Part shown: piece by piece, positions 1 through 64,000 of the stretch | How positions within the stretch are numbered: the stretch's first letter is position 1 | Layout: the number at the start of each line of letters is the position of its first letter | NCBI GenBank assembly: GCA_020851325.1 | Contig: JADZCY010000212.1 | Coordinates: 8,619 to 72,618 of the forward strand | DNA from: Acidobacteriota bacterium | GTDB lineage: Bacteria > Acidobacteriota > Vicinamibacteria > Vicinamibacterales > UBA2999 | Reading direction: 5' to 3' | Length of the DNA stretch: 64,000 nucleotides | Program-made: the position numbers and the translations under genes | The notes under the pieces: model-generated | Told to the model about the DNA's origin: nothing | Database searches by the model: none | Seen by the model: the letters and a program-made list of their open reading frames with translations, nothing else

Positions 1-315
1 CTTGAAGAACTTCGGCAGCCTGGCGCGATACTCGGCGACGACGCGCGCGAGCGGCACGGTGAGGTCGTAGCGCAGCGCGAGATCGGCCTGGCCGGTTTCG
101 GCGCCTTCCCCGCGCTTGAGGATCTTGAAGATCAGCCGGTCGCCCTCTTCGCCGTACTTGCCGAGGAGCGTCTCGATGTTCTCCACCGACGGCGTCTCGA
201 GCGGCTCGAAGCCGTAGCGCTGATACACGCCGGCGATGACGTCGATCACATACTGCCGGCGGCGGACGTCCTCCGGCAGGAAGTCGCGCATCCCGCGGGC
301 GGGACCGGTGTTCAT
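1..315 (-). CDS. hisS: histidine--tRNA ligase, N-terminal fragment (gene runs off the window start)
   Basis: Own reverse-strand translation from ATG at 315: MNTGPARGMRDFLPEDVRRRQYVIDVIAGVYQRYGFEPLETPSVENIETLLGKYGEEGDRLIFKILKRG...LRYDLTVPLARVV, a typical class II HisRS N-terminus. Absent from the ORF track because it is truncated. ATGA overlap with the upstream gene's stop (312-314). Confidence 0.85.
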   Translation of the reverse strand, partial: MNTGPARGMRDFLPEDVRRRQYVIDVIAGVYQRYGFEPLETPSVENIETLLGKYGEEGDRLIFKILKRGEGAETGQADLALRYDLTVPLARVVAEYRARLPKFFK

Positions 316-818
316 GACTGATACTCGAGGCGATAGGCGACGTAGTTGTCGGCGTACCAGCGAATCTCGGCGACTTCCTCGTCGGTGAGTTCGCGCTTCA
401 CCTTGCCGGGGCGTCCCATCACCAGCGAGCGCGGCGGAATCCGCGTGCCTTCGGTGAGCAGCGTGCCGGCGGCGACGATCGAGTCGTGGCCGACGTGGAC
501 GCCGTTCAGCAGCACCGCGGCCATGCCGATCAACACGCGATCCTCGATGGTCGTCCCGTGCACGACGGCCGAGTGCCCGATCGTCACTTCATCACCGATG
601 ATCGTCGGATGCGTCTCCCGCATCACGTGGATCATCGTCAGATCCTGGATGTTGGTGCGGCGGCCGATGCGGATGCGGTGCACGTCGCCACGAATGACGA
701 CGTTCATCCACACCGACGACTCGGCGCCGATGACGACGTCGCCGATGACCTGGGCGCTCTGGTCGACGTAGGCCGACGCGTCGACCTCCGGCGTGATGGA
801 CTTGAACGAACGAATCAT
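312..818 (-). CDS. gamma-class carbonic anhydrase-like / hexapeptide-repeat (LbH) protein
   Basis: Track ORF 312..929 trimmed to MIRSFKSITPEVDASAYVDQSAQVIGDVVIGAESSVWMNVVIRGD...IGDEVTIGHSAVVHG. This is a left-handed beta-helix repeat pattern typical of gamma-CA/PaaY-like proteins. The upstream 37 codons are an Arg/Ser-rich GC artefact. Confidence 0.85.
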   Translation of the reverse strand: MIRSFKSITPEVDASAYVDQSAQVIGDVVIGAESSVWMNVVIRGDVHRIRIGRRTNIQDLTMIHVMRETHPTIIGDEVTIGHSAVVHGTTIEDRVLIGMAAVLLNGVHVGHDSIVAAGTLLTEGTRIPPRSLVMGRPGKVKRELTDEEVAEIRWYADNYVAYRLEYQS

Positions 819-822
819 CGCG

Positions 823-1377
823 TCAGATCTTCGGGAGGGTGACGCCGCGCTGCGCCTGATACTTCCCTTGCTTATCGCGGTACGACACCTCGCAGGCCTC
901 GTCGCTCTGGAAGAACAGCACCTGCGCAATGCCTTCGTTGGCGTAGATCTTGGCCGGCAGCGGCGTCGTGTTCGAGATCTCGATGGTGACGTGCCCTTCC
1001 CACTCCGGCTCGAACGGCGTCACGTTGACGATGATGCCGCAGCGCGCGTAGGTGCTCTTGCCGAGGCACACCGTCAGCACGTCGCGCGGGATGCGGAAGT
1101 ACTCGATGGTGCGCGCCAGCGCGAACGAGTTGGGCGGCACGATGCAGGTGTCGCCCTTCAGGTCGACGAACGACTTCGGATCGAAGTTCTTCGGATCCAC
1201 CACCGTGTTGAACAGGTTGGTGAACACCTTGAATTCGTCGGCGACGCGGATGTCGTAGCCGTACGACGACAAGCCGTAGGAGACGACGCCCTGTCGTATC
1301 TGACGGTCCTCGAACGGCTCGATCATGCCGTGCTCGAGCGCCATCTGCCGAATCCACCGATCCGCCTTGATCGCCAT
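823..1377 (-). CDS. dcd: dCTP deaminase
   Basis: [28 protein letters not shown]...[53 protein letters not shown] confirmed at 1375-1377 on the reverse strand. The track ORF is N-terminally over-extended. Confidence 0.9.
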
Positions 1378-1438
1378 CAGCTCCCCTGTGCCGAACGCCG
1401 CGGGTCTCCAGCGCCGGGCGCCGGACCAGCCGCGTCCG

Positions 1439-1852
1439 CTAGCGCAGTTCCATGCCGCGGAAGAAGTAACCGAGTTCGAACGCCGCCGTCTCCGGCGCGT
1501 CCGATCCGTGCGTCGCGTTGTTGTCGATCGAGGCGCCGAATTCCTTGCGGAGCGTGCCATCGGCCGCCTTGGCCGGATCGGTGGCGCCCATCAGGTCGCG
1601 CCATTTCTTGATGGCGTCGGCGGCTTCGAGGCACAGCACGATGCACGGCCCCGACGACATGAAGTCGGTGAGTCCGCCGAAGAACGGCCGCTCGCGGTGC
1701 ACGTGGTAGAAGCCCTCGGCCTCGGCCTTGGACATGTGAATCATGCGGAGGGCCCGCACGGTGAAGCCGACCGCTTCGATACGGGCGAGGATGCGACCTG
1801 CGTACTGCTTCTGGACGGCATCCGGCTTGATGATGGCAAATGTGCGCTGCAT
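1439..1852 (-). CDS. ndk: nucleoside-diphosphate kinase
   Basis: [13 protein letters not shown]...[22 protein letters not shown]. Full-length 137-aa NDK with the active-site His motif. Confidence 0.95.
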
Positions 1853-1862
1853 AAACGCCTGA

Positions 1863-3008
1863 TTATAGCGGAGGTTTCGCCGCGCACGCCGGATAACAGC
1901 CGAGCACCCGGACGAACTGCGTCGCCCCGCTCAAGCGGGTCAGGGCGCCCTGCATGGCGGGCGTCGACAGGTGCCCTTCGACGTCGGCGTAGAACACGTA
2001 TTCCCACGCCACCCCGGCCCGCGGACGTGATTCCAGCTTGCACAGGTTGACACCCTCGTCGGCCAGGATGTTCAGGCAGCGGACCAGCGCCCCGCGCTCG
2101 TGCCGGGTGCCGAACACCAGCGAGACCTTGGCGTCGACGAGCGGATCGCAGGCGTCCGGCGCGCTGGCGATGACGACAAACCGGGTCAGATTCATCGGCT
2201 GGTTGGCAATCTGCCGCTTCAACACGTGCAGGCCAAAGCGCACGCCGGCTTCTTCGCTGGCGATCGCCGCATGGCCCGGCCGCGCCTCGCGCGCCACCCG
2301 TTCGGCCGCCAGCGCCGTGTTTGGCGCCACCTCGGGGTCCACGCCGGGCAGTTCCGCCAGGAACTCGCTGCACTGCGCCAGCGCCTGCGGGTGCGAGTGC
2401 ACGTGCGTGAGGTCAGCGAGACCGACGCCGGCCGGCGCCAGCAGGCAGTGCTCGATCACCAGCACCTCCTCGCCGACGATCGACAGGCTGAGCCTGAAGA
2501 GCAAGTCGTACACATCGTGCACCGATCCCGCGGTGCTGTTCTCGATCGGCAGTACGGCTCGCTCCACATCGCCGTTCTGCACCGCTTCGAGCACCTCGCG
2601 GAACGATCGATACGCCTTGAGTGTCACCGGACGACGACTCACGCCGAAGTGCTGGCGCGCGGCCTGGAATCCGTACGCGCCTTCCGTGCCCTGATATCCC
2701 ACCACCAGCGGCGCCTCCGTCACCGGTGGATCGTTCAGCCATTCCTGCTGCCGGCGAACGGAGTCGTCGAGGATGGCGCGATACAAACGCCGCACGAGCA
2801 CGGGATCGAGTCCGACGCGCTCGCCGAACTCGGTACGGTGCGCCAGGATCGCCTGTTCCCGCGCCTCATCACGCAGCGGCTGCTCCGCCCCGCTCTTGGC
2901 GGCGGTGATGTCGCGCGCCAGGCGGGCGCGCTCGCCAAGCGCGCTCAGGATCACCTTGTCGATGTCGTCGAGCGAACGTCGCAGGTCGGCCAGATCTCGC
3001 ACGGTCAT
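1863..3008 (-). CDS. pheA: bifunctional chorismate mutase / prephenate dehydratase (P-protein)
   Basis: Chorismate mutase helix region ([26 protein letters not shown]), prephenate dehydratase ([16 protein letters not shown]...TRFVVI), and a C-terminal ACT-like region ([34 protein letters not shown]). GGAGGA lies 6 nt upstream of the ATG at 3008. Confidence 0.9.
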
Positions 3009-3022
3009 ACGCTTTCCTCCCC

Positions 3023-3066
3023 AAAAAGAAAAAGCCGCCACCCCAGCGACGTGCTGGGGCGGCGGC
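3023..3066 (-). terminator. intrinsic terminator hairpin 2, abutting the pheA RBS (candidate attenuator terminator)
   Basis: Reverse strand reads GCCGCCGCCCCAGC-acgtc-GCTGGGGTGGCGGC, a 14-bp stem with one G.U, followed by TTTTTCTTTTT. The pheA SD GGGGAGGA follows immediately. Confidence 0.6.
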
Positions 3067-3102
3067 GTGTCGTCCGCGGCGTTGAAACTCAGCGCCGGGC
3101 GG

Positions 3103-3165
3103 TTACACCGTCACCCTTCCCGCAAAAAAGAACACCGCGGCGGCAAACACCGCGGTGCATCGCAT
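3103..3165 (-). CDS. candidate Phe-rich leader peptide (20 aa, MRCTAVFAAAVFFFAGRVTV)
   Basis: ATG at 3165 lies 5 nt after the sucD stop; stop is TAA at 3103-3105. 4 of 20 codons are Phe, including a TTC-TTT-TTT run. It sits between sucD and pheA and spans hairpin 1. This is the tail of track ORF 3103..3522. Confidence 0.35.
   Translation of the reverse strand: MRCTAVFAAAVFFFAGRVTV
3123..3158 (-). terminator. intrinsic terminator-like hairpin 1 (sucCD terminator and/or pause hairpin of the pheA leader)
   Basis: Reverse strand reads CACCGCGG-tgtttgccg-CCGCGGTG followed by TTCTTTTTTG. Confidence 0.5.
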
Positions 3166-3170
3166 CGTCG

Positions 3171-4045
3171 TCACTTCTTCATCGCCTCGATGAGCGTGTC
3201 GCCCATGTCCGCGGGGCTCTTCACGACCTTGACGCCGGCCGCGGTGAGCGCCGACATCTTCTCGGCCGCCGTGCCCTTGCCGCCGGCGATGATCGCGCCG
3301 GCGTGGCCCATGCGGCGTCCCGGCGGCGCCGTCTGTCCGGCGATGAACGCGACGATCGGCTTGGTGAAGTGATCCTTGATCCACGCCGCGGCTTCTTCCT
3401 CGGCCGAGCCGCCGATCTCGCCGATCATGATCACCGCGTCGGTGTCCGGATCGTTCTGGAACAAGCCGAGCGCGTCGATGTGCGTGGTGCCGATCAGCGG
3501 GTCGCCGCCGATGCCGATGCACGTCGACTGGCCAAGGCCGCGCCGCGTCAACTGATCGATCGCCTCGTAGGTGAGCGTGCCGCTCTTCGAGACGATGCCG
3601 ATGCGGCCTTCCTTGCAGATGTTCGCCGGGATGATGCCGGCCTTGCCCTTGCCGGGCGAGATGAGCCCGGGGCAGTTCGGTCCAATCAGCCGCGTGTTCG
3701 GGCAGTCCTTCAGGAATGTCATCGCCCGCAGCATGTCGACCACCGGAATGCCTTCGGTGATGCAGACCACGAGCGCGATGCCGGCGTCGCCCGCTTCCAT
3801 GATGGCGTCGGCCGCGAACGGCGGCGGGACGAAGATCACCGAGGCGTTGGCGCCGGTCTGCTTCACCGCTTCGGCCACGGTATTGAACACCGGCCAGCCC
3901 TCGTGCGTGGTGCCGCCCTTGCCGGGCGTCACGCCGCCGACGACGTTGGTGTGATACGCCGCGGCCGCCTTGGCGTGGAAGGTGCCCTCACGTCCGGTGA
4001 GTCCCTGGACGATGAGGCGCGTGTTCTTGTCGAGCAGGATGGCCA

Positions 4046-4046
<1 letters not shown>
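3171..4046 (-). CDS. sucD: succinate--CoA ligase subunit alpha
   Basis: [31 protein letters not shown]...[17 protein letters not shown] (phosphohistidine loop). Confidence 0.95.
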
Positions 4047-5215
<1,169 letters not shown>

Positions 5216-5494
5216 ATGTAAGGGATGTTGTGAATGCGAACCGCGCGGGATCATAGCACGCGGCCTGCAGCCAGCCGGACCATGTGCCGTTCCGGCACAG
5301 TGCGACAATTCCGTACGCACAGGGAAAGTCGTGGCAAGTCTTGCAGTTAGCGGACTTTGTGCGACCCCATGGCCCGAAACGGCACAGGACGGCACGCCCG
5401 GGCACATCCGCCATCGCCTGACCTAACTCGTTTAATTGAAACGACTTACCATCTATCGACGAGGTGGCATGTCGCATGCTAGGCATGAGCATCA

Positions 5495-7999
5495 ATGGCA
5501 GGTTCTCCCGCCCCCCGGGGCGCGACAACGGGACCGTGGGTACTCGACGTCTACGTGACCATCGTGGTGGCCGCGGGCGTCGGCCTGGTCGCGTACGGCC
5601 TGCCGCTCGCCTCGTTCAACGAGCCCATCCTGTTCGTGGCGCTGCTGCTGGGCTCGATGAGCCTGGCGGTGATGAAGATCCACCTGCCGTTGTCGAGCGG
5701 CCAGGCGACGCTGTCGATGTCCTACTTCACGGACTTCCTCAGCCTCGTGCTGCTCGGGCCGCACGAAGCGATGCTGGTGGCCGGCGCCAGCGCCGCGACG
5801 CAGTCCCTGACGATGAAGAGGGGCCGGTATTCGCTGAAGAAGACGCTCTTCAGCAGCGCCACCCTGATCATCACCATCCAGTCCGCCGGCTTCGTCACCG
5901 ACCAGATTGGCGGCTTCGACCTCTACGCCTCGTTCGCCCAGTTGGCCAAGCCGGCCGCGCTCGGCGCCGCCACCTTCTTCCTGAGTAACAGCTTCCTCGT
6001 CGCCTCGGCCGTCTCGCTGACGCGTGGGGAATCGGTGATTCGCACCTGGCGCCAGGACTTCCTGTGGGCCGGTCCCGCCTGCTTCGTCGCCGCCGGCGCG
6101 GCCACGTTTGCCGCCGCCGTCATGGCGACGCAGGAAGTGTGGCTGGTGCTCTTCGCCGCCGCGCTGCTCGGCCTCACCTTCCACAGTTACCGGGTCTACC
6201 TGGGCCGCGTGTCGGAACACCAGGAGCACGCGCGCACGGTGTCGCGCCTGCACCTCGCCACCGTCGAAGCGCTGGCGCGCGCCATCGACGCCCGCGACCA
6301 GACGATCGACCCCGAGTCGGGCATCACCGAAAACCACATCCGCCGCGTCGAGGCGCGGGCGGCCGCGCTCGGTGAAGCCGCCGGGATGACGCCGGACGAA
6401 GTGGAAGGGCTGAAAGTGGCGGCGCTGCTGCACGACATCGGCAAGCTGGCCGTGCCCGAACACATCCTCACCAAGCCCGGCCGACTGACACCGTCGGAAT
6501 TCGACTACGTGCGCCTGCACCCGACCGTCGGCGCCAACATCATCAAGGCCGTGCCGTTCCCCTACCCGGTGGCGCCGTACATCCAGAGCCATCACGAACG
6601 CTGGGATGGCGGCGGTTATCCCGACGGCCTGAAGGGCGCGGAGATCCCGATGGGCGCGCGCGTCCTCGCCGTCGTCGACTACTACGACGCGCTCACCGCT
6701 CATCGTCCGTATCACCGCGCGATGGCGCGCGATGAGGCGATGGAGACGCTGCAGCGCGAAGCCGGCAAGGCCCTGGATCCGCGTCTGGTGGAGTTGTTCC
6801 TGGACGTGCTGCCGGCCACCGAGTCGCAGGAAGAACAGGAAGCGGCTCGCCAGCGTGTGCGGACCGACGTGTCGCAGAACCGCGCCGGCGCGCCGGCCAC
6901 CGGCTTCTCGGTCACCGGCACCGACGCCGCACTGCCCGCCGACGACGTGTATCACAGCATTTCGCGGGCGACGCAGGAGGTGCGGACGCTGTACGACATC
7001 GCACAGGCGCTGGGCACGCGCCTCAGCGTGGACGACACGATGGGTCTGCTGACCTCCAAGCTGAACCGCCTCGTGCCGGCCTCCTGCTGGGCGCTTTATG
7101 TGCCCGACGGCGCCCGTGTCACGCTGCAATGCCGCTTTGCTTCAGGGCTGTCGGCCGACGCCGTCGAGGGCTTGTTCGTGCCGATGGGCGAAGGGGCCAC
7201 CGGCTGGGCCGCGCGCCATGCCACCCCCGCGGTGAACGCGCGGGCCGCCAGCGACTTCGAATCGGCCGGGGCCAAGAGTGCCGGCAGTCATTTCCAGTCC
7301 GCCCTTGCCTTCCCGCTGGTGGAGAACGATGAACTGGTCGGCATCCTCACCGCCTACCACGTCGATCACCAGCCCTACACCGATGCGCACGTGCGCCTGC
7401 TCGAGCGCCTCGGCCTGCAGGCGGCGTCGGTGATCTCGAATTCGATCCAGTTCGAGGGCATGCGTGCGGCGTCGTTGACCGACGCCCTCACGGACCTGCC
7501 CAACTCGCGGGCGCTGGTTGGCCACGTCGATCAGCGGCTGGCGTCCACCGCCGAGCAGCCGGTGCCAAGCGCGCTCATCATGATCGACCTCGACGATTTC
7601 AAGTCGATCAACGACGTGCACGGCCACCAGGTGGGCGACCTCGCCCTGCAGACGCTGGCGACGACGCTGCGCCGGCAGATCCGCGCCGCGGACTTCTGCG
7701 CCCGTTACGGCGGCGACGAGTTCGTGATTGCGCTGGCGTGCCAGGACCGCGCCGAGGCGACGCGCCGCGCCCAGGACCTGCAGCGGGCGGTGGCCCGGCA
7801 GCAGGTGCCGGCGCCCGATGGCAGCCTGCTGACGCTGAGCATCAGCGTCGGCGTGGCGATGAGCGGCGAAGACGGCGACACCTTCGAGGCCCTGCTCGAC
7901 GCCGCCGACCGCCGGATGTACGAAGACAAGTTCTCGCGCAAGCCGCTGCGGCACCGCGCCACCACGGCGTCGGTGCCCCTGGCTCAATCCACGCCGTGA
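5495..7999 (+). CDS. membrane-anchored HD-GYP phosphodiesterase / GAF / GGDEF diguanylate cyclase hybrid
   Basis: Multi-TM N-terminus; HD motif (LLHDIGKLAVPEHIL); HHERWDGGGYPDGL (HD-GYP); GAF-like middle region; C-terminal RYGGDEFVIA with RAAD five residues upstream (I-site RxxD). Start codon uncertain. Confidence 0.85.
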   Translation: MAGSPAPRGATTGPWVLDVYVTIVVAAGVGLVAYGLPLASFNEPILFVALLLGSMSLAVMKIHLPLSSGQATLSMSYFTDFLSLVLLGPHEAMLVAGASAATQSLTMKRGRYSLKKTLFSSATLIITIQSAGFVTDQIGGFDLYASFAQLAKPAALGAATFFLSNSFLVASAVSLTRGESVIRTWRQDFLWAGPACFVAAGAATFAAAVMATQEVWLVLFAAALLGLTFHSYRVYLGRVSEHQEHARTVSRLHLATVEALARAIDARDQTIDPESGITENHIRRVEARAAALGEAAGMTPDEVEGLKVAALLHDIGKLAVPEHILTKPGRLTPSEFDYVRLHPTVGANIIKAVPFPYPVAPYIQSHHERWDGGGYPDGLKGAEIPMGARVLAVVDYYDALTAHRPYHRAMARDEAMETLQREAGKALDPRLVELFLDVLPATESQEEQEAARQRVRTDVSQNRAGAPATGFSVTGTDAALPADDVYHSISRATQEVRTLYDIAQALGTRLSVDDTMGLLTSKLNRLVPASCWALYVPDGARVTLQCRFASGLSADAVEGLFVPMGEGATGWAARHATPAVNARAASDFESAGAKSAGSHFQSALAFPLVENDELVGILTAYHVDHQPYTDAHVRLLERLGLQAASVISNSIQFEGMRAASLTDALTDLPNSRALVGHVDQRLASTAEQPVPSALIMIDLDDFKSINDVHGHQVGDLALQTLATTLRRQIRAADFCARYGGDEFVIALACQDRAEATRRAQDLQRAVARQQVPAPDGSLLTLSISVGVAMSGEDGDTFEALLDAADRRMYEDKFSRKPLRHRATTASVPLAQSTP

Positions 8000-8042
8000 G
8001 GCCCAGCCGAAATGAAATAGAATCCGGGGTTGGGCATTCCTC

Positions 8043-8723
8043 ATGCGACTTCTGCAAGCATCCGCTTCCTCAATCGGGTCGAAGATCGTCATCGCGCTCA
8101 CCGGACTCGGCCTCGCCGGGTTCCTCATCACGCACCTGGCCGGCAACCTGCTCTTTCTCGTCGGTCCTGAGGCGTTCAACGAGTACAGCCACAAACTGAT
8201 CAGCAACCCGCTCATCTATGCGGCGGAGATCGGTCTGCTCGGCATCTTTTTCCTTCACATCGCCAAGACGGTGGCCGCGGTCATCGGCAACAAGGCGGCA
8301 CGGCCGACCGGCTATGCGGTGCGCCGCTGGGCGAAGACCAAGAACCCGAAGAGCCGCAAGAGCGTGGCGTCATCCAGCATGATCGCCACCGGCACCATCG
8401 TCGCGCTGTTCGTGGTGACGCACCTGGCGACCTTCAAGTTCGGCACGTTCTACCAAACGCCGGACGGCATGCGCGACCTGTATCGCCTGCAGCTCGAGAT
8501 CTTCAGCAACCCGGCCTACGTGCTCTTCTATCTGGTGGCGATGGGCATCCTGTTTTTCCACCTGTGGCACGGCCTGGTGAGCGCGATGCAGTCGCTCGGG
8601 CTGGACCACCCGCAGTGGACGCCGCGCGTGATGACGGCCGGGCGGGTGCTCGCCGTCGTGCTGGCGGCCGGCTTCTTCATCATTCCGATCTACACGTTCG
8701 TCCTCTCGCGGAGCGGCCAATGA
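8043..8723 (+). CDS. sdhC: succinate dehydrogenase / fumarate reductase cytochrome b subunit (b558-type)
   Basis: Hydrophobic 226-aa protein ([27 protein letters not shown]...) immediately upstream of sdhA, with an ATGA junction. Confidence 0.8.
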
Positions 8724-10633
8724 CGCTCGACTCGAAGATTCCGGGCGGGCCGATCACCGAGAAGTGGGATCGCCGCAAGTTCGAAAACAAGCTCGTCAAC
8801 CCCGCCAATCGCCGCAAGTACGAGGTGATCATCGTCGGCACCGGCCTGGCCGGGGCGTCGGCGGCGGCCGCGCTCGGCGAACTGGGCTACAAGGTCAAGC
8901 TGTTCGGCATCCACGACAGCCCGCGGCGCGCCCACAGCATTGCCGCGCAGGGCGGCATCAACGCCGCGAAGAACTATCGCAACGACGGCGACAGCGTCTA
9001 TCGCCTGTTCTACGACACGATCAAGGGCGGCGACTACCGCGCCCGCGAGGCCAACGTCTATCGCCTGGCGGAACTGTCGGTGCAGATCATCGACCAGTGC
9101 GTGGCGCAGGGCGTGCCGTTCGCGCGTGAGTATGGCGGCCTGCTCGACAACCGCTCGTTCGGCGGCGCGCAGGTGTCGCGGACGTTCTACGCCCGCGGCC
9201 AGACGGGGCAGCAGCTGCTGCTCGGCGCCTATCAGTCGATGATGCGCCAGGTGGACGCCGGCACCGTGGACCTCTATCCGCGGCGCGAGATGCTCGACCT
9301 CGTCCTCGTCGGCGGTCAGGCGCGCGGCATGATCACGCGCAATCTCGTCACCGGCGAACTCGAGACGCACACCGGCCACACGGTACTGCTGTGCACGGGC
9401 GGTTACGGCACGGTCTTCTATCTGTCGACCAACGCCATCAACTCGAACGTCACGGCGGCGTGGCGCGCGCACAAGCGCGGCGCCTACTTCGCCAATCCCT
9501 GCTTCACGCAGATCCACCCGACGTGCATCCCGGTCAGCGGCGATCATCAGTCGAAACTGACGCTGATGTCCGAGAGCCTGCGTAACGACGGCCGCGTCTG
9601 GGTGCCGAAGAACCAGGGCGACAAGCGTCCGCCGTCACAGATTCCGGATGCCGACCGCGACTACTACCTGGAGCGGCGCTACCCGAGCTTCGGCAACCTG
9701 GTGCCGCGCGACGTCGCGTCGCGTGCCGCCAAGGCGGTGTGCGACGAAGGCCGCGGCGTTGGTGAAACCGGCCTGTCGGTGTATCTGGACTTCGCCGACG
9801 CGATCCGCCGCCTCGGCGCGGACACCATCAAGGGGCGTTACGGCAACCTGTTCGACATGTACAAGCGCATCACCGACGAGGACCCGTATCAGGTCCCGAT
9901 GCGCATCTACCCCGCCGTCCACTACACGATGGGCGGGCTGTGGGTGGACTACAACCTCCAGTCGACGATCCCCGGCCTCTTCGTGCTGGGCGAAGCCAAC
10001 TTCTCGGACCACGGCGCCAACCGCCTCGGCGCCAGCGCGCTGATGCAGGGCCTGGCCGACGGCTACTTCGTCGCGCCGTACACGGTGGCCAACTACCTGG
10101 GCGGCACCGCGCTGCCTGGCGTGTCCGGCGATCACGACGCCTTCAAGGAAGCGCGGGCGGCATCGCAGGAGCGCATCGACAAGGTGCTGCAGGTGAAGGG
10201 CACGCGGACCATCCGCGACTTCCACCAGGCCATCGGCGCCATCTGCTGGGATCACATCGGCATGGCGCGCAACGAAGCCGGACTGGCCGGCGCGCTCACC
10301 CAGATCCGCGCTCTTCGCGACGAGTTCTGGCAGAACGTCATCGTCCCCGGCGACAAGAACAATCTGAACCCGGCGCTCGACTACGCCGGGCGCGTCGCCG
10401 ACTACATGGAGTTCGCCGAACTGCTGGCCCTCGACGCGCTCGAGCGGCGGGAGTCGTGCGGCGGCCACTTCCGGGAAGAATTCCAGACACCCGACGGCGA
10501 GGCCCTGCGCAAAGACGACGACTTCTCGTATGTCGCGGCGTGGGAGTTCCAGGGTGTCGGGGCGCGGCCGGCGCTGCACAAGGAAGACCTGGTCTTCGAC
10601 GAAGTGCACCCGTCGCAGCGCAGCTACAAGTAA
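8720..10633 (+). CDS. sdhA: succinate dehydrogenase flavoprotein subunit
   Basis: [10 protein letters not shown]...[21 protein letters not shown] (FAD fold), [31 protein letters not shown] at 8720 confirmed. Confidence 0.95.
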
Positions 10634-10641
10634 GGACGCAT

Positions 10642-11391
10642 ATGGCCATGACCGTCACCCTGAAAGTCTGGCGCCAGGCCGCCCCGTCGGCGGAGGGACG
10701 CTTCGAGACCTACAAGACCGATCACGCGCATCCGGACATGTCGTTCCTCGAGATGCTGGACGTGGTGAACGAGGAACTGATCAAGAGCGGCAAGGACCCG
10801 ATCGCGTTCGACTCGGACTGCCGTGAAGGCATCTGCGGCAGTTGCGGCCTGGTCATCGACGGCATCCCGCACGGGCCCGACAAGGGCGCGACGACCTGCC
10901 AGGTGCACATGCGGCGCTTCCGGAATGGCGACACCATCACCATCGAGCCGTTCCGCGCCAAGGCGTTTCCGGTGTTGAAGGATCTGGTCGTCGATCGCGG
11001 CGCCTTCGACCGCATCATCGCCGCCGGCGGTTATGTGTCGATGAACGTCGGCGGCGCGCAGGACGGCAACTGCCTGCCGATTCCGAAGGACATCGCCGAC
11101 CTGGCGATGGACAACGCGCAGTGCATCGGCTGCGGCGCCTGTGTGGCCGCCTGTAAGAACGCCGCCGCGCATCTCTTCACCTCGGCGAAGATCACGCACC
11201 TCGGCCTGCTGCCGCAGGGCGAGCCCGAACAGGCCCGCCGCGTCGTCCGCATGGTGGAACAGATGGACGCCGAAGGCTTCGGCGCCTGCTCGAACGAGGG
11301 TGAGTGCGAAGCGGTGTGCCCGAAGGAGATTTCCATCGCCAGCATCGCCCGCATGAACCGCGACTACCTGAAAGCCGCGGTCGGCAAGTAG
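10642..11391 (+). CDS. sdhB: succinate dehydrogenase iron-sulfur subunit
   Basis: [12 protein letters not shown].... Cluster motifs [21 protein letters not shown], and [12 protein letters not shown]. Confidence 0.9.
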
Positions 11392-11521
11392 GAAAGAAAC
11401 CACGAAGGCACGACGGAACACGAAGAACGCGAAGAACTCAAAGGGAAAACCCTTCTTGAGACCTTCGCGCCCTTCGTGATCAACAGTGTTTTCTTCGTGC
11501 CTTCGTGATCTCTTTTGGTCG
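11392..11521. repeat. palindromic CACGAAGG/CCTTCGTG-family intergenic element between convergent sdhB and mdh
   Basis: GAAACCACGAAGGCACGA...CTCAAAGGGAAAACCCTTCTTGAG...TCGTGCCTTCGTGATC. The terminal inverted arms are related to the elements at 51.75 kb and 52.86 kb. Probably a bidirectional terminator structure. Confidence 0.6.
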
Positions 11522-12475
11522 TCAGACCTTGATGACGTCGACCAGTTCCTTCACCGCGCCGGCCGACTTGTGCAGCGCGGCCTTCTCGTCGGCGGTCAGC
11601 GGCACTTCGATGATTTCCTGCACGCCGTTGGCACCCAGCTTGACCGGGACGCCGACGAAGAGGTCGTTGATCCCGTACTCACCCTGCAGGAACACCGAGC
11701 ACGGCATGATGCGCTGCTGATCCTTCAGGATCGCTTCCACCATGTCCGCCGCCGAGGCGCCGGGCGCGTACCAGGCGCTGGTGCCCACCAGCTTCGTGAT
11801 CTCGGCGCCGCCGTTGGCCGTGCGCGTGCAGATCTCGTCCAGGCGCGCCTGCGACAGCTTGCCCATCTTCACCAGTTCGGTCAGCGGAATGCCGGCCACC
11901 GTCGACAGGCGCGGCAGCGGCACCATCGTGTCGCCGTGGCCGCCGAGCACGAAGCACGTGACGTCCGACACCGACACCTTCAGCTCCTCGGCCACGAACG
12001 TCCGCATGCGCGCCGAGTCCAGCACGCCGGCCATGCCGATCACGCGCTGGCGCGGGAAGCCGCTCAGACGAAACACCGCCTGCGACATGGCGTCGAGCGG
12101 ATTGGCCACCGGCACGATGATCGTGTTCGGCGAGTGCTTGACGATCTGCGTCGTCACGCTCTGCATGATCTGGTAGTTGACGTTGAGGAGGTCGTCGCGG
12201 CTCATGCCCGGCTTGCGCGGCATGCCCGACGTGATGACGACGACGTCGGAGTTCGCGGTGAACGCAAAGCCTTCATCGGTGGCGCCGACGCCGATGACGC
12301 GCGACGCCGATCCTTCCACGGCGCACGACTGGTAGATGTCGAGCGCGACGCCCTGCGCCTTCGTCTCCGCGATATCGACGATGACGACATCGGCGAGTTC
12401 CTTCTGCGACACTGCGCGCGCGACGGTCGCACCGACGTTGCCCGCTCCTCCGACCACCGTGACCTTGCGATTCAT
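11522..12475 (-). CDS. mdh: malate dehydrogenase (LDH-like family)
   Basis: [19 protein letters not shown]...[11 protein letters not shown]. Confidence 0.95.
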
Positions 12476-12717
12476 GCCTGTCTCCTGAACGAGAAAATGA
12501 CTTTAGGGCAGTTTGCCTGCCGGCCGTCCGACGCGTCCACACCTTCTGTGGAAAACCCTGTGGATATCACCGCGTAAACACCGCGTGACGCGCGCAATCC
12601 CGAAGAAATCTGCGGATTGCACCAGTGATGATGCATCACACCGCCCCTTCGAACCTTTCCCATCGGTTCTGAACCTGTCATTATAACGAGCTCATTCCTT
12701 CTCTGGAGACATCCCTC

Positions 12718-14289
12718 TTGCGTATTGTTGTTGCAGACGATCTACCTGCTTCCGCGCTCGACCTGTTGCGCGCCGAAGGCTGGACCATCGACGCGAAGTC
12801 CGGCCGCACTCCCGATCAACTGAAAGTCGATCTCGCCGACGCCGACGCCATCGTCGTGCGCAGCGCCACGAAAGTGACCGCCGACATCATCGCCGCCGCG
12901 CCGCGCCTGCGGGCAATTGCCCGTGCCGGTACCGGTGTCGACAACGTGCAGGTGGACGCCGCCAGCGCCCGCGGCATCGTCGTGATGAATGCGCCGGGCG
13001 CCAACAGCATTTCCGTCGCGGAACTGGCGCTGGCACAGATTCTGGCGCTGGCACGCAAACTGCCGGCGGCCGACGCGTCGATGAAGCAGGGCGTGTGGGA
13101 CAAGAAGAGTTTTGTCGGCGAAGAGATCCGCGGCAAGGTGCTCGGCCTCGCGGGGCTTGGACGGATTGGCCAGGAAGTGGCTCGGCGCGCCCAGGCGTTC
13201 GAGATGAGCGTCATCGCGCACGATCCGTTCATCTCGGCGCAGGTGGCGGCGGATCTTGGCATCGAGCTTGTCTCGATGGACGATCTCTGCGCCCGCGCCG
13301 ACTATCTGTCGCTGCACATGCCGTCGACGCCGCAGACGCGCCGCACCTTCAATGCCGAGCGCCTGGCCCTGTGCAAGAAGGGGCTGAAGATCGTCAACAC
13401 CGCGCGTGGTGATCTCATCGACGAAGCGGCGCTGGCGGCGGCGATCGAAAGCGGCCACATCGGCGGCGCCGCGCTCGACGTGTACGACAGCGAGCCGACG
13501 AAGGATCACACCTTGCAAAAGCTGGCGAAGGTGGTGGCCAGTCCGCACATCGCCGCGTCGACGCGCGAAGGCCAGGAACTGGTCGGCGTCGAAACGGCGT
13601 CGGCGCTGCGCGACTTCCTCAAGTCCGGCGTCATCCGCAATGCCGTCAACTTCCCCGCCGTCGCGCCCGACGAGTTTCAGCGCCTGCAGCCCTACATGGC
13701 GCTTGGCGAACAGCTGGGTGCGCTTGTTGGGCAGATGGGCGAAGCCCGCATCGAAAAGCTCGGCGTGCGCTACTACGGCGAACTCGCCGGTCAGCACCCG
13801 CTCATCGTCAACGCGGTACTGGTGGGGTTGTTCCGCGCCATCCTGCTCGATCCGGTGACCGCGGTGAACGCGCGGAGCACGGCGGAATCGCGCGGCATCG
13901 AGATCGTGGAGTCATCCAGCTCGCGCGCGCGCAACTTCCGGAGCCTCCTGTCCGTGAAGCTCACGACCGACGCCGGCGAACGCTGGGTGGAAGGGATCGT
14001 CGTCGATCGGACGCCGCGGCTGGTGCTGCTGAACGGCGTGCCGGTGGACGCGCCGCTCGGCGGCACGCTGCTGCTGATCAGCAACACCGATCAACCAGGC
14101 GTGATCGGTGACGTCGGCACGCTGCTGGGCGGGAAAGGCGTGAACATCGCCAACTTCGCGCTCGGCCGCGGCGACGGCGGCGCCGTCGGCATCGTCAACG
14201 TGGATGATCCGGCGGGTGCGGTCGACAAGCTGCTGGACGACATCCGCGGCATCACGGCGGTCAAGGCCGCCTGGGTCGTCAGGGTCTGA
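12718..14289 (+). CDS. serA: D-3-phosphoglycerate dehydrogenase with C-terminal ACT domain
   Basis: MRIVVADDLP...GLGRIGQEVARRA (NAD fold)...LLISNTDQPGVIGDVGTLLGGKGVNIANF (ACT). TTG start preceded by GGAGAC. Confidence 0.9.
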   Translation: MRIVVADDLPASALDLLRAEGWTIDAKSGRTPDQLKVDLADADAIVVRSATKVTADIIAAAPRLRAIARAGTGVDNVQVDAASARGIVVMNAPGANSISVAELALAQILALARKLPAADASMKQGVWDKKSFVGEEIRGKVLGLAGLGRIGQEVARRAQAFEMSVIAHDPFISAQVAADLGIELVSMDDLCARADYLSLHMPSTPQTRRTFNAERLALCKKGLKIVNTARGDLIDEAALAAAIESGHIGGAALDVYDSEPTKDHTLQKLAKVVASPHIAASTREGQELVGVETASALRDFLKSGVIRNAVNFPAVAPDEFQRLQPYMALGEQLGALVGQMGEARIEKLGVRYYGELAGQHPLIVNAVLVGLFRAILLDPVTAVNARSTAESRGIEIVESSSSRARNFRSLLSVKLTTDAGERWVEGIVVDRTPRLVLLNGVPVDAPLGGTLLLISNTDQPGVIGDVGTLLGGKGVNIANFALGRGDGGAVGIVNVDDPAGAVDKLLDDIRGITAVKAAWVVRV

Positions 14290-14488
14290 ACCACCCGGAG
14301 AGCCTGGGGGGCTTGAAGGGCTTACGGCTTGGAGGGCTTGGAAGACGTGGATGCCCTACCGCGCGTGAGCGCGGTCCTGCCTGTCCCACCGCCGCGATGC
14401 GGCGGTCCTGCAACGCCTGGAGGGCCCCCCAGCTTGCCCTGAGCGCAGTCGAAGGGCCCTCCAAGCCTTCCAAGCCCTTCAAGCCCTC
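14290..14488. repeat. hairpin-type repeat element: GGCTTGRAGGG arms around a conserved core
   Basis: Left arm GGCTTGAAGGGCTTACGGCTTGGAGGGCTTGGAAG; right arm CTCCAAGCCTTCCAAGCCCTTCAAGCCC. Core AGCTTGCCCTGAGCGCAGTCGAAGGG (14431-14456) is the reverse complement of the core at 51779 and 52882. Confidence 0.7.
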
Positions 14489-15043
14489 TTATTTCAGTTT
14501 CAACGTCGTGTCGCCGCTCGCGTCCCTGAGCGTTACCTGGGTCGCGCTCACCGCGACCACGGTGTAGCCACCGGGCAGCGCGTCGCCGGCCTTCACGAAA
14601 TGCAGCGTCTGGCCGTCGGAAATCATGGCGGTCAGCACCGCCGCCTCACCGCTGCGTTCGGTGGCAATGCCCGACAGCGACAGCACCGGACCGGGATTGG
14701 GAACAAGAACGGCGTCGGCGTCTGTCGCCGCCGCATCGCTGGCGGCGTTTCCCGGAGCGACCGTGCCGCCAGACAGCGACGCCGACGGCCGGGCCGTCCG
14801 ACCGCCGAACACGAACGGGTTTCTGGTCGGACTCGGCGCTTCCACCGGCCGCTGCAGGCGCAGGCGAAGCTCCTGGGCGCGCGGCGCCACCGGCACCTCG
14901 ACGCCGAGCGGCCGCGGACCGGCGGCGCGTTCCTGTTGATTGCGGGCTTCGCGCGCGGCGCCGATCCGGTCGCCCAGGCCCCAGCCGGCGCTCAGGCCGA
15001 GGATGCCGACGAGCGCCACCAACCGCCATTGCATGCCGCTCAT
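14489..15043 (-). CDS. hypothetical membrane-anchored protein with PilP/GspC-like C-terminal segment
   Basis: N-terminal TM (WRLVALVGILGLSAGWGL), a low-complexity Pro/Ala linker, and the C-terminus DGQTLHFVKAGDALPGGYTVVAVSATQVTLRD. The C-terminus resembles the PilP in this window (GKVFTARAGDKLADGTIRAITAESVTLLEQ). Confidence 0.5.
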   Translation of the reverse strand: MSGMQWRLVALVGILGLSAGWGLGDRIGAAREARNQQERAAGPRPLGVEVPVAPRAQELRLRLQRPVEAPSPTRNPFVFGGRTARPSASLSGGTVAPGNAASDAAATDADAVLVPNPGPVLSLSGIATERSGEAAVLTAMISDGQTLHFVKAGDALPGGYTVVAVSATQVTLRDASGDTTLKLK

Positions 15044-15096
15044 TCTATCCGCGTATCGGAATCGGCGGCGGCCGGCAACAGGGCGGGCGTGTCGCC

Positions 15097-18363
<3,267 letters not shown>

Positions 18364-18371
<8 letters not shown>

Positions 18372-19323
18372 TCTCGGGCTCGCCCGCAAGGTCCTGCAGA
18401 CCGAAGCCGCCGCGATCCTCGCGCTCGTCGATCGCCTGGACGGCGAGTTCACGCGCGCGGTGGAAGCCGTGCGTCATTGCCGCGGCCGCGTCATCCTCAC
18501 CGGCATGGGCAAGAGCGGCATCATCTGCCGCAAGATTGCCGCGACGCTCTCCTCCACCGGCACGCCGGCGTTCTTCCTGCACCCGGCCGAAGCCGTGCAC
18601 GGCGACCTTGGCGTCATCCAGGCCGAGGATGTGGTGATCGCGCTGTCGTACAGCGGCGAAACCGAAGAGCTGACGCGCGTGCTCGAAACGATCAAGCGAC
18701 TGGGCGCGACGCTCATCGCCATCACCGGCGACATGCGCTCGTCACTCGCCGCGGCCGCCGATGTGGCGCTCGATGGTCACGTGTCCGAAGAGGCGTGCCC
18801 GATGAATTTGGTGCCCACCGCGTCCACCACCGCCGCCCTTGCGCTCGGCGACGCCCTGGCGATGGCCGTGCTCGTCGAGAAGGGTTTCAAGCCGGAAGAC
18901 TTCGCCAGCCTGCATCCCGGCGGCAAGCTCGGCAAGCGCCTCATGCGCGCGCATCAGTTGATGCACGCCGGCGAAGACTGCCCCATCGTCCGGCTCGACG
19001 ATCCGATGCACACGGTGCTCGACGTGATCATGCGCAAGGGGCTCGGGATGACGGCGGTGGTCAACGCCGACGAGCGCATTGCCGGCATCATCACCGACGG
19101 CGACATCCGCCGCCGCCTGGCGTCCGGGCTCGATTTCCGCGGCCTGTCGGCGCGCGACGTGATGAGCGCCAACCCGGTGACCGTGACGGCCGACACCATG
19201 GCCGTCGAGGCCCTCGCGCTGCTCGAGCGCCGCAAGATCACCTCCGTCGTCGTCATCGACGATCAGCGGCGCGTGGCCGGCGTGCTCCACCTGCACGACC
19301 TGTGGCGCACGGAGATGGTGTAG
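18364..19323 (+). CDS. kdsD: arabinose-5-phosphate isomerase (KpsF/GutQ family; SIS + tandem CBS)
   Basis: GRVILTGMGKSGIICRKIAATLSSTGTPAFFLHPAEAVHGDLG (SIS) plus C-terminal CBS pair. GTG start overlaps the kdsA stop. Confidence 0.9.
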
Positions 19324-19334
19324 GGCCTGCCCTC

Positions 19335-20558
19335 GTGGACGTCCAGGCCTACGCTCCGCTCATCTCGGCGCTCGTCGCCCTCCTGCTCGGTCTGGCGATC
19401 GGCAAGGCGTGGGAACGCTACAAGCTGCGCGACGGCCGCTGGATCGATCGGCGCAAGGTCCGCGATTCGCAGCACTACGTGCTTGGCTTGAACTTCCTCG
19501 TCTCGAACCAGATCGACCTGGCGATCGAGGAACTGAGCCGCGCCGCCCGCGTCGACGCCGACGCGTTGGAGATTCACCTGATCCTCGGCAACGTCTATCG
19601 CGAGCGCGGTCAGGTGTCGCGCGCCATCCAGGTGCACCAGGGGCTGCTGCAGCGGCCGAAACTGACGCGGCTGGAACACAGCTACGTGCTGCTCTGCCTC
19701 GGCCTCGACTACAAGCGCGGCGGCTTCGTCGACCGCGCCCTCGAGGCGTTCACCGAGGTGCTGCGGCTGTCGCCCGACAACCAGTACGCGCTGCTCTATC
19801 TCCAGAAGCTGTACGAAGAACAGCATCAGTGGGCCGACGCGTACCGCGTGCGTCGTCAACTGGTGGACCTCAACGGCCCCGACACGCAGCCGCGCAACCT
19901 GGCCATTCTCGGCTTCATCGAGAACGCCATGGGCATGGAAGCGGCCAAGGCCGGCGATCGCGACAAGGCGACGAAGCACTTCGAATCGGCCATCGCGCAC
20001 GACGCGGCCACGACACCGGCGCATCTCAATCTCGGTGACGCGCAGCTTGCCGCCGGTGAACGCGCCGAGGCCGTGGCGACGTGGACGCGGCTGATCGAGG
20101 TGTCGCCGGAACGCGCGCACCTCGCGTTCGAGCGGCTCGAACGGCTGTACGACAGCGAGGGACAGGGACGACAGTTCGAGGCGGACTGCCGGCGCTTCAT
20201 CGATGGCCGGCCGCAGGACTGGCGTGTGCGCATGGCGCTGGCGCGGCATCTGTCGCGGCGGGGCGAGCCGGCCGCGGCGTTCCCCGTGCTTCTCGAGGCG
20301 CTCGAACAGAATCCGCACGGCCTCACGGTGCATCAAGCCGTGTGGGACACGCTGCGGCAGTTGTCGCTCGACAGCGCGCTCGTGCAGCGCTACATCGACG
20401 CCGCGCGCAGCGCCGTGTTCTTCCTCGATCCGCACGTGTGCCTGAAGTGCCACTACCGCAGCACCGAGCTGCTCTGGCAGTGTCCGCATTGCCACGAGTG
20501 GAACTCGTTCGTCGAAGAACGCATCGCCGCGGCAAGGCAGCCGTCGACGGAGATGTAG
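19335..20558 (+). CDS. lapB: LapB/YciM-like LPS assembly regulator (TM + TPR + rubredoxin-type C-terminus)
   Basis: Part of track ORF 18477..20558. N-terminal TM (LISALVALLLGLAIGKAWERY), TPR repeats, and C-terminal CLKCHYRSTELLWQCPHCHEW (CxxC-x11-CxxC). GTG at 19335 is the first plausible start after the kdsD stop. Confidence 0.8.
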   Translation: MDVQAYAPLISALVALLLGLAIGKAWERYKLRDGRWIDRRKVRDSQHYVLGLNFLVSNQIDLAIEELSRAARVDADALEIHLILGNVYRERGQVSRAIQVHQGLLQRPKLTRLEHSYVLLCLGLDYKRGGFVDRALEAFTEVLRLSPDNQYALLYLQKLYEEQHQWADAYRVRRQLVDLNGPDTQPRNLAILGFIENAMGMEAAKAGDRDKATKHFESAIAHDAATTPAHLNLGDAQLAAGERAEAVATWTRLIEVSPERAHLAFERLERLYDSEGQGRQFEADCRRFIDGRPQDWRVRMALARHLSRRGEPAAAFPVLLEALEQNPHGLTVHQAVWDTLRQLSLDSALVQRYIDAARSAVFFLDPHVCLKCHYRSTELLWQCPHCHEWNSFVEERIAAARQPSTEM

Positions 20559-20617
20559 GGCTGGGGGGCTGGAGGACTGGGGGGCTGGAGGACTGGGGGG
20601 CTGGGGGGCTGGAGGCC
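20558..20617 (+). repeat. G-rich 8-bp-period tandem repeat (GGCTGGGG / GGCTGGAG / GACTGGGG)
   Basis: GGGCTGGGGGGCTGGAGGACTGGGGGGCTGGAGGACTGGGGGGCTGGGGGGCTGGAGGCC, starting inside the lapB stop codon. Confidence 0.8.
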
Positions 20618-20678
20618 ACGAAGCGTGACAGACCTGTGGCAGTCGTGAAGGCAGACGTTTTGCTCCCGGTCTGCCGGA

Positions 20679-21128
20679 ATGCACACGACTGTCCTCCGCA
20701 CGCTACGTGCGGCCTCCCTCTTCGCCGCCATCTTCCTTGCGACCGGCTGCGGTGATGACGACGCCGTCACCACGCCGACCTCCCCCACGCAAACCGCCGC
20801 TGACGCCAGCATCGTCGACACCTTCGAGGGTCGTCTGCCCGTCGGCACCGAGTCGTTCTATTCGTTCACGGTCAACGAGTACGGCACCGTCACCGTGCAG
20901 TTCGAATCGATCGGCGGATCGTTTGTCCCATCGACGCTGATGATGGGCATCGGCCTCGGCCAGCCGGCCGGGACCGACTGCGTGACGACCACCACATTGA
21001 ACACCGCACCGGGTACCGCGCCCCAGGTGACGGGCGTCTACGAGGCTGGCGTTTACTGCGCCAAGATCTGGGACCTCGGCAACCTCTACGCGCCGGCGGA
21101 CTTCCGCCTGCTCATCGCCCACCCGTGA
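20679..21128 (+). CDS. small lipoprotein, paralog 1 of 3
   Basis: Lipobox LATGC. Shares FxGxL..G..(F)YSFT, IGLGxGxPxGxxC, and G..C..V(W)DxG motifs with the next two ORFs. Confidence 0.65.
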   Translation: MHTTVLRTLRAASLFAAIFLATGCGDDDAVTTPTSPTQTAADASIVDTFEGRLPVGTESFYSFTVNEYGTVTVQFESIGGSFVPSTLMMGIGLGQPAGTDCVTTTTLNTAPGTAPQVTGVYEAGVYCAKIWDLGNLYAPADFRLLIAHP

Positions 21129-21544
21129 CGCGCCTCGTTCTGCTCGTCGCGGCGATGGCGACGCTGGCGGCCTGCGGCGGTGACACCGCCACCTCGCCGT
21201 CGCCGATCGAATCGAAGACGATGACCGAGCAGTCGTTCTCGGGCACGCTCGACCCCCACGGTCAACGCTTCTACTCGTTCACCGCCACCGAGGGCACGTC
21301 GCTCATCGTGCTGCTCGGCAGCCTGTCGACGGGATCGGCGCCGGCCACATCCGTGCGGATTGGCCTCGGCGTCGGCACACCGGCGGGCACGGGTTGCGCC
21401 GTGCGTGAGTCGGTGGTGACGGCAGCGGCGCTGACCGCGCAGCTTCGCACGTCGGTGGCCAAGGGCATTCACTGCGTCACCGTCTACGACACCGGCACGC
21501 TCACCGAATCCGTCAGCTTCGCGCTGCGCTTCTCCTACTACTGA
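21125..21544 (+). CDS. small lipoprotein, paralog 2 of 3
   Basis: Lipobox LAAC. GTGA overlap with paralog 1. Same motif set (FYSFTATEG, IGLGVGTPAGTGC, GIHCVTVYDTG). Confidence 0.65.
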   Translation: MTRLVLLVAAMATLAACGGDTATSPSPIESKTMTEQSFSGTLDPHGQRFYSFTATEGTSLIVLLGSLSTGSAPATSVRIGLGVGTPAGTGCAVRESVVTAAALTAQLRTSVAKGIHCVTVYDTGTLTESVSFALRFSYY

Positions 21545-21545
21545 C

Positions 21546-21950
21546 ATGCGTCGCGCCATTCTGCTCTCGATGCTGATCTCGCTGGCCACTGCGTGCAGCG
21601 ACACGCCAACCTCGCCCGACGCGGTCGACACGCCGCCCTACACCGCCATCTTCGCCAGCACCATTACCGCCCAGGGAGCGGCCTCACGATCGTTCACGGC
21701 GCTCGGCTCCGGAGAAATGACCCTCACGCTGACCTCGACAACGCCGGCGAACATCGCGCTGGGCCTTGGCGTCGGCATTCCTCGCGACGACGGGCGCGGT
21801 TGCCATCTCGCGCGTGCGGTCACGACGAGCGCGGGAACGACGGCGCAGATCGCCATGCCGATGGACGCCGGGGCGTTCTGCGTTCAGGTGTACGACGTCG
21901 GCGAAGTGGCGCAGCAGGCTGGCTTCTCGGTGACGCTCACGCACCCGTAG
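21546..21950 (+). CDS. small lipoprotein, paralog 3 of 3
   Basis: Lipobox LATAC. Starts 1 nt after the paralog 2 stop. Same motif set (LGLGVGIPRDDGRGC, GAFCVQVYDVG). Confidence 0.65.
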   Translation: MRRAILLSMLISLATACSDTPTSPDAVDTPPYTAIFASTITAQGAASRSFTALGSGEMTLTLTSTTPANIALGLGVGIPRDDGRGCHLARAVTTSAGTTAQIAMPMDAGAFCVQVYDVGEVAQQAGFSVTLTHP

Positions 21951-22548
21951 CCGCGGCGCGTCTGCGCAGCGCCGCCAGCACGGCGTCCACGGCGCGATCC
22001 GTGTCGGCAAAGGTGCCGCTCGTGTCGACCACGAAGTCCGCGCGCGCCACCTTGTCGGCGATGGGCCACTGCGCCGCCATGCGGCGTTCGGCCTGCTCCG
22101 CCGTCGCGCCGTCGCGCGCCATGACGCGCGCCCGCTGCATCTCCGGCGGACACGCGGCAACAACCACCACGTCGAAGTCGCGCTCGCGACCGGTCTCGAA
22201 CAGCAGCGGGATGTCGGCCACGGCGAACGGCGCAGCGGCCGAGTGTTCGGCGAGAAACGCGTCGATGCTGCGGCGCACTGCGGGATGGATGATCAGTTCG
22301 AGATCGCGTCGTGCCGCCGGATCCGCGAACACGATGGCGGCAAGAGCCGCGCGATCCAGCGTGCCGTCAGCAGCGATCACGCCTGAGCCGAAGCGGCGGA
22401 GAACGGCGTCGAGACCAGGTGTCCCTGGCGCCACCACCTCTCGCGCGACGACATCCGCGTCGATCACCGGCACACCGGCATCGCGCAGTCGTGCCGCAAC
22501 GTAGCTCTTCCCCGTGGCAATGCCGCCGGTCAGGGCGACGCGGATCAT
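21937..22548 (-). CDS. coaE: dephospho-CoA kinase
   Basis: MIRVALTGGIATGKSYVAARL (P-loop). ATG at 22548 confirmed. Its 3' end overlaps the convergent lipoprotein gene by 14 nt. Confidence 0.85.
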   Translation of the reverse strand: MIRVALTGGIATGKSYVAARLRDAGVPVIDADVVAREVVAPGTPGLDAVLRRFGSGVIAADGTLDRAALAAIVFADPAARRDLELIIHPAVRRSIDAFLAEHSAAAPFAVADIPLLFETGRERDFDVVVVAACPPEMQRARVMARDGATAEQAERRMAAQWPIADKVARADFVVDTSGTFADTDRAVDAVLAALRRRAAATGA

Positions 22549-22555
22549 GGGTGGT

Positions 22556-23491
<936 letters not shown>

Positions 23492-23507
23492 TCCCGTCGA
23501 GCGCGTC

Positions 23508-25217
23508 CTATTTCTCGCCCGACGCCTTGCTCAGGCCAAAGCCCACCACCCACACGGCAATGGCGGCGGCAAGCAGACGCAACCCGAACGCATCGGCCTG
23601 CTCGGCGGTCACGCCGATCTCGAACCACTTCGCGGTGGTCTCGTTGGTGATGCCGAACTCCGTCATGTAGCCGAGCACGGTGATGCAGGCGGCGTTGAAG
23701 ATCAGCAGCAACCCGAAGGCCGTGATGAAGTTGGCCACCGACTGCAGCGGCGTGCGCGCTTCGGCTTCGCGCTTGTCCGCCAGCGGGCTGTGCGAACGCC
23801 CGTAGAACCAGTAGATCAACATGCCGAGGTCGAGCCAGCCGAGGAAGCGGATCCACGTGACGATGGGCAGGCTGAGCATCAGGTAGCCGCACGACAGGAT
23901 GCCGAGCACCGGGAACACCGGACCGAACGGCACCTTGAACGACCGCGGCGCGTCGGGACGCGTGATGCGCAGGCGCAGCACGGCGGCGCAGACGACAACG
24001 AACGCGAACAGCGTGCCGATGCTGGTCATCTCACCCGCGTCCTGGATCGGCAGGAGCCCGGCGCAGATCGAGACGATCACGCACGTGATGATGGTGGTGA
24101 TGTACGGCGTGCCGAAGCGCGGGTGCACGATGCTGACGCCCGGCGGCAGCAGGCGGTCGCGGCTCATCGCGAAGAAGATGCGCGGCTGGCTCATCAACAT
24201 CACCAGCAGCACCGAGGTGATGCCGGCGACGGCGCCGGCCGAGACCAGCCCAGCGGCCCAGTCCTGACCGATCACGCTCAGCGCGTAGGCCACCGGCGCG
24301 TTCAGGAACTTCACCGATTCGTCCGCGGCGATCATCGGCACGCCGGGCAGCGCCTGTTCGAGCGAGCGGTAGTGCACCACCGGGACGATGCCGCTCAGCA
24401 CCGCGCCGACGGCGAGATAGAGCACCGTGCAGATGATCAGCGACGCGATGATGCCGATGGGCAGATCGCGCTGCGGGTTCTTGGCTTCTTCCGCCGTCGT
24501 CGACACGGCGTCGAAGCCGATGTAGGCGAAGAACACGACCGCGGCCGCGGCCATGATGCCCGGCCAGCCATACGGCGCGTACGGCTGCCAGTTGGTCGGC
24601 TCGACATACATGCTGCCGGCGGCGATGAAGAACAGCACGGCGGCCATCTTGATGGCGACCATGGCGGCGTTGAAACGGGCCGACTCGCGGATGCCGATCA
24701 CCAGCAGCATCATGATCGCGAGCACGATCAGCACGGCGGGCAGGTTGATGATGCCCACCGGCGGCGGCGCGCCGAGCCAGACCGGCACCGTGAGGCCGAA
24801 GCCGGCCATCAGGCGCTGCATGTAGCCGCTCCAGCCGATGGCCACGGTCATCGAGCCGACGGCGTATTCGAGAATCAGGTCCCAGCCGATCATCCAGGCG
24901 ATGAGCTCACCGAGCGTGGCATACGCGTAGGTGTAGGCGCTGCCGGCGATCGGAATCATGGAGGCGAACTCGGCGTAGCACAGGGCGGCAAATGCGCAGG
25001 CCAGCCCCGCCGCCAGGTACGACATCGTGATGGCCGGCCCGGCCTGATTGGCCGCGGCGGTGCCGGTCAGGACGAAGATGCCGGTGCCGATGATGGCGCC
25101 GATGCCGAGCAGCGTCAGGTCCCACGCCGTCAGACTGCGCTTGAGCGCCTTGCTCCCATGCTCAACGTCGCCGACAAGCTGCTCGATCGACTTCGTCTTG
25201 AACAGATTCGAATCCAT
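23508..25217 (-). CDS. APC-superfamily amino acid permease (cationic amino acid transporter-like)
   Basis: LKRSLTAWDLTLLGIGAIIGTGIFVLTGTAA...AGSAYTYAYATLGE. About 12-14 predicted TM segments. Confidence 0.85.
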   Translation of the reverse strand: MDSNLFKTKSIEQLVGDVEHGSKALKRSLTAWDLTLLGIGAIIGTGIFVLTGTAAANQAGPAITMSYLAAGLACAFAALCYAEFASMIPIAGSAYTYAYATLGELIAWMIGWDLILEYAVGSMTVAIGWSGYMQRLMAGFGLTVPVWLGAPPPVGIINLPAVLIVLAIMMLLVIGIRESARFNAAMVAIKMAAVLFFIAAGSMYVEPTNWQPYAPYGWPGIMAAAAVVFFAYIGFDAVSTTAEEAKNPQRDLPIGIIASLIICTVLYLAVGAVLSGIVPVVHYRSLEQALPGVPMIAADESVKFLNAPVAYALSVIGQDWAAGLVSAGAVAGITSVLLVMLMSQPRIFFAMSRDRLLPPGVSIVHPRFGTPYITTIITCVIVSICAGLLPIQDAGEMTSIGTLFAFVVVCAAVLRLRITRPDAPRSFKVPFGPVFPVLGILSCGYLMLSLPIVTWIRFLGWLDLGMLIYWFYGRSHSPLADKREAEARTPLQSVANFITAFGLLLIFNAACITVLGYMTEFGITNETTAKWFEIGVTAEQADAFGLRLLAAAIAVWVVGFGLSKASGEK

Positions 25218-25270
25218 TCATCCTCCGGCCCGGATTGTAGCCCAGATGCCCATCTGTATCCCGTGACAGT

Positions 25271-25924
25271 TCATCCACTTGCGCGGATGTTCACGGCTTG
25301 CAGCAGCGCCGCGGCGCGCGCACCGGGTTCGTCGCGCAGCAGATCCGAGATGACGCACACGCTGTCGGCGCCGGCCGCCAGCACCGAGGCGGCGTTGTCG
25401 ACGGTGATGCCGCCGATGGCGACCACCGCCAGGCCGCGCGAATGCGCCCGCGTCGCGGCGGCGGCCACCATCTCGAGACCGACGGCGGCGTAGCCTGTGT
25501 CCTTGGTCGCGGTGCCGAACACCGGCCCGATCGCGACGTAGTCGATCGGCATCGTCAGCGCCGCGTCCACCTGCGGCACGTCGTGCGTCGAGAAGCCGAC
25601 AATGGCGTCGGGACCAAGCAGTTGCCGCGCCGCGTCGGGCGCGAGGTCGTCCTGCCCCACGTGCACGCCGTCCGCCCCGGCGATCTGCGCGATGTCCACG
25701 CGGTCGTTGACGATGACCAGGGCGCGGCCGCGCGTTCGCGCCACCGCCAGGCGCGCGAGTTCGAGGAACGACCGCGCGTCGCTGGCCTTGGCGCGCAGTT
25801 GCAGCCATTGCACGCCGGCGGACATGAAGGCGTCGAGGACGTCAGCCGGAGCACGTGCGGAGCGCGCGCACGACTCGACGTCGAGCACGGCGTACAGGCG
25901 AGGCCAGGGATCGGGTCGCGGCAC
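25271..25924 (-). CDS. thiE: thiamine-phosphate synthase
   Basis: LYAVLD...VQWLQLRAK...LIVNDRVDIAQIAGADGVHVGQDDL...GFSTHD...DYVAIGPVFGTATK. GTG start. Confidence 0.85.
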   Translation of the reverse strand: MPRPDPWPRLYAVLDVESCARSARAPADVLDAFMSAGVQWLQLRAKASDARSFLELARLAVARTRGRALVIVNDRVDIAQIAGADGVHVGQDDLAPDAARQLLGPDAIVGFSTHDVPQVDAALTMPIDYVAIGPVFGTATKDTGYAAVGLEMVAAAATRAHSRGLAVVAIGGITVDNAASVLAAGADSVCVISDLLRDEPGARAAALLQAVNIRASG

Positions 25925-25938
25925 GTGGTGGTGCGTCA

Positions 25939-26029
25939 GTGGAGGCCTGGAGGGCTTGAAGGGCCTGGAGGGCTTGAAGGGCTTGTGGCTTGGAGGGCTT
26001 GGGCCTTGGGGCTTGGGGGTTGGAGAGGT
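25939..26029 (+). repeat. G-rich 8-bp-period repeat (GGCCTGGAGGGCTTGAAG...), includes a canonical G4 motif
   Basis: GGAGGCCTGGAGGGCTTGAAGGGCCTGGAGGGCTTGAAGGGCTTGTGGCTTGGAGGGCTTGGGCCTTGGGGCTTGGGGGTTGGAGAGG, lying between the accC stop and the thiE start. Confidence 0.8.
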
Positions 26030-26033
26030 CCGG

Positions 26034-27404
26034 CTACGCGCTTTCGGCCAGCGTCGACGGCTTCTTCACCGGCATGAACCGCTCCATGAAGTGCGTGCTC
26101 AGGCGCCCGGCGATGAAGTCCGGATCGTTGAGGATGCGCAGGTGCAGGGGGATCGACGTGCGGATGCCCTCCACCACCGACATCTCGAGCGTGCGCTTCA
26201 TGCGGGCGATCGCTTCCTGGCGGTCGCGGCCGTGCACGATGATCTTGGCGATCATCGAGTCGTAGTTCGGCGGGATGGTGCACTCGGCATGCGCCGCCGT
26301 GTCCACGCGCACGCCCGGTCCGCCCGGAATGCTGAACGCGTGAATGGTGCCCGGCGACGGCACGAAGGTGACCGGATCCTCGGCGTTGACGCGGCACTCG
26401 ATCGAATGCCCCGTGAACGTCACCTCGCTCTGCTTGAACGACAGGCGCTCGCCGGCGGCAATGCGAATCTGTTCCTTGACGATGTCGATGCCGGTCACCC
26501 ATTCGGTGACGGGATGTTCCACCTGGACGCGGGTGTTCACTTCCATGAAGTAGAAGTTGCCCTTGGCGTCCATCAGGAACTCGAACGTGCCGGCGTTGGT
26601 GTACTGCACCGCCCGCGCCGCGTCCACGACCACCGCGCCCATCTTGCGACGGGCCTTCTCCGACACGGCAATCGATGGCGATTCCTCGATCAGCTTCTGG
26701 TGACGCCGCTGGATCGAGCACTCGCGTTCGCCGAGGTGCACGACGTTGCCGTGGTGATCGCCGAGGATCTGGTATTCGATGTGACGCGGCGACTCGAGAT
26801 ACTTCTCGAGGTAGACATCGCCGACACCAAACGCGGCTTCCGCTTCGCGCTGTGCGGTGCGGAACGCGTGGCCGAGTTCCTTCGGCTCCTTGACGATGCG
26901 CATGCCGCGGCCGCCGCCGCCGGCCACGGCCTTGATGATGACCGGATAGCCGATCGACGCCGCGATCTTCGTTGCCGCTTCCTCGCTGTCCACCGGACCG
27001 TCGCTGCCGGGCAGCATCGGCACGCCGGCCTTCTTCATCGCGCGACGCGCCTTCGCCTTGTCGCCCAGCAACCGGATGACGTTCGGGTCCGGTCCGATGA
27101 AGCGGATGTGGCAGGCCTCGCACACTTCGGCGAGATACGCGCTTTCCGAGAGGAAGCCGTAACCGGGATGGATGGCGTCGGCGCCGGTGATCTCGGCGGC
27201 GCTGATGATGGCGGGGACGTTCAGGTAGCTGTCGGCGCTGCGGGCCGGACCGATGCAGATGTCTTCGTCCGCGAACCGGACGTGCAGCGAATTTTCGTCC
27301 GCCTCCGAATAGACGGCGACGGTCTTGATGCCGAGTTCACGGCACGCGAAGATGACGCGCAGCGCGATCTCTCCGCGATTGGCGACCAGGATCTTCTTGA
27401 ACAT
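26034..27404 (-). CDS. accC: acetyl-CoA carboxylase biotin carboxylase subunit
   Basis: [36 protein letters not shown]...[17 protein letters not shown] at 27404 confirmed. Confidence 0.97.
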
Positions 27405-27415
27405 ATGGGGGGGGG

Positions 27416-27874
<459 letters not shown>

Positions 27875-27882
27875 CTGCTCGC

Positions 27883-29004
27883 TCACACCTCGATCGGCTC
27901 GGTCAGCCACGTCGGGCCTGCCTCGGCCAACCACACATCGTCTTCGATTCGGATGCCGCCCCAGCCCGGGAAATACACGCCCGGTTCGAGGGTGAACACC
28001 ATACCCGTGTCCAGCGCGCCCAAGCTTACCCCGGGACGACGCCGCGCCAGGCGCGGTTGCTCGTGCACCTCTAATCCCAGTCCGTGGCCCAGGCCGTGCC
28101 CGAAGGCCTCGGCCAGTCCGGCCGCCTCGAGCGACCGTCGCGCCACGTCGTCCACCTCGTCGCCCGGCATGCCCGGCGCCACCGCGGCAAATGCCGCCTG
28201 CTGCGCCTCCCACACCGCCTGCCAGCAGGTCCGCTGACGCGCGGTCCACGCTGACCCAATCACGACGGTCCGCGTCATGTCCACGGCATACCCGCGGAAC
28301 ATCCCGCCGAAGTCGATCACCACGAGGTCGCCGTCCGCCAGCACGCGATCGCCGGACCGATGGTGCGGCACGGCGGCGTTGGGCCCGGAGGCGACGATGG
28401 TATCAAAGGCCGGCTTGTCGAACCCCGCGCGGCGCAGCTCCCATTCGATCTCCGCCGCCAGATCGCGTTCGGCCAAACCGGCTAACGCTTTCGGGATTAT
28501 ACACTTAGCGACGTCGGACAAGCGGCGGCCGGCTTCGCGGAGCGTCGCCACCTCCCAGCGGTCCTTGCGAAGGCGCAGGCGTTCGACCGTGCCGTCCACG
28601 GGGCGCCACTCGGCACCGGAGGCCGCCGCGGTGAGCCGCGCCGTCCAGTCGAGGTGCTGGCGCAGGGTGACGACGTCACCTTCTATGCCAATGCTCCGGG
28701 CACCGGCGCGCGCCAGCAGGGCGATCAGCGTTTCGTCGATGGTCGAGCCGGGCGGCACGACCGACGCCGTGAGCCAGGGCAACTCGGCCGCGCGTTCGCG
28801 GAGTGTTTCGCCGTAGCGGCTGTCGCTGATGAGGTGAAGTCCGTCGGGCAGCGCCACCAGCAGACCGGCGGTGCCGAAGAACGAAGAGAGATACGCGATG
28901 TTGGCGCGATGCGCGATGACGAGCGCATCGACGCCTTCGGCCTGCACGGCCGGCGTCAGCGCGCGCCAGCGCGCGTGCAGGAACTCGGCCGGCGCCGACG
29001 TCAT
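27883..29004 (-). CDS. pepP: Xaa-Pro aminopeptidase (M24 family)
   Basis: Creatinase-like N-domain plus M24 fold (DLVVIDFGGMFRGYAVDMTRT, HGLGHGLGLEVHE, VFTLEPGVY, IRIEDD). Confidence 0.85.
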   Translation of the reverse strand: MTSAPAEFLHARWRALTPAVQAEGVDALVIAHRANIAYLSSFFGTAGLLVALPDGLHLISDSRYGETLRERAAELPWLTASVVPPGSTIDETLIALLARAGARSIGIEGDVVTLRQHLDWTARLTAAASGAEWRPVDGTVERLRLRKDRWEVATLREAGRRLSDVAKCIIPKALAGLAERDLAAEIEWELRRAGFDKPAFDTIVASGPNAAVPHHRSGDRVLADGDLVVIDFGGMFRGYAVDMTRTVVIGSAWTARQRTCWQAVWEAQQAAFAAVAPGMPGDEVDDVARRSLEAAGLAEAFGHGLGHGLGLEVHEQPRLARRRPGVSLGALDTGMVFTLEPGVYFPGWGGIRIEDDVWLAEAGPTWLTEPIEV

Positions 29005-29747
29005 GGGCGCGGCTGGCGCAGCACGTCGAGCCAGCCTTCGAGTTCGGCCAGCGCCGCCTTGTCGGCGGGGCCGGGCCCGTCGGGGTCCGGCGTGTGGGAC
29101 CGCAGGTGGCCCTCGAGATTGGCAAGCGGATCCGCAGCGGCGTCGGGCGATCCCCCGACCGGCGGAACGGCCAGACGGCCCGCGAGCGCGCTCAGCGGGA
29201 CGCCCTCTTCCAGTTCATGGACGAACGCGTCCAGCGCCTGGACGCCCGGCGGCGTCTCGGCGCCGAGTTGCTCGACGAGGCGATCGAAATCAAACAGCGC
29301 TTCCACCGACACGGGCTCTTCGGCCGGTGCCGGCGGCGCCAGCGCTTTCTCCATGCGGACGACGGTTTCTTCGAGGTCCGGATCGTGACGGGCGAGTTCG
29401 AGGGCGCGGCGGTAATAGCCGAGCGCCTCGCCGATTTCGCCGCGGCGTTGATGAATCTCGGCCAGGCCGCGGATGGCGGCCAGGTTGTCGGACGCGCTGT
29501 CGACGACCACCGTCAACTCCTCGCGCGCTTCGTCGAGCCGATCGAGTTCGAGCAGCGCCCGGCCGAGCGTCACGCGCGCCGACAGGTACGCCGGATGCCG
29601 CGCCAGCCCGGCGCGACAGACCTCGATGGCCTCCTCGTGCACGCCGGCGCGCCGGAGCTCTTCGCCGAGTTGCGCGAAGGCGATCGACGACGGGTCCGAG
29701 AGGACTCGTCGTCGAAGCTCGAGGATGCGCGGAGTGTCGGAGGCCAT
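29001..29747 (-). CDS. TPR-repeat protein
   Basis: Repeated TPR-like helices (EEAIEVCRAGLARHPAYLSARVTLGRALLELDRLDEAREEL, GEIGEALGYYRRALELARHDP). ATGA overlap with pepP and a 1-nt junction with the upstream PKD gene. Confidence 0.6.
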   Translation of the reverse strand: MASDTPRILELRRRVLSDPSSIAFAQLGEELRRAGVHEEAIEVCRAGLARHPAYLSARVTLGRALLELDRLDEAREELTVVVDSASDNLAAIRGLAEIHQRRGEIGEALGYYRRALELARHDPDLEETVVRMEKALAPPAPAEEPVSVEALFDFDRLVEQLGAETPPGVQALDAFVHELEEGVPLSALAGRLAVPPVGGSPDAAADPLANLEGHLRSHTPDPDGPGPADKAALAELEGWLDVLRQPRP

Positions 29748-31039
29748 CAGGGTGTCTCTGGTTCGGCGACGGTTACGGTCACAGTCGTTGAGGCAGAGCG
29801 GCCGGCGGCGTCAAACACCGTGAGTCTGACAACGTAAGTGCCTTCATCAGGGAACGTCGCCGTTGAGTAGCCGACGGTGTTGTTCCAGTCAGATGGTATG
29901 CCGTTTCCGTAGTCGAACTGATAGCGGACAATCGGTGCCGGCATTCGGGAACCGCGCGCGTCAAAGGAGACCGGGCGTCCCGGCCGCGGCGTTTGAGGCG
30001 AGAAGATCAACTGCGCGACTAGCCCGCCCCCGACCGTCACCGACTGTGTCTGAGTTCCTGTTTGCGCGGCGTCGTCGGTCACCGTCAACGTGGCGCGGAA
30101 AGATCCTGCCGACGAATATCGCTGCGAGGTGGTGACGCCGCTGCCGGTGCGACCGTTGCCGAAGTCCCAGTCGTAAGACACGATGCGTCGGCCACTGCCC
30201 GATGGCACAGTCGACGCTCCGGCATTGAAGAAGACGTCCTGGCCCACTTCCGGGCTCTGCGGCGAGAAGGTAAACGCCGCCGTTGGCGGCTCGGCTGCCG
30301 CGACCGTCACGGTCTGGGGCGTCGACTGCCCTGACTGACCGTTGACGTTCGTCGCCGTGAGCTGCACCACATACGTGCCGGCTGCGCGGTAGACGTGCGT
30401 CGCCGTGAGACCGGTGCCCGCGCTGCCATCGCCGAAGCTCCAGCTGTAGCTGCAGGCGTTGCCGCAACGGACGCCACGATCGGTCGTCGGCGCTGCGTCG
30501 AAATGCACGGTCTGATTCGTGGTCACCGTTGTCGGTGAATACGTGAACCCAGCCGCAATACCGTTCGGGCCCACAATGACACCCATCGGCACGACACGGA
30601 TGTCGACCTGCCGCGAGATGTCTCCCCGGGCGTCGGTGCTGATCGGCGTGGCCGTCAGCGTGACCAGAGAGCCGACCTGGACAGGCGCCGACGGGCGGGG
30701 CGGCACCGTGTAGACAAGCCGCGCGATGCCGTCGTCGCCGGTGGTGACGGTGCTGGACGACAGCGTGCCGAAATCAGCGCGGCTGCCATCCACGAAGGTT
30801 TCGATTCTGAGCGACACCCCGCGCGCCGGTTGGCCGTTCGGGCCACGCGCGGTGATCCGCACCGACGCCTGCGAGACGCCGTCCTGCACCAATTCGGCCG
30901 GCGCGGCTTCCATGGCCAGCGACAGCGCCAGCTCCGACGGACCCGCCGCGACGGGCGCCTCGGTTTCCTGCACCGTGCAGGCGGCGCCGAGCACGGCGAT
31001 GCTCAGCAGCGCGATGATTCGAGTACTGACGAACCGCAT
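29747..31039 (-). CDS. lipoprotein with Ig-like N-domain and three PKD domains
   Basis: Lipobox LGAAC. PKD signatures YSWSFGDGSAGTGLTATHVYRAAGTYVVQLTATN, YDWDFGNGRTGSGVTTSQRYSSAGSFRATLTVTD, and YQFDYGNG...EGTYVVRLTVFD. ATG at 31039 has GGTGGAG 6 nt upstream; a GTG at 31051 is an alternative start. Confidence 0.7.
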   Translation of the reverse strand: MRFVSTRIIALLSIAVLGAACTVQETEAPVAAGPSELALSLAMEAAPAELVQDGVSQASVRITARGPNGQPARGVSLRIETFVDGSRADFGTLSSSTVTTGDDGIARLVYTVPPRPSAPVQVGSLVTLTATPISTDARGDISRQVDIRVVPMGVIVGPNGIAAGFTYSPTTVTTNQTVHFDAAPTTDRGVRCGNACSYSWSFGDGSAGTGLTATHVYRAAGTYVVQLTATNVNGQSGQSTPQTVTVAAAEPPTAAFTFSPQSPEVGQDVFFNAGASTVPSGSGRRIVSYDWDFGNGRTGSGVTTSQRYSSAGSFRATLTVTDDAAQTGTQTQSVTVGGGLVAQLIFSPQTPRPGRPVSFDARGSRMPAPIVRYQFDYGNGIPSDWNNTVGYSTATFPDEGTYVVRLTVFDAAGRSASTTVTVTVAEPETP

Positions 31040-31056
31040 GATGTGCTCCACCTGTC

Positions 31057-31680
31057 CTACTCGTCTTCTTTCGGATCGGCGAAGTCGCCGAAATTGACTT
31101 GCAGCGTGCCGCGGGCGATGACCTCGTTGCCCACCTGATCGCGGCCGTAGAACTCGATCTCGGCCAGCGTGCTGATCAACATCGAACCGCCGCCGCCACG
31201 AAGGTTCCGCAGCGGCTGTTCGACCTTGGCCTGATGGCGCACGATCTCGAAGGGAATCGACGCGACGCCCTGCGCCGGAATCGTCGCCGTGACGGCCCCG
31301 TCGAACGGATGCGGCACATCGACGCCCGCGGTGTTCCGTCCGTCGGCCCGACGGAACGTGACCCGGTAGCGGTTCAAGGTGATGGCGACGTTGTTGGAGG
31401 GCGCCGTCGGGATCACGGCGCCCTGGTTCTTCATCGCGATTCGCATGGCGGCGACGGCGAGGTCATTGAACGTGCTGCCATTCGTGGCGACGTCGGAGAG
31501 CAGCGGCACGCCGAACTCTTCCGGATCGGCGCCCGACGCGCCTTCGATCGAGTCGATGATGATGTAAGCCGGTGACGAGCCGGTGCGCGTCAGTTCGCTC
31601 GCGCACGAGGCCGACGACAAGGCGGCCACGGCCAGCAGGCCGGCGCCGACGAGCGGGCGGAATCGGTGAATGCTCTCCAT
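31057..31680 (-). CDS. hypothetical lipoprotein directly downstream of pilQ
   Basis: Signal plus lipobox (LLAVAALSSASC). No recognisable domain. Start is ATG 31680 or GTG 31692; the latter touches the pilQ stop. Confidence 0.5.
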   Translation of the reverse strand: MESIHRFRPLVGAGLLAVAALSSASCASELTRTGSSPAYIIIDSIEGASGADPEEFGVPLLSDVATNGSTFNDLAVAAMRIAMKNQGAVIPTAPSNNVAITLNRYRVTFRRADGRNTAGVDVPHPFDGAVTATIPAQGVASIPFEIVRHQAKVEQPLRNLRGGGGSMLISTLAEIEFYGRDQVGNEVIARGTLQVNFGDFADPKEDE

Positions 31681-31691
31681 ACGTCCTCGCA

Positions 31692-33995
31692 CTATCCCTT
31701 CGTGATCCGCGGCGTGATGAAGATCAGCAGCTCGCGGCTTTCGTCGCTCATCTCATCCCGCTTGAACAGCCAGCCGAGGAGCGGAATCCGGTTGAGAAAC
31801 GGCGTCCGGCCCTCGGTGACCTGCTCACGGCTCGTGTAGATGCCGCCAATCACCGTCGTCTCGCCGTCGGTCACCAGCACCGTCGTCGTCGCGCGCTGCG
31901 TGTCGATGGGCGGGATGCCGCCGACCGAGCGGCTGTAATCCGGCGCCGCGTTCTCGAGCGTGATGCGCATGATGACGGTGCCCGAGGCGGTGATCTGTGG
32001 GGTGACGCGCAGGCTGAGCGCGGCGTCCTTGAACGACACCGACACCGTGTTGTTCGCCTGTGTCTGCACCGGGATCTGCACGCCCTGGTACATCTCGGCC
32101 TCGATGTTGTTCTGCGTCGACACGCGCGGCGTGGACAGCAGCCGGCCCTTGCCGGTGCGCTCCAGCGCCGACAGCGCGACGTCGAGGTTCAAGGCGCCGT
32201 TGATGGAACCGAGCGCCAGGCCGAGCGCGCTGGTCGCCGACGGCGCCGGCAGATTGACGCCGGTGGCGGCGGCGCCTGGGCCCTGCTGCCCGCCGACACG
32301 GCCGCTCACATCCACCGTGTTCGGGAACGCGAGGTTGGTGCCGTTGCCGAGGGCCGGATCCATGCGGCCGTTGACGCCCCACTGCACGCCCAGCGCACGC
32401 GCGAAGTCGCGCGACGTCTGGACGATGCGCGCCTCGATTTCCACCTGCGGCTGCGGCGCGTCGAGCGCCGTGATGAGGTCGCCGGCGGCCGTCAACCGAT
32501 CGGCGAGGTCGCGAATGATCAGCGTGTTGGTGCGCGCGTCCACCTGCACGTCACCGCGTGACGACAGCGCGCTGCGCGTGATGATCGGGATGAGGTCCGC
32601 GGCCTTGGCGTAGCTGAGCGCACGCGTCATCACGCGCAACTCCCCCGCCAGCGCCTGCGCGTCGGCCAGCTTGCGCCGCGACGCTTCCTCGTCGGCCAGC
32701 ACGGCCAGCGGCGCGATGCGCACCACCGAGCCGTCGACGGCGTACCCCAGCTTGTTGGCCTTGAGGATGATGTCGAGCGCCTGGTCCCACGGCACTTCCT
32801 TGAGCGAGACGTCCACGGAGCCCTGAATCGTCGGATCGATGACGATGTTCAGGCCGCTGATCTCGGCAAAGGTGCGGAGGACGGCGCGCAGGTCGGCGCC
32901 CTGGAAGTCGAAGGTCACCGGATGGCCCGTGAAGCGCTGCTCGCCGGACGCCGGCGGATCGCCCGGAGCCGGCTGCTGTGCCGGCGGCGTCTGCGCCAGC
33001 GCGAGCGCCGCCATCGGACCATCGGGCGGCCGCGCGGCCACGTTGGCAATGGCCGCAATCATCGCGGTGGGCGCCTGCACGACCGGCGTGGTGGCCGCGG
33101 CGCTCGTCAGCGCCGCTTCAACGGTGCGCGGCGCGGGCGCGACCGTCACCGGCGGCGGCGCCGGTGCATCGGCGTCGTTTCCCGGCTCGGTGCGCGCGAA
33201 CACGACACGGGTTTCGTCGCCAGTGGACTCGACGGTGTACTCCGCCTTCTTGCGCAGATCGATGACCACGCGGGTGACCAGCGGGTCGCGGCTGTTGGTG
33301 CCGACGCGCACGCGGTGCACGTCGCCGGTATCCACGGCCGTCGTCGCCGGCACGTTGCCGGTGGCCACGCCTTCGAAGTCGAGCAGCACGCGCGCCGGCA
33401 GGTCCGCCGCGTCTTCGACGCGCGAGGCGACGAGGCGGCCGTTGCCACGGATGGCGACCGCGGTGCCCTGGCGGTTGTCGGAGGTCTTGATGCCGGTCAG
33501 GCGCGTCGCCGCCGGCCGTTCGTCACGGGCCGCCGTCTTCTCGAGGTCCTGTGACTGCGAAACGCCGGCATCAGTCGCCGCGCGATTCACCTCGACGTAG
33601 ATCATGTTGCGGGACGACCGCACGCGGTGCCGCGCCGGTTCGCTGAGCGCCACGCGCACGCGCGCCACCGGTGCGCCGTCCGGCGCAATCGCCGGTTCGA
33701 CACGCACCGCGCTCACCGGCGGTTGCATCGTCGCCAGCGCCCGCGCATCGAGGCCGTCGGTGCGGACGTTACGCAGGTCGACGAACACCGTGAGCGGGTC
33801 GGGCTGGCTCGTGAGATAGGCCACGGGCTCGGTCGACTCGATGAGCACGGTGCTCAGTCCGCCGTCGAGACGGCCGGAGATGGAACGGACGGACGGGCCG
33901 TTGACGGCCTCCGGTCCGCTCGCCGCGAGCGTCGCGGCCAGCACGGCCGCGATTGGCACGGCCCACATCAGTCGAGGGTAGCGACTGCTAATCAC
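31692..33995 (-). CDS. pilQ: type IV pilus secretin
   Basis: AMIN-like N-terminal repeats, a Pro/Ala linker, and a secretin C-domain (LSTPRVSTQNNIEAEMYQGVQIPVQT...RTPFLNRIPLLGWLFKRDEMSDESRELLIFITPRI). The GTG at 33995 forms a GTGA overlap with the pilP stop and has GGAGAG upstream. Confidence 0.9.
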   Translation of the reverse strand: MISSRYPRLMWAVPIAAVLAATLAASGPEAVNGPSVRSISGRLDGGLSTVLIESTEPVAYLTSQPDPLTVFVDLRNVRTDGLDARALATMQPPVSAVRVEPAIAPDGAPVARVRVALSEPARHRVRSSRNMIYVEVNRAATDAGVSQSQDLEKTAARDERPAATRLTGIKTSDNRQGTAVAIRGNGRLVASRVEDAADLPARVLLDFEGVATGNVPATTAVDTGDVHRVRVGTNSRDPLVTRVVIDLRKKAEYTVESTGDETRVVFARTEPGNDADAPAPPPVTVAPAPRTVEAALTSAAATTPVVQAPTAMIAAIANVAARPPDGPMAALALAQTPPAQQPAPGDPPASGEQRFTGHPVTFDFQGADLRAVLRTFAEISGLNIVIDPTIQGSVDVSLKEVPWDQALDIILKANKLGYAVDGSVVRIAPLAVLADEEASRRKLADAQALAGELRVMTRALSYAKAADLIPIITRSALSSRGDVQVDARTNTLIIRDLADRLTAAGDLITALDAPQPQVEIEARIVQTSRDFARALGVQWGVNGRMDPALGNGTNLAFPNTVDVSGRVGGQQGPGAAATGVNLPAPSATSALGLALGSINGALNLDVALSALERTGKGRLLSTPRVSTQNNIEAEMYQGVQIPVQTQANNTVSVSFKDAALSLRVTPQITASGTVIMRITLENAAPDYSRSVGGIPPIDTQRATTTVLVTDGETTVIGGIYTSREQVTEGRTPFLNRIPLLGWLFKRDEMSDESRELLIFITPRITKG

Positions 33996-34492
33996 TTGGT
34001 CTCTCCACCACGCAGAAACTTGCGCACCTCGCGCTGCCGCACGGTCGACAACGGATCGTTGACTTGCTCGAGGAGCGTCACGGACTCGGCCGTGATTGCT
34101 CGAATCGTGCCATCGGCCAGCTTGTCGCCGGCGCGAGCCGTGAACACCTTGCCGGACGCACCGGACACCATCGCGATCCACGCGCCACGGCTCTGCAGCG
34201 TGCCCCGCACGATGAGTTCTTCGACGGTCAGGCCGGCGAGGTCTTCGGCCGGAGCCGTGCGCGCCGGCGTGCCGGGACGAGTGCCCGTCGAGGCGACCAG
34301 TGCCACAAATGGGTCACGACGCCCCGCCGGCGCGTAGGCGTAATTGGCCGGCGGTGTTGGCGCGGCCGGCGCGGCGGGTGTCACCGGAGTGGCCGGTGCG
34401 GACGGTGCCGGCGAGGCCGGCGCCTGGGCGGACAGGCAGACGCTGCCCGTCATCGCCACCAGCGCGAGTGCGAGCGAGACGAGGCGCATCAT
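33992..34492 (-). CDS. pilP: type IV pilus assembly lipoprotein PilP
   Basis: MMRLVSLALALVAMTGSVCLS, Pro/Ala linker, and a PilP beta-domain (LTVEELIVRGTLQSRGAWIAMVSGASGKVFTARAGDKL). Position between pilO and pilQ; ATGA junction with pilO. Confidence 0.7.
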   Translation of the reverse strand: MMRLVSLALALVAMTGSVCLSAQAPASPAPSAPATPVTPAAPAAPTPPANYAYAPAGRRDPFVALVASTGTRPGTPARTAPAEDLAGLTVEELIVRGTLQSRGAWIAMVSGASGKVFTARAGDKLADGTIRAITAESVTLLEQVNDPLSTVRQREVRKFLRGGETK

Positions 34493-35112
34493 TCGGTCTT
34501 GTTCGCTGCGTTCTTGGCCGCAGCGCCTTTCTGAGCGGGTGCCGTCTTGTCCGGATCGACAAGGACGAAGGTCGTCGCCGTGCACGACACGTTGATCGTG
34601 GCGTTCTGCGTCGCCTCGGGCCGGCTGGTGATCACCAGGCTGCCGACGTTGATGATGCGCGGGAAGCGGCTGACGCGATCGAGGAACGTCCCGAGGTTGT
34701 GATACGTGCCCTCGAGTTCCAGCCCGATCGGCCACTCGGCGTGAATCTCGCGTTCGGTGATCGGCTGCGGCCTGAAGCCGCGGATCCGCAGGTTCGACTG
34801 CGTCGCCAGCGTCTGAATGCGCCGCAGCAGATCGCCCACGTCCTTCTCTTCGGGCAGAATCGGCTTCAGCGCCTCGAGCCGCGTTTCGAGGTCGGCCACC
34901 TGGCTGCGGAACGCCGGCAGTTGCCGCGCCATCTCGGCGCCGCGCGCATTGCGTGCCCGCACCGCGGCGATCTCGCCGTTGCGCACCGCCAGTTCGGCCT
35001 GGCGTGGTGACTCATACAGGTAGTAGAACGCCCCCACACCCACGCCGGCGAGCAGGACGAACACGCCAAGCTGGCCGTACCACGGCATCTTGTTGAACTT
35101 CAGATCAGCCAC
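34489..35112 (-). CDS. pilO: type IV pilus assembly protein PilO
   Basis: Single TM, coiled coil, and a ferredoxin-like C-domain (LPEEKDVGDLLRRIQTLATQSNLRIRGFRP...LELEGTYHNLGTFLDRVSRFPRIINV). Confidence 0.8.
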   Translation of the reverse strand: MADLKFNKMPWYGQLGVFVLLAGVGVGAFYYLYESPRQAELAVRNGEIAAVRARNARGAEMARQLPAFRSQVADLETRLEALKPILPEEKDVGDLLRRIQTLATQSNLRIRGFRPQPITEREIHAEWPIGLELEGTYHNLGTFLDRVSRFPRIINVGSLVITSRPEATQNATINVSCTATTFVLVDPDKTAPAQKGAAAKNAANKTE

Positions 35113-35734
35113 GCGGCCCTCCCTTCTTCGCCGCGCGGCCCGCTTCGGCTGCCGGCGGGGTCGCCTCGATGCCGGCCATCTGGAACGATCCGCGGATAGT
35201 GAACCGAATCGTGTCGGGTGCGCCCTGCGTGCCCGGCACCACCTCGCTCGTCAGGATCTCGACCGGCCGCTTGAAGTACCGCGACGCCTCGAGGTTGCCG
35301 ACGAAGTCGGACAGTGATGTCAGCGACAGGCAGCGGCCGTCGATGGTCAGGTCGAAGCCCTCCTGGCGCATCTCGGTGATCCAGGTCATCTCGGGCAGGG
35401 CCAGGCTCACCTGATCGATCATGTGCACCGGTGCGGTCTGGCCGCGGCGCAGTTCGTCGATGAGCGTCGCCCGCTGCTGCAGCTGTTCGCGGCGGCCCTC
35501 GAACTGCTGCACCTGGCGCAGAATCTCGGCAAGCCGCTGCTCTTCACGTTGCGCTTCGGCAAGTTCGCGTTCGGCGGTGGCGGCCATCTGGCCCAGGGCC
35601 CAGTAGCGCCAGCCGATGCCAACCGCCGCCAGCACCAGGATGAGGCTGCCGATGACGGTCATCTTCTGCGCCAGCGCCATCGGCGCCGGCTTGGCCGCCT
35701 TGCGCTCGCCGGCGACGAGGTTGATGCGGATCAT
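35105..35734 (-). CDS. pilN: type IV pilus assembly protein PilN
   Basis: MIRINLVAGERK..., a conserved PilN N-terminus plus TM plus coiled coil. Overlaps pilM and pilO. Confidence 0.8.
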   Translation of the reverse strand: MIRINLVAGERKAAKPAPMALAQKMTVIGSLILVLAAVGIGWRYWALGQMAATAERELAEAQREEQRLAEILRQVQQFEGRREQLQQRATLIDELRRGQTAPVHMIDQVSLALPEMTWITEMRQEGFDLTIDGRCLSLTSLSDFVGNLEASRYFKRPVEILTSEVVPGTQGAPDTIRFTIRGSFQMAGIEATPPAAEAGRAAKKGGPRG

Positions 35735-36795
35735 CGGTCGGCCGCCTTGCGCAGGGCGAGGCCCACCGCGATTGCGGCAAACGGCGCCACATCATCCGCG
35801 GATGCCAGCCCGAGCCGCTCCGGCTCGAGCAGCACCTGCCGGAACGGATCGAAGGCCAGGACCTCGGTGTTGAACCGCGCCGCCAGCGCTTCGGCAAACC
35901 CGTCCACCCGCGAACCGCCGCCGCTGAGGACGATGCGGTCGATGCGGTCGGAGGAGGCCGTGGCCTTGAAGAAGTCGAAGGTCTTCTCGACCTCGAGGAG
36001 GATGTTGTCGGTCATGGCCTTCAGCACCGGCCGGGCGTCCTCGTAGCTGACGCCCTCGACGTCCTGCCCTTTCTTCAGTTGCTCGGCCTGTTCGTACGGC
36101 AGGCCGAGTTCACGCTGGACGGCCTCGGTGAAGGCGTTGCCGCCCATCGAGATGTCGCGCGTGAAGACCGACTGGGCGCCGTTGAGGATGTTGATGTTGG
36201 TGGCGCTGGCGCCGGCGTTCAGCAGGGCGACGACTTCGCCGGGCTGGAAGCCGTAATTCACCTCGTAGGCGTTCTGGAGCGCGAAGGCGTCCACGTCCAC
36301 CACCACCGCGGTGCGGCCGGCCTGCGAGATGACGTTGGTGTAGTCGGCGATCTTGTCCTTCTTCGCCGCGACCAGCAGCACGTCCATCGTCCCCTGCGCC
36401 TCGCCGCCGCCGGGCGGGGTCAGGATCTCGTAATCGAGGTTGACGTCCTGGATGTCGAAGGGGATGTACTGCTCGGCTTCCCAGTAGATGGATTCGCTGA
36501 GCTCCTGCTCGGTCATCGCCGGCAGGGTGATCTTCTTGACGATGACGGAGTTGCCGGACAGCGACGCGGCGACGTCGCGGGCCTTGAACTGCCGGTTCTT
36601 GAACAGCCGGCCGACGGCATCGGCCACCGCGCCACCATCGATGATGGCGCCGTCCACGATGCTGTCGGGTGGCAGCGGCTCGACCCCGATGGCCGACACC
36701 TTGTACCCCTTGCGATGGGGCTTGAGCTCGATGGCCTTGACGGCACTGGACCCGATGTCGAGTCCCATCAGGCTTTTGCTTCGGCGAAAGAACAC
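35731..36795 (-). CDS. pilM: type IV pilus assembly ATPase-fold protein PilM
   Basis: LMGLDIGSSAVKAIELK...actin-like fold...SGGGSRVDGFAEAL. Confidence 0.9.
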   Translation of the reverse strand: MFFRRSKSLMGLDIGSSAVKAIELKPHRKGYKVSAIGVEPLPPDSIVDGAIIDGGAVADAVGRLFKNRQFKARDVAASLSGNSVIVKKITLPAMTEQELSESIYWEAEQYIPFDIQDVNLDYEILTPPGGGEAQGTMDVLLVAAKKDKIADYTNVISQAGRTAVVVDVDAFALQNAYEVNYGFQPGEVVALLNAGASATNINILNGAQSVFTRDISMGGNAFTEAVQRELGLPYEQAEQLKKGQDVEGVSYEDARPVLKAMTDNILLEVEKTFDFFKATASSDRIDRIVLSGGGSRVDGFAEALAARFNTEVLAFDPFRQVLLEPERLGLASADDVAPFAAIAVGLALRKAADR

Positions 36796-37071
36796 GTGGA
36801 TCGCTCCGCTCCTCTAATCACCTGGTAAGGGCAAAGGTGATACCAACTTCGTTCATTGCCTCAGTCGGCGACAAATTTGGCCGTAGAGGCCTCGTTGCAC
36901 GCTTCTTCAGGCGCCTCAGGCTATCCAGACCCGTAACAAAACTGCAAGTCACCAACGGATTTCGTGTGCAGCCCCTGCGTACTGCTCGGAGCCGAACGCG
37001 GTGAGCTGCTCCGTAGCTCCCACGTGGTTATCGGCGAATGGATGAAGAGGGTTAGTGAGAACCGCGTCGTA

Positions 37072-37100
37072 TTGCAATTGCCTGCAAACCGTCGTATCAT
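37072..37100 (+). promoter_or_regulatory. candidate sigma70-type promoter for rplM-rpsI
   Basis: TTGCAA, 17-nt spacer, TATCAT. About 58 nt upstream of the rplM ATG. Pattern match only. Confidence 0.35.
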
Positions 37101-37158
37101 CTCGGTTTGCCGTGCCCAGGATAGGGCGCGCCAACGACCGACTCAGGACATTCGATTC

Positions 37159-37590
37159 ATGCCTACTTACGTTGCCACCCCGAAGAGCGTGACCAGCCGC
37201 TGGCACGTCATCGACGCCGACGGCCAGGTGCTCGGCCGCGTTGCCAGCCATGCGGCGCGCCTGCTGCAGGGCAAGCACAAGGCGACCTACACGCCCTTCA
37301 TCGACACCGGCGACCACGTCGTCATCATCAACGCGGCGAAGATCAAGCTCACCGGCCGCAAGGAAGACCAGAAGATCTATCGTCGTCACAGCGGCTATGC
37401 CGGCGGCCTGCGCGAGGAACGCGCCAAGGTGGTCCGCGAGCGTCAGCCCGTGCGCATGATGGAAGAGGCCGTGCGCGGCATGCTCCCGAAGTCGAAGCTC
37501 GGTGACGCGATGTTCCGCAAGGCAAAGGTGTACGCGGGCGCGACGCACCCGCATCAGGCCCAGCAACCCACTCAGTTCGAGGTCGCGTAA
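37159..37590 (+). CDS. rplM: 50S ribosomal protein L13
   Basis: MPTYVATPKSVTSRWHVIDADGQVLGRVASHAARLLQGKHKATYTPFIDTGDHVVIINA. Confidence 0.95.
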   Translation: MPTYVATPKSVTSRWHVIDADGQVLGRVASHAARLLQGKHKATYTPFIDTGDHVVIINAAKIKLTGRKEDQKIYRRHSGYAGGLREERAKVVRERQPVRMMEEAVRGMLPKSKLGDAMFRKAKVYAGATHPHQAQQPTQFEVA

Positions 37591-37593
37591 ATC

Positions 37594-37986
37594 TTGGCAG
37601 CTACTCAGTTCTACGCTACGGGGCGCCGCAAGGAATCGACGGCGCGCGTGTTCCTTCGCCCGGGGACCGGCACCATCACGGTCAACCACCGCGCGTTCGA
37701 CAACTACTTCCCCACCGAAGCGCAGCGCGTCCAGGTCCTGGTGCCGCTGAACCTCACCGAAACCGCCAGCCAGTTCGACATCCTCGCCACGGTGAGCGGC
37801 GGCGGCGTGACTGGTCAGGCCGGCGCCATCCGCCTCGGCATCGCCCGCGCCCTGTGCGCGTTCAACGCCGAGATGCGCCCGACGCTGAAGAAGGAAGGCC
37901 TCCTGACGCGCGACGCCCGCGCCAAGGAACGCAAGAAGTACGGCATGGCTGGCGCGCGCAAGCGCTTCCAGTTCAGCAAGCGCTAA
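37594..37986 (+). CDS. rpsI: 30S ribosomal protein S9
   Basis: ...[20 protein letters not shown]...[19 protein letters not shown]...[27 protein letters not shown] start. Confidence 0.95.
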
Positions 37987-38101
37987 ACCGTCGATTCGTC
38001 AGTTCGTCAGTCGTCACGCACTTGGGTGGCCTCGCGATCATGAGGCCGAAGAGAAACGTCGGAAGGTCCCGCACGACTGGGACCGGAGTTCTGGAGGTAG
38101 C

Positions 38102-38917
38102 TTGACCCCGCTCGCGATGAAGGACCTGCTCGAAGCAGGCGCACATTTCGGTCACCAGACGAAGCGCTGGAATCCCAAGATGAAGCCATTCATCTTCGGT
38201 GAACGCAGCGGCATCTACATCCTCGACCTCGGCAAGACGGTCAAGCTCTACAACGAGGCCGAAGGCTATGTCCGTCGACTGGCGGCCGAAGGCAAGACCA
38301 TCCTCTTCGTGGGCACCAAGCGTCAGGCACAGGACGTCGTCGCCGAAGAAGCCGCGCGCTGCGGCATGTTCTACGTGAACGAACGCTGGCTCGGCGGACT
38401 CCTCACCAACTTCACGACGATTCAGCGCAGCATCGCGCGCCTGCGCGACCTCGAGGCGATGGCCACCGACGGCCGGTATGACTTCATGCCGAAGAAGGAA
38501 ATCGCCAAGGCCGAAAAGGAAAAGCGCAAGCTGCAGAAGAACCTCGACGGCATCCGCAACATGGGCCGCCTCCCCGACGCGCTCTTCGTCGTCGACACGC
38601 GCAAGGAACAGATTGCCGTGGACGAGGCCCGCAAGCTGAAGATCCCGGTCATCGGCGTCGTCGACACCAACTGCGATCCCGATCAGGTCGACTTCGTCAT
38701 CCCCGGCAACGACGATGCGCTGCGGTCGATCCGGCTGTTTGCCTCGCGCGTCGCCGACGCGGTGATCGACGGCCGCCAGGAACGCGAGTCGCAGGTGGCC
38801 GAGCAGGCACAGGCTGACGCCGAAGCCGCCGCCGCCGACGAAGCCAACCGCACGGTGCGTCCCGCCAATCTCCGTCGCCCGCAGCGTCCGGCCGAGACGC
38901 CGGTGCCGCAGGCGTAA
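38102..38917 (+). CDS. rpsB: 30S ribosomal protein S2
   Basis: [38 protein letters not shown].... TTG at 38102 or ATG at 38117. Acidic/Ala-rich C-terminal tail. Confidence 0.95.
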
Positions 38918-38946
38918 CGGCCGCGGTCGGGACCGTTTTCAGTTCG

Positions 38947-38986
38947 CGCCGGCCCGCGGCAGGTTCGCAGGCCGGCGTTCTTTTGT
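38947..38986 (+). terminator. intrinsic terminator/attenuator between rpsB and tsf
   Basis: CGCCGGCC (38947-38954), 15-nt loop, GGCCGGCG (38970-38977), followed by TTCTTTTGT. Confidence 0.55.
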
Positions 38987-39009
38987 ACAGTCACGAGGAG
39001 TCAGAAGCG

Positions 39010-39618
39010 ATGTCAGCGATCACGGCAGAAATGGTGAAGCAGCTCCGCGACAGGACGGGCGCCGGCATGATGGATTGCAAGGCCGCGCTCAACGAGGCGG
39101 GCGGCGATATGGAGAAGGCGATCGAGATCCTGCGCAAGAAGGGTCTCGCCTCGGCCGCCAAGCGCGCCGGCCGCGCCACCAACAACGGCATCATCGGCCA
39201 CTACATCCACATGGGCGGCAAGGTCGGCGTGCTCGTCGAGGTCAACTGCGAAACCGACTTCGTCGCCCGCACCGACGACTTCCAGCAGCTCGCGAAGGAA
39301 GTCGCGATGCACGTCGCCGCTGCCGATCCGAAGTTCGTCCGCCGCGAAGAGATTCCGGCCGACGTGCTCGAGAAGGAACGCGAGATCTATCGCGCCCAGT
39401 TTGCCGGCAGCGGCAAGCCGGCCAACGTCATCGACAAGATCGTCGACGGCAAGCTCGAGAGCTTCTACGCGCAGGCGTGCCTGGTCGATCAGCCGTCGGT
39501 GCGCGACCCCAACGTCACGATCCAGCAGATGATTGCCGCCGCCACCGCCAAGACCGGCGAGAACGTCACCATTTCGCGCTTCGTCCGCTTCAAGCTCGGC
39601 GAGACCGGCGAAGCCTGA
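39010..39618 (+). CDS. tsf: translation elongation factor Ts
   Basis: MSAITAEMVKQLRDRTGAGMMDCKAALNEAGGDMEKAIEILRKKG (UBA-like N-domain). GAGGAG upstream of the ATG at 39010. Confidence 0.93.
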   Translation: MSAITAEMVKQLRDRTGAGMMDCKAALNEAGGDMEKAIEILRKKGLASAAKRAGRATNNGIIGHYIHMGGKVGVLVEVNCETDFVARTDDFQQLAKEVAMHVAAADPKFVRREEIPADVLEKEREIYRAQFAGSGKPANVIDKIVDGKLESFYAQACLVDQPSVRDPNVTIQQMIAAATAKTGENVTISRFVRFKLGETGEA

Positions 39619-39732
39619 GCCCACCGCACACCGACGCCGCGCCCGCCGCGGCGCGTGCGCACCCTGTCCCGGCCGCCGGTCCACAGCCCCGCTGTGCATC
39701 GACGGCCGGTGAGCTGTACGCAATCGCTCGGC

Positions 39733-39738
39733 TATAAT
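39733..39738 (+). promoter_or_regulatory. perfect TATAAT hexamer 8 nt upstream of the pyrH GTG
   Basis: ggcTATAATtccgtttcGTG. No purine-rich SD between the hexamer and the start codon, and no convincing -35. Confidence 0.25.
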
Positions 39739-39746
39739 TCCGTTTC

Positions 39747-40472
39747 GTGTCCGAGTCTTCCGAGCCCTCCTACAAACGCATCCTCCTCAAGTTGTCCGGC
39801 GAAGCGCTGATGGGCGATCAGTCCTACGGCGTCGATCCCGCCGTCACCACGCGCATCGCCGAGGACGTCGCCGGCATCCAGGCCATGGGCGTCCAGACCT
39901 CCATCGTCATCGGCGGCGGCAATATCTTCCGCGGCCTGGCCGCCAGCGCCCGCGGCATGGACCGATCGACCGCCGACTACATGGGCATGCTGGCCACCGT
40001 CATCAACTCGCTGGCGCTGCAGGACGCGCTCGAGCAGTACGGCGTGCCGACACGCGTGCTCACCGCCATCGAGATGCGCGCCGTCGCCGAACCGTTCATC
40101 CGCCGACGCGCCGTGCGCCACCTCGAAAAGGGCCGCGTCGTCGTGTTCGCGGCCGGCACTGGCAACCCCTACTTCACCACCGACACCGCCGCGGCGCTGC
40201 GCGCCATGGAGATGCGCGCCGAGGTCATCCTCAAGGCGACGAAGGTGGACGGTATCTACTCGGCGGATCCGATCAAGCACGCCGGCGCCGAACGCTACGA
40301 GCGGATCTCGTACCTGCAGGTGCTGCAGCAGCGGCTCCAGGTGATGGACGCGACCGCCATTTCATTGTGCATGGACAACAAACTGCCCATCGTCGTCTTC
40401 AACATGAACCAGCCGGGGAACATCCGCCGGGTGATCATGGGCGAGCCAATCGGCACGACGGTAACGGCGTGA
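39747..40472 (+). CDS. pyrH: UMP kinase
   Basis: [15 protein letters not shown]...[10 protein letters not shown]...[17 protein letters not shown]...[20 protein letters not shown]. Confidence 0.93.
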
Positions 40473-40485
40473 GAGGTGTGACGTC

Positions 40486-41055
40486 ATGGATGTGAGCGAT
40501 GTGAAGGGCCTGCAGGCGGAAGTCCGCAAGCGGATGAGCGGGCATATCGACTACGTGCGCAAGGAAATGGCGCAGGTGCGAACGGGACGTGCGACGACGG
40601 GACTGCTCGACGGCATTCACGTCGAGGCCTACGGATCACGCATGCCGCTCAATCAGGTGGCCGGCCTCTCGATCCCCGAACCGTCGATGATCGTCGCGCA
40701 GCCGTTCGACGGCTCGCTGATGGGCGCCATCGAACGCGCCATCCGCGCCTCGGACCTCGGCCTCAATCCGGCCAACGACGGCAAGGTCATCCGCATCCCG
40801 ATCCCGGCGCTGAACGACGAACGGCGCAAGGAACTCTCGCGTCACGTCCACAAGATGACCGAAGAAGCGCGCAACCAGGTCCGCACCGTGCGCCGCGATG
40901 CCAACGACAAGCTGAAGAAGATGCTCAAGGAGCACGAGATTTCCGAAGACGACGAGAAGCGCGCCCTCGCGGAAGTGCAGAAGGCCACCGACGAGCACAT
41001 CAAGAGCATCGACGAACTGCAGCAGAAGAAGGATGCTGAGCTGTTGAATAGATAG
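40486..41055 (+). CDS. frr: ribosome recycling factor
   Basis: ...MAQVRTGRATTGLLDGIHVEAYGSRMPLNQVAGLSIPEP...IRIPIPALNDERRKEL. Confidence 0.95.
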   Translation: MDVSDVKGLQAEVRKRMSGHIDYVRKEMAQVRTGRATTGLLDGIHVEAYGSRMPLNQVAGLSIPEPSMIVAQPFDGSLMGAIERAIRASDLGLNPANDGKVIRIPIPALNDERRKELSRHVHKMTEEARNQVRTVRRDANDKLKKMLKEHEISEDDEKRALAEVQKATDEHIKSIDELQQKKDAELLNR

Positions 41056-41264
41056 CAATGAAGGTCTTAGGTCCTAGGACCTAGGTCTTAGGCCGAATGT
41101 GCGGCCCTCATGTGCGATGCATCTGCGCATCTGCGGCAACGGAGGGCTGGGGGGCTGGGGGGCTGGGGGGCTGGGGGCAGATTCTGAAGCATCTGCGACC
41201 TGTCTTCGTTCTGTGCTGTCTGTGTCATCTGTGGCCTGTCTGTGCTTTCTGTGTAATCTGTGGC
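41056..41264. repeat. composite intergenic repeat: 14-bp palindrome, (G5-6 CT)x4 array, and a CTGTG/CATCTG short-period block
   Basis: AGGTCCTAGGACCT (41069-41082). GGGCTGGGGGGCTGGGGGGCTGGGGGGCTGGGGG (41144-41177). CATCTGTGGCCTGTCTGTGCTTTCTGTGTAATCTGTGGC is the reverse complement of the block at 58080-58135. Confidence 0.75.
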
Positions 41265-42482
41265 GTGGCCTATTTCACCCATCTCGAGTGTGCGTCCATC
41301 TGCGGCGCGGGACCGTTCGATCCGCGTGAGCGGCACTTTCTGTGTCCGTCCTGCGGCCTGCCGCTGCTGGCGCGCTACGATCTGACGGCGGCGCGCGCGT
41401 GGTCGCGTGATTCACTGGTCGGCCGCGAGCCGACGATGTGGCGGTATCGCGAGATGATGCCGCTGCTGCCGGGCGATGTCCCGGTGTCGCTGGGTGAAGG
41501 CTTCACGCCGCTGCGGCACGCGGAGCGGCTGGGGCAGTCACTCGGGCTGTCGCGGCTCTTCATCAAGGACGAGTCGCTCAATCCCACCACGTCGTTCAAG
41601 GCGCGCGGACAATCGGCGGCCATCACGCGCGCGAAGGCGCTGGGCGCGACGACGATTGCGCTGCCGACCGCGGGTAACGCCGGCAACGCGGCGGCGGCGT
41701 TTGCCGCGGCGGCGGGTCTTGCCTGTCAGGTGTTCATGCCGCGCGACGCCAAGCAGCCCTTCATCGACGAATGCCGCTTGTATGGCGCCACCGTGACGCT
41801 CGTCGACGGACTGATCACGGACGCCGGCCGCGCTGCCGCGGAGGCCGGCCGCGGCCTTGGCTGGTACGACGTCTCGACGCTGAAGGAACCGTACCGCGTC
41901 GAAGGCAAGAAGACGATGGGGTATGAACTCGCCGAGCAGTTGGAGTGGACGCTGCCCGACTGGATCATCTATCCCACAGGCGGCGGTACCGGACTCGTCG
42001 GCATGTGGAAGGCGTTTGCCGAGATGGAAGCCATTGGCTGGATCACGCCGGGACGGCGGCCGAAGATGGTGTCGGTGCAGGCCAGCGGCTGCGCGCCGAT
42101 CGTGCGCGCCTTCGAGACCGGCGCCGAGAAGGCGGCGCCGTGGGAGAACGCGCACACCAGCGCCGACGGCCTGCGCGTGCCGAAGGCGATCGGCGACTTC
42201 CTGATACTGCAGGCGGTGCGCGAGAGCGGCGGCACGGCGCTCGCCATCGACGACAGCGAGATGGTGCGCGACATGCTCGAGATCGGACGTCTCGAAGGCA
42301 TCAGCGCCGCGCCCGAAGGCGGCGCGTCACTCTCCGCCATCCGCGCGCTCGTCAACGACGGCCGCATCGGCGCCAACGACACCGTGGTGCTCTTCAACAC
42401 CGGCGGGGCACTCAAGTACCTCGACGTTCTAAAAGACCCGTCAATGACAGAAACATCGGCAATCGAGAGATCGGGAGATTGA
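41265..42482 (+). CDS. thrC: threonine synthase with N-terminal zinc-ribbon
   Basis: CASICGAGPFDPRERHFLCPSCGLPL (CxxC-x13-CxxC) followed by a PLP fold (NPTTSFKARG). Track ORF 41097.. begins inside repeat DNA, so the GTG at 41265 is the first start outside it. Exact start uncertain. Confidence 0.85.
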   Translation: MAYFTHLECASICGAGPFDPRERHFLCPSCGLPLLARYDLTAARAWSRDSLVGREPTMWRYREMMPLLPGDVPVSLGEGFTPLRHAERLGQSLGLSRLFIKDESLNPTTSFKARGQSAAITRAKALGATTIALPTAGNAGNAAAAFAAAAGLACQVFMPRDAKQPFIDECRLYGATVTLVDGLITDAGRAAAEAGRGLGWYDVSTLKEPYRVEGKKTMGYELAEQLEWTLPDWIIYPTGGGTGLVGMWKAFAEMEAIGWITPGRRPKMVSVQASGCAPIVRAFETGAEKAAPWENAHTSADGLRVPKAIGDFLILQAVRESGGTALAIDDSEMVRDMLEIGRLEGISAAPEGGASLSAIRALVNDGRIGANDTVVLFNTGGALKYLDVLKDPSMTETSAIERSGD

Positions 42483-42596
42483 GCGATTGTCTGCAATTGG
42501 CAATCGGCAATCTCTGATTCGCATTTCGAATCGCCGATTGCCCGATCGCCGATTGGCAACAATCGCCCAATCCCCCGATCCGTCAATCCGTGAATG
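42483..42596. repeat. CGATTG/CAATCG-family short-period repeat
   Basis: GAGCGATTGTCTGCAATTGGCAATCGGCAATCTCTGATTCGCATTTCGAATCGCCGATTGCCCGATCGCCGATTGGCAACAATCGCC.... Related blocks occur at 54993-55116 and 59650-59740. Confidence 0.7.
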
Positions 42597-43682
42597 CTAC
42601 GGCTCACCGAAGGAAATGCCGATCGCCCTGGCCGTGGCGAGCAGGTCGTAGTCGAGCGGCACGGTGCGGGTACGGCCGACCACATCCGCCAGCGGCACCG
42701 GCACCATGTCCGGCGGATGGTTCGCCACCATCTTGCCGAAGACGCCGCGGCGCAGTAGTTCCACCGCCTTGCCGCCCAGGCGCGTTGCGAGCACGCGATC
42801 GAACGGCGTCGGCGCGCCGCCGCGCTGCAGGTGGCCGAGCACGACGTAGCGCGCGTCCTTCCCCGTCATCTCTTCGAGCGCCGTCGCCACCGTGACGCCG
42901 ACGCCGCCGAGGCGCTCCACGTAGCCGGCGCGCGCCTGCTCGAGGACGACGCGTTCGCCGCCAATCGGTTTCGCGCCTTCCGCCACCACGACGATGCTGA
43001 ACTTCGCGCCAAGCGCGTCACGCCGACGCACGTGTTCGGCCACGCACTCGATGCTGTACGGAATCTCCGGCATCAGGATCACGTCAGCGCCGCCGCCGAC
43101 GCCCGCGTGCAGCGCGATCCAGCCGGCGTAGCGGCCCATCACCTCGACGACCATGATCCGCTTGTGCGCCTCCGCCGTGGAGTGCAGGCGATCGATCGCA
43201 TCGGCGGCAAATGACACCGCCGTATCGAACCCGAAGCACGTCGTCGTCCCGACGATGTCGTTGTCGATCGTCTTCGGCACGCCGACGAGCGGAATGCCCT
43301 TGAGGAAGAACTGGTGCGCGATGCCCAGCGTGCCGTCGCCGCCGATGGCGACGAGTGCGTCGAGTCCCATCTTGTGGAACGTCTCGACGACACGGTCCGA
43401 GTAATCCACCTTGCCGTTGGCGGTATCCGCCGGATACTCGAACGGGTTGCCGTGATTGGTGGTCCCGAGGATGGTGCCGCCCAGGCGCAGGATGCCGGTG
43501 ACGTCCTTCGGCGTCAGCGGCCGCGTCCGCGAGGGGTCGAGCAGTCCATCGAAGCTGTCTTCGAGGCCGATGACTTCGATGCCGGCGTTACAGGCCGCCT
43601 TGACGACGGCGCGGATGACTGCGTTGAGGCCGGGCGCGTCGCCGCCGCCGGTCAGGACACCAATCTTTCTCACTGGGGACAT
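42597..43682 (-). CDS. pfkA: 6-phosphofructokinase (PfkA family; ATP vs PPi specificity not decided)
   Basis: MSPVRKIGVLTGGGDAPGLNAVIRAVV...IGGDGTLGIA...PKTIDNDI...MGRYAGWIAL. ATG at 43682 confirmed. Confidence 0.9.
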   Translation of the reverse strand: MSPVRKIGVLTGGGDAPGLNAVIRAVVKAACNAGIEVIGLEDSFDGLLDPSRTRPLTPKDVTGILRLGGTILGTTNHGNPFEYPADTANGKVDYSDRVVETFHKMGLDALVAIGGDGTLGIAHQFFLKGIPLVGVPKTIDNDIVGTTTCFGFDTAVSFAADAIDRLHSTAEAHKRIMVVEVMGRYAGWIALHAGVGGGADVILMPEIPYSIECVAEHVRRRDALGAKFSIVVVAEGAKPIGGERVVLEQARAGYVERLGGVGVTVATALEEMTGKDARYVVLGHLQRGGAPTPFDRVLATRLGGKAVELLRRGVFGKMVANHPPDMVPVPLADVVGRTRTVPLDYDLLATARAIGISFGEP

Positions 43683-43750
43683 CGGGGTTGCCACTATAGC
43701 ATTCCGGCCGGAATGGCCGAGGTTGGAGGCGAAAGTGTGACGCAACACCG

Positions 43751-43759
43751 TGCTATACT
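43751..43759 (+). promoter_or_regulatory. candidate extended -10 (TGCTATACT) upstream of FN3 paralog 1
   Basis: TGnTATACT lies about 80 nt upstream of the ATG at 43840. No good -35. Pattern match only. Confidence 0.25.
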
Positions 43760-43839
43760 CCGACTCGGTTTTGCGCCCGCGGGGCCTCCCAGCCCCCTCG
43801 GATTCCAAACCCCAAACCTCTCCCCCAACGCTTGAAAGG

Positions 43840-45207
43840 ATGTTTGCGATGTTGGTGTGGGCAAAAACGGTGCGGGCGTGGACGGCATCCGGGTTGATGG
43901 CGCTGCTGCTCGGCCTCGGCGCGGTGGTTCTCCTGGCGGCGCCCGTGGCTCCCGCGCTCAACGCGCCGGCGGTATCGGGCCAGCGCGTCACGTTGTCGTG
44001 GAACGCGGTGCCGGGCGCCCTGGGCTATCGCCTCTCGGTGGGCGTCAACCCGAGCGCACCGGCATACGCGCAGAACGTCGGCCCGGCTACTTCCTACACA
44101 TTCGATTCGCCGTTCACCGGCACCGGCTGGGTGGCCGTGCAGGCGTACGACGCCTCGGGCCTCAGCCCGTACTCGAACGTCGTGCAACTGGTAATCGGCG
44201 GCGCGGCCGGCACACCCGCTGCCCCGCAGGATCTGCAGTACGGCATCAGCGGCCGGAACGTCGTGCTGTCGTGGCGCGCCGGCATGGGCGGCTCGGCGCC
44301 GCTCGGCGTGCTGCTCGAAGCCGGCACCAGTCCCGGGGCCGCCAACCTCGGCAGCATTCCGCTGCCCATCAGCACGCAGACCACGGTGCCGAACGTCCCG
44401 AACGGCACCTACTACGCGCGTGTCTACGCGGTGAACGCGTCGGGCCGCAGCGCACCGTCGAACGAAGTGCGCATCGACATGCCCGGTGGTGGCGGTCCCT
44501 GCGTGCCGCCGCCGGCGTCGTCACTCGCGGCGTCGGTGAATGGCCAGACCGTGGGCTTTGCCTGGTCGCCGGTGGTGGGTGTGGCCGGCTACAACCTCGA
44601 AGTGTCGCTGAGCCCGACATCGCCCGCCGTGCTGTCGCAGACGTTCGGCCCAGGCACGACAAGCTTTGCCTATCCCAATGCGCCGGCCGGCACCTACTAC
44701 GCCCGCGTTGTCACCGGCGCCGCCTGCGGCGCGCAGACGGGATCGAACGTGGTGCCGCTGACGGTGACGGGGCCGCCGCCGGGAACCGGTCCGCGCACGC
44801 CCAACCCGCCGCCGGGACAGCGCCTGCCGCTGCCGAACATGTCGAGCGTCGTCGAGGCGATCGCGCGTGCCTATCCGAACGAGCTGCGGAACTCGTGCCG
44901 CGAGCACGGCGGCAACAACGCCTGGATGTTCCGGCTGGTGCAGGAACTGCGTCGTCACGACACGCGGTGGGGGTTGAACTGGAAACGCGGCAACCGCGGC
45001 GACATGTCGCAGGATGCCATCGACTACAACTTCGGTTCAACGGCGGATGAAGACACGACGAATGTCTACATCATCGACGTCATCGGCGGGCACTGCGGAG
45101 GCAACCCCGGGCCGACGTGGATCGACCAGACGCAGGCCACGGCTGACAAGGGTGAGATTGGTCGCTGGACGCTGCAGCCGTACATCGCGGCGGGCGGACA
45201 ACCCTAG
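43840..45207 (+). CDS. secreted protein: 3 FN3-like modules + unplaced conserved C-terminal domain (paralog 1)
   Basis: Signal/TM N-terminus. Three modules of about 95 aa (..LSW..V.GA.GY.L......GTYYARV.A.N.SG.S..SN.V). Linker GPRTPNPPPGQRLPLP, then C-domain SCREHGGNNAWMF...RWGLNWKRGNRGDMSQD...IGGHCGGNP. AAGGA SD before the ATG. Confidence 0.75.
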   Translation: MFAMLVWAKTVRAWTASGLMALLLGLGAVVLLAAPVAPALNAPAVSGQRVTLSWNAVPGALGYRLSVGVNPSAPAYAQNVGPATSYTFDSPFTGTGWVAVQAYDASGLSPYSNVVQLVIGGAAGTPAAPQDLQYGISGRNVVLSWRAGMGGSAPLGVLLEAGTSPGAANLGSIPLPISTQTTVPNVPNGTYYARVYAVNASGRSAPSNEVRIDMPGGGGPCVPPPASSLAASVNGQTVGFAWSPVVGVAGYNLEVSLSPTSPAVLSQTFGPGTTSFAYPNAPAGTYYARVVTGAACGAQTGSNVVPLTVTGPPPGTGPRTPNPPPGQRLPLPNMSSVVEAIARAYPNELRNSCREHGGNNAWMFRLVQELRRHDTRWGLNWKRGNRGDMSQDAIDYNFGSTADEDTTNVYIIDVIGGHCGGNPGPTWIDQTQATADKGEIGRWTLQPYIAAGGQP

Positions 45208-45213
45208 GAGTCT

Positions 45214-45277
45214 GGTGGGCTGGGGGGCTGGAGGACTGGGGGCTCGAGGACTTGGGGGCCGGAGGCTGGAGAGCTGG
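45214..45277 (+). repeat. G-rich 8-bp-period repeat (same family as 20558)
   Basis: GGTGGGCTGGGGGGCTGGAGGACTGGGGGCTCGAGGACTTGGGGGCCGGAGGCTGGAGAGCTGG. Confidence 0.75.
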
Positions 45278-45411
45278 CCGCGCCTGAAGGCCGGAGAGCG
45301 ACAGGCCGAGAAGTCGGAAGCCACCCGGGGGATCGAGACCACTCCCCACTTTGTTCTGAACGTGTGTTGGTGCAACCGGGCGCCCGTGGCCCTGACCGAA
45401 AGGATGGCTGA

Positions 45412-46770
45412 ATGAAGAGACTGCAGTTCCCCCTGACTCACGTTGCCGCGGCCGTGCTGGCGGCGGTCGTGGGTGCGTCGGTGCTGACGCACGCGCAGGT
45501 GACCCCGCCGACGCTGACCGCGTCGGCCGTGGGTGCGACCGTAAACTTCTCGTGGACCCCGGTGGCCGACGCCACCGAATATGTGCTGCAGGCCGGCGTT
45601 GCGCCCGGCAACTACATCCTGACGGTCCCGGTGGGACTGACGACGGCAACGTCAGCGCAGGCACCCGCCGTCGGCACCTACTATGCGCGCGTCGGCGCCC
45701 GGACGCCGAGCGGCGATGTGTGGTCCGCCGGCATTCCCATCACGGTGACCGCGATGGTCGCGCCTCCGACGGCGCCCACGGCACTCACCACGTATCTGAA
45801 CGGACGGTCCGCGCTGATTACCTGGACTCCGGGCGTCGGCGGGGGCGCTCCGAGCGGCTATATCCTGCACGCCGGCACCACCCCGGGCGGCACGGAGCAC
45901 GGCGTGTTTCCGCTGGGCGCGACGCCGCAGTTGGCCGTGCCGAACCTCGGCGCCGGCGACTACCACCTGCGTCTCTTCGCGGTGAACGCCGGCGGTGTGA
46001 GCCCGGCGTCGAACGACACGCTGCTCAGCATGCCCCAGGGCGGCGGCTGCTCGGTGCCGCCGGCGCGCGACTTCACGTTCTTCTCATTCGGCCGCTTCGC
46101 GCAGTTCACGTGGCTGCCGGTGCCCGGCGCGTCGGGATACCGCATTGACGTGGCGACGTCGCCCGGCGGCGCGCCCGCAGCGTCGCAGACGTTCGCGGCG
46201 AACGCCGGGAACTGGAGCATTACCGGCGCTCCGCTCGGCACCTTCCACGCCAAACTGACTACCGCGGTGTCGTGCGGTCAGCAGGCGACGAGCGCGGAGA
46301 AGCCGATCGTCCTCGACGGTGCACCGCCACCGGGACCGCGCGCGCCCAATCCGGCACCCGGGCAGCGGCTGCCGTTCCCGTCCTGGGGCGAGGCCGTGGT
46401 CGAACAGCTCGCCGCCGAACGGCGGGACCTGCTCTTCCAGTCGTGCACCGAGCACGGCGGCAACAACCGCTTCATGTTCGAACTCGTCCGCCGTTTGCGC
46501 CAGCGTGACAACCGCTTCGGCCTGAATTGGAAGCGCGGCAACTACGGCGACCTGTCGCAGGACATCGTCAACTACAACTTCGGCAGCGAGCCGGACGAGG
46601 GCACCGAGAACGTCTACATCGTCGACATCATCGGCGGCCACTGCGGCTCGAATCCGTCGGCGGCGTGGATCAATCAAACCGACGCGACTCGCGCGGCGGG
46701 TACTAAAGGCGTGTGGACGCTGCTCCCGTACATGAACGCGGGGTTCCCGATCGTTTCCGATCAGCAGTAA
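45412..46770 (+). CDS. secreted protein: 3 FN3-like modules + same C-terminal domain (paralog 2)
   Basis: Signal peptide (..VLTHA-QV). Linker GPRAPNPAPGQRLPFP. C-domain SCTEHGGNNRFMF...RFGLNWKRGNYGDLSQD...IGGHCGSNP. Confidence 0.75.
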   Translation: MKRLQFPLTHVAAAVLAAVVGASVLTHAQVTPPTLTASAVGATVNFSWTPVADATEYVLQAGVAPGNYILTVPVGLTTATSAQAPAVGTYYARVGARTPSGDVWSAGIPITVTAMVAPPTAPTALTTYLNGRSALITWTPGVGGGAPSGYILHAGTTPGGTEHGVFPLGATPQLAVPNLGAGDYHLRLFAVNAGGVSPASNDTLLSMPQGGGCSVPPARDFTFFSFGRFAQFTWLPVPGASGYRIDVATSPGGAPAASQTFAANAGNWSITGAPLGTFHAKLTTAVSCGQQATSAEKPIVLDGAPPPGPRAPNPAPGQRLPFPSWGEAVVEQLAAERRDLLFQSCTEHGGNNRFMFELVRRLRQRDNRFGLNWKRGNYGDLSQDIVNYNFGSEPDEGTENVYIVDIIGGHCGSNPSAAWINQTDATRAAGTKGVWTLLPYMNAGFPIVSDQQ

Positions 46771-46876
46771 CCCGCCGCTGAACGTGCGAGATTTTATGGG
46801 GCCACCTCAACCGGGTGGCCCCATAATTGTCGGGGTTGCGAGGTCGCCGTGCCGGCGCCTCCTGGAGCCCGATCGC

Positions 46877-48211
46877 ATGAAGAAGACTTTGCTCGCGGCG
46901 CTGCTTGGCGCTGCCGCCCTCCTCGTCAGTCCGTCCTTCGCCCTCGCGCAGTCCGCGCCTGTCCTCACCGTCGATGTGTCCGGCAACAACGTCGGCGCGT
47001 CATGGACCGCTGTTGCCGGCTCCACCGGCTACCGCGTCGACGTCGGCACCTACTCGGCCGGCACCAACGTCATCTCCGCCACCATCAACGGACTCTCCGC
47101 CGGCGGCGCGCTCGGCGTCGGCACCTACTTCATTCGCGTCTACCCGGTCGCCGGCTCGACGCTCGGTCCGGTGTCCAACGAGGTGCAGTTCAACGTTGGC
47201 ACGCCGCGGCCGGGCGCGCCCATCGCGCCCGCCGCCACAATGGACGGCTCGACGCTGGTGTTCACGTGGGCGCCGCCGACCACGGGTGGCGCGCCGACGA
47301 CCTACGTCCTGCAGGCCGGGACGCAGTTCGACTGGGCCAACCTGGCGACGCTGAACGTCGGCAATGTCGCGACCTACTCGGTCCCGAACGTCGCCGGACT
47401 GTTGCCCGCGGGCACCTACTTCGCGCGCGTGATGGCCGCCAACGGCACCGGCGCCAGCGATCCGTCGGAGGAGATTGTGTTCACGATTGGCAATCTCCCC
47501 GGCGTGCCGACGCCGAATGCGCCGACCGTGAGCGGGAACAACGTCACGCTGTCGTGGAATCCGCCCGCCGGCGGCCTGCCTGTCACGAACTACCGCATCG
47601 AAGGTGCCTACGGCGACTACCGCAACCTCGGCACCGCCGCAACACTCGACGGCAGCGCGACGTCGTACTCGGCCAATCTGCCCAACGGCTCGTACTACTG
47701 GCGCGTGCGCGCCTTCAACGGCACCACGCCCGGCGCCGTGTTCGGCACCGCGTCGTTTGCCGTCGGGCCAACCGATCCGCCGCCGGCTGGTCCGCGCACG
47801 CCCAACCCGGCCACCGGCCGCCGGCTGCCCAAGCCTTCGTACGGCGAAAGCGTCGCCCGTGCCATGGCCACGGCGTATCCCTTCGATCTCGCCAACTCGT
47901 GCCACGAAACCGGCGGCACGAACCACTGGATGTTCAAGGTGATTCGTGAACTGCGCCACATCGACACGCGCTGGATTCTCAACTGGAAGCGCGGCAACAC
48001 CGGCGACCTCTCGCAGGACATCGCCAACTACAACTACGGATCGCTGCCGGACGAAGGCACGATTGACGTCTATCTGTGGGACATCATTGGCGGACACTGC
48101 GGCGGGCGTCCGACCTGGAACTGGTCGGACGTCACCGACGCCACGGCGCGCGGCAACACCATCGGCCGCGGCACGCTGCGCCCCTACATCGCCGCCGGCT
48201 ACACGCCGTAG
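46877..48211 (+). CDS. secreted protein: 3 FN3-like modules + same C-terminal domain (paralog 3)
   Basis: MKKTLLAALLGAAALLVSPSFALA-QS. Linker GPRTPNPATGRRLPKP. C-domain SCHETGGTNHWMF...RWILNWKRGNTGDLSQD...IGGHCGGRP. Confidence 0.75.
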   Translation: MKKTLLAALLGAAALLVSPSFALAQSAPVLTVDVSGNNVGASWTAVAGSTGYRVDVGTYSAGTNVISATINGLSAGGALGVGTYFIRVYPVAGSTLGPVSNEVQFNVGTPRPGAPIAPAATMDGSTLVFTWAPPTTGGAPTTYVLQAGTQFDWANLATLNVGNVATYSVPNVAGLLPAGTYFARVMAANGTGASDPSEEIVFTIGNLPGVPTPNAPTVSGNNVTLSWNPPAGGLPVTNYRIEGAYGDYRNLGTAATLDGSATSYSANLPNGSYYWRVRAFNGTTPGAVFGTASFAVGPTDPPPAGPRTPNPATGRRLPKPSYGESVARAMATAYPFDLANSCHETGGTNHWMFKVIRELRHIDTRWILNWKRGNTGDLSQDIANYNYGSLPDEGTIDVYLWDIIGGHCGGRPTWNWSDVTDATARGNTIGRGTLRPYIAAGYTP

Positions 48212-48231
48212 TTCAGATTGGGCTCAAGATT

Positions 48232-48370
48232 GGGGTCAGGTCACGATTCGGGAGTCCGGCGACGACTGACGACTCACGAATCGTGACCTGACCCCGGCTC
48301 GTCGTGACCCCGTGACCCCGGCTCGTCGTGACCCCGGCTCGTCGTGACTCACGAATCGTGACCTGACCCC
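48232..48370 (+). repeat. perfect 19-bp inverted repeat with a duplicated right arm, plus a 16-mer tandem repeat
   Basis: GGGGTCAGGTCACGATTCG (48232-48250) is complementary to CGAATCGTGACCTGACCCC at both 48277-48295 and 48352-48370. GGCTCGTCGTGACCCC x3 lies between the two right arms. Confidence 0.85.
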
Positions 48371-48403
48371 CAGGCTATAGACCCCCGGCTATACGGCGCG
48401 GTT

Positions 48404-48412
48404 TGGTACAAT
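48404..48412 (+). promoter_or_regulatory. candidate extended -10 (TGGTACAAT) upstream of the matrixin-like gene
   Basis: TGnTACAAT lies 40 nt upstream of the ATG at 48452. No -35 match. Pattern match only. Confidence 0.25.
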
Positions 48413-48451
48413 GACCCATCCCGCGACCGTCCCCGCCGCGGCCTGAACTCC

Positions 48452-50440
48452 ATGCCAATTCGCCTGCTCGTCGCGCTGCTCTTCACCCTGCTCGTCCAGA
48501 CGCCGCAGGCTCAGCAACCGCCGTCCGCCGTGGCCGACCTTGCCGACGCCTCTGCCGTGGTCGTGACGGGTGCCGTCGAGGCGATGGCGGCTGGCGAGGA
48601 TCAGGGCGCCATTTACACCTACGTCACCGTCCGCGTGGACGAGGTGCTGAAGGGCGCCGTCCCGGCGCGCACGGTGGTGGTGAAACAACTCGGCGGCACG
48701 CTGCCGCAGCTGGGCCTCTACATTGCCGATCAGGCGCGCTTTGCCGCCGGCGAGTCGGTACTGCTCTTCCTCAACAGCCGCCCGCGCGATGGTTCGCTCT
48801 ACACGGTCGGCCTCGGCCGCGGCAAGTGGACGGTGCTGCCCGACATCCGCGGCGGCGGGCTGGCCGCGATCCAAGGCTCGCTCGCAACGGGGCTTGACGA
48901 TACGACACGCGCCGCGATCGCCGCGTCGCGCCCGCACGCCGCGAACTTCGTCGCCATCCCGGCCGACGCGCCGACGCCGGACAGCCCCGGCTACACGTTC
49001 ATCCCCGGCAGCGAAGGCGGTCCCGCGCGCTGGCATCAGGCCGACGATGGCGTGAGCGTGCCGGTGGACTTCCAGACGATTCCCGGCGGCTTGCCCGGCG
49101 ACGCCAGCGCTGCACTCAATCGCGCCATCGGCGCCTGGAACGGCGTCGGCTCGCAACTGCAGCTCGCCCGCGCGCAGACCGGCCCGCACACCTGCCCATC
49201 CACCGGATTCAGCGGCAACGGACGCATCGGCCTTTACTGGAACGACCCCTGCGGCGAAATTCCCGACGGCGACTCCGCCACCTTCGGCATGGGCGGCGGC
49301 TTCTTCACGCCCGGCTTCCAGAAGACGATCAACGGCGTCACGTTCAACGCGTTCGTGCAGGGCCTGGCGATCCTGAACAACAGCGGACCGCACCTCGCCA
49401 CGGCGGCGTGTCTGGAAGACGCGTTGACGCACGTGCTCGGTCACGCGGTGGGCCTCGGGCACTCCGGCGACGGCAACGCCGTGATGTATACGACGCTGCG
49501 CTCCAGTTGCACTGGCGGATCCACCGGGCTCGGCACCGACGATGTGAACGGGCTGGGTGCGATTTATCCGGACATCCCGAGTGGCGGCCTGCCACCGCAG
49601 GCGCCAACGGCCATCACCAATACCGTGTCGCTCGACTCGGTAACGCTGTCGTGGACGCCGGCCACCAGCGGCGGGCCGGCGCAGAGCTACATCCTCGAGG
49701 CCGGGACGTCGGAGCAGCAGCCGAACAACATCGCGGTGCTGCCGCTGCCGAACGCCAACACATCGACGGTGGTCGGCGCGGTGCCGCCCGGCGTCTACTA
49801 CGTCCGCGTTCGCGCTCGCAACGTGCTTGGCACGAGCGCGCTGTCGCCGGCCACGGTGGTGACCGTCGGCCCGTGTCAGGCGCCCGCCGCACCGACAGGA
49901 CTGGCTTACACGAACGCCGACGGCTTTGTCGGCATCACGTGGAACCCGCCGGCCTCCGGCGTCACGCAGGGCTACCTGCTGTCGGCTGGGATGTCGCCCG
50001 GTGCATCCGACGCGCTGGTGCTGCCGCTCGGTCCGACGCCGGCCTTCGCGGGCACGGCGCCCCCCGGTGATTACTACGTGCGTGTCGCGGCGCGAAACTC
50101 CTGCGCCACGGGTCCCGCGTCGTCGCCCGATCTCGTCGTCCAGGTACGCGCCTGCACCGCGCCGCCGCTCGCGCCGGCGAATCTCTCGTTCACGCGCGCC
50201 GGCAACACCGTGACGCTCAACTGGACCGGGCCCACATCCGGTAACCTGCCGTCCCGGTATCAGATTCACGCCGGCAGCGGGCCTGGTGCCTCCAACATCC
50301 TCGTCTACGAAACGACCAACCCGGCCACGTCGTTCCAGGCCTTTGCACCCGCCGGCACCTATTACGTCCGCATCGTCAGCCGCAACAACTGCGGCTCGAG
50401 CAGTACCGCGTCCAACGAAGTGCAGGTGGTGGTGCCATGA
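48452..50440 (+). CDS. secreted matrixin (M10)-like protein with Glu-to-Val in the zinc motif, plus 3 FN3-like modules
   Basis: Signal peptide. Motif THVLGHAVGLGHSGDGNAVMY fits HExxHxxGxxH-S-x5-A-x-M-Y except that the catalytic E is V (codon GTG at 49433-49435). Three C-terminal modules have the same flavour as in the paralogs. Confidence 0.75.
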   Translation: MPIRLLVALLFTLLVQTPQAQQPPSAVADLADASAVVVTGAVEAMAAGEDQGAIYTYVTVRVDEVLKGAVPARTVVVKQLGGTLPQLGLYIADQARFAAGESVLLFLNSRPRDGSLYTVGLGRGKWTVLPDIRGGGLAAIQGSLATGLDDTTRAAIAASRPHAANFVAIPADAPTPDSPGYTFIPGSEGGPARWHQADDGVSVPVDFQTIPGGLPGDASAALNRAIGAWNGVGSQLQLARAQTGPHTCPSTGFSGNGRIGLYWNDPCGEIPDGDSATFGMGGGFFTPGFQKTINGVTFNAFVQGLAILNNSGPHLATAACLEDALTHVLGHAVGLGHSGDGNAVMYTTLRSSCTGGSTGLGTDDVNGLGAIYPDIPSGGLPPQAPTAITNTVSLDSVTLSWTPATSGGPAQSYILEAGTSEQQPNNIAVLPLPNANTSTVVGAVPPGVYYVRVRARNVLGTSALSPATVVTVGPCQAPAAPTGLAYTNADGFVGITWNPPASGVTQGYLLSAGMSPGASDALVLPLGPTPAFAGTAPPGDYYVRVAARNSCATGPASSPDLVVQVRACTAPPLAPANLSFTRAGNTVTLNWTGPTSGNLPSRYQIHAGSGPGASNILVYETTNPATSFQAFAPAGTYYVRIVSRNNCGSSSTASNEVQVVVP

Positions 50441-51741
50441 GCCGAGCGCGCGTGCGGTGGTCGTTGTCGCTGGTCGCGCTGGTGATGCCGCTGGCGGCGG
50501 CCATGCCCGCCGTGCTGGCGGGTGATCAATCGGCGCCTGCTCCCACTGCTGTCGCCGCTGACGCGCCGACCTACGTGCGCGACATCGCGCCGCTCCTGAA
50601 CGAACACTGCGTCGAATGTCATCGCCCCGGCCAGATGGCGCCGATGTCGTTTCTCACCTACGAGGCCACGCGTCCGTGGGCGCGCGCCATCCAGCGTCAG
50701 GTGGTCGGCCGGACGATGCCGCCATGGGGTGCGGATCCGGCAGTGGGCCACTTCGCGAACGATCCGAGTCTGTCCGCCGACGCCATTTCGACGATCACGC
50801 GCTGGGTGGACGCCGGAGCGCCGCGCGGTGAGGGCGCGCCGCCCGCGCCGCCGGCCGCACAGTCCGACGAATGGCGCATCGGCACGCCGGATCTGATCCT
50901 GTCGATGGACGAGTCCTTCCCCATTCCCGCGACGGGGATCATCGAATACCAGTACTTCAAGGTGCCGACGCACTTGAAGGAAGACCGCTGGGTGACCGCC
51001 GTGGAGATTCGTCCCGGCGAGCCGCGGGCCGTGCATCACCTCCGCATCTTCGCGCAAGGGCCTGAACGCGACACGCGACCCGTCCCGACCGGCCGCGAGA
51101 TGTATTGCATCGACGAAGTGTGTGGCAATCTCGAACCGCCGCTGATTGGCTGGGGACCGAACCTCGCCTCCGTCGCGGTCGGCACGCGGCCCGAAGTGTA
51201 CGAGCTCGGCTCCGGCAAGCTGCTGAAGGCCGGCTCGGTGCTGACGCTGCACACGCACTACACCTCGTTTGGCGAAGCCAGCACGGACCGCACGCGCGTC
51301 GGTCTCCGCTTCGCGAAGACGCCGCCGAAGGTGCAGTTGAAAACGGTGTCGATGGCGCAGGAACAGTTCGCGATTCCGCCGGGCGATGCCAATCATGTCG
51401 TGAACGCCTCGCTCGAGTTCCGCGAACCGGTGCAGCTGCACAGTCTCGGCCCGCACGCGCACCTGCGTGGCCGCAGCTGGCGCTTCTGGCTGCAGACGCC
51501 GGACGGCACGCGCACCGAACTCCTCTCCGTCCCGCGCTTCGACTTCGACTGGCAGTTGCACTACGTGTTCAAGGATCCGATTGCGGTTCCGGCCGGCTCG
51601 AAGCTCGAAGGCACGGCGACGTTCGACAACTCGCCGGGGAACGTCAACAACCCCGACGCCACCGCCACCGTGCGCTGGGGCCCGCTGACGGTGGACGAGA
51701 TGATGTTCGCGTCGGTCGTCTACAGCGCCGACAAGAAATAG
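50437..51741 (+). CDS. heme-c domain fused to PHM/DBH-like copper type II monooxygenase fold
   Basis: Signal peptide. CVECH (50608-50622) followed by MPPW. His/Met pattern is HH(200-201), HTH(272-274), HAH(340-342), EMM(421-423), with spacing close to the PHM CuH/CuM ligands. ATGA overlap with the upstream gene. Confidence 0.7.
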   Translation: MSRARVRWSLSLVALVMPLAAAMPAVLAGDQSAPAPTAVAADAPTYVRDIAPLLNEHCVECHRPGQMAPMSFLTYEATRPWARAIQRQVVGRTMPPWGADPAVGHFANDPSLSADAISTITRWVDAGAPRGEGAPPAPPAAQSDEWRIGTPDLILSMDESFPIPATGIIEYQYFKVPTHLKEDRWVTAVEIRPGEPRAVHHLRIFAQGPERDTRPVPTGREMYCIDEVCGNLEPPLIGWGPNLASVAVGTRPEVYELGSGKLLKAGSVLTLHTHYTSFGEASTDRTRVGLRFAKTPPKVQLKTVSMAQEQFAIPPGDANHVVNASLEFREPVQLHSLGPHAHLRGRSWRFWLQTPDGTRTELLSVPRFDFDWQLHYVFKDPIAVPAGSKLEGTATFDNSPGNVNNPDATATVRWGPLTVDEMMFASVVYSADKK

Positions 51742-51744
51742 CGG

Positions 51745-51903
51745 GACACAGGAAACCGCGAAGACACGAAGGGGCACGACCCTTCGACGTCGCTCAGGGC
51801 AAGCGAACGCGAAGGACGCAAAGGTTGCAGAGGGGCCAGACCAGTCTTTGTGCCCTTCGCGCCCTTCGCGGTCAGCAGAGGATCTTCGTGCCATCGTGGT
51901 TTC
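51745..51903 (+). repeat. CACGAAGG-family element with conserved core, copy A (upstream of the SDR gene)
   Basis: Core ACCCTTCGACGTCGCTCAGGGCAAGCG (51779-51805), GCCCTTCGCGCCCTTCGCGG, and CTTCGTGCCATCGTGGTTTC. Confidence 0.75.
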
Positions 51904-51921
51904 ATTGCCGGAGGCCACACC

Positions 51922-52833
51922 ATGCCGACTGTTGTTCGCGCCCACCGTTGGTTCTGGCTCAGCACTGTCGTCGTTGTCGCCGTCGCCGCGGGTTTGCGGT
52001 GGACGTCGGCGCAGGCACCAGCCGACAATGCCGACGTGAAGGGCAAGATCGTTTTGATTACCGGGTCCACCGATGGACTCGGGCGTGAAGTGGCACGGCG
52101 CACGGCGGCGCGTGGCGCGCATGTCATCGTCCACGGACGCAATCAGGAACGCGGCAAGGCCGTGGTGGATGAAATCACGAAGGACGGCGCCGGCACGGCG
52201 CGGTTCTATGCGGCCGACTTCGCTCTGCTGGATGACGTGCGGACGTTTGCCGCCGCCATCCGGAGGGACTACGACCGCATCGACGTGCTGGTGAACAACG
52301 CCGGCGTGCTGCTGCGCGATCGGCAGGTGAGCCGCGATGGGCACGAGCTGCAGTTCGCGGTGAACTATCTCGCCGGCTTCCTGCTCACGCGCACGCTGCT
52401 GCCGATCATCGGCGTCAACTCTCCGGCGCGCATCATCAACGTCTCGTCACTCGCGCAGTCGCCGATCGACTTCGACGACGTGATGCTCGAGCGGCCCGGC
52501 CGCGCCGCGCAGGGCTATGGACAGAGCAAGCTGGCGCAGATCCTCTTCACGATGGATCTCGCCACGGAACTCAAAGATCGCCCCATCATCGTCACCGCTC
52601 TCCATCCGGCGACGATGATGGATACGACGATGGTGCGGCAGTCGGGCATGCCGTCGCGTTCCACCGTTGATGAGGGCGCCACGGCGCTGATGCAGCAGAT
52701 TGCCGGCGCGACGGTCGAGAGCGGCCGCTTCTACAACGGCCTGAACCCCGCGCGTCCGAACGCACAGGCCGAAGACGTCACCGCCCGCGCGAAGCTGCGC
52801 GAACTGAGCGTGAAGCTGACGGGAGTGAAATAG
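51922..52833 (+). CDS. short-chain dehydrogenase/reductase with N-terminal TM/signal segment
   Basis: KGKIVLITGSTDGLGREVA (TGxxxGxG), NNAG, and YGQSKLA (YxxxK). GGAGG 7 nt upstream of the ATG at 51922. Confidence 0.85.
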   Translation: MPTVVRAHRWFWLSTVVVVAVAAGLRWTSAQAPADNADVKGKIVLITGSTDGLGREVARRTAARGAHVIVHGRNQERGKAVVDEITKDGAGTARFYAADFALLDDVRTFAAAIRRDYDRIDVLVNNAGVLLRDRQVSRDGHELQFAVNYLAGFLLTRTLLPIIGVNSPARIINVSSLAQSPIDFDDVMLERPGRAAQGYGQSKLAQILFTMDLATELKDRPIIVTALHPATMMDTTMVRQSGMPSRSTVDEGATALMQQIAGATVESGRFYNGLNPARPNAQAEDVTARAKLRELSVKLTGVK

Positions 52834-52854
52834 ACGTTTGCCGGGACGCTTAAA

Positions 52855-53003
52855 GACACCACGAAGACCCGAAGGATCACGACCCTTCGACGTCACTCAG
52901 GGCAAGCGGCCGCGAAGCACACAAAGGAGAATGCTCTCTTTGTTTTCGTGCCCTTCGCGCCCTTCGCGGACGACGAAGGCTCGCTTCGTGCCTTCGTGGT
53001 TTC
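52855..53003 (+). repeat. CACGAAGG-family element with conserved core, copy B (downstream of the SDR gene)
   Basis: Core ACCCTTCGACGTCACTCAGGGCAAGCG (52882-52908), GCCCTTCGCGCCCTTCGCGG, and CTTCGTGCCTTCGTGGTTTC. Same orientation as copy A. Confidence 0.75.
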
Positions 53004-53022
53004 CTGTGATACCCGACGCCGC

Positions 53023-53994
53023 TCACGTATCCAGCCAGGCGTGGAAGGTGTACTCGCCGCGCACGTAGCGGGCGCCGACGGCGTCGTAGATGCGCACCGT
53101 GGCGATGTTGTGGTTCTGCGTCTGCGTTTCGGTGACGTCGCCGCGCTGATAGTTCTCCATCGCCAGCGATCGAATGAGACCGGCGTATGCGCCGGGCTTG
53201 TCGCGGCGGCAGGCACCGAGGCTGCCGATCCACAGCGCCACGCCGCCGACCGATGATGCGGGCTCGACGCGCCGCGTGCTCGCCCATCCGTGCAGCCCCC
53301 CGTGCCCGTCGTCCGCGACGACGATGCGATCGGCCATGCGGCCGGCGATGCACTGTTGCGCCCATTCTTCGTAGAACGCGTCGCTGCGATCGCGCGGCAG
53401 GTGCGGATCGAGATGAAAGCGGCCGCGGAAGCCGACGTACGCCTCGCGGGTGATAGCCAGCACTTCATCGACGTCGCGCGGTTCGAGCGGACGAACATGG
53501 CCGACCTCGCGGACTTCCGCCGGCGGTTCCCGGTGCGGGTGGGTGAAGTAGGTGACGAGCGCGTCCATCAGGCGGAAGCCGCGCGCCTCGAGCGCCGCCA
53601 CCGCCGCCATGTCGGCCACATCCACTTTGGCCGTCACGTGACGCACACCGCGTGCACGCCACTCCTCCACTGCTGCGCGCACCACCGCCTCGATGTGTCC
53701 GGGTGTGGCCGCGTCGCCGCGCAGCAGGTAGTCCAGCCGCGCCATCGGCACGCCGAAGAACGCCGTGTCCCACGGGAGCGATCGGCCCAACGCCACCGCC
53801 ATCTCATCGCCTTCACCCACGGCGAGTGCGAGATGCTCCTCGTCCGCACGCACGCGCGCCACTTCGGCGGCCAGCATCTGCTGCTGCCGCGCCCGCGACC
53901 ACACGCGGTGATGGCGATACGGCTTGAAAGGATAGGCGTCGGCCAGCCGCGCGAGGAGCGCGGCGTCGCCGGCGTCGAGAGATCTCGGCGTCAC
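53023..53994 (-). CDS. GNAT-family acetyltransferase (two-lobed, WecD-like architecture)
   Basis: C-terminal GNAT-like segment (GAYAGLIRSL...NHNIATVRIYDAVGARYVRGEYTFHAWL). The track start at 54060 would leave only 5 bp to the divergent GT2 gene, so the GTG at 53994 is preferred. Assignment is by motif only. Confidence 0.5.
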   Translation of the reverse strand: MTPRSLDAGDAALLARLADAYPFKPYRHHRVWSRARQQQMLAAEVARVRADEEHLALAVGEGDEMAVALGRSLPWDTAFFGVPMARLDYLLRGDAATPGHIEAVVRAAVEEWRARGVRHVTAKVDVADMAAVAALEARGFRLMDALVTYFTHPHREPPAEVREVGHVRPLEPRDVDEVLAITREAYVGFRGRFHLDPHLPRDRSDAFYEEWAQQCIAGRMADRIVVADDGHGGLHGWASTRRVEPASSVGGVALWIGSLGACRRDKPGAYAGLIRSLAMENYQRGDVTETQTQNHNIATVRIYDAVGARYVRGEYTFHAWLDT

Positions 53995-54065
53995 CGAGGG
54001 CCGATCATATCGCCTTTGATAGAATCCCGGTCGATGTCCACGCCGTCCGCGCGGCCGCACTGCTG

Positions 54066-54992
54066 ATGGCCAGCCTCGCTGTCGTCATCCCGGTCTATCA
54101 GGCCGAAGCGTCGCTGCGCCCGCTGTCGGACGAACTGATCCCCGCGCTCTCCTCGCTCGGCGTCGACTGGACCGTCTGGTTCATCGACGATGGCAGCACG
54201 GATGGGAGCTGGGCGGAGGTGGAACGCCTGGTGTCGGACGAGCCGCGCTACCGCGGCGTCCGGCTGATTCGCAACTTCGGCGAGCACGTCGCCATCACCG
54301 CCGGTCTCGATCGTGTGGAGGCGGACTACGTCGTGATCATGGCGTGCGATCAGCAGGACGATCCGTCGGCGATTGCCGCAATGCTGGGCGCCGCGCGCGG
54401 TGGCGCGGACCTCGTGCTCGTGCGCCGCATGCAGCGGCGTGACGCCTTCGTCAAACGTCTGCTGGCGCGCCTCTTCTACGCCTTCATCTCGCTGCTCTTC
54501 AGCATCGACTACGACTATCGCGTCGGCAACTTCCGGCTGCTGACGCGGCGCGCCGTCGAGTATTTCCGCAAGCACCGCGAACGCATGCGCAACGTCAACG
54601 CGATCATGGCGCTGATGGGCGTGCGCACCGCCTACGTCGACGTGCCGCACCGCGCCCGCCGGCACGGGCGTAGCAGCTACACGCTGATGCGCTCGGCGCG
54701 CATGGCGGCGTCGGTCGTCATCGGCTACTCCGACATCCCGCTCGTCGTCTCCGGCGCCATCGGTATCGTCCTCATGGCGGCGGCGGCGCTGTGGTCGATC
54801 GCCGTCGCCATCGGCCTCGCCGGTCCCGCGTCGGACGTGCGCATCGCCATCGCCGCGGTGGCCGGCGTCGGCGGTCTCATCCTCCTCAACCTCGGCATCG
54901 TCGGCGCCTATCTCGGCCGCGCCGCGCGCGAAGCCAAGGAGCGGCCGATGTATTTCGTCGGCGACACACTCAATGTGGAGGACGGGCATTGA
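54066..54992 (+). CDS. family 2 glycosyltransferase (polyprenyl-phosphate sugar transferase-like, two C-terminal TMs)
   Basis: LAVVIPVYQAE...WFIDDGSTDGS...RNFGEHVAITAGL...IMACDQQDDP. Hydrophobic C-terminus. Confidence 0.8.
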   Translation: MASLAVVIPVYQAEASLRPLSDELIPALSSLGVDWTVWFIDDGSTDGSWAEVERLVSDEPRYRGVRLIRNFGEHVAITAGLDRVEADYVVIMACDQQDDPSAIAAMLGAARGGADLVLVRRMQRRDAFVKRLLARLFYAFISLLFSIDYDYRVGNFRLLTRRAVEYFRKHRERMRNVNAIMALMGVRTAYVDVPHRARRHGRSSYTLMRSARMAASVVIGYSDIPLVVSGAIGIVLMAAAALWSIAVAIGLAGPASDVRIAIAAVAGVGGLILLNLGIVGAYLGRAAREAKERPMYFVGDTLNVEDGH

Positions 54993-55116
54993 CGGATTGA
55001 CGAATCGGGAGATTGGCGATTGTTGCCGATCGGCAACTGACGATTGGCGATTCGATTCGGCGATTGCTCGATTGCCCATCGGCAACAATCGCGAAATCCG
55101 CCGATCGAGCAATCAC
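54993..55116. repeat. CGATTG/CAATCG-family short-period repeat
   Basis: GATTGACGAATCGGGAGATTGGCGATTGTTGCCGATCGGCAACTGACGATTGGCGATTCGATTCGGCGATTGCTCGATTGCCCATCGGCAACAATCGCG. Confidence 0.7.
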
Positions 55117-55184
55117 CCCTGCCCTCCGCCTCCCGCCTCCCGTGTCACGCTCGGGTTGGTGTAAGATAACGAAGTTCGTTCGAA

Positions 55185-55260
<76 letters not shown>

Positions 55261-55261
55261 A

Positions 55262-55286
55262 CCTCCGCTCACGATTCAGGCGGAGG
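55262..55286 (+). terminator. hairpin directly after tRNA-Ala
   Basis: CCTCCGC-tcacgattcag-GCGGAGG followed by TTGT. Weak T-tract. Confidence 0.35.
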
Positions 55287-55289
55287 TTG

Positions 55290-55420
55290 TCTCGCCGAAG
55301 CCGCCGCGCGGCGAAGGCGGACAGCCCTCCAGTCCTCCAGTCCTCCAGCCCTCCAGTCCTCCAGTCCCCCGTCCTTTCTGTCCCCGCCGAAGCCGCTTGC
55401 GGCGAAGGCGCGCTGAACCT
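55290..55420. repeat. C-rich 8-bp-period repeat (reverse orientation of the GGCTGGAG family) flanked by a CGCCGAAGCCGC..GGCGAAGGCG direct repeat
   Basis: CCCTCCAGTCCTCCAGTCCTCCAGCCCTCCAGTCCTCCAGTCCCCC (55324-55370), between two copies of CGCCGAAGCCGCnnnnGGCGAAGGCG. Confidence 0.7.
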
Positions 55421-55437
55421 GCTATGGTGATTAGACC

Positions 55438-56103
55438 GTGCGTCTCCTTGCCCTGGCTTTCGCATCGCTGCTGGTCGCGACACCACTCGCGCAGGCGCCT
55501 CCGCCGGACGCCGCCGCGTTGGCCACGCGCGTGCAGGCGCGCTACGGCGCCATCAAGGACTTCGAGGGCGCCTTCGTTCAGTCCTACGAAGGCGGCGTGC
55601 TCCGGACGAAGACCACCGAGAGCGGCACTTTCCAGGTTCGCCAACCCGGCCAGTTCCGGTTCCTCTACACCAAGCCCGAGCGCAAGGAGTTCGTCTCCGA
55701 CGGCTCTTCGATCTACACCTACCTCGTCGTCGACAAGCAGGTGATCATCACCCCGGCGCCTGGCCCCGGCGAAGCGACGACACCGGCGTTGTTCCTGGCC
55801 GGCCGCGCCAACATGGCCCGCGATTTCACGGCGACGTTCACGCCGCTGCCCGGCGCTGCACAGGGGCTGCAGACGCTGCGCCTCGATCCACGCAAGCCCG
55901 ACCCCGACTACGAGTGGTTCGGCATCGGCGTCGACCCCGCGTCCCTGCAGATCCGCTTTCTCGTCGCCGTGGACCGCCAGGGCGGCCGCTCCGCGTTCAC
56001 TTTCAGCAACCTGAAGGAAAATGCGGGACTGACCGATAACACGTTCCGGTTCCGTATCCCCCGCGGGGTCGATGTCGTCCAGCATGGCGCCCGTCCCAAG
56101 TAA
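55438..56103 (+). CDS. lolA: outer-membrane lipoprotein carrier protein LolA-like
   Basis: Signal peptide, then RVQARYGAIKDFEGAFVQSYEGGVLRTKTTESGTFQVRQPGQFRFLYTKPERKEFVSDGSSIYTY. GTG start. Confidence 0.8.
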   Translation: MRLLALAFASLLVATPLAQAPPPDAAALATRVQARYGAIKDFEGAFVQSYEGGVLRTKTTESGTFQVRQPGQFRFLYTKPERKEFVSDGSSIYTYLVVDKQVIITPAPGPGEATTPALFLAGRANMARDFTATFTPLPGAAQGLQTLRLDPRKPDPDYEWFGIGVDPASLQIRFLVAVDRQGGRSAFTFSNLKENAGLTDNTFRFRIPRGVDVVQHGARPK

Positions 56104-57937
56104 CCGTCGCGGCACCCTCACGGTGCTCGCCCTCGTCTTGTCGCTGGCCTTCTCCGCCTGCGCGACAACGCGGAGCCTGTCCGATGCGCGGTTGGCGGAA
56201 AGCCGCCAGGACTACGACACCGCGGTCGCCGAATACACGCGCGCGCTCCGTCAGAACCCGAACAGCAAGGACGCCCGCTTCGGCCTCGAACGCGCCCGCC
56301 TGCGCGCCTCGCAGGATCACTTTGCCGCCGGCCGGCGGCTCGCCGCGCTCGGCAAACTCGAAGAGGCGGTCGTCGAGTATCAGATTGCCGCCGAGCTGAG
56401 CCCGCTGAACGGCGACATCCAGAACGAACTCCGCACCGTGCGCGGCCAGTTGCGCACACAGGTGGCCGTGCGCGAGGATGGCAAGACGCATCTCGAAGCG
56501 TTGATCGATCAGAGCCGCGGTGCGCCGCTGCCGGGCACTGAACTGCCGAGCGACGTCACGCTGCCCGAAACCCTGGTGTTCCGCGAGGCCAGCGCCCGCG
56601 ACGTCTACTCCGCCATCGCGCGCTTTGCCGGCATCAGCATCGCCTTCGATCCGACGTATCGCGATCAGTCGCTGTCCATCGACCTGCGGCACGCGCCGCT
56701 CGATCAGGCACTCAACTCCGTCGCCTCGGCCACGCGCACGTTCTGGCGCGTCACCACGCCGGGGACGGTGACCATCGTCCCCGACACGCAGGCGAAGCGT
56801 CGTGAGTACGAAGAGGAAGTCGTCCGCACCTTCTACCTGAGCAACGCCGACCTCAAGGAAACCATCGACATCCTCCGCATCGTCGTCGACGCGCGCCGCA
56901 TTGCGCCGCTGTCGGCCACCAACGCCATCACGATCAAGGACACGCCGGAGCGCATCACCGCGGCCGGACGCATCATTTCGGCCATCGACAAGGCGCGGCC
57001 CGAGGTGATCATCGACGTCGAACTGCTGGAGGTGGACCGCACGCACCTCAACGAGTTCGGCCTGCAGCTCGCCTCGCCGAGCACCTCGCCGACCGGCATC
57101 AACGGTCAGGTGGACGTCAATCGCGAGGGCCTGTCGCTGCGCGACCTGATGAAGCTGACGCAGTCGGACGTCTATCTGACGAACCTGCCGGCGCTCTATT
57201 ACCGCCTGCTGAAGACGGACAGCGCGACGCGCGTGCTGGCCAACCCGCAGCTCCGCACCTCCGAAGGCATGCCGGCGCAGGCGCGCTTCGGCGAACGCGT
57301 GCCGGTGCCGGTCACCACCTTTGCGCCGATTGCCTCGGGCGGCGTGCAGACGCAGCCGATCGTCTCCTACAACTACGAGAACATCGGCGTGAACATCGAC
57401 ATCACGCCGCGCACGCATCATGACGATGCGGTGTCGCTGGCGGTGAAGATCGAGTTGAGCAGCATCTCGGGCGCCGGGTTTGGCGGACTGCCGACGTTCG
57501 GCAACCGCTCGATTCAGACGGTGATTCGTCTGAAGGACGGTGAGACCAACATGCTCGCCGGTCTCATCCGCGACGAAGAGCGCCGCTCGCTCGCCGGCGT
57601 GCCGGGCCTCAGCGACATCCCCATCGTCGGCCGGCTGTTTGCCTACAACCGCAAGGAAACGCAGGAAACCGACATCGTCCTGACGCTGACGCCGCGGATT
57701 GTGCGCGTGCTGGATCTCACGGCCACGGATCTCGCGGCGTTCAAGGTAGGCCGCGATGGCACTCCCGGCAGCGTCGAACTGCCGCCGCTGCCGCTCCCCG
57801 CGCCGCAGGCCCCCGCGCCGGCCCGTCCGCCAGGTGTTGCGCCGTCAGCCGGCGACCCGCCGCAGGGCGCGCCTGGTACCACGCCGGCGACGCCAATCAG
57901 GCCGCCGAAGCCGCCGCCACCGATGGGCCACAGATAG
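56072..57937 (+). CDS. lipoprotein secretin (type II/III secretion system family) with N-terminal TPR region and Pro-rich tail
   Basis: Lipobox LAFSAC, TPR-like helices, and a secretin C-domain (LANPQLRTSEGMPAQARFGERVPVPV...FGNRSIQTVIRLKDGETNMLAGLIRDEERRSLAGVPGLSDIPIVGRLF...IVLTLTPRIV). Overlaps the lolA 3' end. Start is 56072 or 56084. Confidence 0.85.
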   Translation: MSSSMAPVPSNRRGTLTVLALVLSLAFSACATTRSLSDARLAESRQDYDTAVAEYTRALRQNPNSKDARFGLERARLRASQDHFAAGRRLAALGKLEEAVVEYQIAAELSPLNGDIQNELRTVRGQLRTQVAVREDGKTHLEALIDQSRGAPLPGTELPSDVTLPETLVFREASARDVYSAIARFAGISIAFDPTYRDQSLSIDLRHAPLDQALNSVASATRTFWRVTTPGTVTIVPDTQAKRREYEEEVVRTFYLSNADLKETIDILRIVVDARRIAPLSATNAITIKDTPERITAAGRIISAIDKARPEVIIDVELLEVDRTHLNEFGLQLASPSTSPTGINGQVDVNREGLSLRDLMKLTQSDVYLTNLPALYYRLLKTDSATRVLANPQLRTSEGMPAQARFGERVPVPVTTFAPIASGGVQTQPIVSYNYENIGVNIDITPRTHHDDAVSLAVKIELSSISGAGFGGLPTFGNRSIQTVIRLKDGETNMLAGLIRDEERRSLAGVPGLSDIPIVGRLFAYNRKETQETDIVLTLTPRIVRVLDLTATDLAAFKVGRDGTPGSVELPPLPLPAPQAPAPARPPGVAPSAGDPPQGAPGTTPATPIRPPKPPPPMGHR

Positions 57938-58387
57938 GCCACAGATGGCACAGACAAAGACAGGCCGCAGATGCACAGATAGCGCAGACGAAAAGACAGC
58001 CGCAGATGCGCAGATAACGGCCACAGATTTCCGGCCTCAGGCCTTAGCCCCCAGCCATCCAGTCCACCAGCCCTCCGGACCTCGTTTGGCCACAGAAAGC
58101 ACAGATTACGCAGATAAAGACAGGCCACAGATGCACAGATGCGAACGATCGCTAGATAGATCGTGAGCTCTCCACTTCGGAAGATTGATCACGAGATCAC
58201 CAGCTCACCAGCTCACCAGATTCGCGATCTCTGTATGCCGAAGCCCAGCCCTCCAGTCCACCAGCCCTCCAGGCCTCGTTTTGCCGCGGGTGCGAACGAT
58301 CGCTAGATAAATCGTGAGCTCTCCACTTCGGAAGATTGATCACCAGATCACCAGCTCACGAGCTCACCAGATTCGCGATCTCTATAT
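57938..58387. repeat. 444-bp repeat-only intergenic region: CACAGAT/GCAGATG block, CCAGCCCTCCAG blocks, and two 96-bp direct repeats
   Basis: 96-bp copies at 58141-58236 and 58292-58387 (GCGAACGATCGCTAGATARATCGTGAGCTCTCCACTTCGGAAGATTGATCACSAGATCACCAGCTCACSAGCTCACCAGATTCGCGATCTCTRTAT). The second copy covers the murA stop codon. Confidence 0.85.
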
Positions 58388-59635
58388 CTTCGAAACCCTG
58401 GCCCCCAGTTCCTGCAGTCGCTCGACGAGGCGGCTGTAACCTCTCTCCACAGTCTCGAGCGGCTCGACGCGGCTTTCTCCATCGGCGGCCAGCGCGGCGG
58501 CGATGAGCGCCATGCCGGAGCGGATGTCGCGGCTGTCCAGCGGCTTGCCGCGCAGGCGGCGTGGGCCGGTGACGATGATGCGGTGGGGATCGCAGAGGAA
58601 GAGATCGGCGCCCATGCCGCTCATCTGTTCCAGGGCGAAGAGGCGCAGTTCGTAGAGCCAGTCGTGCACGAGCGTCGCGCCGTCGGCCTGCGTGGCCAGC
58701 ACGGTGACGAGGCTGACGAGATCGCTGGGGAACCCGGGCCACAAGCCTGTCGTGATTCTTCCCGCGCCCACGAGCTTGCCCGGCCGCACGCGGAACACGT
58801 CGTCCTGCTGTTCGCAATCGACCTGCATCTTGCGCAGCACGCTGGCCACCACTTCCATGTCCACCGGACGCGTGCCGCCGATCTCCACTTCCCCGCCGGT
58901 GATGGCGCCGACCACCGCCCAGCTTCCGGCTTCGATGTAGTCGCCTTCGAGCCGCTTGGACGCGCCGCGCAGACGCGCGACACCTTCAACGCGGATGGTG
59001 TGCGAGCCTTCGCCACTGATGCCGGCACCCATGCTGCGCAGGAACTCGCAGAGTTCGACCACGTGCGGTTCGCAGGCGGCGTGGCGGATCTCTGACACGC
59101 CGGGTGCGGCGGCGGCGGCGAGCAACGCCGTTTCGGTGCCGGTGACCGACGCCTCGTCGAGATAAATCGACGCGGCCTTCAGTCCGTTCGGCACCTCGAA
59201 CCGATGACCGGGGCCTTCGATGGCGCGCGCGCCCATGGCCGTGAGCGCGTCGATGTGCGTGCGGATGGTGCGTCGCGCCGGGAAGTCGCCGCCCGGCGGC
59301 GCGACGTGCGCGGCGCCGCGTCGTGCGAGCAGCGGCCCGAGCAGCAGCACGGATCCGCGCAGGCGGCCGACGAGCGTGCTGTCGGGTTCGGCCTTCGTCA
59401 CCTCGCGGCACTGGATGCGCAGCGTCGTGCTGCCGATGCCCTCGACGTTGGCGCCGAGGTCCAGCAGCAGGCGCGCCATCACCTCGACATCAGCGATGCG
59501 AGGGACGTTGGTGAGCGTGCACGGCTCGTCGGTGAGCAGGCAGGCCGCCATCAGCGGCAGCGCCGCGTTCTTGTTGCCTTCGACGTTGACGCGGCCGTTC
59601 AACTGTCGGCCGCCGTGGATGACTAGCGTTGACAT
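58382..59635 (-). CDS. murA: UDP-N-acetylglucosamine 1-carboxyvinyltransferase
   Basis: MSTLVIHGGRQLNGRVNVEGNKNAALPLMAACLLTDEPCTLTNVPRIADV.... ATG at 59635 confirmed. Track ORF 58382..60748 is a read-through artefact. Confidence 0.95.
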   Translation of the reverse strand: MSTLVIHGGRQLNGRVNVEGNKNAALPLMAACLLTDEPCTLTNVPRIADVEVMARLLLDLGANVEGIGSTTLRIQCREVTKAEPDSTLVGRLRGSVLLLGPLLARRGAAHVAPPGGDFPARRTIRTHIDALTAMGARAIEGPGHRFEVPNGLKAASIYLDEASVTGTETALLAAAAAPGVSEIRHAACEPHVVELCEFLRSMGAGISGEGSHTIRVEGVARLRGASKRLEGDYIEAGSWAVVGAITGGEVEIGGTRPVDMEVVASVLRKMQVDCEQQDDVFRVRPGKLVGAGRITTGLWPGFPSDLVSLVTVLATQADGATLVHDWLYELRLFALEQMSGMGADLFLCDPHRIIVTGPRRLRGKPLDSRDIRSGMALIAAALAADGESRVEPLETVERGYSRLVERLQELGARVSKI

Positions 59636-59649
59636 GGGCAATGACAGGG

Positions 59650-59740
59650 ATGATTGACGGAATGCGGGATTTCGCGATTGTTGACGATGGGTGATTTCGC
59701 GATTGAGCGATTCGGGATGTCGAATGGGGTGATTGGCGAT
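59650..59740. repeat. CGATTG/GATTTCGCGATTG-family short-period repeat
   Basis: GATGATTGACGGAATGCGGGATTTCGCGATTGTTGACGATGGGTGATTTCGCGATTGAGCGATTCGGGATGTCGAATGGGGTGATTGGCGAT. Confidence 0.65.
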
Positions 59741-60690
59741 TAGCCGTCGAAGCCTAGGCGGACGACCTCTTCCTGAAGCGTCACGCCGAAGCGTGTGCGG
59801 ACGTCGTCGCGGCAGCGGTCGATCAGCGCCGCGATGTCGGCCGCGGTGGCGGTGCCGGTGTTGATGATGAAGTTCGCGTGCGTGGGTGACACCTGCGCGC
59901 CGCCGTGTACGACGCCTTTCAGGCCAGCGCGATCGATCAGCGCGCCGGCGGAGGCCGGAATGCCGTCGGGGATCTGCTGCCGCGCCGGATCGGGATTCAT
60001 GAAGATGCAGCCGGCGCTCGGCGATGCCAGCGGCTGCGTGCGCTTCCGAAACGCCAGCGATTCGCGCGCGACGGCGCGGAGTGCTTCGGGATCGGCGCCC
60101 GGTTGGACCATGAACGCCGCCCACACCACGATCTCGCCCGTGCGCTTCAGACGGCTGTCGTCGTAACCGAACTCCATGCGGTCCGACGGCACGTGCAGCA
60201 GCGCCCCGTTTGGCCGCACCAGGCGCACGCTGTCGACGAGGTCGCCGATGTTGACGGACTTCCAGTGTGCGTTGCCGTAGATGGCGCCGCCAACGGTGCC
60301 CGGCGTACCGGCCCAGGCCTCGAGGCCGGCCAGACCGCGATTGATCGTCCAGCGGACGAGGCCGTTGATGGTGACCGCCGCGTCCGCACGCACGAGCGTC
60401 GGTCCGGCGGGATGCACTTCCCCCCCGCGCGGCCGCAGCACGAGACCGCGGAGACCGGCATCGGCGACGAGGACGTTGGATCCGCCGCCGAGCACGCGGA
60501 CCGGCACACCGTGCGACGCCGCCAGTGTCACCGCTTCGATCAGTTCCGCGCTCGACGATGGTTCGAAGAGCACGTCTGCCGCGCCACCGACCTTGAACGT
60601 CGTCATCGGCGCCAGCGGCGCCGCTTCGCGGCAGCGATCGGCGCCGAAGCGCGTGCGCAGCGCGTCGAGAAACGGCGCCGATACGCTCAT
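59740..60690 (-). CDS. murB: UDP-N-acetylenolpyruvoylglucosamine reductase
   Basis: APLAPMTTFKVGGAADVLFEP...VRVLGGGSNVLVAD...SAGCIFMNP. The ATG at 60690 forms an ATGA overlap with the pxpC stop; the GTG at 60699 is an alternative start. Confidence 0.92.
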   Translation of the reverse strand: MSVSAPFLDALRTRFGADRCREAAPLAPMTTFKVGGAADVLFEPSSSAELIEAVTLAASHGVPVRVLGGGSNVLVADAGLRGLVLRPRGGEVHPAGPTLVRADAAVTINGLVRWTINRGLAGLEAWAGTPGTVGGAIYGNAHWKSVNIGDLVDSVRLVRPNGALLHVPSDRMEFGYDDSRLKRTGEIVVWAAFMVQPGADPEALRAVARESLAFRKRTQPLASPSAGCIFMNPDPARQQIPDGIPASAGALIDRAGLKGVVHGGAQVSPTHANFIINTGTATAADIAALIDRCRDDVRTRFGVTLQEEVVRLGFDG

Positions 60691-61643
60691 GACTGCCACG
60701 CGCGCGCCTCCTCGGGCATCTGCGCCAGCAGCGCGCGCTCATGCGCAATCAACGCCGCCGCAGCCTCGCGCATCGTGCAGCGCGCAAAGCGCACCTCATC
60801 GCCCGGTCCGAGCTGCCCGGCCAGATCAAGGTCGGCCGAGATCACCTGCGCGATACGTGCGTAGCCGCCCGCCGTCTGACGGTCGGCCATCAGCAGAATC
60901 GGCTCGCCCGCCGCCGGCACTTGCATCGTCCCCATGTCCACCGGCGACGACATCACATCGTCATGCACACGTCTCGACAACATCGGCCCTTCGAGACGAT
61001 ATCCCATTCGATTGGATTGCGGCGAGAGACGATAGCGCGCTGTGGTGAGCTGCTGCCACGCCTCGTCCGTAAACCACGCGGCCTGCGGTCCATCGAGCAC
61101 GCGAAGCGTCACCGGGCGATCGAACGTGCGGGGTGCGGAGCGGTGCGCCGCCCTGCACGACGCCTGCGCCGCAATCGGCAGCACGTCACCACTGACGAGC
61201 GCACGGCCGTCCACGCCGCCCATGCGGCTCGGCAGGTGCGTGGCTCGGCTGCCAAGCACCGCGGGCGTCAGGATGCCGCCGCCAGCGACCGCGAGATAGC
61301 CTCGCGCGCCGCCATCGCAGCGACCAATTCGCAACCGCGCACCGGCGCGGGCGGATCGCACGACACCGGTCTCGACGACCTCGTCGTCCACACGCAGAAC
61401 GAAGCGAGCGCCACACACGACGATCGCGGTGTCGGCCTGCACGATCAACTCGGGGCCGAGCAGCGTCAGCTCGAGCGTGGCGGCGTCCGGAGGATTGCCG
61501 ACAAGCGCGTTGGCGAGGCGATGCGAAAGCACGTCCATTGGACCCGCCACCGGCACGCCTTCGGCCTGATGTCCCCACCGTCCGAGATCCTGCACCGTCG
61601 TGAGCAGGCCCGGCTTCACCACGTGCAACGCGCCCATCGTCAT
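60687..61643 (-). CDS. pxpC: 5-oxoprolinase subunit C / allophanate hydrolase subunit 2 family
   Basis: [53 protein letters not shown]... Confidence 0.85.
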
Positions 61644-62281
61644 GCGGCGACAAACCGCACGCGGTCGCCGGCGCGCACCAGCACCGCGGGTGTGCGCTGC
61701 GCGTCGAAGAAGCGCACATCAGTACGGCCAATCAACTGCCAGCCGCCCGGCGTTTCCATCGGATAGACGCCCGTCTGCACGCCGGCAATCCCGACGGAAC
61801 CAGCCGGCACGCGCGTCCGAGGCACGGCATGACGCGGCGTGGCGATGCGCTCATCGACGCGACCAAGATACGCAAAGCCTGGAACGAAGCCGAGCATGTA
61901 GACGCGATAGTCGCGGCTGGTGTGCAGGCGAATCACCTCATCGGGTTCGCAGCCGGCTCGCGCCGCGACGGCGGCGAGATCCGGGCCGTCGACACCGCCA
62001 TACCGCACCGGGATCTCGTGCAGCGCACCGGCTTCGCTCGGCGTCGTGTGCGCCTCCGCGGCGGCCTCTCGAATCGCGCGTTCGAGGCGCGCCAGATCCG
62101 TGCGCAGCGGATCGAAGTGCACGCCCACCGACGCGTACGCCGGTGCCACGTCGCGCACGCCATCGATGCGGCGCTGCCGCACGCGGTCGGCCAGCGCAAT
62201 GGCCTGCGCGTTCAACTCCGGATCGATCGTCGTGCCGAGTTCGATCAGCCACAGGCGATCACCGGCCTGGCGCAGCGTCAC
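61640..62281 (-). CDS. pxpB: 5-oxoprolinase subunit B / allophanate hydrolase subunit 1 (KipI) family
   Basis: [34 protein letters not shown]...[15 protein letters not shown]...[13 protein letters not shown] overlap with the mpl stop. Confidence 0.85.
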
Positions 62282-63687
62282 GCCAGCGCCTCGAGCAGCT
62301 TGCCATGGATGCCGCCGAACCCGCCGTTCGACATGATGACGATGACGTCGCCCGGCTGGGCCTCGGCGGCAATGGCGTCGACGATCGTCGGGACGTCCGG
62401 CAGATGACGTGCGGCGACGCCGGTGCGCGTCAGGTCGGCCACCAGTTGCGCTTCGGACAGCCGCTCCTCGGGCGGCAGCGTCGACCGGAACACCGACGCG
62501 ACGATCACCTCGTCCGCACGAGCAAACGCCTGCACGAAATCGTCCTGGAAGATGCGGCGGCACGATGACGCCGAGCGCGGTTCGAAGACCGCCCACACAC
62601 GACGACCGGGCAGCGACGCCTTCACCGCGTGCAGCGTCTCGGCCACCGCCGTCGGGTGATGCGCGAAGTCGTCGTACACCGCAATCCCGCGGCGTTCACC
62701 GACGAGATCCAGCCGGCGCTTGACGCCGGCAAACCGCGCCAGTCCTTCGCGCAGCGTCTCGATCGCAATGCCCTGATCGGCGCCAATCGCCAGTGCCGCC
62801 AGCGCGTTGCGCACGTTGTGCAGCCCGGTGAGCGGCAGATGAAACACACCGCGGTCCGTGCCGCTTTCGAGAACACGAAACGTCGTGGACAAGACGCCGC
62901 TCGACGCGGCTCCGAACGACACATCCACCGCGCGCCACGAGGCGCCTTCGGCCATCCCGAACGTCTGCAGGCGGCTGCGCACCAGCGGCGCCAGCGCCGC
63001 GGCGGCGGGACTGTCCGAGCCAAGCAGCGTCAGGCCGCTCCGCGGCACCAGATTCACGAGCCGGCGAAAGGCCAGGCGCACCGCGTCGAGGTCGGCGTAG
63101 ATGTCGGCGTGATCGAACTCGATGTTGCCGATCACCGCCACGTGCGGCACGTACTTCAGGAACTTCGCTGTCTTGTCGAAGTAGGCGCTGTCGTACTCAT
63201 CGCCCTCGATCACGAACGCGTCGCCGCCGCCAATCCGATAGCTGGCGCCATTGCCACCAAGATTGCGAGCGATACCGCCGACGAGCACGCTCGGATCGAC
63301 GCCGCCATGCGTCAGCAGCCACGCCGCCAGTGACGTCGTGGTGGTCTTGCCGTGCGTGCCGGCCACGACAATCGGACGACGAGTCCACAGGAAGAAGTCA
63401 CGAATCGCTTCAGGGAGCGAGCAATAGCGAAGGCGGCGATCGAGCACGGCTTCCAGTTCTGCGTTGCCGCGCGAGATCGCGTTGCCGACGACCACCAGAT
63501 CGATCGCGCCCTCCACGTGTGCCGGCGCGTAGCCTTCGAGCAGCGTAATGCCTTCGCCGATCAGGAAGTCGCTCATCGGCGGATACACGTGTTCGTCGGA
63601 GCCGCTCACATCGTGCCCCTGCTGCTTCAACATGGCGGCCAGCGTGGCCATGGCCGTGCCACACGCGCCGATCAGGTGGATACGCAC
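62278..63687 (-). CDS. mpl: UDP-N-acetylmuramate:L-alanyl-gamma-D-glutamyl-meso-DAP ligase (murein peptide ligase)
   Basis: (V)[41 protein letters not shown]...[13 protein letters not shown]...[17 protein letters not shown] at 63687 lies 2 nt after the ldcA stop. Mpl is preferred over MurC on the YPPMS motif and the ldcA neighbour. Confidence 0.8.
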
Positions 63688-63689
63688 GT

Positions 63690-64000
63690 CTACGACACCA
63701 GGGCTTCTTCGACGATGAGACGGGCGGGCGCGGTGGTCACGCGGCCGCGGACGCCGAGCGGCACGCTCCACACGGCCTCGCGTGCATGTCCGAACGGAAA
63801 GCCGAACAGCACCGGTCCCTGAAAGCCGTCGACGAAATCACGCAACACGTCTTTGATCGACACCGTTCCGCCGTCCTCGTCACATCGCGTGAACTCGCCG
63901 AAGACGATCGCACCGGCGCGCGCGAGTAAACCACTCTGTGCCAGTTGCGTCAGCATGCGATGGATGCGATACGGACGCTCGCCGATATCCTCGAGCAGCA
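63690..64000 (-). CDS. ldcA: LD-carboxypeptidase (muramoyltetrapeptide carboxypeptidase), C-terminal part; gene continues beyond window end
   Basis: ...LLEDIGERPYRIHRMLTQLAQSGLLARAGAIVFGEFTRC...FGFPFGHAREAVWSVPLGV. The reading frame stays open to position 64000. Confidence 0.75.
   Translation of the reverse strand, partial: LLEDIGERPYRIHRMLTQLAQSGLLARAGAIVFGEFTRCDEDGGTVSIKDVLRDFVDGFQGPVLFGFPFGHAREAVWSVPLGVRGRVTTAPARLIVEEALVS

Follow-up and report, generated by a model that had tools for sequence, protein, structure and literature searches.

The window analysed here, a 64-kb stretch of DNA from a Vicinamibacterales-like member of the Acidobacteriota, contains on its minus strand a presumed transcription unit in which the two genes of succinate-CoA ligase precede pheA. 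The first gene, sucC (4046..5215, minus strand), encodes the beta subunit (NCBIfam NF001913, E 2e-177), and its true start is ATG 5215, with the NF001913 alignment beginning at residue 65 of the long ORF. It is followed by sucD for the alpha subunit (3171..4046, minus strand; NCBIfam NF004230, E 3e-138), which ends with the stop codon TGA 3173-3171, and by pheA (1863..3008, minus strand; NCBIfam NF007910, E 3e-86), the putatively regulated gene, which starts with ATG 3008 and whose product, with its CM and PDT domains, is a bifunctional chorismate mutase/prephenate dehydratase. The ndk gene (1439..1852, minus strand; Pfam NDK, E 1e-51) lies 10 nt downstream of pheA and, barring a promoter of its own, is presumably carried on the same attenuated transcript; the order pheA-ndk-dcd is also present in related genomes. 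Read along the minus strand, sucD is followed by a Phe-rich ORF, by two stem-loops, namely a hairpin of 11 bp that runs into a U tract and a terminator of 14 bp that runs into a T tract, and by the Shine-Dalgarno sequence and ATG of pheA. These elements of the sucD-pheA spacer had been pointed out in the original prediction, and each was recovered at the same coordinates on the minus strand.

The leader ORF, including its stop codon, occupies positions 3103..3174 of the minus strand. From ATG 3165-3163 to TAA 3105-3103 it encodes MRCTAVFAAAVFFFAGRVTV, which are the 20 codons with four Phe described earlier, but its length is possibly 23 codons, via an in-frame GTG (3174-3172) that overlaps the sucD TGA in the form of GTGA. 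The original prediction had overlooked this contact between the start of the leader and the stop of sucD, which overlap or adjoin. The first regulatory Phe codon, TTT (3145..3147, minus strand), is found within the loop of the first hairpin, and a run of three Phe codons, TTC TTT TTT (3124..3132, minus strand), doubles as the U tract behind it. Given the 2.9% Phe in pheA, sucD and sucC, four Phe in 20-23 codons are expected with P = 0.002-0.004. Hairpin 1 itself (3132..3158, minus strand; dG -20.3 kcal/mol, z -4.4), as found by the terminator scan, begins 12 nt past the sucD stop and has the loop UUUGC. It is indeed a U-tract hairpin inside the ORF, but its stem comprises 11 bp, two of them G.U, and not 8 bp as first thought, and UUCUUUUUU stands directly 3' of the stem.

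Hairpin 2, the terminator in front of pheA, is formed by the regions referred to here as 3 and 4 and, as originally described, consists of a 14-bp stem followed by a T tract that ends at the pheA Shine-Dalgarno sequence. The stem-loop (3034..3066, minus strand) with the loop ACGUC reaches a dG of -33.0 and a z of -6.0, the T tract TTTTTCTTTTT extends over 3023..3033 in the sequence and the terminator scan, and the Shine-Dalgarno sequence GGGGAGGA (3015..3022) forms an anti-SD duplex of -10.7 kcal/mol, all on the minus strand. The T tract ends at 3023 and the Shine-Dalgarno sequence starts at 3022, leaving no space for a promoter in between, which agrees with the original description. No other terminator-like site in the 64-kb window is as strong as hairpins 1 and 2, and the totals of such sites there are no higher than in shuffled sequences (13 vs 9.9, 6 vs 7.5, 9 vs 9.4 and 0 vs 1.6). 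For the motif GGTGTAR-N25-50-CGCCGCCC, a single occurrence was seen in the window where 0.01 are expected. Canonical sites of hairpin plus U tract are otherwise rare in the window.

The element was then compared between the window and 25 related genomes or contigs, namely 17 genomes at species level, 2 contigs from metagenomes and 6 other contigs, whose pheA is 63-75% identical to that of the window; these 26 sequences are phylogenetically related, so that counts over them are not independent. A metagenome scan with pheA contributed at least 2 usable additional spacers, and a protein search for closer relatives returned none with more than 75% identity to the window's pheA. In all 25 relatives sucD is located directly upstream of pheA and is 88-92% identical to the window's sucD, and the spacers between the two genes mostly measure 143-162 nt, with 181-244 nt and more in L015, L017, L162 and L169. 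Conservation of the mini-ORF and its Phe codons, which had been proposed as a check, is evident from this comparison: the leader ORF is intact and in frame in 24 of the 26 sequences, with 20, 21, 22, 23, 24 or, in one case, 39 codons and 2-5 Phe per leader, and all length differences among these intact ORFs are multiples of three. The two broken leaders carry 1-nt indels and both belong to MAGs labelled MFD, which suggests an assembly error, because sucD is broken in L017 as well. TTY triplets are found 68 times in frame 0 and 13 and 12 times in the other frames. One clade contains 4-5 isolated TTY codons per leader, all in frame and outside any T run, for example in MRHTAFPFVFTFAGFTAGREAV, which ends at the stop codon. 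The distance from the last Phe codon to the stop is 7-8 codons in almost every sequence but 11 in L011, and the stop codon itself is kept at a fixed place within the antiterminator strand described below.

The terminator is retained in the relatives with 94-96% of cells paired, as opposed to 31-57% when the partner strand is slid. Compensatory changes, likewise proposed as a check, are present in the terminator, with four pairs changed on both sides and a covariation score that none of 500 shuffles matches. Among the sequences compared, hairpin 1 is terminator-like in the window genome only, and the relatives lack a hairpin with a T tract at that place. The two tandem terminators of the original prediction are thus peculiar to the window genome and cannot be regarded as a trait of the element. 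The 5' arm of hairpin 1 is the counterpart of a segment named region 1 in the relatives; in the window genome this segment pairs locally as hairpin 1 and thereby replaces a region 1:2 hairpin. In most relatives the minimum-free-energy fold contains such a 1:2 hairpin, which carries the Phe codons close to its apex, but neither its energy (mean z of -0.7) nor its number of pairs differs significantly from shuffles.

The strand that would compete for the terminator is located at the end of the leader. Region 2, GGGTGACGGTGT (3105..3116, minus strand), provides the antiterminator with its 5' strand and spans the last four leader codons together with the T that opens the stop codon. Region 3, ACGCCGCCGCCC (3057..3068, minus strand), a nearly invariant block across the 26 sequences, can form the antiterminator with region 2 or, alternatively, the terminator with region 4. 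The pairing of region 2 (3116-3105) with region 3 (3068-3057), worked out by hand in the original prediction, holds in 11 of 12 positions including 2 G.U, and constitutes the minimum-free-energy fold of the window sequence without the 3' arm of the terminator. Between the two strands lies the inner hairpin of the antiterminator (3074..3102, minus strand; dG -13.9, z -2.3), which is variable in sequence and is predicted in 20 of 20 sequences folded, with a mean z of -1.7. Taken by itself, the window sequence gives a z of only -1.8 for the antiterminator fold. Across the comparison set the region 2:3 register is 84-86% paired vs 33-59% when slid. A competing antiterminator, for which folding had been suggested as a check, was found by two routes: it was recovered independently by RNAalifold on a truncated alignment, and single-sequence folds without the 3' arm yielded 9-13 region 2:3 pairs together with the inner hairpin in 20/20 sequences, with dG values from -26 to -44 and a mean z of -2.0. 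The covariation of region 2:3 is thin because region 3 is nearly invariant; it comprises a single double change, and its score is equalled or exceeded by 24 of 500 shuffles. This change is a compensatory replacement of G:C by C:G in L169, where the last leader codon GTG has become the synonymous GTC and ACACC in region 3 has become AGACC. Since the inner hairpin and region 1 were not aligned in register by MAFFT, per-sequence folds were used for them instead of column-wise covariation.

Folding under the constraint of a ribosome footprint links these structures to the position of a ribosome on the leader. With the ribosome placed on the stop codon, region 2:3 pairing was obtained in 0/20 sequences and the terminator in 19/20, while a footprint on Phe codons at least 8 codons before the stop permitted the full nascent antiterminator for most codons in most sequences, with exceptions that include L015, L014 and L009. 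A footprint on the last Phe codon partly masks region 2. The modelled folds are therefore in line with the expectation that a ribosome would mask region 2 at the stop and free it when stalled at most of the Phe codons; the last Phe appears borderline and a few sequences deviate. At equilibrium the terminator prevails over the antiterminator even with a stalled ribosome, and the model therefore needs kinetic control.

On the basis of the sequence comparison, the element is very probably a classical, ribosome-mediated attenuator inside sucC-sucD-pheA(-ndk-dcd) that makes pheA depend on charged tRNA-Phe. The conserved ORF, its Phe codons, the antiterminator and the covarying terminator support the earlier reading as attenuation resembling that of pheL/pheA. 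We infer that the leader is translated in coupling with sucD, that ribosomes stall on it and that the choice of fold is kinetic. In this mechanism RNA polymerase would arrive from sucCD and a ribosome, most likely supplied by termination-reinitiation or coupling at the sucD stop, would translate the leader of 20-23 codons. When Phe is plentiful, the ribosome would reach the leader stop and cover region 2 (3116-3105), leaving region 3 free for region 4, so that the 14-bp terminator and its U tract would form and transcription would end 15 nt before the pheA ATG. When Phe-tRNA is scarce, the ribosome would stall at the Phe codons, 7-14 codons ahead of the stop, and the free region 2 would capture region 3 as soon as it is made, in a structure that together with the inner hairpin amounts to approximately -33 kcal/mol; the terminator would then be blocked and pheA transcribed. 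In the window genome, hairpin 1 and its U tract of FFF codons may additionally stop transcripts with an untranslated leader, a role that the region 1:2 hairpin would take in the relatives.

The origin of the ribosome on the leader has to be considered together with the position of the leader start, which lies -1 to +7 nt from the sucD stop in 26/26 sequences: it forms an ATGA/GTGA overlap in 19/26 and TGATG in 1/26, and is placed 2-4 nt after the stop in 6/26. A conserved Shine-Dalgarno sequence ahead of the leader was not found among the sequences compared, and the anti-SD duplex has a median of -2.5 kcal/mol upstream of the leader, compared with -8.5 kcal/mol upstream of pheA. The GTG starts and the missing Shine-Dalgarno sequence make translation of the leader uncertain, and because of this missing sequence termination-reinitiation or coupling is the most likely way by which it would be translated. 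Taken together with sucD, the arrangement suggests an operon-internal attenuator translated through coupling. A possible but less likely alternative is a classical attenuator independent of sucD, in which a promoter in the 3' part of sucD and de novo ribosome loading serve the leader and the overlap merely reflects compaction. Classical attenuators carry their own promoter, a subset of the relatives shows GAGG about 10 nt upstream of the GTG/ATG start (duplex -5.9), an insertion in L169 places a perfect TATAAT box 7 nt upstream of a leader GTG that is in frame, and in L019, which belongs to another Acidobacteriota lineage, a free-standing Phe leader is located at least 60 nt after the upstream gene. 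However, a sigma-70 scan of the sucD 3' part in the window found no promoter-like site, and the last 25 sucD codons show no excess of synonymous conservation that would indicate an embedded promoter, their third positions being more variable than those of the rest (0.92 vs 0.68 bits). Moreover, this alternative has to contend with the poor and unconserved Shine-Dalgarno sequence and with the fixed leader start. In addition, lineages without the attenuator keep pheA close behind sucD, at 10 nt in L166 and about 45 nt in L167, a spacing that fits co-transcription of sucD and pheA. A promoter and a ribosome-binding site for the leader alone, customary but not essential in classical attenuators, were thus not observed.

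With coupling to sucD as the preferred source of ribosomes, we tentatively propose an operon-internal checkpoint that would be fed by sucD ribosomes reinitiating at ATGA/GTGA and that would have become a two-step device in the window genome. In the first step, hairpin 1, with the first Phe codon in its loop and FFF as U tract, would terminate untranslated or uncoupled transcripts, and in the second step the terminator before pheA would read the Phe supply. As the sucD-derived ribosome would already be close behind RNA polymerase, neither a pause hairpin nor a separate ribosome-binding site would be needed. If this is true, the output of pheA, and perhaps of ndk and dcd, would integrate transcription and translation of sucCD with the charging of tRNA-Phe.

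It appears improbable that the switch is set by an RNA-binding protein, an uncharged tRNA or a small ligand instead of the ribosome, with the short ORF as a by-product. Regions 2 and 3 and their spacing are conserved more strongly than the peptide, the leader has no Shine-Dalgarno sequence, and some actinobacterial leader-like ORFs do not work by classical attenuation (PMC1262725), all of which would fit such a switch. However, a scan of the whole window with Rfam at gathering thresholds revealed no leader family, the tRNA-Ala detected being elsewhere, and the 9 matches that a scan of 2950-3250 gave at E up to 10 were noise, with no leader family among them, Phe_leader (RF01859) included; the element therefore belongs to no curated family. 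A T-box or riboswitch aptamer upstream of the terminator likewise gave no Rfam match even at this E value, and the 162 nt of the spacer are fully used by the ORF and the two helices. A conserved unpaired block that could serve as a ligand pocket is absent, as the conserved blocks are the mutually exclusive strands, and the frame-specific Phe codons, the indels of 3n and the start pinned to the sucD stop would be left unexplained.

The suspicion raised in the original prediction that hairpin 1 is simply the sucCD terminator, and that its T tract reads as FFF only by coincidence, can be extended to regard hairpin 2 as a terminator that is unrelated or constitutive, or else as an element for RNA stability, and the ORF as a product of chance. 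The position of hairpin 1 shortly behind the sucD stop, its stability and the adjoining UUCUUUUUU speak for this explanation, as does the rarity of stop codons at 67% GC, frame 2 being stop-free in every leader region and frame 1 in 4/18. However, the relatives keep their in-frame Phe codons, often as isolated TTY, and lack a hairpin with a T tract there, so that a mere T tract does not account for FFF; together with the bias of TTY for frame 0, the indels in multiples of three and the stop fixed within the antiterminator strand, these comparative sequence data largely refute the chance explanation, which we regard as highly unlikely. It is hardly credible, either, that the ORF encodes a functional small peptide or acts via translation or Rho-dependent polarity instead of the intrinsic terminator: the ORF is conserved, with V-T-V or A-V recurring as C-terminal residues, and is annotated by one gene caller in L169, but the peptide has no Pfam match and is poorly conserved beyond Phe and the C-terminal codons of region 2, where conservation is due to RNA pairing and the only change is synonymous and offset by one in region 3, and pheA is immediately preceded by an intrinsic terminator that is strong and covaries.

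Among the known systems, the element most resembles enterobacterial pheL-pheA (RF01859), as in E. coli, in which a short Phe-rich leader precedes the same gene for a bifunctional chorismate mutase/prephenate dehydratase and an antiterminator competes for the 5' arm of an intrinsic terminator before pheA. In E. coli, pheL contains 7 Phe in 15 codons that end beside the stop. The leaders of the Acidobacteriota, in contrast, have 2-5 dispersed or clustered Phe in 20-24 codons, mostly with the last one 7-8 codons before the stop, and the ORF itself harbours their region 2, which extends onto the first base of the stop codon. They also differ in that the leader apparently lacks a promoter or Shine-Dalgarno sequence of its own and starts in overlap with the sucD stop, and the window element has no homology to pheL detectable in sequence or structure, as judged by Rfam at E up to 10. 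A further difference is the phylum: most known pheL genes are gamma-proteobacterial, and possible examples in Bacteroides and Desulfobacterium are few (PMC3082878).

With trpL, hisL, leuL, thrL, ilvL and pheM-pheST the element shares mutually exclusive hairpins that would be read by the position of the ribosome, a structural gene right after the terminator and a control that must be kinetic. It differs from them in its operon-internal position behind a TCA-cycle operon, where translational coupling probably stands in for independent ribosome loading, in a 1:2 pause or anti-antiterminator hairpin that is no stronger than shuffles and, in the window genome, in an additional upstream terminator-like hairpin that uses Phe codons as its U tract. 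Apart from some examples in Actinobacteria, Firmicutes and Bacteroidetes, nearly all documented attenuation by leader peptides is, to our knowledge, that of Proteobacteria. The actinobacterial leaders of ilvB, leuA and cys genes (PMC1262725) are comparable as short ORFs with cognate codons that were predicted comparatively before biosynthetic genes of high-GC genomes. However, many of these cases lack some of the attenuator components or failed in mutational tests (PMC1262725), whereas the regulatory codons, the antiterminator and the terminator with its U tract are all present and conserved here. In the literature we found no report of a Phe leader in Acidobacteriota or of coupling between a leader peptide and the stop codon of the gene upstream, although an earlier mention of either is possible.

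Vicinamibacterales are abundant in soil and hard to culture. Judged from the sequences compared, the element would provide a well-supported, family-wide example of attenuation in this order of an understudied phylum, and, as canonical U-tract sites are rare in the window, it would illustrate the use of intrinsic termination for regulation in this lineage. The Phe leader of L019 suggests that analogous leaders occur elsewhere in the phylum. If the leader is truly coupled to sucD, attenuation would operate here without an own promoter, ribosome-binding site or pause hairpin. In practical terms, the small ORF and the cis-regulatory RNA can be used as an annotation feature for these genomes and as a candidate Phe-responsive part.

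A generic scan of other phyla also returned Phe-rich uORFs, which were rejected: those of Dehalococcoidia look like the C-terminus of the upstream protein, and that of L061 looks like the T tract of a terminator read as FFF. As regards codon usage, TTT accounts for 56% of the Phe codons in the leaders, compared with 10% in the genes of the window and 2% in pheA of the relatives, an excess that speaks for the attenuator but may reflect a mere absence of codon optimisation.

The spacer between sucD and pheA in the window has a length of 162 nt and lies on the minus strand, downstream of sucC (ATG 5215 to 4046) and sucD (4046-3171) and ahead of pheA (3008-1863), which encodes a bifunctional chorismate mutase/prephenate dehydratase and is followed by ndk (1852-1439) and dcd (1377-823). 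According to the original prediction, this spacer contains a leader-peptide attenuator responding to phenylalanine, and its content could be read directly from the window sequence as described, apart from the pair count of hairpin 1 and the start of the ORF. The comparative analyses, which are wholly computational, support this interpretation, and the element is very probably a Phe-sensing leader-peptide attenuator of the Vicinamibacterales. The best pheA matches were MAGs labelled Vicinamibacterales or Acidobacteriota with 63-75% identity, and a search of 5.8 billion proteins revealed nothing closer. The dataset comprised 26 spacers, namely those of the window, 17 species-representative genomes (L001-L018 excluding L016, whose contig starts inside pheA), two metagenome contigs (L081, L082) and six further contigs reached via homologous proteins (L161, L162, L165, L169, L170, L171). 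In all 25 loci besides the window, sucD is located directly upstream of pheA, and the usual gene order is sucC-sucD-spacer-pheA-ndk-(DUF2905)-dcd. In the window, ndk starts 10 nt past the pheA stop with dcd next, an order shared by the relatives; without an internal ndk promoter, a housekeeping gene of nucleotide metabolism would stand behind a Phe-controlled terminator, which would be an odd arrangement.

The leader ORF, encoding MRCTAVFAAAVFFFAGRVTV in its ATG-start form, extends from the ATG at 3165 to the TAA at 3105-3103 (minus strand) as predicted. Its start and length have to be amended, as a GTG at 3174-3172, which overlaps the sucD stop (GTGA), is in frame with this ATG, so that the ORF may comprise 23 codons. 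In 24 of the 26 spacers there is an ORF whose start codon sits at the sucD stop and whose stop codon has a fixed alignment position, with lengths of 20, 21, 22, 23 and 24 codons and 39 in one, so every indel is a multiple of three. The two broken leaders (L005 and L017, both MAGs labelled MFD) carry single-base indels, and since sucD of L017 is also broken, an assembly error is likely. Among large-contig MAGs, the indels in L005 (2827-3012) and L017 (2594-3012) and the fragmented sucD in L017 and L170 (1-1054) are probably homopolymer assembly errors and not biology, which calls for caution in small-ORF surveys of such assemblies.

In 19 of the 26 spacers, leader start and sucD stop share bases as ATGA or GTGA, and in one as TGATG; in the remaining six the start follows the stop by 2-4 nt. 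The median anti-SD duplex amounts to -2.5 kcal/mol ahead of the leader versus -8.5 kcal/mol ahead of pheA. The last 25 sucD codons show no synonymous-site constraint (0.92 against 0.68 bits), no promoter-like site was found at the sucD 3' end in the window, and in two lineages lacking the attenuator pheA still lies 10 nt (L166, 1180-1215) or about 45 nt (L167, 1150-1200; here the spacer may be a deletion remnant) behind sucD. From these observations we infer that the element is located inside a sucCD-pheA transcript, in which ribosomes finishing sucD would translate the leader. The main alternative, a promoter within sucD, has an appreciable though minor probability. What sets the attenuator apart would be its position within an operon and its probable translational coupling to sucD; this coupling, or a two-step reading with hairpin 1 as a first terminator, is tentative. 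In the contig L169, an insertion of about 50 nt (990-1060) separates the sucD stop from the core leader, and the frame stays open to form the 39-codon ORF, which was annotated by one gene caller. The insertion contains a perfect TATAAT 7 nt upstream of an in-frame GTG, which may represent a leader promoter gained by this lineage. At the other end of the unit, the 280-nt non-coding stretch 5' of sucC (5216-5490, minus strand) is comparatively AT-rich, contains an extended -10 lookalike (TGCTATGAT) about 35 nt upstream of the sucC ATG and likely harbours the promoter of the sucCD(-pheA) unit; a recognisable Shine-Dalgarno sequence ahead of sucC was not found in the window. The 545-aa ORF immediately upstream (5492-7129, minus strand) has no NCBIfam or Pfam match and, the DNA being GC-rich, may be a shadow ORF.

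Intact leaders contain 2-5 Phe residues, as in VTSTRRATVRPFTGFFFTGRVTV, MRHTAFPFVFTFAGFTAGREAV, MTAARAAFRFFGDFASWGAV and MILFATFRTSFTGFCARRGAV, and TTY triplets are found 68 times in frame versus 13 and 12 times in the other two frames (18 intact leaders). The spacer alignment therefore shows the mini-ORF and its in-frame Phe codons to be conserved across relatives, while the peptide is otherwise poorly conserved except for its last codons, which are part of the RNA element. One clade has isolated Phe codons (F-P-F-V-F-T-F-A-G-F) and no T run; these codons cannot be a by-product of a terminator T tract, which speaks strongly against FFF as a chance reading of such a tract. TTT accounts for 56% of the Phe codons in the 24 intact leaders (50 TTT to 39 TTC; 3124-3147 in the window), compared to 10% in the window's five genes (5 to 47) and 2% in pheA of eight relatives (2 to 82). 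This excess could reflect selection for slow wobble decoding at regulatory codons, or may be the mere absence of codon optimisation.

The terminator, hairpin 2 (3066-3034, minus strand; 14 bp, dG -33.0, z -6.0), is followed by a T tract (3033-3023), the pheA SD GGGGAGGA (3022-3015) and the pheA ATG at 3008. The alignment of 26 sequences has 94-96% paired cells in this stem, versus 31-57% with the 3' partner slid. Compensatory changes were found in the four apical pairs, with a covariation score reached by 0 of 500 shuffles. In the terminator scan, hairpins 1 and 2 ranked above every other terminator-like site of the 64 kb; the total counts of such sites in the window showed no excess over shuffles. 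The only other long GC-rich hairpin flagged (31398-31424, plus strand; 10 bp) has a T-poor tail (GGTTCTTCAT). In L015, a perfect palindrome of about 90 nt with terminal T runs (2905-3000; GGGGACAGGCACCTTTTTT…AAAAAAGGTGCCTGTCCCC) is inserted between the terminator and pheA, and L162 carries about 50 extra nt at the matching site (1150-1200); this extra sequence could derive from a mobile palindromic element or act as a second terminator.

The competing antiterminator is formed by region 2 (GGGTGACGGTGT, 3116-3105, minus strand), which spans the final four codons of the leader plus the first base of its stop codon, and the complementary region 3 (3068-3057), the 5' part of the terminator left arm. 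In this register 84-86% of cells pair versus 33-59% in slid registers. Folding without the 3' arm yielded a minimum-energy structure in which 9-13 pairs between regions 2 and 3 enclose an inner hairpin, in 20 of 20 sequences (dG -26 to -44, mean z -2.0), and RNAalifold recovers the helix on alignments ending ahead of the 3' arm. The inner hairpin, present in all 20 folds, is variable in sequence (mean z -1.7). In the window the antiterminator equals the terminator in energy (dG -33.2), with a z of only -1.8. Region 3, obliged to pair with two partners, is almost invariant, and the sole region 2:3 double change occurs in L169, where a synonymous GTG to GTC change in the last leader codon together with ACACC to AGACC converts a G:C pair to C:G. 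As the covariation score was reached by 24 of 500 shuffles, the main support for the antiterminator comes from conserved complementarity and from thermodynamics.

Footprint-constrained folding, in which 28 nt were forced unpaired in 20 sequences, gave a modelled geometry that is that of classical attenuation. With the ribosome at the stop codon, region 2:3 pairing was absent in 20/20 and the terminator formed in 19/20. With the ribosome on Phe codons at least eight codons before the stop, nascent RNA that extends to the end of the terminator left arm mostly formed the full antiterminator, with exceptions including L015, L014 and L009; a ribosome on the last Phe codon, seven codons before the stop, partly masks region 2. 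Stalling at the Phe codons would thus lead to read-through into pheA, and a ribosome reaching the leader stop to termination. Since the equilibrium favours the terminator once the 3' arm is present, the choice of fold must be kinetic, as in known attenuators.

Hairpin 1 (3158-3132, minus strand; dG -20.3, z -4.4), with UUCUUUUUU directly 3', was found where predicted, with a stem of 11 bp instead of 8. It pairs region 1 with a nearby copy-like segment; the first Phe codon lies in its loop, and the FFF run forms its U tract. Both of the proposed tandem terminator hairpins are present in the window, but hairpin 1 is confined to this genome, as no relative has a terminator-like hairpin at this position; the 5.8 billion proteins included no closer relatives for this comparison. 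Hairpin 1 may terminate untranslated transcripts. In the free-RNA folds of most relatives, region 2 pairs with the upstream region 1, which lies within the ORF, and the Phe codons are located close to the apex; since shuffles pair no worse (mean z -0.7), this pairing is not treated as established.

The enterobacterial pheL-pheA attenuator works alike but is not homologous. pheL was described in gamma-proteobacteria and, as a few possible cases, in Bacteroides and Desulfobacterium (PMC3082878); for the attenuators predicted in Acidobacteria, a functional assignment is said to be lacking (PMC2965389), and Actinobacteria yielded no Phe regulatory RNA (PMC1262725). The spacer had no Rfam family match even at E-values up to 10. 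The literature searched contains no description of the element, with an earlier mention possible in two relevant surveys outside the search, and none of a leader peptide coupled to the stop codon of the upstream gene.

Besides L166 and L167, the attenuator is missing where synteny is broken, namely in L163 and L164, where an inserted, unannotated 170-aa gene of opposite orientation separates sucD from pheA (530-1200), and in L168, which has an amino-acid permease upstream of pheA (1100-1200). In L019, a more distant Acidobacteriota MAG with a 43% identical pheA and an asd(-like) gene upstream, a candidate Phe leader (2778-2960) encodes MSRSTTRLELVRTTAMSPDVELWSGFFMFTADNERVLT, or starts at an internal ATG, and ends in …WSGFFMFTADNERVLT. 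Its last codons contain GAGCGGGTCC, the pairing partner of GGACCCGC in the terminator 5' arm, the leader stop codon lies just downstream of the pairing strand, at the inner hairpin, and a strong terminator (CCCGCCGAG…CTCGGCGGG plus TTTTTTATTT) and the pheA SD follow. This locus shares the design but neither the sequence nor the neighbouring gene, so the design may be more widespread or have arisen twice. Acidimicrobiia loci with a 40% identical bifunctional pheA (L020, 1468-1545; L021, 2740-2860; L085; L086) have a conserved Phe/Tyr-rich uORF ending in …RRFFGFVYFGA and a stop codon, directly downstream of a canonical TTGACA-17-GATAAT promoter. No hairpin-plus-U-tract terminator was found after this uORF, which may represent a different, non-terminator mode of Phe sensing.

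Follow-up and report, generated by a model that had tools for sequence, protein, structure and literature searches.

The analysis of a 64,000-nt stretch of DNA from a soil acidobacterium (the window) reveals three consecutive plus-strand genes with a common layout (Table 1), each encoding a signal peptide followed by three FN3-like modules and, beyond a Pro-rich segment, a C-terminal domain of about 125 aa (C-domain). ORF calls together with module and domain HMMs bear out the same-strand trio of identical architecture proposed in a first-pass annotation of this DNA, with paralog-to-paralog identity of 43-45% over the full length. Alternative starts exist for the first gene (43750 or 43840) and the third (46784 or 46877); for paralog 1, the orthologue that syntenic genomes retain as the first gene after pfk, the relative P0086 suggests that the start is perhaps 43849 (MLVWA...) and not 43840. 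The signal/anchor region of this paralog was called by eye from the sequence alone.

The stalks were delineated by an iterated HMM, which detects exactly three modules per paralog (i-E 1e-21 to 1e-39), as had been claimed earlier, and finds all nine to be mutually homologous. Compared with secreted bacterial proteins bearing fn3 (PF00041) stalks, the window stalks are likewise FN3-like but divergent, Pfam fn3 finding just one or two of the three modules in each protein, with whole-protein scores above the cut-off of 25 for paralog 1 (27.8) and paralog 3 (57.7) and below it for paralog 2 (21.7). The Cys pair previously described in the third module of paralogs 1 and 2 was located at C221/C296 and C213/C288, respectively, while paralog 3 has no pair beyond that of its C-domain. 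The depiction of the spacers as repeat-filled holds for two of the three, at 45212-45277 and 48232-48370, and no repeat was found in spacer 46771-46876. No immunity-like small ORFs were found in the 204-nt and 106-nt spacers that separate the paralogs; a polymorphic toxin/effector-immunity module was considered and rejected, these spacers being without any ORF downstream of each domain gene.

Table 1. Features of the locus in window coordinates.
Feature	Position	Strand	Details
Paralog 1 gene	43840..45207	+	455 aa
Paralog 1 N-terminal hydrophobic signal/anchor region	43840..43962	+	Sequence inspection
Paralog 1 FN3-like module 1	43963..44217	+	aa 42-126, iterated HMM
Paralog 1 FN3-like module 2	44245..44490	+	aa 136-217, iterated HMM and Pfam fn3
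Paralog 1 FN3-like module 3	44527..44784	+	aa 230-315, iterated HMM; Cys pair C221/C296 associated
Paralog 1 C-domain	44776..45204	+	Includes ordered Pro-rich N-extension; putative disulfide C353-C419
Paralog 1 C-domain core residues			R376, N380, K382, R383, S390, D392, D413
Tandem repeat	45212..45277	.	Intergenic; unit CTGGAGGACTGGGGGG (15-16 nt), 4.2 copies
Paralog 2 gene	45412..46770	+	452 aa
Paralog 2 FN3-like modules	45520-45768, 45796-46038, 46090-46326	+	Iterated HMM
Paralog 2 C-domain	46321..46767	+	Domain HMM hit at 46321-46752; putative disulfide C345-C411
Paralog 3 gene	46877..48211	+	444 aa
Paralog 3 FN3-like modules	46976-47221, 47231-47512, 47519-47773	+	Iterated HMM; module 3 without Cys pair
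Paralog 3 C-domain	47777..48208	+	Domain HMM; putative disulfide C342-C408; ETGG, not EHGG
25-nt inverted repeats and 16/24-nt tandem repeats	48232..48370	.	Intergenic, downstream of paralog 3
Metzincin-like gene	48452..50440	+	Motif HVLGHAVGLGH, catalytic Glu absent; three C-terminal FN3-like modules
Cytochrome-c (CVECH) and Cu2_monoox_C-like protein	50437..51741	+	Pfam and synteny

The C-terminal domain family

Searching the six-frame window with the domain HMM returned three matches only, one per paralog (E 1e-76, 1e-67, 1e-63), and the C-domain is 54-61% identical between paralogs whereas the stalk is 28-35% identical. All of the conserved blocks quoted earlier (SC.E(H/T)GG.N, R(W/F)(G/I)LNWKRGN.GD.SQD, D.IGGHCG, and the ..AG tail) were found. 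The C-domain is a real, constrained family, so far undescribed, with about 890 clusters at 50% identity (E <= 1e-3); a separate phage subtype (>220 clusters) is homologous to the bacterial one (hhalign 99.4%, E 1e-21). With conservation and Cys counts taken over 360 non-identical copies, a universal core of R64, N68, K70, R71, S78, D80, and D101 (domain numbering) was found to be >97% conserved in these copies and in both subtypes.

The domain is of the alpha+beta class (AF2 model, pLDDT 95.9, pTM 0.90), and two AlphaFold models were made, both with pLDDT about 95. No match was obtained against Pfam-A 2025 and NCBIfam 20 at E <= 1 or against PHROGs v4 at E <= 0.01, and nothing significant emerged from PDB sequence searches with phmmer and hmmsearch (best E 1.6, 3.5, 0.12) or from Foldseek against the PDB with the bacterial model (best E 1.7, TM <=0.36) and the phage-subtype model (best E 0.88). 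Similarity to known lysins, peptidases, and glycosidases was not detectable by sequence or fold, and precomputed Pfam domains on 81 and 120 listed relatives amounted to none except one DUF5675 fusion partner. The domain, which the first-pass annotation could not place, thus stays outside every characterised family covered by these searches. Across 95 diverse members, the Pfam partners are all Ig-like or beta-sandwich and none is catalytic, the C-domain being the terminal module on Ig-like/FN3 stalks among those members; many family members are lipoproteins or secreted proteins.

From the conserved Cys and His residues, either a disulfide-stabilised module or a Cys/His hydrolase had been envisaged. 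The former fits the joint gain and loss of C41 and C107 (both in 337, neither in 11, and a single one in 12 of the 360 copies; Fisher p 2e-13), the pair being present in exported forms and absent from phage forms without a signal peptide. A hydrolase whose nucleophile was C41 or C107, with H106 or the EHGG His serving as the base, would agree with the >90% conservation of Cys and His within the bacterial subtype, which shares with papain-/transglutaminase-like peptidases (LapG, vasohibins, CHAP, e.g., PlyPy) an alpha-then-beta order, a Cys close to where a helix begins, and a His that follows a strand; LapG (TM 0.35), VASH1/2, and PlyPy also appear among the non-significant hits towards the bottom of the Foldseek list. 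However, about 35 of 360 copies (~10%) carry E, V, I, S, Q, N, or A in place of His106, often while retaining the Cys pair; 59 of 360 (~16%) have lost all or part of the EHGG loop (four residues in 43 of the 59); and the phage subtype is devoid of the Cys pair and of Cys and His at positions 106-107. Papain-like, NlpC/P60, CHAP, and transglutaminase-like enzymes need an invariant Cys and His, neither of which is family-wide here, and the Foldseek matches to papain-like folds (LapG, VASH, and PlyPy) were non-significant, at E 3.8-8.7, probability <=0.05, and TM <=0.36. Because the Cys residues co-vary, neither His106 nor the EHGG loop is indispensable, and Cys/His are missing from the phage subtype, a disulfide staple is supported and a Cys/His hydrolase, which we regard as very improbable, is rejected.

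Phage relatives and bacterial neighbourhoods

Family members in uncultured phages occur within lysis cassettes and in tail proteins, a connection that was absent from the first-pass annotation and is the main functional clue. SleB-type (Hydrolase_2), GH108, and GH24 endolysins adjoin the phage domain genes: the domain gene overlaps the stop codon of a GH108+PG_binding_3 endolysin (L084), lies two ORFs downstream of a GH24 lysozyme (L085, L090-95), or follows a Hydrolase_2 endolysin by two or three ORFs (L082, L096, L099). In L097, a Hydrolase_2 gene precedes the domain gene by ~1.2 kb and an XhlA-like gene by two ORFs; in L083, an ORF resembling a holin, together with a GH108 endolysin, lies downstream; and several phage contigs have XhlA or Phage_holin_10 genes beside the domain gene. 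Three related phages possess non-orthologous endolysins, with the domain gene kept in each. The lysis-cassette protein (~200 aa, Cys-free, no signal peptide) consists of the C-domain, a Pro-rich linker, and a three-helix bundle. Among tail-associated forms, the C-domain is fused to a tail protein of phrog_52 (E 1e-64) in P0202, belongs to a 695-aa tail-module protein in L079/80, and forms the tip of coiled-coil fibre-like proteins in L078, P0209, and P0212; in P0237, it is fused to DUF5675, which has been proposed to be a C82-like lysin domain (bioRxiv 10.64898/2026.04.11.717860). The lysis-cassette or tail-fusion placement of phage endolysins and tail lysins is thus found for the phage members and not for the window genes. 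Since relatives sit in phage lysis gene sets and tail proteins, the C-domain probably acts on the bacterial envelope.

In Vicinamibacterales, about 40 of 77 loci show a syntenic order of pfk on the minus strand, one to four domain genes, and then a matrixin-like gene, so that homologues are not scattered but share a conserved neighbourhood. Between 1 and 4 copies occur, mostly 2, which does not support triplication as a family trait. The single island suggested earlier holds for the matrixin-like gene, and its three modules detected by the iterated HMM confirm that the FN3-like flavour of the paralogs recurs there; the membership of the PHM-like gene at 50437..51741 is doubtful, and a PHM-like partner finds no support as a trait of the family, as synteny of this gene is confined to 6 loci from close relatives. 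The matrixin-like gene resembles matrixin-type metzincins around the zinc motif (Pfam Peptidase_M10, 30.9 bits, cut-off 24) but differs at the catalytic Glu position of HExxHxxGxxH, which is V, G, or N in 33/33 orthologues, and an intact matrixin/metzincin was rejected for 48452-50440 despite the Peptidase_M10 match. This missing Glu had been overlooked previously. GNAT, GT2, and LolA genes follow the window locus, and the chromosomal locus is conserved beside housekeeping genes and not in variable regions. Lipoprotein versions of the family lie in a GT4/epimerase/LPG_synthase_TM/radical-SAM cluster; this setting and the genes after the window locus both relate to the envelope and favour an envelope-directed role.

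Function of the C-domain

Our preferred reading, with a probability of roughly 0.45, is that the C-domain constitutes an undescribed envelope-directed family acting as a wall-lytic (hydrolytic) module, with the polar cluster as its putative substrate site. We infer the envelope or murein as its target and, likewise, catalysis rather than binding alone. Each gene would yield a Sec-exported protein in which the three FN3-like modules serve as a spacer stalk for the end domain, this being stapled in exported forms by one putative disulfide (C41-C107), with an ordered Pro-rich strap ahead of it. The family would be concerned with the cell envelope of bacteria, its most probable target being the murein layer, with phages deploying the end domain twice, as a soluble lysis-cassette protein and as a C-terminal module of tail/fibre-like proteins. 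The invariant cluster R64/N68/K70/R71/S78/D80/D101 on the beta-sheet may form the substrate site, and the Vicinamibacterales array might remodel its own wall or attack foreign walls.

The lytic reading gains from a comparison with modular endolysins and tail lysins (GH108+PG_binding_3, GH24, SleB/Hydrolase_2, Tal-type), which combine a catalytic domain, a linker, and a wall-binding domain. The phage family proteins occupy the same genomic places (lysis cassette and tail C-terminus) and follow the same modular logic of domain, Pro-rich linker, and small helical bundle at small size, and the bacterial homologues are exported or lipoproteins. The C-domain nevertheless lacks sequence or fold similarity to known lysin families and has no conserved Glu, metal-binding His set, or Cys/His, and its gene occurs in addition to a canonical endolysin, not in its place. 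As the cassettes already hold such an endolysin, the domain gene is not needed as a lysin; L101 and L102, where no lysis genes lie near the domain gene, also count against the wall-lytic reading.

A non-catalytic binder of the envelope (peptidoglycan, secondary wall polymer, exopolysaccharide, or LPS) is a tentative alternative, under which the domain would serve phages as a tip that binds receptors and, encoded by a gene of its own, as a wall-targeting subunit of the lysis machinery, and would let Vicinamibacterales anchor or aim FN3-stalked surface proteins. Fibre-tip and FN3/Ig stalk-end placement is typical for receptor-binding or adhesin domains, and the C-domain, always terminal on Ig-like/FN3 stalks and at the tip of the fibre-like phage proteins (L078, P0209, P0212), conforms to it, which counts against lysis. 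So do the complete endolysin in the cassettes, the nil resemblance to known hydrolases, and the conserved Arg, Asn, Lys, Ser, Asp, and aromatics, which would equally suit a glycan- or phosphate-binding site; lipoprotein versions within a glycan/glycolipid biosynthesis cluster point the same way. Like separately encoded or terminal wall-binding modules (PG_binding_1/3, SH3b, LysM, PlyCB-type) and fibre-tip receptor-binding domains, the C-domain is terminal on stalks or fibres, occurs in lysis cassettes, and has a surface set of conserved polar and aromatic residues, yet it has no homology to them; its seven polar residues, >97% invariant from Acidobacteria to phages, are conserved much more strictly than is usual for receptor-binding tips or for a binder with diverse hosts. 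Moreover, the neighbouring GH108 endolysins have their own PG_binding_3 domain, and the phage lysis protein carries the C-domain N-terminally, ahead of linker and three-helix bundle, where a catalytic domain would usually be found. C-terminal fusions on tail/hub-type proteins are classically lytic domains, and P0202 carries such a C-terminal fusion.

A role away from the envelope, as a secreted nuclease/toxin or a structural/chaperone element of phage late proteins with coincidental neighbours, appears improbable. Late-operon position can bring unrelated genes beside lysis genes, a cluster of basic and acidic residues could bind nucleic acid, and weak, non-significant Foldseek matches to NucC and angiogenin were seen, but the gene is kept next to endolysins of three non-orthologous types and with holin-like genes on either side, no immunity-like small ORFs separate the window paralogs, and the chromosomal locus has the housekeeping setting described above.

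Within the wall-lytic reading, a bolder and rather doubtful proposal is that the C-domain founds a new wall-lytic enzyme class, with a fold absent from the PDB, a Ser/Lys/Asp/Arg active site, and a peptide-stem or amidase role. The adjacent endolysins sampled (GH108, GH24, and SleB-type) are of families that cleave glycan strands, and the C-domain could thus supply the missing peptide-stem or amidase activity. If true, this would be a new enzyme class common to phage lysis cassettes, tails, and exported proteins of Acidobacteria, Myxococcota-like, and CPR bacteria, with an active-site chemistry that would differ from the usual Glu, Cys/His, or zinc types.

The C-terminal domain as a family

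Our ORF scan and alignment, together with an HMM iterated from a single FN3-like module and an HMM of the C-terminal domain, bore out the observation in the first-pass annotation of a three-gene array in which each protein joins a stalk of three FN3-like modules to a shared C-terminal domain of ~125 residues (the C-domain). The three paralogs are 43-45% identical overall, with identity much denser over the final ~140 residues (stalk, 28-35%; C-domain, 54-61%). The iterated HMM recovers exactly three modules per paralog (i-E 1e-21 to 1e-39), of which the Pfam fn3 model detects just one or two, as well as three more, similar in flavour, in the C-terminal part of the neighbouring metzincin-like protein. 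In a six-frame translation of the entire window, the domain HMM matches three places only. The N-termini look like Sec signal peptides in sequence, e.g. MKKTLLAALLGAAALLVSPSFALA|QS, and the Cys positions are exactly as first described.

Features of the paralog region (window coordinates)
Feature	Position	Strand	Evidence or remark
Paralog 1 ORF	43750/43840-45207	+	ORF scan
Paralog 2 ORF	45412-46770	+	ORF scan
Paralog 3 ORF	46784/46877-48211	+	ORF scan
C-domain copies	44776-45204, 46321-46752, 47777-48208		Domain HMM, E 1e-76 to 1e-63
Longest pfk ORF	42597-43991	-	GTG at 43991
Spacer repeats, paralogs 1 to 2	45212-45277		G-rich tandem repeats, 15-16-nt unit
Repeats after paralog 3	48232-48370		Near-perfect 25-nt inverted repeats with 16/24-nt tandem units
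Metzincin-like gene	48452-50440		Three FN3-like modules
PHM-like gene	50437-51741		Start overlaps stop of metzincin-like gene

No match to the C-domain was found in Pfam, NCBIfam or PHROGs, and searches of PDB sequences with a single sequence and two profiles returned noise only: Ling Zhi-8 (E 1.6), an Ig-like protein whose match falls on FN3 columns (E 3.5), and Wza/SLBB (E 0.12), which shares a short DVIG.AGG motif only. The same short-motif fault applies to an SLBB identity for one phage protein (Pfam E 0.005 over 24 residues), the matching segment being a strand and a loop in its AF2 model. A word-indexed search of 5.8 billion proteins gave 81 relatives, all unnamed and none with a Pfam domain, and when 1.84 billion cluster representatives were searched exhaustively with a HMMER profile, 890 clusters passed E<=1e-3, of which 562 also passed E<=1e-10, a family size of roughly 900 clusters as counted at 50% identity. 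Neither the family nor the accession of the BFVD match described below turned up in literature searches.

The AlphaFold2 model of the C-domain is very confident (pLDDT 95.9, pTM 0.90, from a 65-sequence alignment) and runs from an ordered Pro-rich N-terminal strap through three main helices, with a short helical turn, and a four-stranded beta-meander to two short helices. The strap segment, R-x-P-x-P-x-x-G-x-x-L-P-x-P, is both conserved and modelled at pLDDT >95, and thus belongs to the bacterial-type domain rather than forming a free linker. In Foldseek searches against the PDB, the best match of this model has E 1.7 (TM <=0.36), and nothing falls below E 0.8 when the bacterial and phage models are taken together; its match in BFVD is an uncharacterised Caudovirales protein (E 5e-7, TM 0.65). 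The C-domain is therefore a real but undescribed family, sizeable and cleanly defined, with an unusually informative genomic signature. Modular proteins, exported or of phage origin, that end in an envelope-directed domain are a known kind of system; what is new is the family itself, which the first-pass annotation had left unplaced and which is absent from the curated libraries searched and has no PDB fold neighbour.

Residue statistics over 360 non-identical, near-full-length copies separate the two options first offered for the domain, a disulfide-stabilised module or a Cys/His hydrolase. Both Cys are present in 337 copies, neither in 11 and a single one in 12 (Fisher p 2e-13), and this paired gain and loss, which is the behaviour of a structural disulfide, supports the former option. 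In ~35 of the 360 copies, often with the Cys pair retained, E, V, I, S, Q, N or A stands in place of His106 (domain numbering, as throughout); the EHGG loop is wholly or partly missing in 59 (a four-residue loss in 43 of them), and its His is the majority residue in just 141. Neither His is thus essential, and the hydrolase option is rejected. Conservation above 97% is instead seen at R64, G66, N68, K70, R71, S78, D80 and D101 (core residues R376, N380, K382, R383, S390, D392 and D413 in paralog 1 numbering), with L58, R59, D62, W/F65, Y84, W115 and W131 also well conserved. Across the sequences compared, the putative C41-C107 disulfide occurs only where the protein is exported, and the exported members offer a clean natural instance of a disulfide staple.

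Bacterial architectures and chromosomal neighbourhood

Across 95 diverse representatives, partner domains called by Pfam are limited to Ig-like or beta-sandwich modules (Ig_Rha78A_N, N_BRCA1_IG, PhoD_N, TIG, fn3, DUF5719, CarboxypepD_reg, PEGA and PKD), and no catalytic partner domain was found. Many members begin with lipoprotein-type or Sec-type signals, two have a T4SS_pilin N-terminus, and some hold two or three C-domain copies within one protein. Given these passive partners and export signals, the C-domain is the terminal, functional end of exported stalked proteins.

The genome scan gave 223 matches, from which 77 loci were kept, essentially all from Vicinamibacterales or other Acidobacteriota MAGs as judged from record titles. 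By tblastn with the window proteins, gene order is conserved in ~40 of the 77 as rpsB, tsf, pyrH, frr, a PALP enzyme gene, pfk (-), one to four domain genes, the metzincin-like gene, the PHM-like gene (in 6), GNAT (-), GT2 and LolA. The placing of the matrixin-like gene in one island with the domain genes is thereby upheld; the PHM-like gene fails as a conserved partner, being syntenic in the closest relatives only, and triplication fails as a family feature, since most loci have two copies in total. The pfk-adjacent copy is always a clear paralog-1 orthologue and the downstream copies are more divergent and variable in number, which argues that the array is ancient and that three copies are the state of one lineage.

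The zinc motif of the metzincin-like protein reads H-V-L-G-H-A-V-G-L-G-H. Its His ligands are kept across 33 orthologues, the third sometimes as Asp, and in all 33 the catalytic-Glu position of HExxH is V, G or N, which points to a conserved Glu-less metzincin, a candidate pseudo-protease or zinc-binding module. Being syntenic and conserved across the order, it is a second uncharacterised partner that deserves study. The PHM-like gene encodes a CxxCH haem-binding motif (CVECH; weak Cytochrome_CBB3 match) and a weak C-terminal Cu2_monoox_C (PHM/DBH-like) match.

In a second locus type (L088, L027-L034, L037 and L069; MAGs of Vicinamibacteraceae and Luteitalea), lipoprotein versions ending in ...GRWTGRGRF stand in tandem, two or three at a time, within a GT4, epimerase, LPG_synthase_TM, methyltransferase and radical-SAM cluster. 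A myxobacterial-type member near Peptidase_S8 and Amidase_2 genes is not decisive. MAGs titled "uncultured Bifidobacteriaceae bacterium" (L002, L007, L015, L038, L041, L053, L064, L066 and L074) carry the Vicinamibacterales syntenic locus, with rpsB, tsf and pfk 83-94% identical to those of the window, and their taxonomic labels look wrong.

Within the window, the longest pfk ORF would run into the 5' end of the paralog 1 gene. A shorter, 367-aa form starts near 43700, and Pfam places the PFK match from about its residue 12 onward, so that pfk and paralog 1 are most likely divergently transcribed from a ~140-nt intergenic region. The description of the spacers as repeat-filled is right for two of the three, which hold short tandem and inverted repeats; no repeat was found in the remaining one (46771-46876). 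Repeat-like G/C-rich peptide strings (GWGAGGLGGWG, LEGWRTGGLEG) occur in spurious ORFs elsewhere, e.g. near 41100 and 55300, which suggests that the intergenic repeats may be a dispersed family. An Rfam search of 41000-53000 found no family, and a promoter/terminator scan gave nothing useful.

Phage tails and lysis cassettes

Ten IMG/VR loci encode C-domain relatives, and tblastn against 50,697 GenBank phage records gave no match, so the phage members are known from uncultured contigs only. Several place the domain at the end of a virion protein: in P0202, a phage tail protein (phrog_52, E 1e-64), the C-domain forms the C-terminus, a 695-aa protein ending in it lies amid a run of tail and fibre genes (L079/L080), and a coiled-coil, fibre-like protein carries it at the end (L078). 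In L087 the domain follows in frame a phrog_3108 domain with an SLT-like motif, judged by eye and Pfam negative. P0237 fuses the phage-type domain to DUF5675, proposed on structural grounds as a C82-like lysin domain (2026 preprint, bioRxiv 10.64898/2026.04.11.717860).

A phage subtype of ~190-230 aa comprises >220 clusters, many on 20-50 kb contigs, and hhalign shows it to be a homologue of the bacterial type (99.4%, E 1e-21). It has neither signal peptide nor Cys pair, carries His at 41 (the first Cys position) and 59 (the Arg59 position) and small residues at 106-107, and retains the R-G-N-K-R-G...S-D...D core. In its AF2 model (pLDDT 94.6) a Pro-rich linker joins the domain to a three-helix bundle, and the model has no match among PDB folds by Foldseek.

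The gene of this subtype recurs in lysis cassettes. In L084 the gene start and the stop codon of a GH108+PG_binding_3 endolysin overlap; the gene lies two ORFs downstream of a Phage_lysozyme (GH24) gene in L085, L090-L094 and L095, and two or three ORFs downstream of a Hydrolase_2 (SleB-type) gene in L082, L096 and L099. In L097 it is preceded by an XhlA-like gene two ORFs away and by a Hydrolase_2 gene ~1.2 kb away; in L083 the domain gene is followed by a C92-like ORF, a TM/coiled-coil ORF and a GH108 endolysin; and on several contigs it is flanked by XhlA-like or Phage_holin_10-like genes. The related phages L082, L084 and L085 have three non-orthologous endolysins, yet all keep the domain gene. 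Two sampled contexts, L101 and L102, showed no lysis genes nearby.

A small ORF directly 5' of the domain gene, often overlapping it, is seen in L082 (9786-10016), L085 (1759-1977) and, as 61-94-aa genes, in L090-L099, and may encode a partner protein. The L082 and L085 copies have the motif W.PE.DR.PGF.F..QPEQT..GSVWTQIVSF in common, and both lack a TM segment and a lipobox; Pfam gave no match for the L082 copy and no precomputed hit on the called genes of L090-L099. Two cassettes have a DUF1353 ORF 3' of the domain gene (L084, 10573-10890; L096, 3921-4298), the L084 copy carrying a CC..HD motif that may resemble the phospholipase A2 active-site signature.

Proposed function

The best-supported statement is that the C-domain acts on the cell envelope, since it occurs in phage tails and lysis cassettes and on exported stalks and lipoproteins in bacteria, with the disulfide in exported forms only. 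Within that role, the reading we favour is a wall-lytic (hydrolytic) module. Seven polar residues hardly vary between very distant lineages; the phage protein has the domain first, then a linker and small helical bundle, an order in which the leading domain is usually catalytic; and modules added C-terminally to phage tail or hub proteins are, classically, lytic. GH108, GH24 and SleB-type enzymes, the types of neighbouring endolysin sampled, belong to families known as glycan-strand cleavers, which would leave room for a complementary peptide-stem activity of the domain.

A non-catalytic envelope-binding module is the main rival; the positions at fibre tips and stalk ends, and a residue set of Arg, Lys, Asn, Asp and aromatics, fit it equally well. 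Other readings were rejected: a polymorphic toxin, as there are no immunity ORFs; a spanin role for the phage protein, which has neither TM segment nor lipobox; and an S74 intramolecular chaperone, GH25, LAS/M15, GDSL or PD-(D/E)xK, all suggested by motif resemblance and with no profile or fold support.

Should the C-domain act on the wall, as an enzyme or as a binder, the lysin and envelope toolbox would gain an uncurated module that lacks a PDB fold match. The family bears on the annotation of lysis cassettes in uncultured phages, on enzybiotic discovery and on the envelope biology of Vicinamibacterales, an abundant order of soil Acidobacteriota that is hard to culture.

Follow-up and report, generated by a model that had tools for sequence, protein, structure and literature searches.

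A conserved acidobacterial lineage of matrixin-like proteins without the catalytic glutamate

Gene neighbourhood and domain layout

The window (the whole 64,000-nucleotide stretch of acidobacterial DNA that was analysed) carries a gene for a matrixin-like protein in which the general-base Glu of the zinc-binding motif is missing; three tandem genes for FN3-bearing paralogs lie upstream, and the next gene overlaps its stop codon (Table 1). The codon-position GC content of the open reading frame (0.66/0.57/0.86) is typical for real genes in the window, and an identical NCBI protein (MCC7125111.1) bears the name 'matrixin family metalloprotease'. No second metzincin motif was found in a real gene across the whole window.

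Table 1. Genes, domains and motifs at the locus, numbered from the first letter of the window
Feature	Position	Strand	Remarks
Three tandem FN3 paralogs	43750..48211	+	43750-45207, 45412-46770, 46784-48211; upstream of the Glu-less gene
Glu-less matrixin-like protein gene	48452..50440	+	662 aa; ATG start; stop codon 50438-50440
Signal peptide, aa 1-20 (MPIRLLVALLFTLLVQTPQA)	48452..48511	+	hydrophobic helix aa 2-14 in the model; putative cleavage site
N-terminal beta-barrel domain, aa ~25-160	48524..48931	+	model pLDDT >90
Linker motif P170-A-D172 (family P-x-E/D)	48959..48967	+	9 residues before Y181
Matrixin-type catalytic-domain fold, aa ~188-375	49013..49576	+	Foldseek, hhalign, dN/dS
Zinc-binding motif HVLGHAVGLGH (H327, H331, H337)	49430..49462	+	
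GTG = Val328, general-base Glu position	49433..49435	+	codon read directly
Met345, Met-turn (AVMY)	49484..49486	+	invariant in 83 sequences
FN3-like module 1, aa 381-472	49592..49867	+	no Cys pair
FN3-like module 2, aa 476-566	49877..50149	+	Cys475/Cys551; pair begins one codon before the span
FN3-like module 3, aa 570-662	50159..50437	+	Cys568/Cys647; pair begins two codons before the span
Downstream gene	50437..51741	+	ATG overlaps the stop codon (ATGA); 434-aa product

The residues flanking the putative signal-peptide cleavage site (A20 and Q21) are kept in the alignment across the Val clade (i.e. the orthologs with Val in place of the Glu). The N-terminal barrel that follows is common to the Glu-less proteins and their HExxH relatives, and all 83 aligned sequences agree at seven of its residues (K78, G81, G82, Q94, P111, D113 and G124). 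It may weakly resemble an NtA/TIMP-like OB fold, at a sub-threshold level (5 of 13 members match Pfam NtA, best E 4e-4, below the cut-off); the only match among PDB sequences in a profile search was to an SSB OB fold (E 1.3), and a homolog search with this domain alone returned nothing beyond fragments of the same family. In the linker, Y181 aligns by hhalign to F100, the mature N-terminus of MMP-1, and the P-x-E/D motif is thus placed near the position of the cysteine switch. The switch itself is missing, as the first-pass annotation had noted (no PRCG, PRC or RCG occurs anywhere in the 662 aa), and an unrelated beta-barrel domain precedes the catalytic domain instead of a cysteine-switch prodomain. 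Bacterial karilysin likewise is not known to carry such a prodomain, and itself uses an aspartate switch.

The assignment of the central domain to the matrixins, proposed earlier from the motif, is supported by Pfam, Foldseek and hhalign. Peptidase_M10 (PF00413) matches aa 321-372 with 30.9 bits (cut-off 24), covering only profile positions 108-158 of 159. In Foldseek, the full-length model retrieved FN3 tandem matches only, and the catalytic domain became visible when aa 1-380 were modelled separately: the best 50 matches were all MMP catalytic domains (target-normalised TM 0.65-0.79), with those of MMP-1, -3, -7, -8, -9, -12 and -13 at 0.66-0.79 and the highest value to MMP-1. The AlphaFold model of this domain (pLDDT 91) has the five-stranded sheet and three helices of the catalytic-domain fold, and hhalign matches it to proMMP-1 residues 98-269 with 98% probability. 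Three beta-sandwich modules follow in the model, and fn3 scores 58 bits in Pfam. Each of the three aligns with modules of the upstream paralogs (31-41% identity, E 1e-12 to 1e-4), and Cys pairs are present in modules 2 and 3, in agreement with the earlier description of three paralog-like FN3 modules, two of them with a Cys pair.

Each of the upstream paralogs consists of a signal peptide, three FN3-like modules and a C-terminal domain of ~125 aa without a characterised family (no PDB sequence match, no Pfam or NCBIfam family); we refer to their genes as FN3-CTD genes. An exhaustive profile search with the C-terminal domain found 977 relatives (cluster representatives), and in the ten of these that were scanned Ig-like modules are its sole companions. 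The region sits inside a conserved block of housekeeping genes, and the Glu-less gene occupies a fixed chromosomal slot (frr, a PLP-enzyme gene, pfk, one to three FN3-CTD genes, then the Glu-less gene). FN3-CTD genes, in one to three copies, lie upstream in 15 of the 17 Glu-less loci (the exceptions are L010 and L011) and in none of the HExxH loci; part of this linkage may be simple inherited gene order. The downstream side is less constant. Here the product of the overlapping gene carries a CxxCH haem motif and a weak PHM/DBH-like C-terminal match, a linkage found only in this lineage (in L001 such a gene is likewise the next one), and in other genomes the neighbour is reprolysin-like, S8 subtilisin or acetyltransferase-like. 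In L005 and L006 an intact, FN3-bearing reprolysin-like HExxH protease gene overlaps the stop codon of the Glu-less gene. No promoter or terminator signal in 43500-53000 exceeded the shuffled expectation.

Loss of the glutamate and conservation of the surrounding site

The DNA from 49430 reads CAC GTG CTC GGT CAC, confirming the earlier claim that Val (Val328) stands at the general-base Glu position, and aa 327-346 are HVLGHAVGLGHSGDGNAVMY, directly preceded by LEDALT. The zinc consensus HExxHxxGxxH is therefore present in its three His and its Gly but with the Glu replaced by Val328. The three zinc ligands (H327, H331 and H337) and the Met-turn are kept, as had been stated, the latter as A-V-M345-Y (A-L-M-Y-P in MMPs), with the Pro missing in the Val clade. 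The residue after the third His is characteristically Ser in matrixins, Pro in serralysins, Glu in astacins and Asp in adamalysins; here it is S338 (Ser in 95% of the Val clade), the matrixin-specific residue. After the Met-turn, R350 of the TLR segment is present in 100% of the Val clade. A chance match of the motif is ruled out, because it sits in a domain that aligns end to end with MMP catalytic domains.

Among the matches listed, ~65 homologs (50-76% identity) carry Val at the Glu position, and none of the 40 aligned members of the ortholog clade departs from it, which makes it neither strain-specific nor an assembly error, the two possibilities that the first-pass annotation had raised. 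Its codon varies among orthologs (both GTG and GTC are present). Across the orthologous clades the position is Val, Leu, Gly, Asn, Lys or Thr, and the carriers of V, G, N and K share one syntenic slot. In GTDB genomes, every more distant homolog (from Blastocatellia, Myxococcota, Binatia and other groups) has HExxH, which makes Glu the ancestral state and its loss an old one. In the neighbour-joining tree the Glu-less clades do not all group together, leaving one loss versus several unsettled by the tree; a single ancient loss would instead be favoured by synteny.

Around the lost Glu, H327, H331, G334, M345, C320, C353 and Y372 are invariant in the 83 aligned sequences, and the third ligand (position 337) is exclusively His or Asp, with several His/Asp switches on the tree. 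The catalytic domain of the Val clade is conserved at least as strongly as any other domain (mean pairwise identity 64%, rising to 70% around the active site; 53% in the N-domain), and the gene is under purifying selection (dN/dS ~0.13 at dS 0.5-0.9 in the closest pairs). Two aspects of this pattern count against a pseudopeptidase: the strict conservation of zinc ligands and cleft strand also fits an enzyme still acting at the metal, and 100% Val in the main clade exceeds the need of a merely non-catalytic position.

Possible roles of the retained metal site

The protein combines homology to a peptidase family with the loss of an essential residue, and this loss is conserved under purifying selection; such a combination typifies pseudopeptidases. 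We consider it probable that the gene product is a secreted, zinc-retaining but proteolytically inactive MMP homolog, following the pattern of ADAM7. Judged from the established metzincin mechanism and the motif alone, peptide hydrolysis would be lost: with no general base to activate the zinc-bound water, metzincin-type cleavage should be abolished, and Glu-to-Ala, -Gln or -Val mutants of metzincins lose nearly all activity. We envisage an ancestor with an OB-like N-domain, a matrixin domain with a normal HExxHxxGxxH site and FN3 modules, whose copy at the fixed chromosomal slot would have lost the Glu in one Vicinamibacterales-type lineage. Selection would then have preserved the fold together with the Met-turn, the metal site (His/His/His or Asp) and the cleft's Gly-rich edge strand; the former Glu position became Val, Leu, Gly, Asn, Lys or Thr. 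The retained cleft and (presumably occupied) metal site would most likely hold a ligand uncut, or else bind the linker Asp/Glu of the same chain and so keep the protein permanently in a state like that of a zymogen. Through its three FN3 modules the protein probably attaches to the surface or partners that the co-encoded FN3 proteins also use, pointing to a putative binding or scaffold role in which the FN3-CTD proteins are candidate partners. The gene linkage supports a role in common with its neighbours.

A more specific version, which we put forward tentatively and regard as rather unlikely in its full detail, is that of a dedicated non-catalytic partner in a hitherto undescribed secreted Vicinamibacterales system. 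The intact zinc site and cleft would clamp, with high affinity, a peptide segment or a metal-coordinating side chain of the co-encoded FN3-CTD proteins or of neighbouring FN3-bearing proteases, and would hold, present or regulate this target. A fitting comparison is the zinc of the Shh pseudo-active site, which is bound by an Asp of HIP. Were this so, the protein would be the first bacterial matrixin-type pseudoprotease with a defined partner.

Four other explanations bear on the same evidence. That the Val reflects a sequencing or assembly error, or a recently inactivated pseudogene, has a negligible probability: the one argument for it is the prior that a single A-to-T change makes GTG from GAG, and it is refuted by the ortholog alignment and dN/dS, as dozens of independent assemblies carry Val at 50-76% identity, the NCBI protein is identical, the reading frame is intact over its 662 aa with a dN/dS of 0.13, and no other domain is better conserved than the catalytic one. 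A working metallopeptidase, relying on a non-canonical base (D323, the linker D/E172 or a substrate carboxylate) or on base-free zinc-hydroxide chemistry, would account for the strong selection on metal ligands, Met-turn and cleft edge strand, and acidic residues do lie at hand, one of them (D323) a helix turn before H327 and the other in the linker near the cysteine-switch-equivalent position. Nevertheless, the residues replacing the Glu differ by clade (V, L, G, N, K, T), without a possible carboxylate base among them, and the alignment contains no acidic residue conserved specifically in the Glu-less group. The neighbouring acidic residue suggested by the first-pass annotation (in EDALTH) does not hold as a substitute base on its conservation pattern: E322 is variable among orthologs (E/Q/R), and D323, although present in 95% of the Val clade, occurs in ~50% of the other Glu-less clades and is equally common in HExxH clades, so that it is not a compensating change. 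The P-x-E/D linker motif, for its part, is kept in every Glu-less clade, but the same P-x-E is found in HExxH homologs (Blastocatellia and others), and because it is ancestral and coexists there with the normal Glu, it is not compensatory; Glu/Asp172 was accordingly rejected as a relocated base specific to the Glu-less clades. We therefore hold continued peptidase activity to be distinctly improbable.

The linker motif bears equally on a permanently latent state, in which D172 would cap the zinc, the cleft would never open, the metal would be purely structural, and function would reside in the N-terminal barrel and FN3 modules. P170-A-D172 may indeed form an Asp/Glu-switch zinc cap: besides its conservation throughout the Glu-less clades, the motif lies 9 residues before the equivalent of the MMP-1 mature N-terminus (one residue off cysteine-switch spacing), the segment just before it is modelled at pLDDT ~91 and forms a beta-bridge, and a protein without the catalytic Glu could not activate itself. 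Latency through an aspartate switch is known among metallopeptidases: PMC9629494, in which the bacterial MMP karilysin is also mentioned, discusses it for an astacin. Such permanent latency seems unlikely to us, given that pLDDT falls to ~70 at residues 171-180 and that a sealed cleft would be harder to square with the conserved cleft strand and post-Met-turn segment (TLR, R350). Very improbable, finally, is a switch of the metal site to some non-peptidase purpose, such as a different zinc-dependent hydrolysis, or the sensing or sequestering of metal in the periplasm or extracellularly. In its favour, the His/His/His(Asp) ligands are retained without exception despite the absent peptidase base, and the next gene here and in L001 is haem c/copper-monooxygenase-like (overlapping here); against it, the gene downstream changes from genome to genome, the Glu-less clades show no newly conserved polar residues near the metal site, and we know of no precedent for such use in the matrixin fold.

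Under the favoured pseudopeptidase reading, the lineage represents a natural experiment in which zinc site, Met-turn and cleft have long been kept without a catalytic base; it could reveal uses of the metzincin active site other than hydrolysis, with same-architecture HExxH paralogs available for comparison in the same genomes, and its conserved linkage to the large FN3-CTD family (977 cluster representatives) offers a concrete candidate partner. Pseudoenzymes are well studied in eukaryotic metalloprotease families, for instance the ADAMs, M14 and M16. Our literature search for a Glu-less matrixin or a bacterial pseudo-metalloprotease gave nothing specific, and no conserved bacterial Glu-less matrixin lineage was found described. 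A 2024 review of pseudopeptidases includes no M10 member and covers prokaryotic ones as M16B homologs only (PMC11266112), and a bacterial MMP phylogeny from 2025 left out on purpose any sequence without HEXXHXXGXXH (PMC12587646). Owing to the database name 'matrixin family metalloprotease', genome-based estimates of how much proteolysis soil Acidobacteriota can perform take in proteins that are probably unable to cut.

Comparison with known systems

With the matrixins (M10A/PF00413; MMPs and karilysin) the protein shares the whole catalytic fold (TM up to 0.79 to MMP-1), the HxxxHxxGxxH-S motif and a Met-turn of matrixin type (A-x-M-Y), and in hhalign the N-terminal P-x-R-W segment and the D-D-x-x-G-x-x-x-I-Y C-helix align with MMP-1. 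It differs from MMPs in the Glu-to-Val replacement and in its structural-zinc ligands, which are not conserved: H168, D170, H183 and H196 of MMP-1 face G, I, D and F (hhalign), the site is absent (the catalytic domain has six His in all, three of them the catalytic-site ligands), and two conserved Cys pairs (presumed disulfides) take its place. Moreover, there is no three-helix prodomain with PRCGxPD, an N-terminal barrel of ~135 aa is present, and three C-terminal FN3 modules stand instead of the hemopexin domain.

The closest parallel for the lesion is ADAM7 (HQLGHNLGMQHD), which keeps the three His and the Met-turn, has lost the Glu alone, and is treated as a pseudopeptidase (PMC11266112, Table 2). 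Like the protein described here it has this one type of lesion, and it is extracellular, multidomain and acts by binding; unlike it, ADAM7 is a membrane-anchored eukaryotic protein from a different metzincin family (M12B, adamalysins). In most other ADAM pseudopeptidases the zinc ligands are lost as well. In M16B pairs (the alpha and beta subunits of the mitochondrial processing peptidase, and two-gene bacterial operons) a dead homolog stands beside an active peptidase and is needed for substrate handling (PMC11266112). At the level of gene arrangement, L005 and L006 are alike in that an intact reprolysin-like protease gene overlaps the Glu-less one, whereas this active neighbour is of another family and is absent from this window; furthermore, the zinc site is lost in the M16 alpha subunit and kept in the Glu-less matrixin. 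HExxH paralogs of Acidobacteriota (P0114 and others) share the whole architecture, from the N-terminal barrel and linker to the matrixin domain and FN3 modules, with 35-40% identity. These paralogs keep the Glu and have no FN3-CTD gene upstream, and, although P0114 and its two tandem neighbours (L004) share a genome with a Glu-less copy, these three tandem copies occupy a different locus, beside TonB-dependent receptors.

Conservation of a matrixin gene lacking the general-base glutamate

The Glu-less matrixin (a 662-aa protein with Val328 at the position of the general-base Glu) is encoded by an ORF whose codon-position GC fits that of the remaining real genes of this high-GC window. Read directly from 49430, the DNA (CAC GTG CTC GGT CAC) places the Val codon in the frame described by the first-pass annotation, within residues 327-346 (HVLGHAVGLGHSGDGNAVMY). 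The matrixin-like signature was likewise recovered (Pfam Peptidase_M10 on aa 321-372, 30.9 bits, cut-off 24), with PDB sequence matches to this segment that were all MMPs (MMP-1, -7, -12, -3 and -10). A search of the 662-aa protein for PRCG found no such motif, and the cysteine-switch prodomain of MMPs is absent, as had been stated. The C-terminal part (Pfam fn3 match) carries three FN3 modules, all of them sharing 31-41% identity with those of the three upstream paralogs, and modules 2 and 3 each contain a Cys pair (475/551 and 568/647); the factual statements of the earlier annotation were thus all confirmed.

Homologs were searched with aa 1-379 and the motif was read in each of the 120 listed: every homolog at about 50-76% identity has H-V-x-x-H, smaller clades have HG, HN, HK, HT or HM, and the canonical HExxH appears in relatives sharing 35-40% identity. 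In an alignment of 83 sequences, Val328 is present in 40/40 members of its own clade (the codon varying synonymously among orthologs, GTG or GTC), and is therefore conserved and not strain-specific. The same alignment bears out the earlier statement that zinc ligands and Met-turn are kept, as H327, H331, G334, M345, C320, C353 and Y372 are invariant in 83/83 sequences and the third ligand is only His or Asp. An assembly error, previously raised as a possibility, is ruled out by an identical NCBI protein from an acidobacterial MAG (MCC7125111.1, named 'matrixin family metalloprotease') together with the Val of the homologs. Moreover, the catalytic domain of the Val clade is conserved no less than any other domain (mean pairwise identity 64%; 70% from active-site helix to Met-turn, 53% for the N-terminal domain), and dN/dS is about 0.13 for the closest ortholog pairs (unsaturated dS 0.5-0.9). 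With the ORF intact, the reading of Val328 as an artefact (error or gene decay) is refuted by these observations.

Several sub-clades of Val homologs have Asp instead of His as third ligand (HVLGHAxGLGD). The two residues were switched several times within the Glu-less clade, no other residue being seen there, and the His codons (CAC/CAT) lie one base away from the Asp codon GAT. Asp is also the third ligand of snapalysin and ADAMDEC1, which the Asp forms of the clade parallel.

Fold and the search for a replacement base

With the family alignment as input, AlphaFold modelled both the full-length protein and aa 1-380 at a pLDDT of 91. Foldseek searches with the former were dominated by FN3 matches; with the latter, the best 50 matches were all MMP catalytic domains, each target domain being covered in full (TM 0.65-0.79, with MMP-1 in 2j0t the best). 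Furthermore, when the family profile was aligned to proMMP-1 with hhalign, residues 98-269 were matched with 98% probability, from the mature N-terminus of MMP-1 (Y181 against F100, GGPARW against EGNPRW) to the C-terminal helix. Within the metzincins, the residue after the third His and the Met-turn sequence tell matrixins from serralysins, astacins and adamalysins; by its Ser and A-x-M-Y turn the protein is matrixin-type, not of the other three types. In the hhalign alignment, G, I, D and F stand opposite the structural-zinc ligands of MMP-1, so this site is absent. In place of the missing MMP features, the catalytic domain is probably stabilised by two conserved Cys pairs, 248/267 and 320/353. 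The N-terminal barrel is common to HExxH relatives, with only sub-threshold similarity to NtA and TIMP-like OB-folds, and a prodomain, an inhibitor and a binding module are candidate roles. Its residues K78, G81, G82, Q94, P111, D113 and G124 are invariant in HExxH and Glu-less relatives.

Per-position conservation was compared between Glu-less and HExxH clades. The suggestion that an acidic residue in EDALTH serves as base found no support, since E322 varies (E/Q/R) and D323 is no better conserved in the Glu-less than in the HExxH clades. In a first comparison, the linker motif P170-x-E/D172 was the only acidic position apparently specific to Glu-less clades; P-x-E also occurs in homologs from Blastocatellia and elsewhere that have HExxH, so the motif is an ancestral feature and not a compensatory base. 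It precedes by 9 residues the one aligned with the MMP-1 mature N-terminus (one off the cysteine-switch spacing) and is possibly a Glu/Asp-switch latency element.

Chromosomal slot and neighbouring genes

Contigs looked up for representatives of each clade revealed that the V, G, N and K forms occupy one common slot and are thus positional orthologs: rpsB-tsf-pyrH-frr, a PLP-dependent enzyme gene, pfk (other strand), 1-3 FN3-CTD genes (FN3 modules plus a C-terminal domain), the Glu-less matrixin, and beyond it a GT2 gene, lolA and a secretin gene, exactly the gene order of the window. One 3.7-Mb contig carries both a Gly form and, at a different place, an HExxH member, which is present in three tandem copies beside TonB-dependent receptors and probably represents a proteolytically active branch for nutrient acquisition; a BlaI/BlaR-like gene pair also adjoins these copies. 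When one genome per GTDB species was scanned, the forms without Glu (V, L, G or N) were confined to MAGs with the label Vicinamibacterales or Acidobacteriota. Every more distant homolog (Blastocatellia, Chloracidobacterium, Myxococcota, Binatia, Rokuibacteriota and others) has HExxH, so Glu is ancestral and was lost in the Glu-less ortholog group. A single loss is suggested by synteny, although the NJ tree does not place all Glu-less clades together. The residue at the former Glu position varies by sub-lineage, whereas the metal ligands are only ever His or Asp.

By tblastn with the C-terminal domain, FN3-CTD genes were found directly upstream in 15/17 Glu-less loci and in 0 HExxH loci. This domain had no match in Pfam, NCBIfam or PDB sequences, and its family is large, counting 977 cluster representatives with E <= 1e-3. 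In the ten members scanned, the domain is preceded by FN3, TIG or Ig_Rha78A_N modules or is the sole domain identified. Its invariant polar residues are S-C, R, D, R, N, K-R, N, S, D, Y, D, D, G-H-C-G, W and T. The gene following the Glu-less matrixin differs between genomes, being reprolysin-like in L005 and L006 (HELGHNFGARH and HEMGHNEGSHH). L005 and L007 have, upstream, an inserted gene for a PMT-family glycosyltransferase. In the window, the following gene encodes a protein with a CxxCH haem motif (CVECH) and no NCBIfam name; its C-terminal part weakly matches copper type II ascorbate-dependent monooxygenases, and an ortholog was found only in L001 (same slot, after a ~190 bp gap). Through these variable contents and the FN3-CTD genes, the locus collects secreted proteins with the same kind of FN3 module; as it lies within a conserved housekeeping block, part of the linkage may be inherited gene order and not an operon.

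Features of the window and of homologous loci in other genomes (L numbers; P numbers are homolog sequences)
Feature	Position	Strand	Remarks
Housekeeping block	36964-43991; 54066-57937		rplM-rpsI-rpsB-tsf-pyrH-frr, PLP-dependent enzyme gene, pfk; downstream GT2 gene, lolA, TPR-secretin gene; conserved across compared genomes
Tandem paralog ORFs	43750-45207; 45412-46770; 46784-48211	+	each signal peptide, three FN3-like modules, C-terminal domain of ~125 aa
Their C-terminal domains	~44803-45204; 46360-46746; 47789-48208	+	
Glu-less matrixin gene	48452-50440	+	intact ORF, 662 codons, signal-peptide-like N-terminus
N-terminal beta-barrel domain	48524-48931 (aa 25-160)	+	confident model
Codon 328, GTG (Val328)	49433-49435	+	DNA read
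Haem-c / PHM-like gene	50437-51741	+	434-aa secreted product; ATG overlaps Glu-less stop (ATGA)
Three tandem HExxH paralogs	L004 6033-11707		588, 588 and 571 aa; N-barrel, matrixin domain, FN3; same 3.7-Mb contig as L005
Reprolysin-like protease	L005 9916-11715; L006 9734-11587		intact HExxHxxGxxH, two FN3 modules; start overlaps Glu-less stop codon
S8 subtilisin gene	L006 11750-13084; L007 10055-11962		FN3 modules in L007
Asp third-ligand homologs			P0026, P0029, P0030, P0032, P0037, P0041, P0043, P0044
Further Asp third-ligand homologs			P0046, P0050, P0052, P0053, P0056, P0060, P0064, P0066; loci with the Asp form: L002, L010

Interpretation and known pseudopeptidases

As an observation, the Glu-less matrixin is solid; its best-supported interpretation is that of a zinc-retaining pseudopeptidase, in which fold, metal site and cleft are maintained by selection and the general base has been lost. 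With this base gone, canonical peptide hydrolysis should, by the metzincin mechanism, be lost as well, and the likely role would be to bind or scaffold without catalysis, as part of the FN3 protein set encoded at the locus. We regard a permanently capped 'frozen zymogen', with function in the other domains, as unlikely. Residual or non-canonical catalysis appears slightly less probable still, and the use of the metal site for a different purpose is the most improbable of these three.

Pseudopeptidases are a known kind of protein. The public annotation of the Glu-less matrixin is that of an ordinary matrixin metalloprotease, and the finding is useful both as an annotation correction and as a natural system for a metzincin site without its base. 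A 2024 review of pseudopeptidases has no M10 entry and hardly any bacterial ones (PMC11266112), and a 2025 phylogeny of bacterial MMPs dropped all sequences without the canonical motif (PMC12587646). ADAM7 (HQLGHNLGMQHD) is treated as a pseudopeptidase in the former (PMC11266112), and the lesion of the Glu-less matrixin follows the same pattern.

Follow-up and report, generated by a model that had tools for sequence, protein, structure and literature searches.

The 434-residue protein encoded in the window (the whole 64,000-nucleotide stretch of Acidobacteriota DNA that was analyzed) is, with a probability of roughly 60%, a periplasmic two-cofactor redox enzyme in which a c-type cytochrome is tethered to a non-coupled dicopper core of the PHM/DBH type. 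The protein has more than 3,500 full-length homologs and falls into no NCBIfam family. Table 1 collects the features of the gene and of its upstream neighbor.

Table 1. Features of the cytochrome c-dicopper core gene and its surroundings, in window coordinates
Feature	Position	Strand	Evidence
Whole gene: signal peptide, mono-heme cytochrome c module and PHM/DBH-like dicopper core, 434 aa	50437..51741	+	ORF, homologs, AF2 model
Upstream neighbor: secreted matrixin-like protein with 3x FN3	48452..50440	+	Pfam Peptidase_M10, fn3
ATGA start/stop overlap with the upstream matrixin-like ORF	50437..50440	+	Sequence; not conserved
Probable Sec signal peptide, aa 1-29, cleavage after VLA	50437..50523	+	Sequence inspection; low-pLDDT, non-conserved N terminus
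Cytochrome c-like module, aa ~44-135, helices 46-57, 75-90, 114-125	50566..50841	+	Pfam, motif
CVECH heme c attachment motif, C58/C61/H62	50608..50622 (aa 58-62)	+	Invariant 35/35; 105/108 family ORFs
MPPW, aa 94-97; M94 candidate distal Met heme ligand	50716..50727	+	Invariant
N-terminal β-sandwich of core, CuH domain, aa ~150-295	50884..51321	+	Foldseek to PHM/DBH, Pfam in relatives, hhalign
H200-H201, equivalents of PHM CuH ligands H107/H108	51034..51039	+	hhalign register "VHH"; invariant
H274, equivalent of PHM CuH ligand H172; family motif LQxHY, here LHTHY	51256..51258	+	hhalign; invariant
C-terminal β-sandwich of core, CuM domain, aa ~296-431	51322..51729	+	Pfam Cu2_monoox_C, Foldseek
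H340-A-H342, equivalents of PHM CuM ligands H242/H244	51454..51462	+	hhalign; invariant
M422, equivalent of PHM CuM ligand M314, DEM motif	51700..51702	+	hhalign; invariant

The reading frame and the motifs of the original prediction are read directly in the sequence, and the start ATG indeed overlaps the TGA of the upstream frame, which codes for 662 residues. The predicted signal peptide is likewise seen on inspection, the N terminus (MSRARVRWSLSLVALVMPLAAAMPAVLAG, with DQ following the putative cleavage site) resembling a Sec signal peptide and containing no Cys of a lipobox. Attachment of c-type heme requires export, and the product is probably an exported, two-cofactor protein with a predicted periplasmic location in a host that appears to be a soil bacterium. 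Horizontal transfer of the region was considered and rejected, the GC content being uniform (0.65-0.71 across 42-58 kb). A scan of the gene's surroundings, of a kind that is uninformative for Acidobacteriota, returned neither an intrinsic terminator nor a sigma-70-like promoter.

The fold of the C-terminal ~290 residues is that of PHM and DBH, as had been proposed, with Foldseek and profile alignment in agreement. Every one of the 31 top Foldseek matches in the PDB to the AF2 model of the complete protein (pLDDT 83.9, pTM 0.80) is either PHM or human DBH (probability 1.00, ~300 aligned columns, E 4e-13 to 3e-9), and the next fold in the list follows at E 1.8e-5 or worse. With hhalign, the profile aligns to the verified rat PHM sequence at a probability of 93-95% (E 3.5e-7 and 4.9e-8), which places the six ligands in register within the common motifs VHH, LQVHY, HxH and DEM. 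Searched against the PDB sequences, a core-only profile matches PHM chains and nothing else; phmmer with the protein and hmmsearch with the full-length profile return no PHM from the same sequences. The Pfam domain Cu2_monoox_C (PF03712) is detected in the window protein at E 0.024 (14.6 bits, under the cut-off of 23) and in 31 of 35 relatives, several of them above the cut-off (24.7-32 bits). Cu2_monooxygen (PF01082) gives no match to the window protein and is found in 5 of the 35 relatives; no relative reaches its cut-off of 30.

The list of copper ligands first put forward stands in part. H200, H201 and H274 fall on the CuH positions and H340, H342 and M422 on the CuM positions, whereas H272 in the HTH motif (aa 272-274, 51250-51258) and M423 in the MM motif (aa 422/423, 51700-51705) are not ligands, because the H272 column is mostly Gln in the family (86 of 108 members, matching Q170 in the LQVHY of PHM) and M423 is variable. 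The spacings between the motifs (73, 66 and 80 residues, compared with 64, 70 and 70 in PHM) are close to the PHM layout, as anticipated. The alignments support a complete and conserved ligand set made up of three His for CuH and two His with one Met for CuM.

An alignment of 35 sequences, with identity down to 39% (39-70%), contains 58 invariant columns out of 434. These include 6 of 13 His (H62, H200, H201, H274, H340 and H342), 3 of 11 Met (M70, M94 and M422) and 2 of 4 Cys (C58 and C61), and a model with heme, CuH and CuM accounts for every one of these invariant His, Met and Cys residues. The probability that the five PHM-aligned His would all lie among the six invariant His by chance is 0.005. 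Many double jelly-roll domains act as carbohydrate-binding modules (PMC8812541), homologs are named "cytochrome c family protein" and a few paralogs have lost the copper ligands, all of which would suit a protein that is a simple electron-carrier cytochrome with the PHM-like part as a non-catalytic binding or structural jelly-roll. Such an arrangement is very improbable given six copper ligands that are invariant at 39-70% identity and are retained as a full set in 97 of the 108 family ORFs; invariance of this kind would be surprising if metal binding were not under selection. About 8 of the 108 are paralogs that have lost copper ligands and keep the heme motif, and copper chemistry is therefore not universal in the family.

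The N-terminal module has the class I order of helices in the predicted structure (helix-CxxCH, helix-Met and C-terminal helix). The mono-heme c module of the original prediction finds support in the invariant CxxCH and MPPW motifs and in Pfam but not in a fold search, as the isolated module, modeled separately (pLDDT 74.8), has no significant Foldseek match (best E 2.6). The putative cytochrome c assignment is one that rests on motif and Pfam evidence. Cytochrome_CBB3 (PF13442) matches the window protein at E 7.9e-4 (20.1 bits, under the cut-off of 27) and is found in 26 of the 35 relatives, and relatives pass the cytochrome cut-offs with 29.5-37.1 bits for PF13442 and 22.0-22.3 bits (cut-off 21.3) for PF00034. 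The PDB sequence matches of the module are weak and are all c-type cytochromes. M94 is the candidate distal heme ligand with M70, also invariant, as the alternative; hhalign of the module to Pseudomonas c551 is weak (11% probability) and puts the Met out of register. Both Pfam matches of the window protein, one in each half, lie below the gathering thresholds, an observation that counts against the two-cofactor architecture.

Structural comparison with PHM, the catalytic core of PAM (PDB codes 1PHM, 1SDW and 5WM0), shows the same two-domain β-sandwich, or double jelly-roll (Foldseek E ~1e-12), with the CuH His3 and CuM His2Met sites in the same register and within the same local motifs. The identity is only ~17-20%, and the window protein differs in being bacterial and predicted to be periplasmic and in having a fused N-terminal putative c-type cytochrome, whereas PHM uses soluble ascorbate. 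R240, Y318 and N316, which in PHM provide the anchor for the carboxylate of the glycine and for the peptide backbone, are not conserved, with R240, N316 and Y318 replaced by G338, F424 and S426 in columns that vary across the family. The window protein is therefore not a PHM orthologue, as the peptidylglycine-binding residues are absent. The PHM disulfide pattern is also missing; the window protein has just two non-heme cysteines (C224 and C229), and they are not conserved. The family instead has the motifs HxHxRG, DFxWQxxY and DNSxxNxxNP, which are distinct from PHM, and the family-specific invariant residues of the CuM domain (R344, D369-F-x-W-Q373, Y376, N398-S-x-x-N-x-x-N-P406 and E421) probably shape a pocket unlike that of PHM.

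The core fold is equally that of DBH, tyramine β-hydroxylase and MOXD1 (PDB code 4ZEL; Foldseek E 1e-12, query-normalized TM 0.48), and DBH also has an extra N-terminal domain, DOMON. DOMON binds heme b in other proteins. In place of the DOMON β-sandwich, the window protein begins with a helical module that has CxxCH and is predicted to be of the mono-heme c type, and the dimerization domain is absent. Heme feeding a copper enzyme is familiar from cytochrome c-fused NirK and from the cytochrome domain of cellobiose dehydrogenase acting with LPMO. In both, an extracytoplasmic heme domain replaces a small-molecule reductant and gives single electrons to a mononuclear copper center; the folds and copper sites (cupredoxin T1/T2 and histidine brace, respectively) are unrelated, and the likeness is one of mechanism and not of family membership.

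In the proposed mechanism the heme would be reduced one electron at a time by the periplasmic pool of c-type electron carriers and hand these electrons to copper bound at the CuH site (H200, H201 and H274), from where they would pass to the CuM site (H340, H342 and M422), which would bind O2 and hydroxylate a C-H bond of some substrate other than a glycine-extended peptide. The fused cytochrome would take the role that ascorbate has in animals. The architecture, with its fused cytochrome c and predicted periplasmic location, favors a donor other than ascorbate, and replacement of ascorbate by the built-in cytochrome, part of the original prediction, is a reasonable inference that is strengthened by the conservation of the cytochrome c and core as a unit, CxxCH being carried by 127 of the 150 best-matching representatives. 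The bacterial family probably draws its electrons from heme and not from vitamin C.

Among the long architectures that were inspected, some of them proteins with two units, exactly one CxxCH lies ~80-90 residues before each core. The core itself is represented by ~14,500 clusters at 50% identity, with homologs labeled "cytochrome c family protein", "cytochrome c", "hypothetical", "thiol-disulfide isomerase" or "redoxin" in the databases. A length class of 560-720 residues makes up 66 of the 150 best representatives, and most sampled long-form members carry an AhpC/TSA-like (peroxiredoxin-fold) module upstream of the cytochrome. These relatives of ~600 residues have the same cytochrome c and core unit with the same ligands and differ by the extra N-terminal module of thioredoxin fold; some long relatives have further additions (EF-hand, ankyrin, alpha/beta-hydrolase, MBOAT and DUF3471). 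The window protein represents the family in its minimal form. The AhpC/TSA-like module in many relatives may be a hint of peroxide or thiol chemistry in place of hydroxylation.

A de novo search over 84 loci found no conserved partner gene. At 24 of the 84 loci the gene stands next to a tandem paralog, its commonest neighbor, with arrays of 2-6 diverged paralogs. The top non-paralog neighbor is a protein combining cytochrome c with a PQQ β-propeller, present at 16 loci and at 7 of these no more than 2 kb away. Two others, an amidohydrolase and a VOC protein, each lie nearby at 6 loci, and the non-paralog neighbors are too sparse for a pathway to be assigned. A heavy-metal-binding-domain protein near the gene, also at 6 loci, fits a copper context.

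The protein might alternatively be a cytochrome c-fed copper oxidoreductase that carries out no organic hydroxylation and reduces O2, H2O2, superoxide or a nitrogen oxide, serving periplasmic detoxification or forming a side branch of respiration in which the PHM-like core would be the electron sink. A cytochrome c tether is a typical feature of periplasmic reductases, for example the cytochrome-fused NirK, the long forms with their AhpC/TSA modules are numerous and the 84 loci hold no conserved substrate-supplying or product-using neighbor, all of which would agree with such a reductase. The redoxin module of the long forms, however, has a monothiol CPx[STA] motif, which is not a typical peroxidatic site, and is missing from the window protein, and the tandem arrays of diverged paralogs fit better with diversification of substrates than with one reductase for a small molecule. 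The combination of a CuM His2Met and a CuH His3 site is a hallmark of O2-activating enzymes that abstract hydrogen atoms, and we know of no reductase with the PHM fold. A reductase is therefore regarded as unlikely, and a monooxygenase as the preferred reading of the core.

The upstream matrixin-like protein has the Glu of HExxH replaced by Val, with the motif H[V/L]xGHxxGxGH. Orthologs of it adjoin the gene, besides in the window, only in L001, L073, L087 and L089, and the pairing is confined to a block common to five closely related genomes (window, L001, L073, L087/88 and L089/90). Orthologs that are just as close (L002-4 and L085/86, at 64-66% identity) have no matrixin/FN3 neighbors, and neither does any of the 80 more distant loci. 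The linked genomes also have GNAT, GT2, LolA and secretin neighbors in common, and plain synteny of relatives therefore explains the pairing. The ATGA overlap is unique to the window genome, with gaps of 13 nt in L001 and 50 nt in L073. The suggested fixed partnership with secreted FN3/matrixin genes is not supported, as the pairing does not extend beyond this block, nor the overlap beyond the window.

A dedicated role with these secreted proteins, in which the co-translated enzyme would hydroxylate them or peptides released by them, is improbable for these reasons. The 4-nt overlap in the window, the persistence of the upstream ortholog in all five relatives, even in L089, whose block has otherwise been reorganized and has gained SurE and a second reprolysin-FN3 gene, and the action of PHM itself on peptides would be in keeping with it. 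The peptide-anchoring residues of PHM are nevertheless lost, and a matrixin-like protein with no catalytic Glu may yield no peptides, which adds to the patchy distribution of the pairing.

Two reviews treat the PHM/DBH family as eukaryotic (PMC7435645 and PMC8812541). Full-text literature searches turned up neither relevant work on PHM/DBH homologs in bacteria or on fusions of them to cytochrome c nor a paper describing the family, consistent with the earlier statement that bacterial members have no defined substrates. At somewhat short of even odds, the family forms a large uncharacterized class of bacterial periplasmic dicopper monooxygenases that would be powered by the respiratory c-type pool and tandemly expanded in soil Acidobacteriota, possibly for diverse environmental substrates. 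Animals use this kind of two-copper domain to make amidated hormones and noradrenaline, and the textbook view of PHM/DBH-type enzymes as eukaryotic would, if the assignment is true, be overturned.

To our knowledge, no non-coupled dicopper monooxygenases other than PHM and DBH have been studied well, and how the electron crosses the ~11 Å of solvent that separates CuH from CuM has puzzled the field for a long time. A bacterial enzyme carrying its own covalently tethered heme would be soluble and expressible in bacteria and would be a self-contained system in which entry of electrons at CuH could be triggered optically or electrochemically via the heme, and transfer from heme to CuH to CuM followed spectroscopically with no ascorbate present. 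The current labels "cytochrome c", "hypothetical" and "thiol-disulfide isomerase" would conceal a copper enzyme, and the size of the family together with its tandem paralogs in abundant soil phyla suggests that there may be unrecognized periplasmic oxidative chemistry in soil carbon or nitrogen turnover.

The predicted structure of the target (AlphaFold2, mean pLDDT 83.9, pTM 0.80) is most similar to PHM and human DBH, which make up all of the best 31 Foldseek matches in the PDB (E 4e-13 to 3e-9, probability 1.00, ~300 aligned columns), the next being unrelated jelly-roll proteins from E 1.8e-5. Alignment with hhalign to the rat PHM core, a sequence checked against the PDB and numbered with an offset of 76 from PAM (position i is PAM residue i+76), gives 93% probability (E 3.5e-7) for the full-length family profile and 94.8% (E 4.9e-8) for a profile of the two-domain core only, and places six residues in register with PHM copper ligands (see table). 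The core-only profile retrieves PHM chains as its sole matches when run with hmmsearch against PDB sequences (E 0.015). The target itself matches Cytochrome_CBB3 (E 7.9e-4) and Cu2_monoox_C (E 0.024) below the Pfam thresholds, and neither an NCBIfam scan nor a PDB sequence search with the target protein returned a family or a match. Over 35 members Pfam detects Cu2_monoox_C in 31, Cytochrome_CBB3 in 26 and the N-terminal domain Cu2_monooxygen in five, with several relatives passing Pfam's own cut-offs. The Foldseek matches, the hhalign register of the six ligands and the Pfam matches in relatives support the PHM/DBH-fold domain proposed in the original prediction, for which the ORF, the ATGA overlap and every quoted motif were found in place.

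Features of the target and its surroundings (nucleotide numbers are window positions; aa numbers refer to the target unless stated)
Feature	Position	Strand	PHM equivalent	Motif	Basis
Target ORF, 434 aa	50437-51741	+			read in sequence
ATGA start/stop overlap, target ATG with stop of upstream 662-aa ORF		+			read in sequence
CVECH (heme motif C58, C61, H62)	50608-50622	+			read in sequence
MPPW	aa 94-97				read in sequence
HH	aa 200/201		H107/H108	VHH	read in sequence; equivalence by hhalign
HTH	aa 272-274		H172 (for H274)	LQVHY in family consensus	read in sequence; equivalence by hhalign
HAH	aa 340-342		H242/H244 (for H340/H342)		read in sequence; equivalence by hhalign
MM	aa 422/423		M314 (for M422)	DEM	read in sequence; equivalence by hhalign
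Matrixin-like gene, 662 aa	48452-50440	+			
Zinc motif followed by Met-turn	aa ~327-337 of matrixin-like protein			H-V-L-G-H-A-V-G-L-G-H	
FN3 paralog	43750-45207				
FN3 paralog	45412-46770				
FN3 paralog	46784-48211				
~150-nt element, copy 1	51747-51908				
~150-nt element, copy 2	52855-53008				
SDR gene	about 51850-52833				

Six of the candidate copper ligands hold (H200, H201, H274, H340, H342 and M422), whereas H272 and M423, which had also been put forward, are not ligands: at H272, which aligns with PHM Q170, 86 of 108 family members have Gln, and M423 is variable across the family. In an alignment of 35 sequences with identities as low as 39%, 58 columns are invariant, among them C58, C61, H62, M70, M94-P-P-W97 and the six ligands; invariant positions take up six of the 13 His residues of the target (the heme His and five others), three of its 11 Met and two of its four Cys, both within the heme motif. 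The full heme and copper signature is kept in 97 of 108 family ORFs, and about eight have lost copper ligands with the heme motif intact; that the PHM-like part is a non-catalytic domain appears highly improbable. In a difference from PHM, the residues holding peptidylglycine (R240, N316 and Tyr-318, i.e. Y318) are not conserved, and the target has G338, F424 and S426 in these variable columns. The target carries the PHM catalytic machinery yet is not a PHM orthologue. With PHM and DBH/TBH, the closest known enzymes, the target shares the fold and both copper sites; it departs from them in kingdom, in cellular compartment, in the module that donates electrons and in the substrate pocket.

The N terminus reads, on inspection, as a predicted Sec signal peptide without a lipobox. 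In the cytochrome module the invariant CxxCH ends helix 46-57, the invariant MPPW follows helix 75-90 and a C-terminal helix spans 114-125, so that the helices come in the class I order. Pfam cytochrome c matches occur throughout the family, with relatives above cut-off, and the weak matches among PDB sequences are all c-type cytochromes (the hydrazine synthase alpha heme domain, 4RLR and cytochromes c6). Residues 40-140 modelled alone (pLDDT 74.8) gave no significant structural neighbours, and hhalign to c551 (sequence checked) is weak at 11% probability. Heme c binding is very likely; the class I fold is a candidate assignment and M94 or M70 a candidate distal ligand, both unproven.

More than 3,500 full-length homologs exist, named mono/diheme cytochrome c family protein, hypothetical or thiol-disulfide isomerase, and a single one is called copper type II ascorbate-dependent monooxygenase-like. 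Searched with the core-only profile, a set of 1.84 billion 50%-identity representatives gives 14,467 matches at E <= 1e-3, of which 3,289 reach E <= 1e-30. CxxCH is present in 127 of the best 150, those without it being mostly short and probably fragments; 37 of the 150 are target-like (cytochrome c plus core, 400-500 aa), 66 have 560-720 aa and 20 exceed 720 aa. Most sampled long forms carry an AhpC/TSA-type thioredoxin-fold module ahead of the cytochrome, and some add EF-hand, ankyrin, alpha/beta-hydrolase, MBOAT, DUF3471 or a second complete unit. In the long forms checked each core is preceded, by ~80-90 residues, by exactly one CxxCH; among the comparative arguments for the heme serving the copper core, such constant tethering is the strongest.

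Heme-fed hydroxylation at CuH/CuM is the most likely mechanism (probability about 0.6). The protein would be exported by Sec and its heme then ligated; the heme would accept electrons from periplasmic c-type carriers and pass them to CuH, and CuM would activate O2 and hydroxylate a substrate other than peptidylglycine. The frequent peroxiredoxin-fold fusion in relatives favors a cytochrome-fed reductase or oxidase acting without an organic substrate, a reading we consider unlikely. Function, for the target as for the family, is entirely what we infer.

In ~600-aa relatives (P0133, P0139, P0159, P0160, P0172, P0180 and P0239) the AhpC/TSA-like module has a monothiol C-P-x-[S/T/A], P0139 alone having CPLC, and a second conserved Cys ~125 residues on (G-C-[I/L]-I), directly before the cytochrome module. 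The pattern suggests that the heme-copper unit is coupled to thiol chemistry of an unusual kind.

The window holds a single copy of the family, in a region of uniform composition. A fixed partnership with the matrixin-like and FN3 genes had been proposed. Among 84 homolog loci (80 from one-genome-per-species GTDB contigs and four places for two close homologs), tblastn of the window's neighbor proteins found these genes in L001 and L073 only, which also share the GNAT, GT2, LolA and secretin neighbors. Among further close orthologs sampled, a matrixin-like ortholog (58-60% identity) lies upstream in L087/88 and L089/90; L085/86 and L002-4, just as close (64-66% identity), have different neighbors and lie between a gene for a 690-aa membrane protein, which is unrelated, and one for a ROK kinase. 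Because equally close orthologs sit elsewhere, the partnership is a clade-restricted syntenic block and not a family property, and the 4-nt overlap is unique to the window's genome. The proposal that the FN3/matrixin proteins are the substrate loses its footing with this restriction to one clade's block and is now improbable.

De novo clustering of all neighbors in the 84 loci yielded no widely conserved partner gene. The commonest neighbor is another family member, with tandem arrays of two to six paralogs in 24 loci. Arrays of four to six (L011, L017, L031, L067, L078 and L082; e.g. L031 2469-10726) occur in Blastocatellia, Bryobacterales and other Acidobacteriota, and include members with a C-terminal DUF3471 and members with degenerate copper ligands and an intact heme motif. 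A cytochrome c plus PQQ beta-propeller (quinohemoprotein dehydrogenase-like) gene lies near family members in 16 of 84 loci, seven within 2 kb (e.g. L055 8167-9984), and a heavy-metal-binding-domain (HMBD) protein recurs in six; either might donate electrons or handle copper for the family, although the occurrences are too few to support a conclusion. In the alternative setting of L002 and L085, the target ortholog is followed downstream by pairs of large cytochrome proteins with PSCyt3/PSD domains (L002 13369-17247, L085 7235-11196), together with an HXXSHH (DUF1552-type) partner and an ankyrin-repeat protein.

In the window, the matrixin-like protein has Val where HExxHxxGxxH has its catalytic Glu, and the orthologs in L087 and L089 have V or L there. 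With its three FN3 domains, the protein is probably a metalloprotease of a non-canonical type or one without activity. The three tandem secreted FN3 paralogs, pairwise 36-44% identical and with orthologs in L001 and L073 only, share a conserved ~130-aa C-terminal domain without a Pfam match (…NSCxEHGGNNxWMFxLVxxLRxxDxRWGLNWKRGNxGDxSQD…IGGHCG…). Terminal inverted repeats of 25 nt (CACAGGAAACCGCGAAGACACGAAG / CTTCGTGCCTTCGTGGTTTCCTGTG) delimit the ~150-nt element, of which the window has just two copies, in direct orientation and 80-95% identical, which bracket the SDR gene. Since L001, L073 and L087, the syntenic relatives, lack this gene between target and GNAT gene, it has the appearance of an insertion with MITE/REP-like repeats on either side.

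PHM and DBM are listed as eukaryote-only cuproproteins in one review (PMC7435645); a second describes the PHM family as widespread among eukaryotes (PMC8812541). Full-text literature searches turned up no account of a bacterial PHM-type protein or of its fusion to cytochrome c. The family's sequences are abundant in public databases and partly recognized by Pfam, and it is thus not categorically new; a copper-enzyme specialist would find its architecture and size surprising.
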